36,653 nucleotides of DNA from Saprospiraceae bacterium (GCA_019634125.1 JAHQVX010000039.1:1-36653); one strand, 5' to 3'; positions 1 through 36,653 are shown, counted from the stretch's first letter. Program-made: numbers and translations. Notes: generated by a model from the letters alone, not told the origin.

Positions 1-1669
1 CAAAGAGATTCAAATTAAAATGGCCCAAGGAGCCAAACCTGGGGAAGGTGGGCAATTGCCGGCTCATAAGGTAGATCCTTCTATTGCAAAGTGCCGGAAT
101 TCCACACCGTTTGTTGGACTCATCTCTCCACCGCCCCATCACGATATTTATTCGATTGAAGATTTGGCGCAATTAATTTACGACTTGAAATGTGCGAACC
201 GAAGTGCTCGGGTGAATGTAAAACTCGTGTCGGAAGTAGGTGTTGGAACCGTGGCGGCTGGAGTGGCCAAGGCCAAAGCCGATGTTATTTTGATTTCAGG
301 GTATGATGGTGGTACTGGTGCATCACCACTGACCTCTCTTAAGCATGCAGGTCTGCCCTGGGAATTAGGCATTGCAGAAGCGCAGCAAACCTTAGTCCTG
401 AATGATTTACGTGGTAGAGTCGTCTTGGAATGTGACGGACAGCTCAAAACAGGTAGGGATGTGGCTATCGCGTGTTTACTTGGTGCCGAAGAATTTGGTT
501 TCTCAACAGCTCCGTTAGTAGCAGCAGGTTGTATTATGATGCGTGCCTGTCATTTGAATACATGCCCAGTTGGTATTGCTACGCAAAACCCTGAGCTACG
601 GAAGAAATTTGAAGGCACGCCGGAGCACGTCATTAATTTCATGTATTTCGTGGCCGAAGAACTGCGTCAAATCATGGCTCAACTTGGCTTCCGCAGTGTG
701 CGAGAAATGATAGGACAAAGCCAAAAGTTAGATTATAAACCGGCATTGGAGCACTATAAAGCAGCTGGTCTGGACTTAAGTTCCATCTTATATCAACCAA
801 ATGTAGATGCTGAGGTCCCTGTTCGGAATGTAACCAATCAGAAGCATGATTACATTACGTCTTTGGATTTCAAAATTTTAGATCTAGCGCATCCTTCGAT
901 TTATCGTCAAACGCCTTCGGCGTTTGAATTGCCTATCAAGAACACAGATCGGGCTATCGGCGCCATCGTATCCAACGAAATTGCCAAGAAATACGGCGAA
1001 CAAGGCCTGCCAGAAGATACCTTGAAACTGTATTTCAAAGGATCGGCCGGACAGAGTTTTGGCGCCTTTTCCATTCATGGACTAACCATGCAAGTAGAAG
1101 GTAATACCAATGACTACATGGGCAAAGGATTGTCAGGTGCAAAACTGATTATTAAGAAGCCTAGTTTAGCCACGTTTAAAGCCGAAGACAACGTCATTAC
1201 AGGAAATGTGGCGCTGTATGGGGCAACATCCGGCGAAGCATATGTGAATGGCTTGGCTGGGGAACGATTCTGCGTTCGTAACTCTGGAGCAGTGGCCATT
1301 GCAGAAGGCGTTGGCGATCATGGCTGTGAGTACATGACAGGGGGCTTAGCCGTAATTCTGGGCCCAACAGGTAGAAACTTCGCAGCAGGCATGAGTGGAG
1401 GAATTGCCTATGTCTACGACCCGAAAGGAAACTTTTGGGAGTATCGATGCAATCAAGAAATGGTCAACTTGGAAGCCCTCACTGATTCCGACGAAGAAGT
1501 GCTCCTTTCTATGATCAATAAGCATATTGCCTACACCGAAAGTGCATTGGCGAAATGGCACCTGAAAGAATGGGAAATCAATAGAGGCTTGTTTGTAAAA
1601 GTCATGCCAATTGAATACAAAAGAGCCTTGGAACAACTGGCTCAGCAAAATGAACTACAAAACGCATAA
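1..1669 (+). CDS. gltB: Glutamate synthase large subunit, C-terminal part (5' end outside the window)
   Basis: The frame is open from the window start ([20 protein letters not shown]). It has FMN-domain motifs [15 protein letters not shown] and [11 protein letters not shown], the 3Fe-4S motif [15 protein letters not shown], and C-terminal GXGXG repeats. Confidence 0.98.
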
Positions 1670-1671
1670 GT

Positions 1672-3153
1672 ATGGGAAAGCTTACAGGATTTATGGAGAT
1701 TGGCCGTCAAACAGAGCGCAAGCGCTCTGTTCAAGACCGCATTAACGACTATAAGGAACTCTACGAACATTTACCCGATCAATCCTTGCAAGACCAAGCC
1801 GCTCGGTGCATGGACTGTGGTATTCCTTTTTGCCATAGTGGTTGTCCGCTGGGTAACCTCATTCCCGACTTCAACGATTTGGTATACAAAGAAGATTGGC
1901 AAGGCGCTTTAGAAGTCTTACATCGAACCAATAACTTCCCAGAATTCACTGGGCGACTGTGCCCTGCACCGTGCGAACATGCCTGTGTGCTTGGAATTAA
2001 TGCCGATCCGGTAGCTATTGAAACCATTGAGAAATACATCGTAGAGAAAGCCTTCGAAAAGGGTTGGATTACACCGCAATTGCCTGAACAACGAACCGGG
2101 AAAAAAGTAGCCATCATTGGAAGTGGCCCGGCCGGCCTGGCGGCCGGCCAGCAACTCAACAGAGCAGGCCATTCTGTAACCATCTTCGAGCGGGATGCTC
2201 AACCTGGCGGATTACTCCGCTACGGAGTGCCCGATTTTAAAATGGAAAAACACATCATCGATCGGCGATTAAAAGTCATGGAAGCTGAAGGGATTGCCTT
2301 TAAAACCAATGCCTATGTAGGCAAAAACGTAGCGATTAGCGAGCTCAAATCCTACGATGCCGTATTGTTGGCGAATGGAGCCACTGTGGGCCGAAAACTA
2401 CCTATTCCAGGTGCCGATGCTACGGGCGTGGTGCAGGCTATGCACTTCTTAAAACAGCAAAACAAGCGCGTAGAAGGCTCTGCGCCAATTGACACCAACA
2501 ATTATTATTCTTTGGAGGAAGAAGTCGTGGCAAAAGGCAAAAATGTTATCGTCATCGGTGGGGGAGATACAGGCAGTGATTGTATTGGAACCAGTATCCG
2601 ACAAGGTGCGAAAAGTGTGGTCAACTTTGAATTATTGGGTAAGCCGCCAGTAGCGCGCAGTGCCAGCACACCTTGGCCGTTATTTGCCCTTAAGATGAGT
2701 ACTAGTACGTCCCACGAAGAAGGTGCCGAGCGGAATTGGAGTATTCTAACGAAGGAGTTTTTAAAAGATGCCTCTGGCCAATTGACCGGCCTCAAAACCG
2801 TGGAAATTGAATGGATAACTGATGCCGAAACGGGCAAAGCCCGTTTCGAAGAAGTGGCAGATACTGAGAAAATATGGCCCTGCGACCTCGTCCTAATTGC
2901 CATTGGGTTTTCAGGGGTGGAGCCTACATTAGCCCAGCAATTAGGCGTAGAGCTCGACCCACGCGGCAATCAAAAAGCCAGTTTGAAGGATTATAAGACC
3001 AATCTCAAAGGCGTGTTCGCAGCCGGTGATAGCCGGCGAGGACAAAGTTTGATTGTCTGGGCGATTTCTGAAGGCCGCGAAGCGGCCTTTCATATCGATG
3101 AATACCTCATGGGCAAATCCTACTTGCCACAAAAAGGACAAGGCGATATCTAA
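1672..3153 (+). CDS. gltD: Glutamate synthase small subunit (NAD(P)H-dependent)
   Basis: RCMDCGIPFCHSGCP and GRLCPAPCE Fe-S motifs, GSGPAG and GGGDTG dinucleotide motifs; starts 2 nt after gltB. Confidence 0.97.
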   Translation: MGKLTGFMEIGRQTERKRSVQDRINDYKELYEHLPDQSLQDQAARCMDCGIPFCHSGCPLGNLIPDFNDLVYKEDWQGALEVLHRTNNFPEFTGRLCPAPCEHACVLGINADPVAIETIEKYIVEKAFEKGWITPQLPEQRTGKKVAIIGSGPAGLAAGQQLNRAGHSVTIFERDAQPGGLLRYGVPDFKMEKHIIDRRLKVMEAEGIAFKTNAYVGKNVAISELKSYDAVLLANGATVGRKLPIPGADATGVVQAMHFLKQQNKRVEGSAPIDTNNYYSLEEEVVAKGKNVIVIGGGDTGSDCIGTSIRQGAKSVVNFELLGKPPVARSASTPWPLFALKMSTSTSHEEGAERNWSILTKEFLKDASGQLTGLKTVEIEWITDAETGKARFEEVADTEKIWPCDLVLIAIGFSGVEPTLAQQLGVELDPRGNQKASLKDYKTNLKGVFAAGDSRRGQSLIVWAISEGREAAFHIDEYLMGKSYLPQKGQGDI

Positions 3154-3226
3154 CAAACACCAACTTCCTTAGTGTAGCCCTTACGTAATTTGATTTTTGA
3201 TTCTGCGTCAAAGTAGCATTACTCCA

Positions 3227-3254
3227 TGTAACTTTGAGCCAACTAGAACGTCTA
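3227..3254 (+). promoter_or_regulatory. Putative ECF-sigma promoter TGTAAC-N16-CGTCTA
   Basis: AAC (-35) and CGT (-10) cores at 16-nt spacing, about 30 nt upstream of the M16 peptidase start; a similar motif occurs at 18002-18029. Confidence 0.5.
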
Positions 3255-3283
3255 GTTAGCATCTTTTAAACCAAAAATCATCT

Positions 3284-4618
3284 ATGAAGTTCAAGTACTT
3301 TCTTCCGGTAGTAGCCCTGTTTTTCGCATTTTCTGCTTCTGCCCAGCAAGTCGAGTTCGTGGAATATGACCTAGATAATGGCCTCCATGTAATTCTACAT
3401 CAAGACAATAGTAACCCAATCGTAGCCGTCTCTGTGCTTTACCACGTCGGCTCTAAAAACGAAAAAGAAGGCCGAACAGGCTTTGCGCATTTTTTTGAAC
3501 ACCTCCTCTTCGAAGGATCTGAAAATATAGATCGAGGAGAGTTCGATAAGTACGTGTCCTCAGCTGGAGGCGTCAACAATGCCAATACCTCTACAGATAG
3601 AACGTATTATTATGAATTGTTCCCATCGAACCAATTAGCACTTGGACTATGGTTAGAAAGCGAGCGCATGCTGCACGCAAAAGTCGATAATAAAGGCATT
3701 GAAACCCAACGTGAAGTCGTAAAGGAAGAAAAACGACTTCGAGTGGATAATCAACCCTACATGCAAGCCATATTCACTGATATCCCTGCTCAGCTCTACA
3801 AAAAACATCCATACAAGCACTCTGTAATCGGATCGATGGAAGATCTAAATGCTGCACAAGAAGAAGACTACAAAGAATTCTATGCCACGTATTATGTGCC
3901 AAACAATGCAACATTATCCATTGCAGGCGATATTGATATTGAACAAGCCAAGAAGCTCATTAGTGATTACTTCTCTGATATCCCAGCCGGAACCACAGAA
4001 ATTCCAAGACCAAACGTTGTGGAAGATCCGATCACAACTCAAGTAGTGGATACACTCTACGATAAAAATGTTCAGATCCCTGCAGTGCTTTATGCTTACA
4101 GAACACCAAAGCAAACAGATAAAGACGCCTATACACTACAAATCATTTCTTCTGTTTTGTCAGATGGTCAAAGTTCCCGCTTTGTGAAGAATATCGTAAA
4201 TGATAAAAAATTAGCACTAGCCAGTGGATCATTTCTGAATGCCCAAGAAGACTACGGAAGCTTCATTATCTACGGCTTAATTAATCAAGGGGTAGAAGTA
4301 GAAGAATTGGCCGCGGCAATGGATGAAGAAATAGTAAAGTTGCAAGAGAATGGAATTACCGAGCGTGAACTGCAGAAGCAAATCAACAACTTGGAAAAAC
4401 AATTCATTCAAAGCAATCGATCTATGGCAGGGATTGCCGAATCTCTAGCCGATTATCACGTCTATTTTGGCGACGCCAACCTCATTAATACCGAGTTAGA
4501 TCGCTACCGTGAAATCACCGTAGAAGATGTGAAACGTGTAGCCAAACAATATTTAAAATCCAACCAGCGTGTAAGCTCAACGGTTTACCCTGGAGATGAT
4601 TCAAAAACTTCAAACTAA
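3284..4618 (+). CDS. M16B (pitrilysin/insulinase family) zinc peptidase, catalytic subunit, exported
   Basis: Inverted zinc motif HFFEH, NANTSTDRTYY and REVVKEE motifs; Sec signal peptide ending ASA|Q. Confidence 0.93.
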   Translation: MKFKYFLPVVALFFAFSASAQQVEFVEYDLDNGLHVILHQDNSNPIVAVSVLYHVGSKNEKEGRTGFAHFFEHLLFEGSENIDRGEFDKYVSSAGGVNNANTSTDRTYYYELFPSNQLALGLWLESERMLHAKVDNKGIETQREVVKEEKRLRVDNQPYMQAIFTDIPAQLYKKHPYKHSVIGSMEDLNAAQEEDYKEFYATYYVPNNATLSIAGDIDIEQAKKLISDYFSDIPAGTTEIPRPNVVEDPITTQVVDTLYDKNVQIPAVLYAYRTPKQTDKDAYTLQIISSVLSDGQSSRFVKNIVNDKKLALASGSFLNAQEDYGSFIIYGLINQGVEVEELAAAMDEEIVKLQENGITERELQKQINNLEKQFIQSNRSMAGIAESLADYHVYFGDANLINTELDRYREITVEDVKRVAKQYLKSNQRVSSTVYPGDDSKTSN

Positions 4619-4625
4619 GCCGAAA

Positions 4626-6698
4626 ATGAAAAAGAGTTTATTAAGTATCCTATTTATAGTTTTTGGATGTGCTGTGTTTGCTCAAGTAGATCGCACAAAA
4701 GCTCCTGAACCAGGCCCCGCTCCCATTATTAATCTAGATGAACCTCAATCGTTTACCTTAAAAAACGGCTTGACCGTAATTGTAGTCGAGAATAACAAAT
4801 TGCCTACGGTAAATATGAACCTCTTCTTTGATGTTCCGCCTTTTGTGGAGGGAGACAAAGCAGGGGTTACTGAGTTTTTTGGATCATTACTTCGTGCAGG
4901 TACTGAAAATTACACTAAAGAAGCGTTAGATGAAGAGTTAGATTACAACGGCATCGACCTTTTTGCCGGTTCTCAATCGATTGGAATTTCAACCCTGAAG
5001 AAACGCCTACCAACTGCTGTTTCTTTAATGAAAGAAGTGTTGTTCAACCCCACGTTCGATAACCAAGGCGAGCTAGATAAATTGGTGACTCAAAGCATTA
5101 CGGGCTTGAAATCTGCAGAAAAGAACCCAGATGCCATTATGGGTAGAGTGAATGCCGCGGTGACTTATGGAACGGATCATCCTTGGGGAGAATATGCCAC
5201 TGAAGAAACGTATCAGAATATCACATTAAACGATATTAAGACGCATTACAACACCTACTTTAAGCCGAATATTGGCTACCTAACGATTGTAGGAGATGTG
5301 ACATTCAAAGAAGCCAAAAAGCTGGTGAAAAAGAACTTTAAAAAATGGAAGCCAGGTGAAATTCCTGCTTTTGAGTATGCTGTGCCTGAAAACCCAGGCA
5401 ATGCTGAGATTGCTCTGATCGATCTGCCAACAGCTACCCAGTCGAACATTTTTGTGACCAACGTGCAAGACTTAAAGAAGGCAGAAGGCGATTACTTTGC
5501 TGCTTTACTTGGGAATCATGTGCTAGGCGGAAGTAGCTTCGCCAAACTCTTTTTGAATTTGAGAGAAGATAAAGGATACACTTACGGAGCTTATTCTTCT
5601 CTAGATAATGATCATAGGATGCGCAGTACGTTTACGGCTTCTGCAAAAGTGCGAAATGAAGTCACCGACAGCTCTTTGATGGAATTTTATGAAGAGTTGA
5701 ACGCGATTGTAAATAAGCCGTTAACTAAAGAGGATTTGAAAATTGCAAAGAGCGAACGCACTGGGCGGTTTGCACTTGGCCTAGAAAATCCATCGACTTT
5801 AGCGACCTACGCACGTACCATCTTTAGAGAGGATTTAGATGGCAACTTCTATTCGAATTACCTGAAAGCATTAAACGATGTTTCGGCTTCGGATGTGCAA
5901 AAAGCTATGCAACGTTATATCAAGCCCCAAAATTCTCGGGTATTTATCGTTGGGAAAGCCGCAGATATCCTACCGGATTTGCAAGCTATGGGTATGCCGA
6001 TTAAGTTTTATGACATCTATGGAAATGAAACGGGCGATCCGACCCAAAAAGTAGATGTGGGTGATGTTACTGCAGAAGCCATTTTAGGAAAGTACTTAGA
6101 TGCTATGGGCGGTAAAGAAAAGCTTGAAGCGGTGCAAACCATGCACATGACTTACGGCAGCTTTATTCAAGGATTAGATATTACTATCGATATGAAGGCC
6201 ATGGTGCCGAATAAGACTAGTTTAGTGGTTTCTGCACCTGGAATGGGTGAGTTGCAAACCATGAAGTTTGATGGAACCAAAGGAAGCATAGGCGGAATGC
6301 AAGGAAGTGCAGAGTTTGATGAGAAACAAAATATGGATACCGCTGCACGACATGCTATGTTCCCTGAATTAACGTTCGTTGAGAATTTGGAAAATGTTCA
6401 AGTAGATAATATCGTAGAAGTAGATGGCCAGAAGGCGTATAAGCTTTTGTTCTCTTTGCCTAGCGGATTAGAAGAAGAGCGCTATTATAATGTAGACTCT
6501 GGACTTCTGGTGAAAACAGTAACTGTTGCAGAATCCCAAGGCCAACAAATGATCTCTACTTCGATTATAAGTGACTATAAGGCTATTGAAGGCATCATGA
6601 CACCACATAAAATGGTCACAGAAACGGGAGGCATGGTCATCGACATGAGCTTGGTAAAAGGGACCTTCGATGAAGGAGTAACTGAGGCCGATTTCTAA
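4626..6698 (+). CDS. M16B peptidase non-catalytic partner subunit with an extra C-terminal beta-rich domain, exported
   Basis: M16 fold without HxxEH; LREDKGYTY R/Y pair; signal peptide MKKSLL...VFA|Q puts the start at 4626; about 215-aa C-terminal extension (ILGKYLDAMGGKEKL...YKAIEGIMTPH). Confidence 0.88.
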   Translation: MKKSLLSILFIVFGCAVFAQVDRTKAPEPGPAPIINLDEPQSFTLKNGLTVIVVENNKLPTVNMNLFFDVPPFVEGDKAGVTEFFGSLLRAGTENYTKEALDEELDYNGIDLFAGSQSIGISTLKKRLPTAVSLMKEVLFNPTFDNQGELDKLVTQSITGLKSAEKNPDAIMGRVNAAVTYGTDHPWGEYATEETYQNITLNDIKTHYNTYFKPNIGYLTIVGDVTFKEAKKLVKKNFKKWKPGEIPAFEYAVPENPGNAEIALIDLPTATQSNIFVTNVQDLKKAEGDYFAALLGNHVLGGSSFAKLFLNLREDKGYTYGAYSSLDNDHRMRSTFTASAKVRNEVTDSSLMEFYEELNAIVNKPLTKEDLKIAKSERTGRFALGLENPSTLATYARTIFREDLDGNFYSNYLKALNDVSASDVQKAMQRYIKPQNSRVFIVGKAADILPDLQAMGMPIKFYDIYGNETGDPTQKVDVGDVTAEAILGKYLDAMGGKEKLEAVQTMHMTYGSFIQGLDITIDMKAMVPNKTSLVVSAPGMGELQTMKFDGTKGSIGGMQGSAEFDEKQNMDTAARHAMFPELTFVENLENVQVDNIVEVDGQKAYKLLFSLPSGLEEERYYNVDSGLLVKTVTVAESQGQQMISTSIISDYKAIEGIMTPHKMVTETGGMVIDMSLVKGTFDEGVTEADF

Positions 6699-6725
6699 GA
6701 TACTTAGTGTTTGTTTGACACCTTG

Positions 6726-6760
6726 AAACCCGCTCAGCGAGCCAGCTGAGCGGGTTTTTA
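6726..6760 (+). terminator. Rho-independent terminator
   Basis: AAACCCGCTCAGC-gagcca-GCTGAGCGGGTTT hairpin followed by T residues, just after the M16 operon. Confidence 0.9.
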
Positions 6761-6793
6761 TTTGCAAGTCCGATTAAGAAATTATTAACTTAG
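6761..6793 (+). promoter_or_regulatory. Bacteroidota housekeeping-sigma promoter (-33 TTTG, -7 TAACTTAG)
   Basis: TTTG-N21-TAACTTAG, one mismatch to TAnnTTTG, ending 17 nt upstream of the acyl-CoA synthetase ATG. Confidence 0.5.
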
Positions 6794-6810
6794 CCCAACT
6801 ACACATTTTT

Positions 6811-8577
6811 ATGAAAGACTTTACTAGACTGTTTGACATTTTGCATTATCAAAATGCCAACTTTCCTCAAGAGATTTGCCTTGCGGGAAAAAATCAAGGG
6901 AATTGGACCAAGTATTCAACTCAACAAGTCGTAGATGCTACGAATCAACTCAGCTTAGGCTTGATGAAATATGGCATCCAGCCTGGAGATAAAATAGGAA
7001 TAATCTCAACCAACAACCGACCAGAATGGAATTTTGTTGATTTAGCCACGTTGCAAATTGGCGCCGTAGATGTGCCGATTTATCCAACGATCAGCCCTTC
7101 GGACTATCAATACATCATGAACGATGCAAAAGTGCGTCTTGTATTCGTGTCGGATGTTGAAGTGCTCGAGAAAGTGAATTCGATTCGCGATCAAGTGCCT
7201 TCCCTCGAGAACGTATATATGTTTGATCAAGTAGATGGAGTACCGCATTACTCAGAAATTTCCAATATGGGCGACGACAGCCTTGTTGCGGAATTAGAAG
7301 CGCGTAAGGCCGCCATCGATCCGATGGAACTGGCCACTCTTATCTATACTTCTGGTACTACAGGTAAGCCTAAAGGCGTCATGCTTTCACACAATAATAT
7401 TGTGGAGAATACCAAGGCTACAACTAAAGATTTACCACTGAAAAGTGGGAATGTAGTATTAAGCTTCTTACCGCTTTGCCACATTTTTGAGCGAATGGTA
7501 ACCTATTCCTACTTAGCTAGAGGGGCTCAAATCCATTACGCGGAAAGTATTGAAACTATTGGAGATAATTTAAAAGAGGTTTCGCCGCACTTCTTTACCG
7601 CAGTGCCGAGACTTTTAGAGAAAGTATTTGAAAAGATTGTCAACAAAGGCCTCGATCTCAAAGGTGTTAAGCGTGGATTGTTTTTCTGGGCATTGGATTT
7701 AGGCATGCAGTTCGACTGGCGAGAAAAGAAAAGCTGGTGGTACAATACCAAGTTAAAAATTGCCAATAAACTCATCTTTAGTAAGTGGCGTGAAGCGCTT
7801 GGTGGACGCGTTCAAGGTATTGTAACGGGTTCTGCTCCGCTTCAGCCAAGATTGGCGAAAGTATTTTCTGCGGGTCAAATTCCTGTTCGTGAAGGCTATG
7901 GATTAACAGAAACTTCACCGGTATTGACTTATAACCGATTCCAAGATGACAATGCCATGATCGGTACAGTGGGTATTCCTTTAGAGAATGTAGAGATTAA
8001 GTTGGACACCGATGGTGAGATTTTGGCCAAAGGGCCAAATGTCATGATGGGCTATTACAACCGACCAGATGCCACCGCAGATGTGATGACTGAAGACGGT
8101 TGGTTTAGAACGGGTGATATTGGCGAAATGATAGAAGGGAAATTCCTGAAGATTACCGACCGAAAGAAACAGTTAATGAAAACTTCAAATGGTAAGTATG
8201 TCGCGCCACAACCGATTGAAGAGAAATTTAAAGAGAGTATGCTCATTGAACAGATGATGGTCGTGGCGGAAGGCAAGAAGTTTGTATCTGCGCTGATTGT
8301 ACCTTCTTTCCAGAATTTAACCGATTGGTGCGAAACGAAAGGCAAACAATTTGCCTCTATCGCTGATATGATTGGCGACGATATGGTGAAAAAGAAATTT
8401 GATGAGCTATGTGCGGAGTTCAATCCGAACTTTAGTAAGACGGAGCAAATCAAAAAGTATAAGCTCTTACCCAAAGAATTTACTGTTGAAGACGGTGAAT
8501 TAACACCAACCATGAAGGTAAAGCGTAAAATTATTACAGAGAAGTACAACGATGTAATCGAGAGTATTTACGCTTAA
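6811..8577 (+). CDS. fadD: Long-chain fatty acid--CoA ligase (AMP-dependent synthetase)
   Basis: YTSGTTGKPKG AMP-binding motif, EGYGLTET, and the DGWFRTGDIG...ITDRKK fatty acyl-CoA synthetase signature. Confidence 0.9.
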   Translation: MKDFTRLFDILHYQNANFPQEICLAGKNQGNWTKYSTQQVVDATNQLSLGLMKYGIQPGDKIGIISTNNRPEWNFVDLATLQIGAVDVPIYPTISPSDYQYIMNDAKVRLVFVSDVEVLEKVNSIRDQVPSLENVYMFDQVDGVPHYSEISNMGDDSLVAELEARKAAIDPMELATLIYTSGTTGKPKGVMLSHNNIVENTKATTKDLPLKSGNVVLSFLPLCHIFERMVTYSYLARGAQIHYAESIETIGDNLKEVSPHFFTAVPRLLEKVFEKIVNKGLDLKGVKRGLFFWALDLGMQFDWREKKSWWYNTKLKIANKLIFSKWREALGGRVQGIVTGSAPLQPRLAKVFSAGQIPVREGYGLTETSPVLTYNRFQDDNAMIGTVGIPLENVEIKLDTDGEILAKGPNVMMGYYNRPDATADVMTEDGWFRTGDIGEMIEGKFLKITDRKKQLMKTSNGKYVAPQPIEEKFKESMLIEQMMVVAEGKKFVSALIVPSFQNLTDWCETKGKQFASIADMIGDDMVKKKFDELCAEFNPNFSKTEQIKKYKLLPKEFTVEDGELTPTMKVKRKIITEKYNDVIESIYA

Positions 8578-8595
8578 TCGTTTTTAAAAAGAGTC

Positions 8596-8628
8596 AAACC
8601 ACCCCGGCTTAGCCGGGGTGGTTTTTTT
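8596..8628 (+). terminator. Rho-independent terminator
   Basis: 13-bp stem AAACCACCCCGGC-tta-GCCGGGGTGGTTT plus a T tract. Confidence 0.92.
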
Positions 8629-8639
8629 ACGTCCAATCA

Positions 8640-8669
8640 TTTATTTTACCAAACGGTTGGTCAAATAAA
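8640..8669. promoter_or_regulatory. Putative TetR operator (30-bp imperfect palindrome)
   Basis: TTTATTTTACCAAACGGTTGGTCAAATAAA is self-complementary except for two mismatched pairs and lies 43 nt upstream of the tetR gene. Confidence 0.7.
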
Positions 8670-8712
8670 AATATTTTCGCTAATTTTAAGGCCAGAATAG
8701 AGAAGTAAGTAT

Positions 8713-9291
8713 ATGCCGAAGCAGAAAACAGACCCTCAAGAAATTGTGAAATCAGCCTTAAATATCTTTCTAGAGAAAGGCTATCACAATACATCTATGG
8801 CAGATATTGCCAACGAAACAGGACTCCTTAAAGGAAGCCTATATCACCACTTTAAAGGAAAAGAAGACCTCATGAAAGCCGTTATTAGCAGTATTCATGA
8901 ATGGTATAAAAGAGAAATCTTTACCATTAAAGATGAAAAAACATTTTCCACCGATCAAAAAATCCAAGCCCTTATCAAGGCTTCGGAAGAAATCTTCTTC
9001 AATAGAAGAGGCGGGAACTTCATGACGAATATCGCCCTCGAAACATTAAACGTGGTTCCAGAGTTTACCGCTATGTTCCGGGCCTTCTTTAGAGATTGGA
9101 TCCATTGTGTGAAAACCGTCTATGCAGAAGTCTTCCCAGAAGATGAAGCAGAACAACTGGCCCACCAATCAATTTCTGAAATTGAAGGAGCTGTCGTTAT
9201 GATGGAACTCTTCAACGATAAAAACTATTTACGCAGAGCGCATAAGCGCATTTACAACCGCTTTAAATCCCTCTCTAGCGTCACTAAATAA
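8713..9291 (+). CDS. TetR/AcrR family transcriptional regulator, first gene of the beta-oxidation operon
   Basis: N-terminal HTH KGYHNTSMADIANETGLLKGSLYHHFKGKEDL. Confidence 0.95.
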   Translation: MPKQKTDPQEIVKSALNIFLEKGYHNTSMADIANETGLLKGSLYHHFKGKEDLMKAVISSIHEWYKREIFTIKDEKTFSTDQKIQALIKASEEIFFNRRGGNFMTNIALETLNVVPEFTAMFRAFFRDWIHCVKTVYAEVFPEDEAEQLAHQSISEIEGAVVMMELFNDKNYLRRAHKRIYNRFKSLSSVTK

Positions 9292-9309
9292 TTAAACACC
9301 TAAGGCTAA

Positions 9310-11715
9310 ATGAATAGAAAGATTAAAAAAGTAGCAGTTCTGGGTTCCGGAGTAATGGGATCTCGAATTGCTTGCCACTTTGCCAACATTGGACTAGATG
9401 TACTCCTTTTGGATATTGTCCCTAGAGAACTCAATGAAAAAGAGCAAGCGAAAGGATTAAGTTTAGAACATCCAGCAGTTCGAAATCGAATTGTGAATGA
9501 TTCCTTAACATTCGCCCTGAAGTCAAACCCGTCTCCAATCTACGATAAAGCATTTGCAAAGCGTATTAAGACCGGAAACTTTGACGATGATTTTTCGAAA
9601 ATTAAAGATGCTGACTGGATCATTGAAGTTGTTATCGAACGTTTAGATATCAAACAACAAATTTTTGAGAAAGTAGATGCCCTTCGAAAGCCAGGCGCTC
9701 TAGTTACTTCTAACACATCCGGTATTCCTATCGCTATGATGAGCGAAGGAAGAAGCGATGATTTTCAAAAGCACTTCTGTGGAACCCACTTTTTTAATCC
9801 ACCGCGCTATTTGAAATTATTTGAGGTTATTCCTGGCCCAAAAACAGATCAATCGGTACTCGATTTCTTCATGCATTACGGCGATCTCTACTTAGGGAAA
9901 ACTACAGTATTATGTAAAGACACTCCTGCGTTTATTGCGAATAGAGTAGGAGTCTTCAGTATGATGGCTATCATGCACACCATGAATGAAATGGGACTTA
10001 CACCAAAGCAAGTAGATTCCTTAACTGGTCCACTTACTGGCCGTCCTAAATCAGCTACCTTCAGAACAGCCGATGTAGTAGGTATTGATACACTTGCTAA
10101 AGTAGCAAAAGGTGTGGCAGATAATTGCCCGAACGATGAATCCAAAGACTTATTTGTGCTTCCAGACTACATCCACAAAATGATTGAGAATAAGTGGTTG
10201 GGCAGCAAAACCAAACAAGGGTTCTTTAAGAAAGTAAAAGATGAAACTGGAAAGAGCCAAATCTTAGGTCTAGACCTCAACGATTTGGAATACAAACCAA
10301 TCGAGAAAACCAACTTCCCAACTGTCGCTATGGCTAAGCCAATCGACGACCTTAAGGAAAGGTTAGTAGCCATCAACAAAGGTCAAGATAAAGCAGCTGA
10401 GTTCTTGAAGAAAGTGAACATGTTGGTGTTCAAATATGTTAGCTTCAGAATCCCAGAAATCTCAGATGAACTCTATCGAATCGATGAGGCCATTAAAGCT
10501 GGATTTGGCTGGGAATTAGGTCCCTTCGAAATTTGGGATACCCTAGGAGTAGAGCGTATGACTGCTAAAATGAAAGAAGCAGGCCTTGCTCCAGCAGAAT
10601 GGGTAGATGCATTTTTAGCTGCAGGTCACTCCTCGTTCTATAAAACAGAGAATGGTCAGAAAGTGTACTACGATATTCCATCTAAAACCTATAAATCCAT
10701 TCCAGGTGCTGAGGCATTTATCATCTTAGATAACCTTAGAGAACAAGCGCCAGTATGGAAGAACTCTGGAACCATTCTACATGATATTGGAGATGGCGTT
10801 CTTAACCTTGAGTTTAGAACAAAAATGAATGCCATTGGTGGGGAAGTCATTGAAGGCATCAATAAATCCATCGAACTAGCTGAGCAAGAAGGTTGGAAAG
10901 GACTAGTGATTGGAAATGACGCAGCCAACTTCTCAGCAGGTGCGAACCTGGCTATGATCTTAATGACGGCAGCTGAACAAGAATATGATGAGTTAAACTT
11001 CATGATTAAGGCTTTCCAAGACACCATGATGCGTGTCCGGTACTCTTCCATTCCTGTAGTTACTGCTCCTCATGGGTTGGCACTTGGAGGCGGTTGCGAA
11101 ATGAGTATGCATGCCGATAAAGTACAAGCATCTGCAGAAACTTACACTGGGCTGGTTGAATTTGGAGTAGGACTTTTACCTGCTGGTGGTGGTACGAAAG
11201 AAACTACGAAACGAGTAGCCGAAAGCATTGGTGAAGGCGATGTGGTGATCAATAAGCTTCGAGAAGCTTTTGTAAATATCGCGACAGCCAAAGTAGCTAC
11301 TTCCGCTTATGAAGCCATGAATATGGGACTCTTTAGAAAAGGAATTGATGAAGTTACGCTGAACCAAGACCGCTTAATCGCAGATGCTAAAGCTTCTGTG
11401 CTGGAATTGTACAACGCTGGTTATACCATGCCAACACCTGCCATGGTGAAAGTGCAAGGTAGAAGTGCATTAGGGACATTGATGGTTGGTACACATGCTT
11501 TCCGCCTAGGAAATTATGCCAGTGACCACGATCGATTGATCGCTGATAAAATTGCTTATGTGATGTGTGGAGGTGATTTAACCATGCCACAAGAAGTTAG
11601 TGAGCAATACCTGTTGGATTTAGAACGTGAAGCGTTTTTAAGTCTTTGTGGAACACAAAAGACGTTAGAACGAATCCAGCACATGCTGCAAAAAGGGAAA
11701 CCATTAAGAAACTAA
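9310..11715 (+). CDS. fadN: 3-hydroxyacyl-CoA dehydrogenase / enoyl-CoA hydratase (FadN-type architecture)
   Basis: GSGVMG Rossmann motif, SNTSG and THFFNPPRY; C-terminal crotonase domain (FSAGANL, GGGCE, VEFGVGLLPAGGG). Confidence 0.92.
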   Translation: MNRKIKKVAVLGSGVMGSRIACHFANIGLDVLLLDIVPRELNEKEQAKGLSLEHPAVRNRIVNDSLTFALKSNPSPIYDKAFAKRIKTGNFDDDFSKIKDADWIIEVVIERLDIKQQIFEKVDALRKPGALVTSNTSGIPIAMMSEGRSDDFQKHFCGTHFFNPPRYLKLFEVIPGPKTDQSVLDFFMHYGDLYLGKTTVLCKDTPAFIANRVGVFSMMAIMHTMNEMGLTPKQVDSLTGPLTGRPKSATFRTADVVGIDTLAKVAKGVADNCPNDESKDLFVLPDYIHKMIENKWLGSKTKQGFFKKVKDETGKSQILGLDLNDLEYKPIEKTNFPTVAMAKPIDDLKERLVAINKGQDKAAEFLKKVNMLVFKYVSFRIPEISDELYRIDEAIKAGFGWELGPFEIWDTLGVERMTAKMKEAGLAPAEWVDAFLAAGHSSFYKTENGQKVYYDIPSKTYKSIPGAEAFIILDNLREQAPVWKNSGTILHDIGDGVLNLEFRTKMNAIGGEVIEGINKSIELAEQEGWKGLVIGNDAANFSAGANLAMILMTAAEQEYDELNFMIKAFQDTMMRVRYSSIPVVTAPHGLALGGGCEMSMHADKVQASAETYTGLVEFGVGLLPAGGGTKETTKRVAESIGEGDVVINKLREAFVNIATAKVATSAYEAMNMGLFRKGIDEVTLNQDRLIADAKASVLELYNAGYTMPTPAMVKVQGRSALGTLMVGTHAFRLGNYASDHDRLIADKIAYVMCGGDLTMPQEVSEQYLLDLEREAFLSLCGTQKTLERIQHMLQKGKPLRN

Positions 11716-11719
11716 AAAA

Positions 11720-12910
11720 ATGAACAACATGTCAAACGAAGCATATATAGTAGCAGGGTATCGGTCTGCTGTTGGAAAAGCAGGAAAAGGAAGTTTCCGG
11801 TTTTATCGTCCCGATGATCTTGGAGCAGATGTTATCCAATATTTATTAAGTAAAGTCCCAAACCTTGATCCAGAACGCATCGATGATGTTATTGTAGGAA
11901 ATGCGATGCCTGAGGCAGAGCAAGGTCTCCAAGTAGGGAAAATGATCGCCCTCAAAGCAGGTTTGCCAGAAAACGTTGCTGGTGTAACCGTAAATCGTTT
12001 TTGTGGTTCAGGCGTAGAGACTATTGCCATGGCTACCGCAAAGATTAAAGCCGGAATGGCAGATTGTATCATTGCAGGTGGCGCAGAAAGCATGAGCCTA
12101 GTGCCTATGAGTGGTTGGAGACCTATCCTGAATTATGAAATTGCCAAAGAACATCCAGAGTATTATTTAGGAATGGGTTTAACTGCGGAAGAAGTAGCTA
12201 GTGACTATAATATTTCTAGAGAAGATATGGATGAGTTCTCTTTTCAATCACACATGAAAGCCGCTAAAGCTATCGATGAAGGGAAATTCAAAAGCCAGAT
12301 CGTGCCGGTTGAAGTGGAAGAAGTATTTGTGAAAGACGGAAAACGTCAGACCAAAAAATATACGGTAGATACAGACGAAGGCGTACGAAGAAGTACAACT
12401 ACAGCTGCATTATCAAAACTTCGCCCAGTATTTAAAGTAGGTGGAACAGTTACAGCAGGAAATGCTTCTCAGACTTCGGATGGAGCCGCTTTCGTAATTG
12501 TTATGAGTGAGCGTATGGTGAAAGAGATGAATCTAGAGCCGATTGCTCGATTAGTAACTTGTACCTCTGTAGGTGTAGATCCAAGAGTAATGGGAATTGG
12601 TCCTGTTAAGGCGATTCCAAGAGCTTTAGAATTGGCTGGTCTTTCTTTGAACGATATAGAGCTATTTGAGTTAAACGAAGCCTTTGCTTCGCAAAGCCTT
12701 GCCGTGATCCGCACTGCCGGACTCAACCCAGATATCGTCAATGTGAACGGAGGCGCTATCGCCCTCGGACACCCACTTGGCTGTACTGGAGCAAAGCTCA
12801 CCGTACAGCTCATCAACGAAATGAAACTCCGTAACAACAAATACGGAATGGTTACTGCTTGTATCGGTGGCGGTCAAGGGATTGCCGCAATTATTGAAAA
12901 CCTGAATTGA
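11720..12910 (+). CDS. fadA: Acetyl-CoA C-acyltransferase (3-ketoacyl-CoA thiolase)
   Basis: VNRFCGSG, NEAFA, GHPLGCTG and CIGGGQG thiolase motifs. Confidence 0.95.
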   Translation: MNNMSNEAYIVAGYRSAVGKAGKGSFRFYRPDDLGADVIQYLLSKVPNLDPERIDDVIVGNAMPEAEQGLQVGKMIALKAGLPENVAGVTVNRFCGSGVETIAMATAKIKAGMADCIIAGGAESMSLVPMSGWRPILNYEIAKEHPEYYLGMGLTAEEVASDYNISREDMDEFSFQSHMKAAKAIDEGKFKSQIVPVEVEEVFVKDGKRQTKKYTVDTDEGVRRSTTTAALSKLRPVFKVGGTVTAGNASQTSDGAAFVIVMSERMVKEMNLEPIARLVTCTSVGVDPRVMGIGPVKAIPRALELAGLSLNDIELFELNEAFASQSLAVIRTAGLNPDIVNVNGGAIALGHPLGCTGAKLTVQLINEMKLRNNKYGMVTACIGGGQGIAAIIENLN

Positions 12911-12953
12911 GTAGCCATCAGCTAAAAAATAAACAAAAACTAACATCTAAATA

Positions 12954-14741
12954 ATGGAAACAACAATTGAGAAAAAAGCCGTCCTCAAAGGAGGAGAGTT
13001 CTTAGTGAAAGAATCAACGGCACACGACATCTTCACGCGAGAAGACCTTACAGAAGAACAACTCATGTTTGGCGATGCAACAAAGCAATTCGTAGACTCA
13101 CGCATCTTACCGAACGCTGAAGATATTGAAGAATTAAAAGAAGGATTAACGCCTTCATTACTCGAAGAACTAGGCGAGTTAGGCGTTTTAGGTGCCGGCC
13201 TTCCAATGGAATTCAACGGCCAAGGACTCGACTTCATTACCGACACTGTACTCTCTGAAGAGATCGGTAAATCTGGTTCCTTCGGCGTTTCTGTAGCTGC
13301 CCATACAGGAATTGGCACACTTCCAATTTACTATTACGGAACAGAAGCCCAAAAAGCAAAGTACCTTCCAGGTTTGGCAACAGGTCAACTCAAAGCCGCA
13401 TACTGTTTAACAGAGCCTAGCTCAGGTTCAGATGCCTTAGGCGCTAAATCAACCGCTGTGTTAGACGGGGATGAGTGGGTGATCAATGGCCAAAAAATGT
13501 GGATCACTAATGGAGGATTCGCAGATATTTTCATCGTTTTCGCACAAGTAGATGGCGATAAATTCACAGGATTTATTGTACCTGGCGACTTAGACGGGAT
13601 CACACGAAATGCAGAAGAAAAGAAATTAGGAATTAAAGGATCATCTACACGTCAGATCTTCTTCGAGAACGTTCGTGTCCCGAAAGACTACGTTTTAGGT
13701 GAAATTGGAAAAGGCCATAAAATTGCTTTCAACGTATTGAATATTGGCCGTTACAAGCTTTGTGCTATGGTAATGGGTGGAGCAAAACGTGCCATCGGTG
13801 TTTCTGCCAACTACACCAACGAAAGAAAGCAATTCGGGAAGAATTTACACGAATTCGGTGCCATCAAGCATAAATTGGCGGAAATGGCCATCAAAACATT
13901 TGCTACAGATAGCGCCACGTATAGAACAGCAGGCTACATCAACGACTTAATCCAACAGTTGTTAGAAGAGGGAAAAACGCCTGCAGAAGCGAAATTAATC
14001 GCTGCAGAAGAGTACAGCATTGAGTGTGCATTATTGAAAGTACTCGGTTCAGAAACCTTAGACTACGTAGTGGATGAGAATGTTCAAATCCACGGTGGAA
14101 TGGGCTATAGTGAGGAAGGTCATGCCGCTAGAGCGTACCGAGATTCTCGAATCAACCGAATCTTTGAAGGTACGAACGAAATCAACCGATTATTAAGCAT
14201 CGGAATGATGATGAAGAAAGGCATGAAAGGCGAGATTGACTTGCTTGGACCTGCTATGGCAGTTGGTAAGGAGTTGATGAGCGTACCAAGCTTTGGTAGT
14301 GGACCAGAAGGCTTTTTCGCAAAAGAAAAGCAAGCCATCGTGAATGCGAAGAAAGCAGGCTTATTAGTAGCTGGTGCAGCTGCACAGAAGTTTATGCAAC
14401 ACTTAGAAGAACAACAAGAAATCATGATGTACTTATCGGATATGTTAATCGACGTATTCGCTGCAGAAAGTACCTTGCTTCGTGTAGAGAAAATGGTAGC
14501 TGCCAAAGGCGAAGAGGCATGTGCATTGGAAATTGATATGGCACGTACTTACTTAGTAGATGCGTTAGATCGAATCAACTCCAACGGAAGAAGCGCAGTA
14601 GCTGGTTTTGCAGAAGGCGATGAGATGCGTATGATGTTAATGGGCTTGAAGCGATTCACTAAGTTTGAGCCGGTGAACACCATTGCAGCCCGCCGCAGAA
14701 TTGCTGACCACATCGTGGAGCAAAATGCTTATACTTTCTAG
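12954..14741 (+). CDS. Acyl-CoA dehydrogenase (long form with C-terminal domain)
   Basis: YCLTEPSSGSD, GQKMWITNG, ERKQFG, QIHGGMGY and RIFEGTNEIN motifs. Confidence 0.95.
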   Translation: METTIEKKAVLKGGEFLVKESTAHDIFTREDLTEEQLMFGDATKQFVDSRILPNAEDIEELKEGLTPSLLEELGELGVLGAGLPMEFNGQGLDFITDTVLSEEIGKSGSFGVSVAAHTGIGTLPIYYYGTEAQKAKYLPGLATGQLKAAYCLTEPSSGSDALGAKSTAVLDGDEWVINGQKMWITNGGFADIFIVFAQVDGDKFTGFIVPGDLDGITRNAEEKKLGIKGSSTRQIFFENVRVPKDYVLGEIGKGHKIAFNVLNIGRYKLCAMVMGGAKRAIGVSANYTNERKQFGKNLHEFGAIKHKLAEMAIKTFATDSATYRTAGYINDLIQQLLEEGKTPAEAKLIAAEEYSIECALLKVLGSETLDYVVDENVQIHGGMGYSEEGHAARAYRDSRINRIFEGTNEINRLLSIGMMMKKGMKGEIDLLGPAMAVGKELMSVPSFGSGPEGFFAKEKQAIVNAKKAGLLVAGAAAQKFMQHLEEQQEIMMYLSDMLIDVFAAESTLLRVEKMVAAKGEEACALEIDMARTYLVDALDRINSNGRSAVAGFAEGDEMRMMLMGLKRFTKFEPVNTIAARRRIADHIVEQNAYTF

Positions 14742-14777
14742 AACGCGTTTCTAGACGAAATAGACGTTAGATGTTAG

Positions 14778-14807
14778 AACCCCCTCGGCTTTGCCGAGGG
14801 GGTTTTC
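14778..14807 (+). terminator. Rho-independent terminator of the beta-oxidation operon
   Basis: 12-bp stem AACCCCCTCGGC-ttt-GCCGAGGGGGTT followed by TTC. Confidence 0.88.
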
Positions 14808-14835
14808 TAATTCTAAAAAAGTCTAACTTTCCCCT

Positions 14836-15777
14836 ATGAAATGGCTGAAACGTATTGCGAAAGTCTTGCTCGGACTCTTTATCTTTTTACTCGTCGCCAT
14901 CTTCATTCTTTTACATGCCATTCGGTTTTATCCTACACCTAAAAAGCTAGAAAAACAATTCACCAAGCAAGGCTTTGATGCGCCCAGTATGTCTATAATA
15001 GACACGGAAAATGGCGCACTCACTTACGTAGATAACCAAGTCAAGAGTGCAGCCCCAACTGTGGTTTTTATTCATGGCAGCCCGGGCAGTTCCCAAGATT
15101 TTCGCCTCTTTTTTCAAGATCCAGAGCTGGCCAACTTTCACCTCATTTCCGTCAACCGACTAGGCTATGGCAAAGAAGATTATGGCCAGAACGTAGTCGA
15201 TTTGAAACAACAAGCCGAGGCCATTGCGCAAGTGCTTTCTCAGCTTCCAGAAGATCGGCAAGTCATTTGGGTAGGGCATAGCTATGGCGGGGCTCCGGCT
15301 GCTATGTGTGCGGCCTTAAACCCAGAACAAACGGCTGGACTCATCCTCGCAGCTGCCCCAATGGATCCAGAACATGAACACATGTTCTGGTTCAATCCAC
15401 TCTTCAATTCAAAGCCCGTTCGCTTCTTTATGCCCAAAATGATCAACATGGCTAGCGATGAAAAAATGACCCATGAGGTGGAATTACGAAAGGTAGAAAG
15501 CTATTGGGCGAAAATTACATGCCCGATCACAGTACTCCAAGGCGATAAAGACTTTCTCTCCCCAATGGAAAATCTAGTTTATGCCCAGAAAATGTACGAG
15601 AACAGTGCTCAACTCATTACCAGGGAGCTAGAAGACCAAGATCATTTCTTCCCATTTAGCGGAAAACAAGTACTCAAGGAAACGATTTTGGATATGATTA
15701 GTCCGCCTGAGCTACCAAGTAATCCGAGTACGTCATTTGATTTTTTCCCCCTTCCCGAACCACAAGTGTCGTGCTAA
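14836..15777 (+). CDS. Membrane-anchored alpha/beta hydrolase
   Basis: N-terminal transmembrane segment, HGSPG oxyanion motif, GHSYGG nucleophile elbow, QGDKD acid and DHF histidine. Confidence 0.9.
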   Translation: MKWLKRIAKVLLGLFIFLLVAIFILLHAIRFYPTPKKLEKQFTKQGFDAPSMSIIDTENGALTYVDNQVKSAAPTVVFIHGSPGSSQDFRLFFQDPELANFHLISVNRLGYGKEDYGQNVVDLKQQAEAIAQVLSQLPEDRQVIWVGHSYGGAPAAMCAALNPEQTAGLILAAAPMDPEHEHMFWFNPLFNSKPVRFFMPKMINMASDEKMTHEVELRKVESYWAKITCPITVLQGDKDFLSPMENLVYAQKMYENSAQLITRELEDQDHFFPFSGKQVLKETILDMISPPELPSNPSTSFDFFPLPEPQVSC

Positions 15778-16378
15778 TGGTTTGAACCAACGGGTGATCC
15801 AAAACAATAGGCACTTCAAATGAGGTGTTTTGCATAAAGTCTAAGACCTTATTCGGTTGGTGCTTAGAAAGCCATTCCTCAAACTGTACTTGCTTCTGCC
15901 ATCGAATGTCTGCATTGTATAACGTGGAGGAAGATCGAATAAAAGGCTTCCATTCCAAAGATCGTATATACTTTCTCGTGCCATCCCATACCAGTTCTAG
16001 AATGCGTTGTGTTCCATTGTGCTGAATGAAGAGTTGGGTAAAAGGCTCCACACCGTCTAAGTGCACCTGCTCTAGAAATTCGTCGTGGCCAGAGAAATCT
16101 AAAACTTCAAGCATGATTTTCCCGCGGCTCCTATCGTAAGGTGGCTGGTGTTTGTGCTTTTCAAAACCTCCATTAAATAGGAAAACGGTTTCTTCATCAT
16201 TTGTGTACACCCAAGTCCCTCTTTTGGAACCATCAACAGGCATTACGACCGATCGTTTATTTCGCTTCGTAGTTTCAGGAGGGAGTGCCCGAGCTCTTTT
16301 CGGGCTTTCATCTCGATTATGGGCCAATACAAAATCATCGGAATGATTCGAGGTAGGAATGAAAACAATTGTACACAT
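15698..16378 (-). CDS. NRDE / TANGO2 family protein (Ntn-hydrolase-like fold)
   Basis: N-terminal MCT (Cys2), NRDE motif, GTW, SRG and EPFT. Confidence 0.92.
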   Translation of the reverse strand: MCTIVFIPTSNHSDDFVLAHNRDESPKRARALPPETTKRNKRSVVMPVDGSKRGTWVYTNDEETVFLFNGGFEKHKHQPPYDRSRGKIMLEVLDFSGHDEFLEQVHLDGVEPFTQLFIQHNGTQRILELVWDGTRKYIRSLEWKPFIRSSSTLYNADIRWQKQVQFEEWLSKHQPNKVLDFMQNTSFEVPIVLDHPLVQTISTTLVVREGGKNQMTYSDYLVAQAD

Positions 16379-16476
16379 GTAAGAAATAATCCGCTTTTGC
16401 TACTAACTGGATTAGCTGTTAATTGGAGACAATTTTACAGTTTTAATTTTCTATTTTTAGATTCTGGAACGAAATA

Positions 16477-16983
16477 ATGATAAAATCAACGCTACAAAAC
16501 ACTATCAATCAGCTGGATGAATTGGTGGAGCAATTGACGCCGGAAGATTATAAACGCAAAGAAGAGATGTTGTCTGGATCTTCTATAGGCATGCATGTTC
16601 GACACATCATTGAGTTTATTGAATGTGTACTTCAAGGCCAAGAGTCTGGAGTGATTTGCTACGATGATCGCCAACGTGATGAAATCCTTCAAACAGATAC
16701 CCAAGAGGCCTCTCGAAGAATGCGCATGTGCCATCGAGCCATTCAAACCTGCAACTCCAACCAAATTATTGACCTGGCAGGCAGTTATTGTGTAGAAAAT
16801 AGCAAGCCTTATTCAGTAAAGTCTTCCGTGGAGCGGGAGTTAGCCTATAATATTGAACATGCCATTCACCATATGGCCATCATAAAAATCGCGGTAAAGC
16901 AATTATTCCCTTATGTAACCATTCCGGCGCATTTTGGGGTAGCGCATTCTACTATTAGCTATGAAGCTTCTCAATCAGCTTAA
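16477..16983 (+). CDS. DinB/YfiT superfamily protein
   Basis: SIGMHVRHIIEF, YDDRQRD and EHAIHHMA metal-binding histidine pattern. Confidence 0.88.
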   Translation: MIKSTLQNTINQLDELVEQLTPEDYKRKEEMLSGSSIGMHVRHIIEFIECVLQGQESGVICYDDRQRDEILQTDTQEASRRMRMCHRAIQTCNSNQIIDLAGSYCVENSKPYSVKSSVERELAYNIEHAIHHMAIIKIAVKQLFPYVTIPAHFGVAHSTISYEASQSA

Positions 16984-17998
16984 AGTCATTCATCACCGCC
17001 TTACTCACGCAGAGTATTGGCCATTCTGGATCTTTTATGGTCCATTTATCCCGGTATTTTTATACTATGGCTTGCGGAATGGAAGTATTTTCCATTTCCT
17101 AGCTGTAAACCCAGGCATTAAGAACAGTGGTTGTTTTAACTTTTCCAAGTATTCAGTTATTGAACAACTTCCGCAACAGTATTTACCCAAAGGCATGTTA
17201 TTGTCTAAAGCAGAACGTCACTTATTTCAGCCTGAAAGGGAAGGATATTCGTATCCGTTCATTGTAAAGCCAGATCGAGGAAATCGAGGAAGGGGTGTGG
17301 AACTCGTTGAGAATGAAGAACAACTCCAAAAAGCTTTACAGAAGGACTACGATTTTATCATTCAAGAGTACATCGATTATCCCTTGGAATTTGGTGTTTT
17401 TTATTACCACAATTCAAAAACTGGGGAAAAGGGCATTACAGGAATTACGAGTAAAGACTTCCTTCAAATTGTAGGAGATGGCAAAAGTACTTTTGAGCAA
17501 CTTTTGCGAAAAAATCCCCGTTCTAAGCCGAATTTGGATCATTTTCAGCAAAAATTTGCTGAAAATTGGCATAAAATCCCCGAAAATGGCGAAAAAATCA
17601 TTGTGGAGGAAATTGGCAATCACAGTCGAGGAACCTGTTTCTTAGATGCAAGTTTTTTACAGAACACCGCTATTGAAGAACGCTTTTTTGATTTGGCCAG
17701 CCACATCGACGGCTTTTATTGGGGAAGGTTCGATGTAAAAGCAGCTACAAATGAAGATTTAGCCACTGGTGCGCATTTGAAGATCTTAGAAGTGAATGGC
17801 GGAAGTAGTGAACCTTCCCATATGTTTGATCCAGGCTATAAGTGGGTTGATATGGCGCGATTTATTCTTCAGCACCTGAAGCTACATTATGGAGTAGTAA
17901 AGGCCAACATTGATAATGGAGCCGATGTGCCTTCGTTTAAAACCTTCTACAAAGAAGTAAAGCAATACTTTTCATTGAAAGAAATGCAGATCACTTAG
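16961..17998 (+). CDS. ATP-grasp fold ligase of unknown substrate (D-Ala-D-Ala-ligase-like fold, not a true Ddl)
   Basis: PFIVKPDRGNRGRGV, IIQEYI, GRFDVK and LEVNG (ExN) motifs; hydrophobic EYWPFWIFYGP N-terminus; overlaps dinB by 23 nt. Confidence 0.85.
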   Translation: MKLLNQLKVIHHRLTHAEYWPFWIFYGPFIPVFLYYGLRNGSIFHFLAVNPGIKNSGCFNFSKYSVIEQLPQQYLPKGMLLSKAERHLFQPEREGYSYPFIVKPDRGNRGRGVELVENEEQLQKALQKDYDFIIQEYIDYPLEFGVFYYHNSKTGEKGITGITSKDFLQIVGDGKSTFEQLLRKNPRSKPNLDHFQQKFAENWHKIPENGEKIIVEEIGNHSRGTCFLDASFLQNTAIEERFFDLASHIDGFYWGRFDVKAATNEDLATGAHLKILEVNGGSSEPSHMFDPGYKWVDMARFILQHLKLHYGVVKANIDNGADVPSFKTFYKEVKQYFSLKEMQIT

Positions 17999-18001
17999 AC
18001 T

Positions 18002-18029
18002 TGTAAGGTCTAGGTTGTTCGGTTGTCTA
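18002..18029 (+). promoter_or_regulatory. Putative ECF-sigma promoter TGTAAG-N16-TGTCTA
   Basis: Same layout as 3227-3254; ends 18 nt upstream of the DoxX ATG. Confidence 0.45.
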
Positions 18030-18047
18030 TATCCAAAAAAATATCTC

Positions 18048-18431
18048 ATGAAAAATGCAGGAACCATCTTAGAATGGGTGTTAAGAATTGCTATCGCGGC
18101 TATTTTGTTACAAACTTTACCCTTTAAGTTCGGTGCTGATCCACAATCAGTCGAATTATTTACAAAGCTTGGCGCAGAACCCTTTGGAAGAATTGGAACG
18201 GGAGTCATTGAGTTAATTGCCTCGATTCTATTATTTATTCCACGAACAACTTGGGCCGGCGCAGGCTTGGCTTTAGGAACTATGTTAGGCGCAATCGTTG
18301 GCCACTTAACGGTATTGGGTGTAGATTATCCGGAGGGAAGTGGTTTGTTTTATATGGCGGTGGCCGTGTTCATAATGAGTGCTATCCTATTGTTTCGAAA
18401 TAAGGCGCACATCCCATTCTTGAAGAAGTAA
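18048..18431 (+). CDS. DoxX family membrane protein
   Basis: LRIAIAAILLQTLPFKF, GRIGTGVIELIAS and MLGAIVGHL; four hydrophobic segments; ATG at 18048 is preferred to the upstream TTG. Confidence 0.88.
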   Translation: MKNAGTILEWVLRIAIAAILLQTLPFKFGADPQSVELFTKLGAEPFGRIGTGVIELIASILLFIPRTTWAGAGLALGTMLGAIVGHLTVLGVDYPEGSGLFYMAVAVFIMSAILLFRNKAHIPFLKK

Positions 18432-18449
18432 GTCGGCTACTCGGATTCT

Positions 18450-18470
18450 TATTTAAATTTAGTTTAAATA
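18450..18470. promoter_or_regulatory. AT-rich palindrome, possible Fur-family box
   Basis: TATTTAAA-tttag-TTTAAATA upstream of the Cys-rich protein; a weaker related site TTTAGAATGAATCAA lies near 18492-18506. Confidence 0.4.
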
Positions 18471-18548
18471 CAACTTGCAGATTATCAGTTGTTTAGAATG
18501 AATCAATGTATTCTTAGTGGTAGGTTTAATTCAACAAAATAAACAACC

Positions 18549-18791
18549 ATGATTCATTTAGCAAATAACTGCGGCAATTGCGGAAGTCTTCAAACCAATA
18601 GTACTTGTGGTGTTCATCAGGTACAAGTGAGCCAAGATTTAACTTGTAACCAATTTAACATGCGCGAGAGTTTAATCCCCGGTATGGATTGCACTTCGTG
18701 TGGACGAAAAGATGACGGTTCATGTCCGCATCCAGGGAAGGCTGCAGCGGGAATGCGTTGTCACATGTGGGCACCGAATGCTCAGGCTTAA
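18549..18791 (+). CDS. Small Cys-rich protein with two CxxC-x7/8-C-x11/12-CxxF/W units (putative Fe-S or metal binding)
   Basis: Eight Cys in two regular units; A-rich leader typical of Bacteroidota starts; fills an otherwise empty gap; its stop overlaps the glnS stop (TTAA). Confidence 0.75.
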   Translation: MIHLANNCGNCGSLQTNSTCGVHQVQVSQDLTCNQFNMRESLIPGMDCTSCGRKDDGSCPHPGKAAAGMRCHMWAPNAQA

Positions 18792-20470
18792 TCAGCAGTG
18801 TCCATCTTCGCCCAAGTATCTCTCAACGTAACTGTTCTGTTGAAGATTAAGGTATCTTCCGTGGAGTCTTTGTCCACGCAGAAGTAGCCGAGTCGTTGAA
18901 ATTGGACGGTACGTCCAATTTCTAACGCCTTCATGGCCGGCTCCGCATAGGCCGTCACCACTTTTAGCGAATCTGGATTGAGGTAGTCTAAAAAGTCTTT
19001 CTCCTTATCGGCATCGGGTTGAGGCACCGTAAATAACCGGTCATACAACCGAACTTGCACAGGTAAGGCATGCTGAATGCTAACCCAGTGCAACGTCCCT
19101 TTGACCTTACGCTGACTCGCTTCTGTGCCACTTCCGCTCTTACTATCGGGATCGTACGTGCAATAAATCGTAGTGATATTGCCATCGGCATCTTTATCTA
19201 CACGTTCGCCTTTAATGATATAAGCCCCTTTTAAACGGACTTCTTTCTCTAAAGTCAGCCGGAAAAACTTTCGGTTGGCCGATTCTCGAAAATCTTCACG
19301 CTCAATATAGAGTTCTCGACTAAAGGGCACTTTTCGTGTTCCTGCTGCTTCATCTTCAGGATTATTCTCCGTTTCAAGCCACTCTTCCTTACCTTCAGGA
19401 TAATTGGTAATCACCAATTTCACCGGATCAAGAACGGTCATCACCCGAGGAGAGATCTTGTTTAAATGATCCCGAACACTATGATCGAGTAGCGCAGGGT
19501 CGAGGAGGTTGTCTCGTTTAGCGACTCCGGCTTTTTCCCAAAAGTTTCGAATGCTTTCCGGCGTATAGCCTCGTCGGCGAAGCCCTGAAATAGTAGGCAT
19601 ACGTGGATCGTCCCAGCCAGTGACATGGCCTTCTTCGACCAGCTTTAATAATTTTCGCTTGCTAGTAATCATGTAGCCTACATTCCCACGTGCAAATTCT
19701 CGTTGCTTATTACGCACTTTAGCCGGGTCGTATACCTGATCTAAATACCATTCATAGAGCGGTCTATGCGGTTTGAACTCCAAACTACATAGCGAATGAC
19801 TGATTTGCTCGATGTAATCGCTTTCTCCATGTGCCCAATCGTACATTGGGTAAATACACCAATCACTTCCAGTGCGGTGGTGCGGTTTTTTGAGAATACG
19901 ATACATCACCGGATCGCGCATATTCATATTTGGCGATGTCATATCGATTTTTGCACGAAGGGCGTGAGACCCTTCTTCAAATTCTCCATTTTTCATGCGT
20001 TCAAACAAGTCTAAGTTCTCTTCCACAGAACGATTCCTAAATGGACTTTCAACGCCGGGCTCTTGAGGGGTTTTTCGCTGAGCGGTAATGACTTCACTTG
20101 GTTGATCGTCTACATATGCTTTTCCAGCTTGGATTAATTCAACGGCCCAGTCGTAGAGTTGTTGGAAGTAATCGGAAGCATAGAGTTCGTTTTCCCATTG
20201 GAATCCTAGCCATTTAATGTCCTCTTTTATCGAATCCACATATTCCTGCTCTTCTTTCGCAGGATTGGTGTCATCGAAACGTAGGTTGACAGGTGCATTG
20301 TATTTGAGGCCAAGTCCAAAATTAATATTGATGGCTTTGGCGTGCCCAATATGTAGGTAGCCATTGGGCTCTGGAGGAAATCTGAAGCGTAGTTTCTCCT
20401 TCGGGAAACCGTTGGCTAAGTCTTCCTCAATGATGTGTTCAATAAAGTTCAACGATCGTTCTTCGCTCAT
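18788..20470 (-). CDS. glnS: Glutamine--tRNA ligase
   Basis: RFPPEPNGYLHIGH (HIGH), ITSKRKL (KMSKS equivalent), WDDPRMPT and QFQRLGYF; ATG at 20470 follows a TACCTTTG promoter element. Confidence 0.97.
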   Translation of the reverse strand: MSEERSLNFIEHIIEEDLANGFPKEKLRFRFPPEPNGYLHIGHAKAININFGLGLKYNAPVNLRFDDTNPAKEEQEYVDSIKEDIKWLGFQWENELYASDYFQQLYDWAVELIQAGKAYVDDQPSEVITAQRKTPQEPGVESPFRNRSVEENLDLFERMKNGEFEEGSHALRAKIDMTSPNMNMRDPVMYRILKKPHHRTGSDWCIYPMYDWAHGESDYIEQISHSLCSLEFKPHRPLYEWYLDQVYDPAKVRNKQREFARGNVGYMITSKRKLLKLVEEGHVTGWDDPRMPTISGLRRRGYTPESIRNFWEKAGVAKRDNLLDPALLDHSVRDHLNKISPRVMTVLDPVKLVITNYPEGKEEWLETENNPEDEAAGTRKVPFSRELYIEREDFRESANRKFFRLTLEKEVRLKGAYIIKGERVDKDADGNITTIYCTYDPDSKSGSGTEASQRKVKGTLHWVSIQHALPVQVRLYDRLFTVPQPDADKEKDFLDYLNPDSLKVVTAYAEPAMKALEIGRTVQFQRLGYFCVDKDSTEDTLIFNRTVTLRDTWAKMDTAD

Positions 20471-20476
20471 AGTGGG

Positions 20477-20484
20477 CAAAGGTA
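20477..20484 (-). promoter_or_regulatory. -7 promoter element TACCTTTG, implying a leaderless or near-leaderless glnS mRNA
   Basis: Exact TAnnTTTG consensus 6 nt before the ATG. Confidence 0.65.
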
Positions 20485-20516
20485 GAAAAAGGGAGTTAAG
20501 GATGAATAAGATTTCA

Positions 20517-21146
20517 TCATTTTCCGAATACTGCTTTTAGATGTTGCCATTCGCGTTTGACCATCAACTTTAACCTTCGGGGGAATTCCAATTTCCGTTT
20601 GCTAGAAGCATTGTGGCTTTGTTGGAAGGCTTCTAATGCTTTCTCCAGCGATCCTTCTGCTTGTATGGATGACCAAAAAATGGGGAAGTCGGTACGGATC
20701 GTTTCCAGGTGAATGGTTTGTTGATTCCGTTTGTTGCTTATAAAGTGTGCAATATTGGCATTTACGGTATCGATATAATCATAGCAGAGTTGGAGTCGAT
20801 CTGCTGGGCTGAGGTTTTGCGGCGGAGTCATTCTGATGCCTTCGGAGAAGGCATCTATTACGCTAGATGGCTGGAAGTAGCGCTTCATAAAACTTTGAGC
20901 TACGGCTTCTCGGTCGCGAATCAAGTGCACATAAAAGGCTTCATCGCCAAAGTGTGCATGGAGTTGACCAAGGTGCCAGCTGAGTCGGTTATCAGATTCA
21001 ATGTGTTGATCGGCATAGTCGAATCTTCCTTGGCCAAGTTCCTTGGCCAAGGTCTCATGCCCCGAACTGAAATTCGTGATATACTTACACGCTTCCACAA
21101 TGCTTGTAGAACCGCAGCGACCCGTACTTAAGATAAAGACCCGCAT
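20517..21146 (-). CDS. Sulfotransferase-like P-loop protein
   Basis: FILSTGRCGSTS resembles the 5'-PSB loop; YVHLIRDREAVAQSF resembles the 3'-PB motif; HE follows the first helix. Confidence 0.7.
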   Translation of the reverse strand: MRVFILSTGRCGSTSIVEACKYITNFSSGHETLAKELGQGRFDYADQHIESDNRLSWHLGQLHAHFGDEAFYVHLIRDREAVAQSFMKRYFQPSSVIDAFSEGIRMTPPQNLSPADRLQLCYDYIDTVNANIAHFISNKRNQQTIHLETIRTDFPIFWSSIQAEGSLEKALEAFQQSHNASSKRKLEFPRRLKLMVKREWQHLKAVFGK

Positions 21147-21356
21147 CTAGTGAATTTCAATCACTTCCTCACCAAATACCACCACATCGCCCCGTCGTAG
21201 TTTCTTCCGAACTTGGACTTCAACAGCATCATTCACAACCACTTCGCCACTTTTTATCCGGATTTTTGCTTCGCCCCCAGTACCTACCATACTTACTGCT
21301 TTCAAGAGTTTATTGAGCTCAATAAACTCCTGATCGGCTTTTAACTGAAAGTCCAA
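21147..21356 (-). CDS. S4-domain RNA-binding protein (YbcJ/YaaA type)
   Basis: FIELNKLLKAVSMVGTGGEAK...VVVND...RKKLRRGDVV; TTG start directly after the upstream stop. Confidence 0.92.
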   Translation of the reverse strand: MDFQLKADQEFIELNKLLKAVSMVGTGGEAKIRIKSGEVVVNDAVEVQVRKKLRRGDVVVFGEEVIEIH

Positions 21357-21941
21357 TTATCTTAGAATCAATTTTTTGAAGATATCTACCGCGCTCGTCA
21401 TAGTCTGTTGATCTCTGCTTCCTTTTAGCAAAGCCTCCATAATCCCGCCATCTTCTTGAACTTCTTGGGTTCCAGGTCGGTAGTAATGATCGCGCACATC
21501 ATTGGCCACTTCTTGCTGACTTAAATGCATTTTACGCATTCGATTAGCCAAGTAGGCTAGAGCAATTGGGGCAACAATAATGAGTAATTGCTTGGCTTTA
21601 TCCTTTGGCAGGCCAGTGGCTTGGGCGAAAATATCAACGATGGAATCTAATTTGTCGCCTAATACATGACCTAAAATTCCTTCTCCTTTACCCTCTGTCG
21701 CTGCATTGGGAATGAAGTCTTTAAGTCGGCCTAGTATATTATTATCGGCATGGTCTTTATTCAATGCTTCGAATAGGGCTTGTGCTCCACCGGGTTGTTG
21801 CACATTTCGGGCCATACCACTCATTAAAATTTGGGTGGCTAGAGCAACAAGTTGCGGCGGAATGCCATTTTTAAAGCCCAGTTGCTTGCCAATTAAATTC
21901 AAAGCCTGCTGGGTTAAGAATTGTTGAAACATCTTATTCAT
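21357..21941 (-). CDS. DUF937-like helical protein
   Basis: GAQALFEALNKDH, GEGILGHVLG and LLIIVAPIALAYL patterns recalled for DUF937. Confidence 0.75.
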   Translation of the reverse strand: MNKMFQQFLTQQALNLIGKQLGFKNGIPPQLVALATQILMSGMARNVQQPGGAQALFEALNKDHADNNILGRLKDFIPNAATEGKGEGILGHVLGDKLDSIVDIFAQATGLPKDKAKQLLIIVAPIALAYLANRMRKMHLSQQEVANDVRDHYYRPGTQEVQEDGGIMEALLKGSRDQQTMTSAVDIFKKLILR

Positions 21942-22034
21942 ATATAAATTTTATAGCGGATGATGAACTTATTTTCAATTTGAAAGATACATGATTTTAT
22001 GATCCCAGACTTTTAGGAGTTAACTGGATATTCG

Positions 22035-22068
22035 AAAAAAAACCCGGCCACCTAAAGGTGGCCGGGTT
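22035..22068 (-). terminator. Rho-independent terminator of the PL7 gene
   Basis: A-run followed by CCCGGCCACC-taaa-GGTGGCCGGG; the A-run is the U tract on the minus strand. Confidence 0.9.
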
Positions 22069-22087
22069 GTATGCACAAACTACGAGT

Positions 22088-24781
22088 TTACTGCTTTAGC
22101 AGTGTTTCTGAATGAAGGACTTGGCCCGTTGCCCCCACCCATTTTAAATAATATATTCCCGGTCTTATAGATGGTGTTATTGTAAATGTGTCGCCAGAAG
22201 TAACTCCTTCCTGTGTAAACACAATATTCCCAAATTGATCGATCAGGTAAACCGTACTATTCACCTCTTTTGATGTATCAGGAAGTGCAACAACTAACTC
22301 TGAAGAAAATGGGTTTGGATATGCATAAACCGCTTTAGATTCTTTTTCTTCCACCAGCATTTCTCGATTCGAACTAGAGCCCGTTATTTCGATATTTGTG
22401 ACATTATATACTTCGGAAGTAACACTTGTAGCTCCATTTATAATCACTTCTAGGGTGTTGCCAGAAATATTACATTGCTCGAAGTTGGCCGACTGGAAGG
22501 AGTCTGTTTTAGAATATAGGGTTTGTGTAGCCCCTCCATTTACACGATACAATATGTCTATGTAGTCACTACTTTCCATATTGCCCAGTCCTTCAGCAGT
22601 TAAGGACAGACATACAGACGCAGCACAAGAAATATCCACCACGCCCAAACTAATACTAACCGCTTCATTGGAAATACTCACATCAGGGCCTGACCATGGA
22701 ACATCACAGTTGTTTCCAGTGCTACCACCTGTTACCTTAGTGAACGTAAACGATTCCCATGTTAAAGCACTTGATGGGGATACAAATTTCACTTGACCCG
22801 AACTGTTCACCTGGAGCCTACTGTAGGCGTTTGGCCCATCAGGTAAAGTCATGAAATAGCTGCCATTTAAATAACCTTCTTCAAATTCATAATAAGTATA
22901 ACTTCCACTTGAACTGGTGGCTTGCATGTCGGCATTCGGGGAATTATCGGTTCTTAAACGAGGTAAAGCTCCTCCTGCAGCCCGTTGTACATGCCAAAAA
23001 CCATTGCCTTTAGCTACAAATTTCCATTCTACGTTTGCCCCAGTTGTGTTGGTAGATGTGGTAAATGCATCTTCACTGGAACCAGTTGCTCCTAATCGAA
23101 GGTTATGATGCGGAGAATCAATGTAATAAACAGCATTTGGATCCGGGGTGAAAGTAGATCCTGTTCCTCCTTGACCATTTCCATCTCCACGAATTTCCAC
23201 ATTATAAACATTATAGACTTCAGAAGTCACACTAGTGGCCCCATTTACGATCACTTCCAAGGTGTTTCCAGAAATCCCGCACTGTTCAAAGTTGGCGGTT
23301 GAGAAGGAATCGGTCTTAGAATACAACGTTTGTTGCGCGCCGCCATTTACTTTATAATAGATGTTGAGGTAATCCGAGCTTTCCATATTCCCTAAACCTT
23401 CGGCTGTTAACGACAGACATACTTGATTTTCGCAAGAAATATCAACTACACCCAAGCTAACCGTTACGCTTTCATTAGATATGCTCACGTCATCTCCAGC
23501 CCAGGGTAAATTACAATTGTTCGGATTGCTATTCCCCGATGTTGTAAATCCTTGCCCTTCGCCATCGTTGTATGCTGTTGCAATGGTTTGATCATCACAT
23601 TTCGCTCTCACTTGCCATCTATATGCTGTATTATTCGATAAGCCGGTTAGGTTGTAGAATGCTTTCCCCCCCGAAACTGTAAAATCGCCTTCTGATTCTC
23701 GTAAGGTAGTTTTATACGTCCAGTTAGTGCTTCCTGCCAGAGCATACCGAATGTTATAATGATTGAAGCTATCGTCAAAGTTCCAGCTTAATGTTGCACT
23801 AGTTTGACCTACATTAGATACTGTTCGAGATCCAGGCACATTGGCAGAACAACCTCCTCCTGTTGGTGGGTTGCCCCCAGAACCAAAGTCGCCGTCGTGG
23901 TCTACTACTAAATCATAAACCACCACTTCTCCATAATTATCTGGATCATCGGTGTCATTACCTTCCTGACTTGGATTACTTTGTGTGTAATTTCCAGCTT
24001 TGAAGTAAGCATCCCCATAATTAATATCCATGAGAACTGCATTGCCGCCGTCGGTCACTCTATAATTGGATGCGTTTCCACTTGTAAAGGCATTTTTTAG
24101 ATTCCCATCTTCACTGTAATAAGCATAGTGTTTCCCGTCAATCACTTCAAAGATGACTTCATGGACAGTTCCAAGGGAATAGTTGTTTTTTATGGTGACT
24201 TCGCTTCTTAGTTGGCCTCCGTTAAAATCAAGAAATAGGCGTTGATTCTCTAGACGCACAACCATAGCATCGTCAATGCCTTCGGATTTATTACCGTGAA
24301 TTTGTGTGGCAACTAAATGCGGCTTGTTGATTGGTAAGTGCGTGATCGCTTGTTTAACGTAAATGACATGATGACCTGAAGTCGTCCAATAAACATCTAC
24401 ATCACCATCTACCTCACGCTCTCTTAATTCAGAACGAACATTACTAGAGTTAGGGGTGGTGCCGTTGTCGGAGCGAATGGGGGCTCTGAAAACAATGCCG
24501 TTACCGGCATTGTTTACATAATAAAATTCTTTGCGGTTATTAGCTACGTCGTTACATAGATCCTTTTCTTCATCGCCTGTGGGAAAGGTAATCTTCCATT
24601 GTTCGCACCCGGGGTAGGTAACCCCACCTTGGGTATTTGAATTCCATTGGTTCAATAAATCTTGCGGGGTCTGGCCATGGCTCATTAGAGCAAATCCAAG
24701 CGTGCAAAAGCAAAAGCAAAACAGCTTAAATGTCAAACGTAGAATGGATGATTTTTTGGGGGAAGTAAACATAAAATGCAT
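22088..24781 (-). CDS. Multimodular PL7 alginate lyase: signal peptide, PL7, FN3, module A, beta-trefoil-like domain, module A', T9SS C-terminal sorting domain
   Basis: PL7 motifs RSELRE, QIH and YFKAGNYTQ; FN3 pattern (ATLSW...YNIRY...LTGLSNNTAYRWQVRA); YPNPF...GIYYLK CTD. Confidence 0.9.
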   Translation of the reverse strand: MHFMFTSPKKSSILRLTFKLFCFCFCTLGFALMSHGQTPQDLLNQWNSNTQGGVTYPGCEQWKITFPTGDEEKDLCNDVANNRKEFYYVNNAGNGIVFRAPIRSDNGTTPNSSNVRSELREREVDGDVDVYWTTSGHHVIYVKQAITHLPINKPHLVATQIHGNKSEGIDDAMVVRLENQRLFLDFNGGQLRSEVTIKNNYSLGTVHEVIFEVIDGKHYAYYSEDGNLKNAFTSGNASNYRVTDGGNAVLMDINYGDAYFKAGNYTQSNPSQEGNDTDDPDNYGEVVVYDLVVDHDGDFGSGGNPPTGGGCSANVPGSRTVSNVGQTSATLSWNFDDSFNHYNIRYALAGSTNWTYKTTLRESEGDFTVSGGKAFYNLTGLSNNTAYRWQVRAKCDDQTIATAYNDGEGQGFTTSGNSNPNNCNLPWAGDDVSISNESVTVSLGVVDISCENQVCLSLTAEGLGNMESSDYLNIYYKVNGGAQQTLYSKTDSFSTANFEQCGISGNTLEVIVNGATSVTSEVYNVYNVEIRGDGNGQGGTGSTFTPDPNAVYYIDSPHHNLRLGATGSSEDAFTTSTNTTGANVEWKFVAKGNGFWHVQRAAGGALPRLRTDNSPNADMQATSSSGSYTYYEFEEGYLNGSYFMTLPDGPNAYSRLQVNSSGQVKFVSPSSALTWESFTFTKVTGGSTGNNCDVPWSGPDVSISNEAVSISLGVVDISCAASVCLSLTAEGLGNMESSDYIDILYRVNGGATQTLYSKTDSFQSANFEQCNISGNTLEVIINGATSVTSEVYNVTNIEITGSSSNREMLVEEKESKAVYAYPNPFSSELVVALPDTSKEVNSTVYLIDQFGNIVFTQEGVTSGDTFTITPSIRPGIYYLKWVGATGQVLHSETLLKQ
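22379..22714 (-). repeat. Copy 2 of a 112-aa intragenic module
   Basis: NNCDVPWSGPDVSISNE...NIEITG; ungapped alignment to copy 1 gives about 90/112 identical residues (hand count). Confidence 0.95.
23186..23521 (-). repeat. Copy 1 of a 112-aa intragenic module
   Basis: NNCNLPWAGDDVSISNE...NVEIRG, 336 nt, same length as copy 2. Confidence 0.95.
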
Positions 24782-24805
24782 AATGAGTGATTGTAGTGTG
24801 TGAAT

Positions 24806-24836
24806 AATTGGTTAACCAACAATTGGTTGACCAATT
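24806..24836. promoter_or_regulatory. Tandem GntR/FadR-type operator boxes TTGGTTRACCAA
   Basis: TTGGTTAACCAA (24808-24819, perfect palindrome) and AATTGGTTGACCAATT (24821-24836), 25-55 nt upstream of the PL7 start. Confidence 0.72.
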
Positions 24837-24950
24837 TAAAATCACTTCTAAATTATACAATTATGTATAGCAATCCAACCTCATAAATAGTAGTTTGTAC
24901 ACTAACTATAAGTTAATTTCTAGGCGGATGATTTGGGTAAAACTTTGAAT

Positions 24951-25364
24951 TTAAAGGATGATCACTTCAAAACTTACTTTGATATCGGGATGAAGGGATT
25001 CGAGCACAGAGCAATATTTTTCAACGGCTAATTTGGCGGCACGATCGGCTTTCTTTTGGTCAACTTCCCCAGTAATCTTATATAGTAAATGAATTTTTCG
25101 AAACGGTTTGGCATCGTCAATTTCTTGCCGTTCCCCTTCAATTTCTATGGTTAAGTTCTCCATAGGTTGTTTCATCTTTTTGAGGATAATAATCACATCC
25201 ACGGCAGTGCAACCTGCTGCGCTGAGGAGTAAATTTTCCATGGGGCTTGGCCCTTGCTTCGTAGTGCCTGCTTCTCTAGGGCTATGAATAGTGATTGGGT
25301 TGCCTTCTGCTGGAACGCCCTCGAAGAGGGCGTCGGAACCGATTTGCTTTAAAACGACTTTCAT
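24951..25364 (-). CDS. OsmC/YhfA family protein
   Basis: GPSPMENLLLSAAGCTAVDV and AVEKYCSV two-Cys pattern. Confidence 0.92.
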   Translation of the reverse strand: MKVVLKQIGSDALFEGVPAEGNPITIHSPREAGTTKQGPSPMENLLLSAAGCTAVDVIIILKKMKQPMENLTIEIEGERQEIDDAKPFRKIHLLYKITGEVDQKKADRAAKLAVEKYCSVLESLHPDIKVSFEVIIL

Positions 25365-25433
25365 GAGACAAATATGACAGTTTTAAAAAGATGGGGCGCC
25401 TTCTAGGATGGAAATTGTTGTACTTTCGAAAAA

Positions 25434-27713
25434 ATGTCGAAAATGCGTTGGACAACCATTAGTTTTTTACTTTTTTTGATGGCTTGTAAAACTTACACGA
25501 ACACTTCAAATGTAAATAGGGAGCAACCTATGAGTACTATAGATAAAAAAATTGATGCGCTATTAGCGAAAATGACGTTGACGGAGAAGGTCGGCCAAAT
25601 GATTCAGTATAATGGATTTTATGATGCCACAGGGCCTCAACCTCGCGGTGGTGATGCTGCACGGAAATACGAGCATTTACGCTCGGGCAAAGTTGGATCC
25701 ATGTTAAATGTTCGTGGAGTAGACCAAGTAAGGGCGGTACAAGAAATTGCGGTGGAGGAGACCCGATTGGGAATTCCGCTCATCATCGGCTTTGATGTGA
25801 TACACGGTTACGAAACGCAGTCGCCTATTCCATTAGCGGAGGCGGCTAGTTGGGATTTAGACGCCATTGAGAACAGTGCGAAGGTAGCCGCTGCCGAGGC
25901 AGCGGCTGCAGGAATCAACTGGACATTCGCACCCATGGTCGACATTACCCGCGATGCACGCTGGGGCCGCGTCATGGAAGGTGCCGGTGAAGACCCTTAC
26001 TACGGAAGTCTCGTAGCTGCTGCACGTGTCAAAGGCTTTCAAGGCGATGACCTCGCACAACCCAATACCATTGCAGCTTGTGCCAAACACTTCGCAGGCT
26101 ATGGCTGGTCAGAATCAGGGCGAGAATACAACACCGTAGATGTCGGTACAAGCACTTTGTACAACATGATCTTACCGCCTTTCAAAGCCGCCAAAGATGC
26201 TGGTGTGAAAACCTTTATGAATTCCTTTAACGACTTAAACGGTATTCCTGCAACAGGGGATGAATTTCTCCTTAGAGATATCTTGAAAGGTGCCTGGAAA
26301 TTCGATGGCTTCGTAGTCAGTGATTGGGATTCTATCGGTGAAATGTACGAACATGGCTATGCCGCCAACGATGCCGAAGCTGCCATGTTTGCCGCCAACG
26401 CTGGCTGCGATATGGACATGGAATCTTACACGTATGTAGAGCACCTTGAAAATCTAGTCAATGAAGGAAAAGTCAATGAAGCACACATCGATGAAGCCGT
26501 TCGACGAATTCTTCGAGTGAAATTTGAATTAGGCTTGTTCGATGATCCATATAAGTATTGTTCCAAAGAACGCGAACAAACGATTATCGGACATGAGTCT
26601 CATCATGAAGCAGTGCTCGATTTAGCAAAAAAATCTATCGTTCTCCTGAAGAATGAACGGAGCTTACTTCCTCTAAAGGACAATGATAGCTACCTTGTTA
26701 TCGGGCAATTAGCAGAAGACAAAACAAGTCCGCTGGGTAGCTGGCGATTAGCCGCTAAAGACAACACTGCTGTTTCTGTACTGGAAGGCATTGAAAACGT
26801 TTCCGGTAAGCCTGCTCTATTTAAGAAAGGCGTGCAACTGACCACAGACAAAGCCACCTTTGTGTACCCAGTGCCTATTAATACAACCGATCGGAAAGAT
26901 TTTGCCGAAGCGATTAAAGCAGCCAAAAACGTCGATAAAGTAGTTATGGTGCTCGGAGAACATGGCTTCCAAAGTGGAGAGTCTAGAAGTAGAACCCGAA
27001 TCGGATTGCCTGGCCTTCAACAAGAGTTACTAGAAGAGATTTACAAAGTCAATAAAAACATCATCCTCGTTCTCATGAATGGGCGACCACTTACCATCGA
27101 TTGGGCTGCAGAACATGTGCCTTCGATTTTAGAGACTTGGCACCTAGGAAGTCAAAGCGGAAATGCTATTGCAGAAGTGCTTTTCGGAAAGTACAACCCA
27201 TCCGGAAAGTTACCGATGAGCTTCCCACGCCATGTTGGACAAGTGCCGATTTATTACAACCAGAAACGAACAGGCCGACCTGATCAGAAGGATGGAAATG
27301 TATTCTTCTCCCATTACAGCGATGAAGAAAATACGGCGTTGTACCCGTTTGGACACGGTCTGAGCTATACCTGGTTTGAATATAGAAACCTTCGGGTAGA
27401 AGTTTTGGGTAAAACGGAAGTAAAAGTTACAGTCGACTTGCAGAATATGGGCGGACTTGACGGTGAAGAAGTCGCGCAATTGTATATCCGTGATGTAGCA
27501 GCATCAGTTATTCGTCCGAAGAAAGAATTGAAGGGCTTTCAAAAAGTATTTTTGAAAGCTGGGGAAGCCAAAAAACTCGAATTTACACTCACTGAAAATG
27601 AGCTGGGTTTCTTCGATAATCGAGGCAATTTCAAAGTAGAGCCGGGCGAATTCCATCTAAAAGTTGGGGGTAGCTCAGAGAACGGAATTTGGAGCGGTTT
27701 TCATTTAGATTAA
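25434..27713 (+). CDS. bglX: GH3 beta-glucosidase (BglX-like), probable lipoprotein
   Basis: DVIHG, RDARWGR, CAKHF, VVSDW nucleophile and a C-terminal FN3-like domain; LMAC lipobox-like signal. Confidence 0.92.
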   Translation: MSKMRWTTISFLLFLMACKTYTNTSNVNREQPMSTIDKKIDALLAKMTLTEKVGQMIQYNGFYDATGPQPRGGDAARKYEHLRSGKVGSMLNVRGVDQVRAVQEIAVEETRLGIPLIIGFDVIHGYETQSPIPLAEAASWDLDAIENSAKVAAAEAAAAGINWTFAPMVDITRDARWGRVMEGAGEDPYYGSLVAAARVKGFQGDDLAQPNTIAACAKHFAGYGWSESGREYNTVDVGTSTLYNMILPPFKAAKDAGVKTFMNSFNDLNGIPATGDEFLLRDILKGAWKFDGFVVSDWDSIGEMYEHGYAANDAEAAMFAANAGCDMDMESYTYVEHLENLVNEGKVNEAHIDEAVRRILRVKFELGLFDDPYKYCSKEREQTIIGHESHHEAVLDLAKKSIVLLKNERSLLPLKDNDSYLVIGQLAEDKTSPLGSWRLAAKDNTAVSVLEGIENVSGKPALFKKGVQLTTDKATFVYPVPINTTDRKDFAEAIKAAKNVDKVVMVLGEHGFQSGESRSRTRIGLPGLQQELLEEIYKVNKNIILVLMNGRPLTIDWAAEHVPSILETWHLGSQSGNAIAEVLFGKYNPSGKLPMSFPRHVGQVPIYYNQKRTGRPDQKDGNVFFSHYSDEENTALYPFGHGLSYTWFEYRNLRVEVLGKTEVKVTVDLQNMGGLDGEEVAQLYIRDVAASVIRPKKELKGFQKVFLKAGEAKKLEFTLTENELGFFDNRGNFKVEPGEFHLKVGGSSENGIWSGFHLD

Positions 27714-28079
27714 CTCGTCTTTTTTGTACAAATCAATACCTAATTGAACCATATCGCGGATTTGTTCTTCCAGCCCTTCATCGAGGTTTTTGATATGGAA
27801 ACAACTTTTTCCTTTCAAACACTTTCGAAGTTCTGGACTAATGTGTTCGAATTCCGAAGCATGTGTGTAAATCGGGAAGAAGTATAAACGTACATCTTTG
27901 GGTTTTGGGACAATACTTGCGAAGTAATACCCGTCTACCTTTTGTTTGCCTTGCATGCCCGGTTTTGTTCCAGCTACTTCCAGGCCTTTTTCACCTTCCT
28001 TTTTGACTTGGAGTAGCGGTGTGTGGGCTTTTAAAATGGAGGCCAATTCAGTGTAAATTGCTGTTACTTTTTCGTCCAT
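27705..28079 (-). CDS. DUF1801/YdhG-like protein
   Basis: YFASI...VRLYFFPIY...LKGKSCFHIK; the start at MDEKV (28079) avoids overlap with the divergent gene. Confidence 0.7.
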   Translation of the reverse strand: MDEKVTAIYTELASILKAHTPLLQVKKEGEKGLEVAGTKPGMQGKQKVDGYYFASIVPKPKDVRLYFFPIYTHASEFEHISPELRKCLKGKSCFHIKNLDEGLEEQIRDMVQLGIDLYKKDELI

Positions 28080-28124
28080 GACTGATTTTTCAACGAATTT
28101 AAGCCTTACTTTGTAATTGTATCC

Positions 28125-28760
28125 ATGAGACAACTCCCTGCATTTCCATTAAGTATTATAGCCTTCCCTGGAGAGGAAGTTAATCTACACATCTTTGAAC
28201 CGCGTTACCGCCAGTTGGTTCAGGATTTGGAGGAAAATGGAAATACCTTTGCTCTGGTGCCCATACTTAAAGATGAAGTCGTTTCTCATGCTACAGAGAT
28301 GACCTTGATCCGAGTGGAAAAGAAGTATGAAGATGGTAAGAGTGATATTGTAACGAAGGCAGTGGGCTTGCTCAGTGTGGAAGACCTCACCAAAACATTT
28401 CCAGACAAACTATATCCAGGAGCACAAGTGTTGAACTTGCCCTGGGATGAGGAAGCGGATATTGGACTGAATCAGCAATTAATTCCTCTGTTAGAGGAAT
28501 TATATCGATTGTTAGCAGTGGAGAATGTACCTGTAGAATCGGAACTGGCGTTTCGAACGTATCAAGTGGCGCATAAAGTGGGCTTTTCGATGAAGCAAGA
28601 GTTGGAATTTCTTAAAATCTCAGCTGAAGATGAACGGCAACAGTATTTATTATCTCATTTAGAACAGTTTTTGCCACGAGTGCGGCAAATGGTAGATCTT
28701 AAAAACAAAGCGGAGCTCAATGGCCATTTTAAGCATATTAAGCCGAGTGATTTGCCTTAA
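28125..28760 (+). CDS. Stand-alone Lon protease N-terminal (substrate-binding) domain protein
   Basis: LPAFPLSIIAFPGEEVNLHIFEPRYRQLV signature; no AAA+ or protease domain. Confidence 0.9.
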   Translation: MRQLPAFPLSIIAFPGEEVNLHIFEPRYRQLVQDLEENGNTFALVPILKDEVVSHATEMTLIRVEKKYEDGKSDIVTKAVGLLSVEDLTKTFPDKLYPGAQVLNLPWDEEADIGLNQQLIPLLEELYRLLAVENVPVESELAFRTYQVAHKVGFSMKQELEFLKISAEDERQQYLLSHLEQFLPRVRQMVDLKNKAELNGHFKHIKPSDLP

Positions 28761-29260
28761 TCTATACGTGTGTACAACCCGTCAAATGCCGTAGTCCAGG
28801 TGGCTCCTTCATCAGTAGTTGTTTGCCATAGTTGACGAACAGAACCATCTTCATTGGGTGTCCAAGTAACTTTGTGAATTACAGTATTTCCTTGTGCATC
28901 CTTAGCTGGATCGGTTTTGAGGACCATCTTTCCATCTTCCATATTGCCTTTAAGATGAAGACTGCCTCCTTGATTATCTACCCAAAGTTGTACCCATTGT
29001 TGTTTAGCTGCATCGTAGTGGTTATAACTGGTTCCTGTATATGGTGGATTAGCCGATGTCCAACGTTCCACCATTAAACAATTCCCTTGATCTAAGGTAA
29101 TACTGTTACTGCCAGCTGGTTGGCCGTTCTGGCTGACTTCCCATTCACCTACCCAGAAGTGAAACGCTTTATAGTTTTCCGTAGAACAAGGTGTATTTTT
29201 TGATTGACTATGGGTAAGCATTGAAGCCAAGCAAAAACAGAGGAATAATATGATTTTCAT
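28757..29260 (-). CDS. Exported beta-barrel hypothetical protein (DUF1579-like)
   Basis: Signal peptide followed by FHFWVGEWEV, WVQLWVDNQG and VRQLWQTTTDEGATW...FDGLY. Confidence 0.65.
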   Translation of the reverse strand: MKIILFLCFCLASMLTHSQSKNTPCSTENYKAFHFWVGEWEVSQNGQPAGSNSITLDQGNCLMVERWTSANPPYTGTSYNHYDAAKQQWVQLWVDNQGGSLHLKGNMEDGKMVLKTDPAKDAQGNTVIHKVTWTPNEDGSVRQLWQTTTDEGATWTTAFDGLYTRID

Positions 29261-29307
29261 TATAGAAGTTTCCATCAATAACTCTAAAGCTCTAGTGGTT
29301 GTTACGA

Positions 29308-30870
29308 TCAGTTCCCCTCGATTATAAACTTGGGTTCTTTTCTGTGTAGAGTAGCTTGCTCGTAACCATAAGCCATTTCAATCAATTTACCTTCTTGCCA
29401 TTGGTCGCCAAAGAATGAAATTCCAACAGGTAAGTCACCGATAAAGCCCATAGGGACGGTAATGTTCGGATAGCCCGTAATCGCCGCCGGGGAAGAAGAG
29501 CCCAAGGAATAGTTGTCGCCATTTTCATAGTCAGTAGGCCAAGCAGGGGCACCCGTAGGGGCGATAATCGCATCTAAATTATTGTCCTTAAGCACTCGAT
29601 CTAATCCATTTACGCGCGCTTGTAGTTGAATGGTAGCTTGATCGGCTTTATACTTCTCCGAGTTAGTATTGGGATGCTCTAGGGCCTGTTCTAAGTATTC
29701 TTGTTTGTAAAACGTCATTTCTGCTGAATCCGTCAGGTTATACGCAATTACATCTTCCAATGAATTGATGGAATCTATGTTGGCAAAGGTTTGGAAGTAA
29801 TCATTTAAACCCACTTCATACTCTGCTAGCATGATGTTAAATGAAGCGGAATAGACTTCAGGTTCGAAGATTTTTTCGATGGGAATGATCTCTGCTCCTT
29901 GGGCTTTCAACTCATCAATAGCATTTAACAATAAGCTATCTACTTCGGAATTAATCCCTTGGCTTTCTTGCCACCATCCAATGCGTTTGCCTTCTAAGCC
30001 TGTTTTATTTAAAAAGGCACTGTAATCTGTTTCTACTCCTCGATTCACCTTCGTTTTTAGGTCTTTCGGGTCTTCCGCGGTTAATGCTGATAATAAAATG
30101 ACGGCATCTTCAAGTGTTTTGGCCATAGGTCCAGCTGTATCTTGAGAATAGGAGATTGGAATAATGCCTGTTCTGCTTACCAATCCTACGGTGGGTTTAA
30201 TCCCTACGATACCGTTGGCGTGTGATGGACAAACAATAGAGCCATTGGTTTCTGTGCCGATGGCAATTGGTGCGAGGTTGGCCGATACTGCTGCCCCTGA
30301 ACCAGAACTGGATCCACACGGGTTATTGGCCAAGATGTATGGGTTTTTGGTTTGGCCACCAACAGCACTCCAACCGCTCACCGATTGTTGTCCGCGAAAA
30401 TTAGCCCATTCGCTTAGATTCGTTTTTCCCAGAATGACCGCACCTGCTTTTCGAAGTTCAGCAGCAATGAAACTGTCTTGGTTGGTAAAGCTGTTTTTGA
30501 GGGCATTCGATCCTGCAGTTGTGGGCATATTGTCTTTGGTGGCAATGTTGTCTTTGAGTAGAATGGGAATACCATGTAAGGGGCCACGAACTTTACCTGC
30601 TTTTAATTCGGCATCGAGTTCCTTTGCGATGGCCAATGCGTCGGGATTCGTGATTATGACTGCATTCAAAGTAGGTCCAGCGTCGTCGAGTTGGGCAATG
30701 CGGTCGAGGTAAGCTTGAACGACATCTTGGATGCGATAGGTATTATCGGCGTATGCTTGCTGGAGGCTGGCTACGGTAGTGGCTTCCGTAATTTGAACTT
30801 CTTGGTAAGTATGGGTTTTGCATTGAGTGAGCAGCAAGCCAGCAGTGAGTAGAAGAAAGAGCTGTTTCAT
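29308..30870 (-). CDS. Amidase signature family enzyme, lipoprotein
   Basis: LLKDN (Lys), GSSSGS and GTETNGSI (Ser-cisSer-Lys triad); LLTQC lipobox; start at MKQLF because the upstream ATG lies in the terminator. Confidence 0.93.
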   Translation of the reverse strand: MKQLFLLLTAGLLLTQCKTHTYQEVQITEATTVASLQQAYADNTYRIQDVVQAYLDRIAQLDDAGPTLNAVIITNPDALAIAKELDAELKAGKVRGPLHGIPILLKDNIATKDNMPTTAGSNALKNSFTNQDSFIAAELRKAGAVILGKTNLSEWANFRGQQSVSGWSAVGGQTKNPYILANNPCGSSSGSGAAVSANLAPIAIGTETNGSIVCPSHANGIVGIKPTVGLVSRTGIIPISYSQDTAGPMAKTLEDAVILLSALTAEDPKDLKTKVNRGVETDYSAFLNKTGLEGKRIGWWQESQGINSEVDSLLLNAIDELKAQGAEIIPIEKIFEPEVYSASFNIMLAEYEVGLNDYFQTFANIDSINSLEDVIAYNLTDSAEMTFYKQEYLEQALEHPNTNSEKYKADQATIQLQARVNGLDRVLKDNNLDAIIAPTGAPAWPTDYENGDNYSLGSSSPAAITGYPNITVPMGFIGDLPVGISFFGDQWQEGKLIEMAYGYEQATLHRKEPKFIIEGN

Positions 30871-30893
30871 GAGTAAGATTTGTTTAAAAATAC

Positions 30894-30924
30894 AAAAGCC
30901 CATCCCGGCAAAGCCGGGATGGGC
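30894..30924 (-). terminator. Rho-independent terminator after the OmpA/MotB gene
   Basis: 12-bp stem GCCCATCCCGGC-aaa-GCCGGGATGGGC with a flanking AAAA (U tract on the minus strand). Confidence 0.85.
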
Positions 30925-30945
30925 CATTCCTACTAAAAAATACTA

Positions 30946-31875
30946 TTATTCAGGAAGCTTATTCGGATCTAACAGCTCGTAAAACTCATCGATCTTCGGT
31001 AAAATAATGATTCGAGTTCTACGATTAATTGATCTACCCGTAGCCGTATCATTACTCGCTAATGCATTGTGCTCGCCTCTTCCCGCAGCTATCAACCGGT
31101 TCGGATCAACTCCAAAGGTGGTTTGTAACGCCCGAACCACCGAAGTAGAACGTAGCACACTTAAGTCCCAGTTGTCCTTAATGCCCGCTCTGGATATCGG
31201 CTGATTGTCGGTATAGCCCTCTACCATAACCTCTAAATTTGGTCTACTCTGCACAATGGTGGCAATTTTTCCTAACACTTCATTGGCGCGAGGCGTTAAT
31301 GTATAACTGCCGGAAGTAAATAACATCTTATCGCTCAAATTCACAAAAACCACGGTTTTATCTACACGAACATCAATGTCTTTATCTTCAATGCCTTCTT
31401 TCAACACCTGCTTCAAGTTTGCCGATAAGGCCAGATTAATAGAGTCTGCACGAGTTCTCGCCGCCTGCAATAAATAAATGTATTTGTCTTTCTGCTCTAA
31501 CTGCGACAAGGTTTGATTGATGTTGTCCGAGGCTGATTTCGATAGTGTGGTAAGATCTTCAACCCGCTGCACTTGAACATCACGTTGTTGCTTGGCGTCT
31601 GTGATTTGGTCTTTTAAGTCGGTGATTTGCTCTTCACGTAACTCTAAAGCCGTTTCCGCATTCGATTTCGCTGCCCGAAGCCGATCTAGCTCCGACTCAA
31701 GGATACCCAGTCGTTCTTGATAATCCCCAATGGCTGCGATTTGCTCATCGAGTAATTGGTTTTTTCGCGCCATTTCTGACTGACTTTGAGCCACTAGCGC
31801 ATCATATTCTTTCTTGCTCACACAACCCGCTAATAACAGGCCGATAAATACCACAAGCAATAGTTTGTTTCCCAT
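30946..31875 (-). CDS. OmpA/MotB-domain lipoprotein with a coiled coil
   Basis: LLAGC lipobox, heptad-rich middle, and VEGYTDN, NWDLSVLRS, NRRTRI peptidoglycan-binding motifs. Confidence 0.92.
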   Translation of the reverse strand: MGNKLLLVVFIGLLLAGCVSKKEYDALVAQSQSEMARKNQLLDEQIAAIGDYQERLGILESELDRLRAAKSNAETALELREEQITDLKDQITDAKQQRDVQVQRVEDLTTLSKSASDNINQTLSQLEQKDKYIYLLQAARTRADSINLALSANLKQVLKEGIEDKDIDVRVDKTVVFVNLSDKMLFTSGSYTLTPRANEVLGKIATIVQSRPNLEVMVEGYTDNQPISRAGIKDNWDLSVLRSTSVVRALQTTFGVDPNRLIAAGRGEHNALASNDTATGRSINRRTRIIILPKIDEFYELLDPNKLPE

Positions 31876-31951
31876 GGGTTGATTGTTTTGCGTTTAAAAT
31901 TAGAGAAAACACCGCACAGAAAATGATGTGTTATTAACACCGAAGAGTTGC

Positions 31952-32566
31952 CTAGACCTGTGTACGCAACTTGTCTTTAATGGTGTTCGCAATGATGCGA
32001 ATAGCCACGCTATTATTCCCGCCTTCAGGCACGATAATGTCGGCATAGCGTTTTGTCGGCTCAATGAATTGGAGGTGCATAGGCCTCAAGGTATCTTCGT
32101 AGCGACAAAGGATTTCTTCGATGTCTCGGCCACGTTCTTTTAAGTCTCTACGAATTCTTCGAATAAGTCGCTCATCGTCAGGTGTATCTACAAAAACTTT
32201 CACATCGCAGAGATCTCTCAACTCCTTCAATGTGAAAATTAAAATGCCTTCTACAATGGTTACTTTTTTGGCTTCTGTGAATCTAGTTTCAGGCAGTCGA
32301 TTATGTTCTTGGTAACTATAGGTGGGCTGAGCGATGTTTCGCCCTTCTTTCAACTCTAACAAGTGCTGACATAAGAGGCTGAAATCAATAGAATCGGGAT
32401 GATCGTAATTGATGGCATTCCGCTGTTCCATGGTTAAATGACTGTTGTCCTTGTAGTAGCTATCCTGAGAAAGCAAAGCTACTTGGTCTTCATTGAATAA
32501 ATCAATGATTTTCTCTACGACTGTGGTCTTTCCAGATCCCGTTCCACCTGCGATACCGATAATCAC
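31952..32566 (-). CDS. udk: Uridine kinase
   Basis: GIAGGTGSGKTT, QDSYY, NYDHP and FIEPTKRYAD; GTG start overlaps the upstream TGA. Confidence 0.96.
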   Translation of the reverse strand: MIIGIAGGTGSGKTTVVEKIIDLFNEDQVALLSQDSYYKDNSHLTMEQRNAINYDHPDSIDFSLLCQHLLELKEGRNIAQPTYSYQEHNRLPETRFTEAKKVTIVEGILIFTLKELRDLCDVKVFVDTPDDERLIRRIRRDLKERGRDIEEILCRYEDTLRPMHLQFIEPTKRYADIIVPEGGNNSVAIRIIANTIKDKLRTQV

Positions 32567-32985
32567 GACTCTATTTTTTTATAGCGAAGAATGACTTTGC
32601 CAATCTGATTTTTTAACAGTAATACATCTTCATGTAAGATTCGAAATTGAACGGCATTTGATAGATTAATGAAGTAATTGCGTTCGTCTTCATCGTATTG
32701 ATCACAGAACATTTCTGTTTTGATGAAGGTATTGATTTCGAAAGAGTAGTTCTTCAGTAGAAGATCCGCAGAGTAGGAATTGCAGCCTGTTTCTCCAGAT
32801 ACATTTTCTAGATTGTCTGCAATAAGCAGGGTCGGGGAAAATGCTTCTTTTTCATCCAGGATCCACTTCGTATTTCGGAGTTCTTGTGCCTCTTCTTCAG
32901 CAGTTTCAAAACCGCCAACCCCAAAGCAAGATTGTAGCGAAAAACACGTGGATAATAATAAGCAAACGTAGAGTAAAGCCTTCAT
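32563..32985 (-). CDS. META/HslJ domain lipoprotein
   Basis: LQSC lipobox, SGETGCNSY and TEMFC motifs. Confidence 0.85.
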   Translation of the reverse strand: MKALLYVCLLLSTCFSLQSCFGVGGFETAEEEAQELRNTKWILDEKEAFSPTLLIADNLENVSGETGCNSYSADLLLKNYSFEINTFIKTEMFCDQYDEDERNYFINLSNAVQFRILHEDVLLLKNQIGKVILRYKKIES

Positions 32986-33033
32986 AGTAACGAGCCTAAA
33001 AATGCCAATTCTTCGCCTATTTTGCAAATCTTC

Positions 33034-33744
33034 TTACAACATCAAATCTTGAATCATGAAAATGGCAACGAAAAAGTATTGAAAGAGCATGCCCACGAAA
33101 AGGAGGCAGAGATAGGCCAGAAACATACCTACGAAAGCTTTGAAACCATTCACTTGAAAAATTTTCGCGTAGAGATAGGTGGCTACGATAAACGTGATAA
33201 GTACAAAGGCGAGAATGAGCATGGGCGCACCAATGAAAAAGGTGAGGGCCGAAAGTATAGCGCTCAGCCAATTGGTGGTGCCGAATATGAATGAATTAAT
33301 AGCCAAATTCTCTGCATAGTTATAGCCAACCTTTGAAAACAAAGTCAAGGTCGCTAACGACATGATTGGCAGAGCGATAAGCATCACAAAATTCTGATAC
33401 GTTAAGTAGATTTTTTGTGCGCGACCTAAGTATTTAGACAGTTCTAACCCATTTTCATATTGTTGTTCTTGTTCTTGAAGTTGTTGAAATTGAGCTTGTG
33501 TAAAGTTTTTAAAGGATTGATGGTTCGATAAGAACAAGGTATTTAGTGCAATGGCGAACAAAATATATCGGAAGGGATTAAAAACGCGCTTTCGATCCTT
33601 GTATAGATAGGTTTGCACCAACTCAAAAGGCTTTTTAAATATGCTCAAGAAAGTGAAAACTAAGCCCCTTTCGAGGTTGAAGATTTCTAAGATCTCGCCA
33701 ATAATTCGTTTAGTGGTTATCCGTTCTGGGGCTTGGTTCTCCAT
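33034..33744 (-). CDS. DUF3667-like membrane protein
   Basis: FNLERGLVFT...KP...YL...RKRVFNPFRY and YNYAENL; several transmembrane segments. Confidence 0.75.
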   Translation of the reverse strand: MENQAPERITTKRIIGEILEIFNLERGLVFTFLSIFKKPFELVQTYLYKDRKRVFNPFRYILFAIALNTLFLSNHQSFKNFTQAQFQQLQEQEQQYENGLELSKYLGRAQKIYLTYQNFVMLIALPIMSLATLTLFSKVGYNYAENLAINSFIFGTTNWLSAILSALTFFIGAPMLILAFVLITFIVATYLYAKIFQVNGFKAFVGMFLAYLCLLFVGMLFQYFFVAIFMIQDLML

Positions 33745-33797
33745 GGATGTAAGATAGAAAAAATCAAAATTCTAGATAGTTTGATTAGTTTTAGTTT

Positions 33798-35192
33798 ATG
33801 AGTATTGTGGAATCCCCCGTAAGTAAGGTCGAAGAAATATTTCATAAGCAGGCTGCGTTTTTCCATACTGGAAAAACGAAAGACATTGCATTTCGGAAGC
33901 AAAGCTTGAAGCAGTTATTTCAGGTGCTTAAAGCCAATGAGTCCATGCTGAATGCCGCCATTTATGAAGATTTTAAGAAAGGGGAATTCGAGACCTATGT
34001 CACGGAGATCGGCTTGATATACAAAGAGCTAAAGTATTTCATGAAGCACGTTGAGCGTTGGGCACTGCCTTCGGCAGTGCCAACTAACCTGGCCAATATG
34101 CCCGGGAAGAGTTGGATTAGCCCAGAGCCCTTTGGGACCAGTCTCATCATCGGGGCGTGGAATTACCCTTACGAACTCACTTTAGGGCCGTTAATTCCTG
34201 CTATCGCAGCGGGCAATACCGCTGTCCTCAAACCGTCAGAACTCGCCCCGAATGCTTCGGCAGCCATGGCAGAGGTCATTAACAAGCACTTCGATCCACA
34301 ACATATTGCTGTGCAAGAAGGCGCTGTAGCAGAAGCACAAGCATTACTCAACCAGCCCTTCGATAAAATCTTCTTTACCGGCAGCACGCAAGTTGGGAAA
34401 ATTGTGATGAAGGCAGCGGCCGAACACCTCAGCCATGTTACGCTAGAACTCGGCGGAAAAAGCCCTTGCTTTGTATTGCCCGATGCGAATATTACCTTGG
34501 CAGCAAAGCGCATTGTATGGGGGAAATTCTTGAATGCCGGCCAAACCTGTATTGCCCCGGATTATTTGTTGGTGCACGAGTCTGTGAAAGCCAAGTTGGT
34601 GACGGCGTTAAAAACCGAAATTCAAGCACTTCATGGCGACAATCCTGAGGAAAGCGAGGCGTTGATTCGAATAATTAACGACCGACATTTTCAAAGACTC
34701 CACCAGCTCATCGATCCAGAAAAAGTCATCTTCGGTGGACAAACAAATCCGAGTACACGCTACATCGCCCCAACATTGATGGATCATGTTACTTGGGATG
34801 ATGCCATCATGCAAGAGGAAATTTTCGGTCCCATTTTACCGATTCTTACCTATTCTGATTTGAGTAATGCTAAGCAGGCAGTGCGGAAATTATCCAAACC
34901 ATTAGCCTTTTATGTGTTCTCTAGGAGTGCTCGAACGGCCAAGGAATTAACGCAGGATATGTCTTTTGGCGGCTGTACGATAAACGATACGCTCATGCAC
35001 TTTACCAATCCAGCGCTTCCATTCGGCGGAGTGGGTGCGAGCGGTATGGGCAGCTACCACGGAAAAGCAGGCTTTGCCTGCTTTTCAAACTATAAAAGCA
35101 TCTTAAAAAAGGCCACTTGGTTCGAACCCTTTATGCGCTATGCGCCCTACACCCCCTTCAAAAAGAAATTGATGAAATGGGCGCTGGAATAA
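33798..35192 (+). CDS. Aldehyde dehydrogenase (ALDH3 / fatty aldehyde type)
   Basis: GAWNYP, FTGS, LELGGKSP, NAGQTCIAPDY, EEIFGP and PFGGVG motifs. Confidence 0.95.
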   Translation: MSIVESPVSKVEEIFHKQAAFFHTGKTKDIAFRKQSLKQLFQVLKANESMLNAAIYEDFKKGEFETYVTEIGLIYKELKYFMKHVERWALPSAVPTNLANMPGKSWISPEPFGTSLIIGAWNYPYELTLGPLIPAIAAGNTAVLKPSELAPNASAAMAEVINKHFDPQHIAVQEGAVAEAQALLNQPFDKIFFTGSTQVGKIVMKAAAEHLSHVTLELGGKSPCFVLPDANITLAAKRIVWGKFLNAGQTCIAPDYLLVHESVKAKLVTALKTEIQALHGDNPEESEALIRIINDRHFQRLHQLIDPEKVIFGGQTNPSTRYIAPTLMDHVTWDDAIMQEEIFGPILPILTYSDLSNAKQAVRKLSKPLAFYVFSRSARTAKELTQDMSFGGCTINDTLMHFTNPALPFGGVGASGMGSYHGKAGFACFSNYKSILKKATWFEPFMRYAPYTPFKKKLMKWALE

Positions 35193-35285
35193 AGCTTAAC
35201 GTATCCTTAATTATTTCTTTGAGATAAGCTAACATAGGACAGTTAAATTTAAAAATATATTCGTTCACTTTTTAAATCAGACAAC

Positions 35286-36179
35286 ATGTCAAACAGCTTT
35301 AAAGAAATTACTCTTCATAACGACGCCTCAGAAACCACGGGTCATTTATCGGGTCAAGGCGGAAATTTGAAATTGGGTGGAAGTGGCTCACAAGGAGATA
35401 TCGGTCTATGCAAGGAAGATGGTGCACAAACGATTCACTTAGATGGCGGCGATGGAAATATTCATGCAGGAGGAGCTGGAAGCAATGGCGACCTTCGGTT
35501 AATGAACAACGAAGGAAATATGACCGTGCACGTTGATGGTGGAAGCGGCAATCTGAAGCTTGGTGGCGCAGGAACTCAAGGTGATGTGATTTTATGCGAT
35601 GCCAATGGCGACACAGGCGTGCACATCGATGGTGGAAGCGGCAATATCAACCTTGGCGGTGCTGGACATAATGGTGATGTACGTGTTATGAACAGTGATG
35701 GAGATGTTACTGGTCACTTAGATGGTGGAACAGGTAACCTACACCTAGGGGGCAGCGGGACTCAAGGCGACTTAGATTTAAAGAATGTAGAAGGATTAAC
35801 CACAGTTCACGTTGATGGAGGTAATGGGAATATTGCTCTAGGTGGAAATGGAAGTAATGGAGATGTTCGCTTGAAAAATGCCGGTGGGGAAGTCACTGTG
35901 CATATCGACGCTGAAACTGGTGACTTGATATTAAATGGGGCTTCTGTTAAGCCAGCAGACTATGTATTCTCGCCAGATTATGAATTATTGCCATTAACCG
36001 ATGTGAAAAGCTTTATCCGGCAGAATCGACATTTACCAGGCGTTCCTTCTGGGCATACCATTAAGGCAAACGGAATGAGTATGGCAAACTTAACCATGAA
36101 ACTCCTCGAGAAAGTAGAAGAACTTACCCTTCATATGATTCGACAAGAGGAAACAATAAATGAGTTGAAACGTAAATAG
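35286..36179 (+). CDS. Gly-rich repeat protein resembling a trimeric fibre, with a C-terminal chaperone/coiled-coil domain
   Basis: 31-aa repeats followed by ADYVF...HLPGVPS...LLEKVEELTL, resembling the Bacteroidota variant of the tail-fibre (peptidase S74-like) chaperone; no signal peptide. Confidence 0.75.
   Translation: MSNSFKEITLHNDASETTGHLSGQGGNLKLGGSGSQGDIGLCKEDGAQTIHLDGGDGNIHAGGAGSNGDLRLMNNEGNMTVHVDGGSGNLKLGGAGTQGDVILCDANGDTGVHIDGGSGNINLGGAGHNGDVRVMNSDGDVTGHLDGGTGNLHLGGSGTQGDLDLKNVEGLTTVHVDGGNGNIALGGNGSNGDVRLKNAGGEVTVHIDAETGDLILNGASVKPADYVFSPDYELLPLTDVKSFIRQNRHLPGVPSGHTIKANGMSMANLTMKLLEKVEELTLHMIRQEETINELKRK
35343..35939 (+). repeat. Six full plus one partial 93-nt (31-aa) tandem repeats
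   Basis: His at residues 20, 51, 82, 113, 144, 175 and 206; consensus H[LVI]DGGxGN[LI]xLGGxGx[QN]GDxxLxNxxGxxTV. Confidence 0.95.
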
Positions 36180-36201
36180 ATCAATTCACTTTTTATGAGT
36201 G

Positions 36202-36236
36202 ACCCTGCCTCGGCAAAGCCGAGGCAGGGTTTTTTT
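36202..36236 (+). terminator. Rho-independent terminator between convergent genes
   Basis: 13-bp stem ACCCTGCCTCGGC-aaa-GCCGAGGCAGGGT plus a T tract. Confidence 0.92.
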
Positions 36237-36242
36237 AAGACA

Positions 36243-36653
36243 CTACTTTACTTTATTCCATATGGACTTTGTTTCCCCTTGCTCGGCAGTAAACGAACGA
36301 ATAACTCCGCCGGTACCTTCAAACGTAATCGAAGTGGTGGGGTTAATATTATCCAAATAAAAGAAGGTCACATCGGCTTGAATCATTTCGGCCGACCAAA
36401 CGCCTTTCTCAGCAGCTTCCAAGTGATTGCCCACTTTTTTAATCTCTACAAAGCGTTCTGGCTTTTCAAAATGTTGGTACCTTCCAACATAGGCATCTAG
36501 GTTGCGTTCACTATCTGATAGCGACTTAAGTGGAATTTGGTTATAGCCTTCCCAATCATACGCATTGGCCACACTTCGTACGATTTCAGGGATGATGTCG
36601 TAACGCTCGCTATTCACCATAACTACAACCCCTTTTCCGCCAGATAAAGAAGC
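36243..36653 (-). CDS. C-terminal part of a probable serine hydrolase (beta-lactamase/AmpC-like); 5' end outside the window
   Basis: The frame stays open to the window edge (ASLSGGKGVVVMVNS...EIVRSVANAYDW...LDAYVGRY), which resembles the last strand and C-terminal domain of AmpC-like proteins. Confidence 0.65.
   Translation of the reverse strand, partial: ASLSGGKGVVVMVNSERYDIIPEIVRSVANAYDWEGYNQIPLKSLSDSERNLDAYVGRYQHFEKPERFVEIKKVGNHLEAAEKGVWSAEMIQADVTFFYLDNINPTTSITFEGTGGVIRSFTAEQGETKSIWNKVK

What the first reader, a model, noticed from the sequence alone, without database searches (positions are those of the whole stretch)
14836..18431. Uncharacterised five-gene module: ATP-grasp ligase, NRDE/TANGO2, DinB, DoxX and alpha/beta hydrolase
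Seen: five contiguous genes with no assigned pathway. dinB and the ATP-grasp gene overlap by 23 nt, NRDE is divergent from dinB across 98 nt, and the hydrolase converges on NRDE. Established: ATP-grasp enzymes form amide bonds; NRDE/TANGO2 has an Ntn-hydrolase-like fold, and here Cys2 is positioned as an N-terminal nucleophile; DinB/YfiT proteins include metal-dependent thiol S-transferases; DoxX is a membrane protein linked to thiol/redox stress. Inference: a write/erase system that ligates and removes an amino acid or acyl group on a membrane-associated substrate (lipid, thiol or peptide), possibly an envelope-stress response. The hydrophobic EYWPFWIFYGP N-terminus of the ligase fits a membrane substrate. 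I recall these families co-occurring in other Bacteroidota but could not verify it here.
Basis: partly seen in the sequence, partly recalled or inferred. Interest (0 to 1): 0.72.

Follow-up and report, generated by a model that had tools for sequence, protein, structure and literature searches.

The report
Taurine-lipid ligase module with TANGO2 relative
These five neighbouring genes are a real, widely conserved bacterial module whose ATP-driven ligase likely attaches taurine or hypotaurine to an amino-acid membrane lipid, and because some relatives carry cysteine-to-hypotaurine enzymes in place of two of the genes, those two (one related to the human disease protein TANGO2) are predicted to make the same building block from a coenzyme A breakdown product.

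Summary
The five ORFs and their spacings are as described, and they travel together. In 301 genomes of the phylum, 52 of 54 with this DinB type and 32 of 34 with this hydrolase type are among the 67 that have the ligase. Natural fusions join the ligase to NRDE, DedA, LysE and an α/β-hydrolase, and many relatives sit beside OlsB/OlsA-like aminolipid acyltransferases. This scan reported the module earlier on other DNA. Not found in those notes: in 21 of 30 Bdellovibrionota loci the ligase lies beside, or is fused to, a cysteine-dioxygenase-type gene, 20 of them with a CSAD-like decarboxylase (the cysteine-to-hypotaurine route). None of 169 loci has that pair together with DinB or NRDE. Best reading (0.45, untested): the ligase adds hypotaurine/taurine to an aminolipid carboxylate, like the orphan cerilipin enzyme. 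NRDE plus DinB would supply the amine through pantetheine and cysteamine, which fits an unproven proposal for human TANGO2. Weak points: the swap comes from one phylum and fails an independent-pairs test, and this 83%-complete genome shows no aminolipid N-acyltransferase.

The parts
14836..15777 (+). Membrane-anchored alpha/beta hydrolase of the module's HGSPG...GHSxG...D...HFxP type; predicted acyltransferase or deacylase for the aminolipid
   Evidence: Pfam; N-terminal hydrophobic helix, hydropathy 3.0; best BLAST hits are module hydrolases L170 (1e-36), L171 and Paracoccus L084 (7e-25); 32 of 34 genomes with it have the ligase
15698..16378 (-). NRDE/TANGO2-family Ntn amidase with Cys2; predicted to release cysteamine (or hypotaurine) from a pantetheine-type substrate
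   Evidence: Pfam TANGO2 9e-13; C2, R22, D23, E24, N69, R85 invariant in 59 of 59 module NRDEs; fused to the ligase in P0089, P0198, P0248
16477..16983 (+). DinB-fold three-His metalloprotein (H43, H128, H132); predicted thiol oxygenase that takes the place of cysteine dioxygenase
   Evidence: Pfam; invariant R42, H43, R65, R120, E121, H128, H131, H132 in 27 of 27; model pLDDT 96 matches DinB/YfiT folds; never with CDO in 169 loci
16961..17998 (+). ATP-grasp amide ligase of an uncharacterised family related to cyanophycin synthetase and GshAB, with a conserved aromatic N-terminal helix; predicted aminolipid:(hypo)taurine ligase
   Evidence: Profile and fold searches; invariant K63, K103, E143, K165, R256, D258, E277, N279, E284; fusions
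18048..18431 (+). DoxX membrane protein; usual partner of a secreted YHS protein, which was not found in this genome; predicted redox step on the sulfur head group
   Evidence: Pfam; DoxX::YHS fusion in L167 and L178; YHS not found in G000
16379..16476 (.). 98-nt AT-rich (71%) gap between the divergent NRDE and DinB starts; presumed divergent promoter, not shown
   Evidence: the sigma-70 scan was at chance level (9 sites against 8.9 expected)

Best explanation
The module likely makes a sulfur-tipped membrane aminolipid: the ATP-grasp enzyme is predicted to join hypotaurine or taurine to the free carboxylate of an N-acyl amino-acid lipid, and NRDE plus DinB are predicted to supply that amine. 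Shown: the genes co-occur and fuse; the ligase has an ATP-grasp fold with intact catalytic residues; relatives place it with DedA or LysE membrane proteins and OlsB/OlsA/OlsF-like acyltransferases; one phylum pairs it with cysteine dioxygenase and a CSAD-like decarboxylase instead of DinB and NRDE. Established: ATP-grasp enzymes form amides through an acyl phosphate; CDO plus CSAD make hypotaurine from cysteine; an ATP-dependent taurine transfer onto ornithine lipid exists whose gene is unknown. Inferred, in falling order of confidence: lipid acceptor (about 0.7); hypotaurine/taurine as the amine (about 0.55); DinB as an iron-dependent thiol oxygenase standing in for CDO (about 0.4); NRDE hydrolysing pantetheine or an oxidised form of it to free cysteamine or hypotaurine, mirroring the second animal route to hypotaurine (about 0.3). 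DedA or LysE would move the product across the membrane, YHS with DoxX would set the sulfur oxidation state outside, and the hydrolase would add or remove the ester-linked acyl chain.
For: Lipid link: GNAT5 (PF13444) plus acyltransferase (PF01553) beside all 11 hydrolase::DedA::ligase fusions among 49 loci. In 33 metagenome loci of at least 8 kb: DedA 29, GNAT5 25, DinB 22, NRDE 21, DoxX 17 (the query favoured the fused type). Three Vibrionaceae loci read DedA-ligase-DinB-NRDE-YHS-DoxX followed by a GNAT5 gene, OlsF-sized in two. LysE-type gene in 18 of 49 loci and fused in P0193. Amine: CDO-type gene in 21 of 30 loci from the phylum of G302, a decarboxylase in 20, ligase::CDO fusions in L190, L192, L193 and P0229. 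The L038 decarboxylase's best PDB hit is human CSAD (1e-91, above GAD at 4e-81), and 16 of 20 share CSAD's NQLFSG stretch. L167 CDO matches mammalian CDO at 6e-22; a profile seeded with 3 Pfam-confirmed and 4 flavobacterial CDOs finds 20 of 21 at E<=2e-6, 2 of them seeds. CSAD-like genes are in 8 of 9 ligase-positive and 6 of 112 ligase-negative genomes of that phylum. Swap: 0 of 169 loci hold CDO with DinB or NRDE. DinB type and TANGO2 family each occur in 1 of 28 ligase-positive genomes there, the same genome G359, which lacks CSAD. Its ligase is sister to CDO-linked L173 (support 97). CDO-linked ligases lie in both main branches, including the window's, with 6 label changes forced, and share the invariant residues of DinB-linked ones. 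Papers: orphan taurine transferase (PMC12971839); TANGO2 as a Cys Ntn hydrolase of unknown substrate (PMC13044924); pantetheine hydrolysis named as a hypothesis in a poster abstract (PMC11268012).
Against: No biochemical evidence. All CDO-linked loci of known origin come from one phylum, and the independent-pairs test is not significant (median p 0.5 and 1). The one DinB+NRDE locus there (L175) has a split ligase ORF. The window's genome (83% complete) gave no PF13444, DedA, YHS or CDO match and no GH3-type motif hit, so its lipid acceptor is unidentified. None of the 38 non-fused loci (37 Bacteroidota, 1 Bdellovibrionota) has GNAT5 or DedA next to the ligase. Of 15 ligase-positive, DinB-negative Bacteroidota genomes, 14 have no CSAD-like gene. 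G055 and G191 hold CDO+decarboxylase and a divergent NRDE, so NRDE is not strictly exclusive genome-wide. In family f29 DinB sits in the locus without NRDE; a canonical TANGO2 lies elsewhere in 36 of 36 genomes, also in those lacking DinB. The decarboxylases beside the three ligase::CDO fusions read NQLYGG, closer to GADL1. The fused CDO-like domains miss Pfam CDO_I in 4 of 4 tested, as does L174. The window ligase is on a long branch and has Phe at conserved Glu61. No Gluconobacter name appeared among the 120 listed of 1376 hits to the Komagataeibacter ligase (most rows unnamed). I recall no DinB protein shown to be a free-thiol dioxygenase.
Confidence: 0.45

Rival explanations
1. Write/erase remodelling with an ordinary amino acid. 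The ligase extends glycine or ornithine lipids to di- or tripeptide lipids (Gly-Ser, Gly-Ser-Orn), NRDE removes the added residue like a bile salt hydrolase, and the CDO/CSAD pairing is a lineage-specific change of substrate.
For: Gly-Ser and Gly-Ser-Orn lipids exist in Chitinophaga (PMC8433624 passages), and the review section read names no enzyme for adding serine (PMC12971839 section 10). The closest folds extend peptide C-termini. NRDE::ligase fusions exist. TANGO2 resembles bile salt hydrolase and acid ceramidase. A ligase::D-amino-acid-oxidase-like fusion exists (P0001).
Against: Does not explain why DinB and NRDE are missing wherever CDO+CSAD is present, nor the YHS/DoxX partners. CDO-linked and DinB-linked ligases are interleaved in the tree and share invariant residues. 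The ligase is patchy (12 of 16 in family f2), while the dipeptide lipid was seen in 23 of 25 Chitinophaga metabolomes.
Confidence: 0.25
2. A soluble product. The ligase works like the glutathione synthetase domain of GshAB and makes a small sulfur peptide (for example a gamma-glutamyl or acyl conjugate of taurine or cysteamine). DinB transfers it, LysE exports it and DoxX/YHS recycle it; the lipid genes are co-regulated neighbours.
For: Profile and fold similarity to GshAB. The DinB fold matches bacillithiol and mycothiol S-transferases. YHS keeps a G[WY]CA motif in 47 of 51. LysE replaces DedA in 18 of 49 loci, and Crp/Fnr or peroxiredoxin genes lie nearby in some. The window's genome shows no N-acyltransferase.
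Against: Ligase fused to DedA and to a membrane-anchored hydrolase; VTT::acyltransferase fusion in L178; tight coupling to OlsB/OlsA/OlsF-like genes in distant lineages; conserved aromatic N-terminal helix.
Confidence: 0.15
3. The family does what is proposed, but this genome's copy is diverged or decaying: rearranged, without YHS and DedA, possibly with a changed substrate.
For: Rearranged order; long branch; Glu61 to Phe in the ligase; four otherwise conserved NRDE positions changed (G53, R162, H182, R195); no YHS, DedA or PF13444 found; the only other genome of the family lacks the ligase and the hydrolase.
Against: All five ORFs are intact with their catalytic residues. Close homologues at 46-75% identity exist (P0004-P0011), and the five inspected share the same substitution. 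A LysE-type orthologue is on another contig. The genome is 17% incomplete.
Confidence: 0.1

Closest known systems
Cerilipin (tauro-ornithine lipid) taurine transferase of Gluconobacter cerinus, an orphan activity
   Same: ATP-dependent amide formation between taurine and the carboxylate of an aminolipid head group is the predicted reaction; ligase homologues occur in Acetobacteraceae (Komagataeibacter, Gluconacetobacter).
   Different: Its gene is unknown (PMC12971839), so identity cannot be tested; no Gluconobacter hit was seen; the acceptor in the window's lineage may be a glycine or other aminolipid.
Cyanophycin synthetase (CphA1/CphA2) G domain and GshAB/GshF ATP-grasp domain
   Same: Best profile and fold matches (E 1e-10 to 1e-6, TM about 0.5); shared GDG insertion and K/D/E-x-N catalytic set.
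   Different: At most 20% identity; stand-alone 345 aa with an aromatic N-terminal helix; no cyanophycin N/M domains or glutamate-cysteine ligase domain; different neighbours.
OlsB/OlsA, OlsF, GlsB/GlsA and OlsH/OlsI aminolipid pathways and their tailoring enzymes OlsC, D, E, G
   Same: OlsB-, OlsA- and OlsF-like genes flank the module in many relatives; OlsI shows that an alpha/beta hydrolase can be the O-acyltransferase.
   Different: Known tailoring genes hydroxylate or methylate; none is an ATP-grasp ligase. The window itself has no such acyltransferase gene.
CDO-CSAD taurine route, and the animal pantetheinase (vanin)-cysteamine dioxygenase route
   Same: CDO+CSAD-like genes are physically part of the module in one phylum; the NRDE+DinB pair is predicted to mirror the second route.
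   Different: Vanin (nitrilase fold) and cysteamine dioxygenase (cupin) are unrelated in fold to NRDE and DinB (recalled), so this would be a convergent route.
Human TANGO2 and Shewanella HtpA (SO0126)
   Same: Same Pfam family; N-terminal Cys2 and NRDE motif that line up with the proposed TANGO2 catalytic residues Cys2, Asn25, Arg26, Asp27.
   Different: The module form is divergent (Pfam E about 1e-12, against 1e-75 for canonical bacterial TANGO2) and gave no significant phmmer hit in the PDB. HtpA was described as a heme carrier in a different gene context.
MprF (aminoacyl-phosphatidylglycerol synthase fused to a flippase)
   Same: Same design logic in the DedA- and LysE-fused forms: a head-group ligase joined to a membrane translocator (recalled).
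   Different: MprF uses aminoacyl-tRNA and a GNAT fold on a phospholipid; no homology was tested or is implied.

Membership tests
ATP-grasp superfamily | ATP-grasp fold | tested here: met
   Model pLDDT 95; 495 of the best 500 PDB matches at E<=0.001, and all listed rows are CphA, GshAB or Ddl-type ligases
ATP-grasp superfamily | Nucleotide-binding Lys and metal-binding Asp and E-x-N residues | tested here: met
   K103, D258, E277, N279 invariant in 41 of 41; they align with the CphA2 motif region
D-Ala-D-Ala ligase (a common database label) | Score above the curated Ddl model | tested here: not met
   TIGR01205 17.6 bits against cut-off 245.65; PF07478 below cut-off
Cyanophycin synthetase / GshAB | Full multi-domain protein above the curated cut-off | tested here: not met
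   TIGR02068 19.8 bits against 850; 345 aa single domain
Cerilipin-type taurine transferase | ATP-dependent transfer of taurine to an aminolipid carboxylate | not testable with these tools
   Inferred from CDO/CSAD and Ols neighbours only
Cerilipin-type taurine transferase | Homologue present in Gluconobacter cerinus | tested here: inconclusive
   No Gluconobacter name among 120 listed of 1376 hits, most unnamed
NRDE/TANGO2 cysteine Ntn hydrolases | Pfam PF05742 above cut-off, with Cys2 and the NRDE motif | tested here: met
   49.3 bits against 22.6; C2 and N21-R22-D23-E24 present
NRDE/TANGO2 cysteine Ntn hydrolases | Amidase activity on a defined substrate | not testable with these tools
   Unknown even for human TANGO2 (PMC13044924 section 3.5)
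DinB/YfiT superfamily | Four-helix fold with a three-His metal site | tested here: met
   Pfam above cut-off; H43, H128, H132 invariant; fold matches 2f22, 3dka, 1rxq
Bacillithiol/mycothiol S-transferases | Close similarity to a characterised S-transferase | tested here: not met
   13-15% identity, Foldseek E 0.01-0.02; profile search of the PDB gave best E 0.09
CSAD (for the relatives' decarboxylase) | Closer to CSAD than to GAD, with CSAD's NQLFSG stretch | tested here: met
   L038 best hit 2jis; stretch present in 16 of 20. That this Phe is a selectivity residue is recalled from Agnello 2013, seen only as a reference.
Cysteine dioxygenase type I (for the relatives' cupin) | Pfam CDO_I match with H-x-H metal motif | tested here: inconclusive
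   Met for L038, L167, P0229; not met by Pfam for 4 fused domains and L174, which match only a custom CDO profile
OlsBA/OlsF/GlsBA aminolipid pathway (window genome) | PF13444 N-acyltransferase in the genome | tested here: inconclusive
   None found, genome 83% complete

The most novel reading that the evidence does not exclude
This is the gene family behind the taurine transferase orphaned since 1978, and a widespread, overlooked class of taurine- or hypotaurine-tipped membrane lipids. DinB+NRDE is an undescribed bacterial route from coenzyme A breakdown to hypotaurine, interchangeable with CDO+CSAD. TANGO2-family proteins would then be pantetheine-type amidases that free cysteamine and pantothenate, which would explain why vitamin B5 helps in human TANGO2 deficiency and would give a bacterial complementation assay for patient variants.
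Probability: 0.25. Interest if true: 0.92.

Novelty: new variant of a known kind. Interest (0 to 1): 0.74.

Why it matters
It turns two open questions into direct assays. The gene for ATP-dependent taurine transfer onto aminolipids is unknown (PMC12971839), and this family, with 863 clusters at 50% identity scoring E<=1e-30, is a concrete candidate. The substrate of TANGO2, mutated in a severe B5-responsive human disease, is also unknown (PMC13044924). The swap of NRDE+DinB for CDO+CSAD is genome-context evidence for a pantetheine-hydrolase role that I found in print only as a stated hypothesis in one poster abstract (PMC11268012).

Tried and rejected
Hydrolase as a bystander: my first reading, since BLAST clustering found it in 0 of 49 mostly Bacteroidota loci; rejected. 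It is still unlinked in 15 of 15 other Bacteroidota genomes inspected. Ddl, RimK and tubulin-tyrosine ligase labels: RimK and Ddl fall below cut-off, and TTL covers only residues 62-142. Transmembrane N-terminus of the ligase: hydropathy too low. A conserved C-terminal Cys in DinB (CAQ): it follows from the 13-nt overlap with the NRDE start. Heme trafficking by NRDE: no heme genes among the conserved neighbours inspected, and PMC13044924 calls heme binding non-specific. The promoter scan was at chance. Family-level search gave one other genome, without the module. The search for longer homologues gave only 2 hits. One metagenome scan found nothing. The PDB sequence search for NRDE found nothing significant. 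Independent-pairs test not significant. The wide VIA structural search was not obtained, and no complex prediction or read mapping was run. Paper searches for the gene combination returned 0 papers; searches listed no paper whose title or abstract start ties this ligase family, DinB or NRDE to taurine lipids. Subscription papers and all supplements were not seen. Searches of earlier scan notes for the CDO/taurine and pantetheine readings returned 0.


Full report
Observation. The five ORFs are at the stated place: hydrolase 14836-15777 +, NRDE 15698-16378 -, DinB 16477-16983 +, ATP-grasp 16961-17998 +, DoxX 18048-18431 +. The 23-nt overlap and 98-nt gap are exact, and the hydrolase and NRDE overlap tail to tail by 80 nt. 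Pfam confirms four family labels above cut-off. The ligase gets only partial ATP-grasp hits and no NCBIfam family above cut-off. The window is contig C23 of a 2.2-Mb genome, 83% complete; named relatives of the ligase are mostly Bacteroidota.

The genes travel together. In 301 genomes of the phylum, 74 matched the ligase and 67 did so at E<1e-15; I dropped 7 weak matches before counting. I inspected 49 loci: 9 and 40 that I chose from those genomes. Within them DinB occurred in 29, NRDE in 19, YHS in 19, a LysE-type gene in 18, DoxX in 16 and Crp/Fnr in 9. Genome-wide, the DinB type was in 54 of 301 genomes, 52 of them ligase-positive (the profile was built from ligase neighbours). The hydrolase type was in 34 of 301, 32 of them ligase-positive. 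The hydrolase is unlinked in the 15 other Bacteroidota genomes checked. It lies inside the module in 11 of 30 Bdellovibrionota loci (8 at E<1e-20; two of these seeded the profile) and in two Paracoccus loci, and those are its best BLAST hits. Fusions join the ligase to NRDE (P0089, P0198, P0248), LysE (P0193), DedA (P0215, P0221, P0266) and hydrolase+DedA (P0253) (12 long proteins scanned).

The ligase. The model is confident (pLDDT 95). Its best matches are cyanophycin synthetases, GshAB and Ddl at 13-20% identity, and the catalytic residues are invariant. The family is large: 863 clusters at 50% identity with E<=1e-30. The aromatic N-terminal segment is conserved but is not a transmembrane helix; in fusions it follows the DedA domain, so a membrane-surface role is inferred.

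Link to aminolipids. All 11 hydrolase::DedA::ligase fusions among the 49 loci lie downstream of an OlsB-like and an OlsA-like gene. In 33 of 80 metagenome loci that were at least 8 kb long, DedA was in 29 and an OlsB/OlsF-like gene in 25 (best 80 of 478 hits, query biased to fusions). Three Vibrionaceae loci end in a GNAT5 gene, OlsF-sized in two. In V. cholerae, vca0646 encodes an ornithine-lipid synthase at the end of a four-gene operon of unknown function (bioRxiv 10.1101/2024.12.11.627999 and 10.1101/2024.09.23.614608, passages); I did not test whether that operon is this module. Against: the 38 non-fused loci have no OlsB-like or DedA neighbour, and the window's genome gave no PF13444, YHS, DedA or GH3-motif match. 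Eight earlier notes of this scan reached the aminolipid reading on other DNA; they are not independent evidence.

The added clue. Locus L038 has the ligase followed by a cysteine dioxygenase and a PLP decarboxylase. In that phylum 28 of 401 genomes have the ligase; I examined 30 loci from them. Twenty-one have a CDO-type gene, 20 of them with the decarboxylase; three are ligase::CDO fusions; one (L175) has DinB+NRDE instead; eight have neither. The decarboxylase is closest to human CSAD, and 16 of 20 share its NQLFSG stretch. Stand-alone CDOs match Pfam and mammalian CDO; the fused ones are divergent and match only a custom profile. CDO with CSAD is a known bacterial route to hypotaurine and taurine (bioRxiv 10.1101/2024.03.02.583032, passage citing Agnello 2013). 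CSAD-like genes occur in 8 of 9 ligase-positive and 6 of 112 ligase-negative genomes of a 121-genome sample (I assume the same draw of handles). YHS (19 of 30), DoxX (17), DedA (25) and Ols-like genes (6 each) stay in these loci, so it is the same module.

The swap. Among 169 loci, 85 have DinB or NRDE, 21 have CDO, and none has both; among the 126 of at least 7 kb the numbers are 65, 21 and 0. Of the 28 genomes, only G359 has this DinB type or a TANGO2 gene, and it lacks CSAD. Its ligase is sister to a CDO-linked one. CDO-linked ligases fall in both main branches of the tree, seven of them in the window's branch, though the window's exact place is unresolved. They share the invariant residues of the DinB-linked ones. 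Limits: one phylum supplies all CDO cases of known origin; the independent-pairs test cannot reach significance; the G359 ligase ORF is split; 14 of 15 DinB-less Bacteroidota genomes also lack CSAD; and G055 and G191 keep a divergent NRDE beside a CDO+decarboxylase pair elsewhere in the genome. DinB is thus the tighter stand-in for CDO, and NRDE's role is less certain.

Mechanism. An ATP-grasp enzyme, aminolipid acyltransferases and a hypotaurine route together predict (hypo)taurine joined to an aminolipid carboxylate. That reaction is on record for cerilipin with no gene known (PMC12971839, passages and section 10). If DinB+NRDE replace CDO+CSAD they should yield the same amine. DinB has a three-His site and shares its fold with the O2-using sulfoxide synthases EgtB and OvoA (weak matches, E about 0.5-1.2), so thiol oxygenation is plausible. 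NRDE has the Cys2 and NRDE residues proposed as catalytic in TANGO2 (PMC13044924 sections 3.4 and 3.5). The simplest amide that releases a decarboxylated cysteine is pantetheine (established biochemistry, recalled), and the genome has a CoaBC-like gene (motif only). A TANGO2 poster abstract reports lower CoA and partial rescue by pantothenate and cysteamine in worm mutants and names pantetheine hydrolysis as a hypothesis (PMC11268012, passages). YHS and DoxX, fused in L167 and L178, with a G[WY]CA motif in 47 of 51 YHS proteins, would act on the sulfur. The hydrolase may acylate as OlsI does or deacylate. All assignments of activity are inferences.

Comparison and verdict. The ligase is a member of the ATP-grasp superfamily but not of Ddl, CphA or GshAB; it is predicted to work like the orphan cerilipin transferase. 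NRDE and DinB are family members of unknown activity. Other papers seen as passages: PMC11631085, PMC10470608, PMC8433624. Searches for the gene combination found no paper; subscription papers and supplements were not seen and could bear on novelty. I rate it a new variant of aminolipid tailoring, interest 0.74, because it makes two open questions directly testable although nothing is yet shown biochemically.

Noticed in passing
window 18549-18791 +: 80-aa Cys-rich ORF just after DoxX with no Pfam or NCBIfam hit and no tblastn match in the 49 related loci.
   Followed up: partly
window 6811-14741 +: Fatty-acid degradation run (acyl-CoA ligase, TetR, 3-hydroxyacyl-CoA dehydrogenase/enoyl hydratase, thiolase, acyl-CoA dehydrogenase) directly upstream. 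A GC hairpin with a T tail at about 14780-14808 separates it from the hydrolase (seen, not listed).
   Followed up: no
window 20517-21146 -: 209-aa ORF with no Pfam hit; its start resembles a sulfotransferase PAPS-binding motif (recalled).
   Followed up: no
window 22088-24781 -: Alginate lyase with fn3 domain and type IX secretion tail.
   Followed up: no
L176:4989-5627 (G000 contig C133): Orthologue of the module's LysE-type partner, unlinked in this genome.
   Followed up: partly
L002 (G000:C121:17898-20750): 951-aa ORF with a weak match to the ligase; size and motif suggest cyanophycin synthetase (inferred).
   Followed up: no
L043:5815-7001 and many relatives: DinB and NRDE overlap by 13 nt, so the DinB C-terminal CAQ is the shifted reading of the NRDE start; this coupling is lost in the window.
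   Followed up: yes
L083:5010-7942 and L085:5550-8806: In Komagataeibacter the ligase lies beside a SAM methyltransferase and an iron-containing redox enzyme; in Variovorax beside a similar methyltransferase and an OlsB-like gene. This may be a third way of supplying the amine.
   Followed up: partly
P0001: Ligase fused to a D-amino-acid-oxidase-like domain, seen once.
   Followed up: no
L167:2397-3173; L178: DoxX::YHS fusions, and a DedA::acyltransferase fusion in L178.
   Followed up: partly
G111, G171, G215 and 36 genomes of family f29: Ligase-positive genomes whose locus lacks NRDE carry a canonical TANGO2 elsewhere, while 7 of 7 DinB-less f2 genomes have no TANGO2 gene.
   Followed up: partly
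L045, L056, L073, L080: Sigma-factor-like and small anti-sigma-like genes (labels from sequence appearance, no Pfam hit for the small one) and a DM13 gene next to the module.
   Followed up: no
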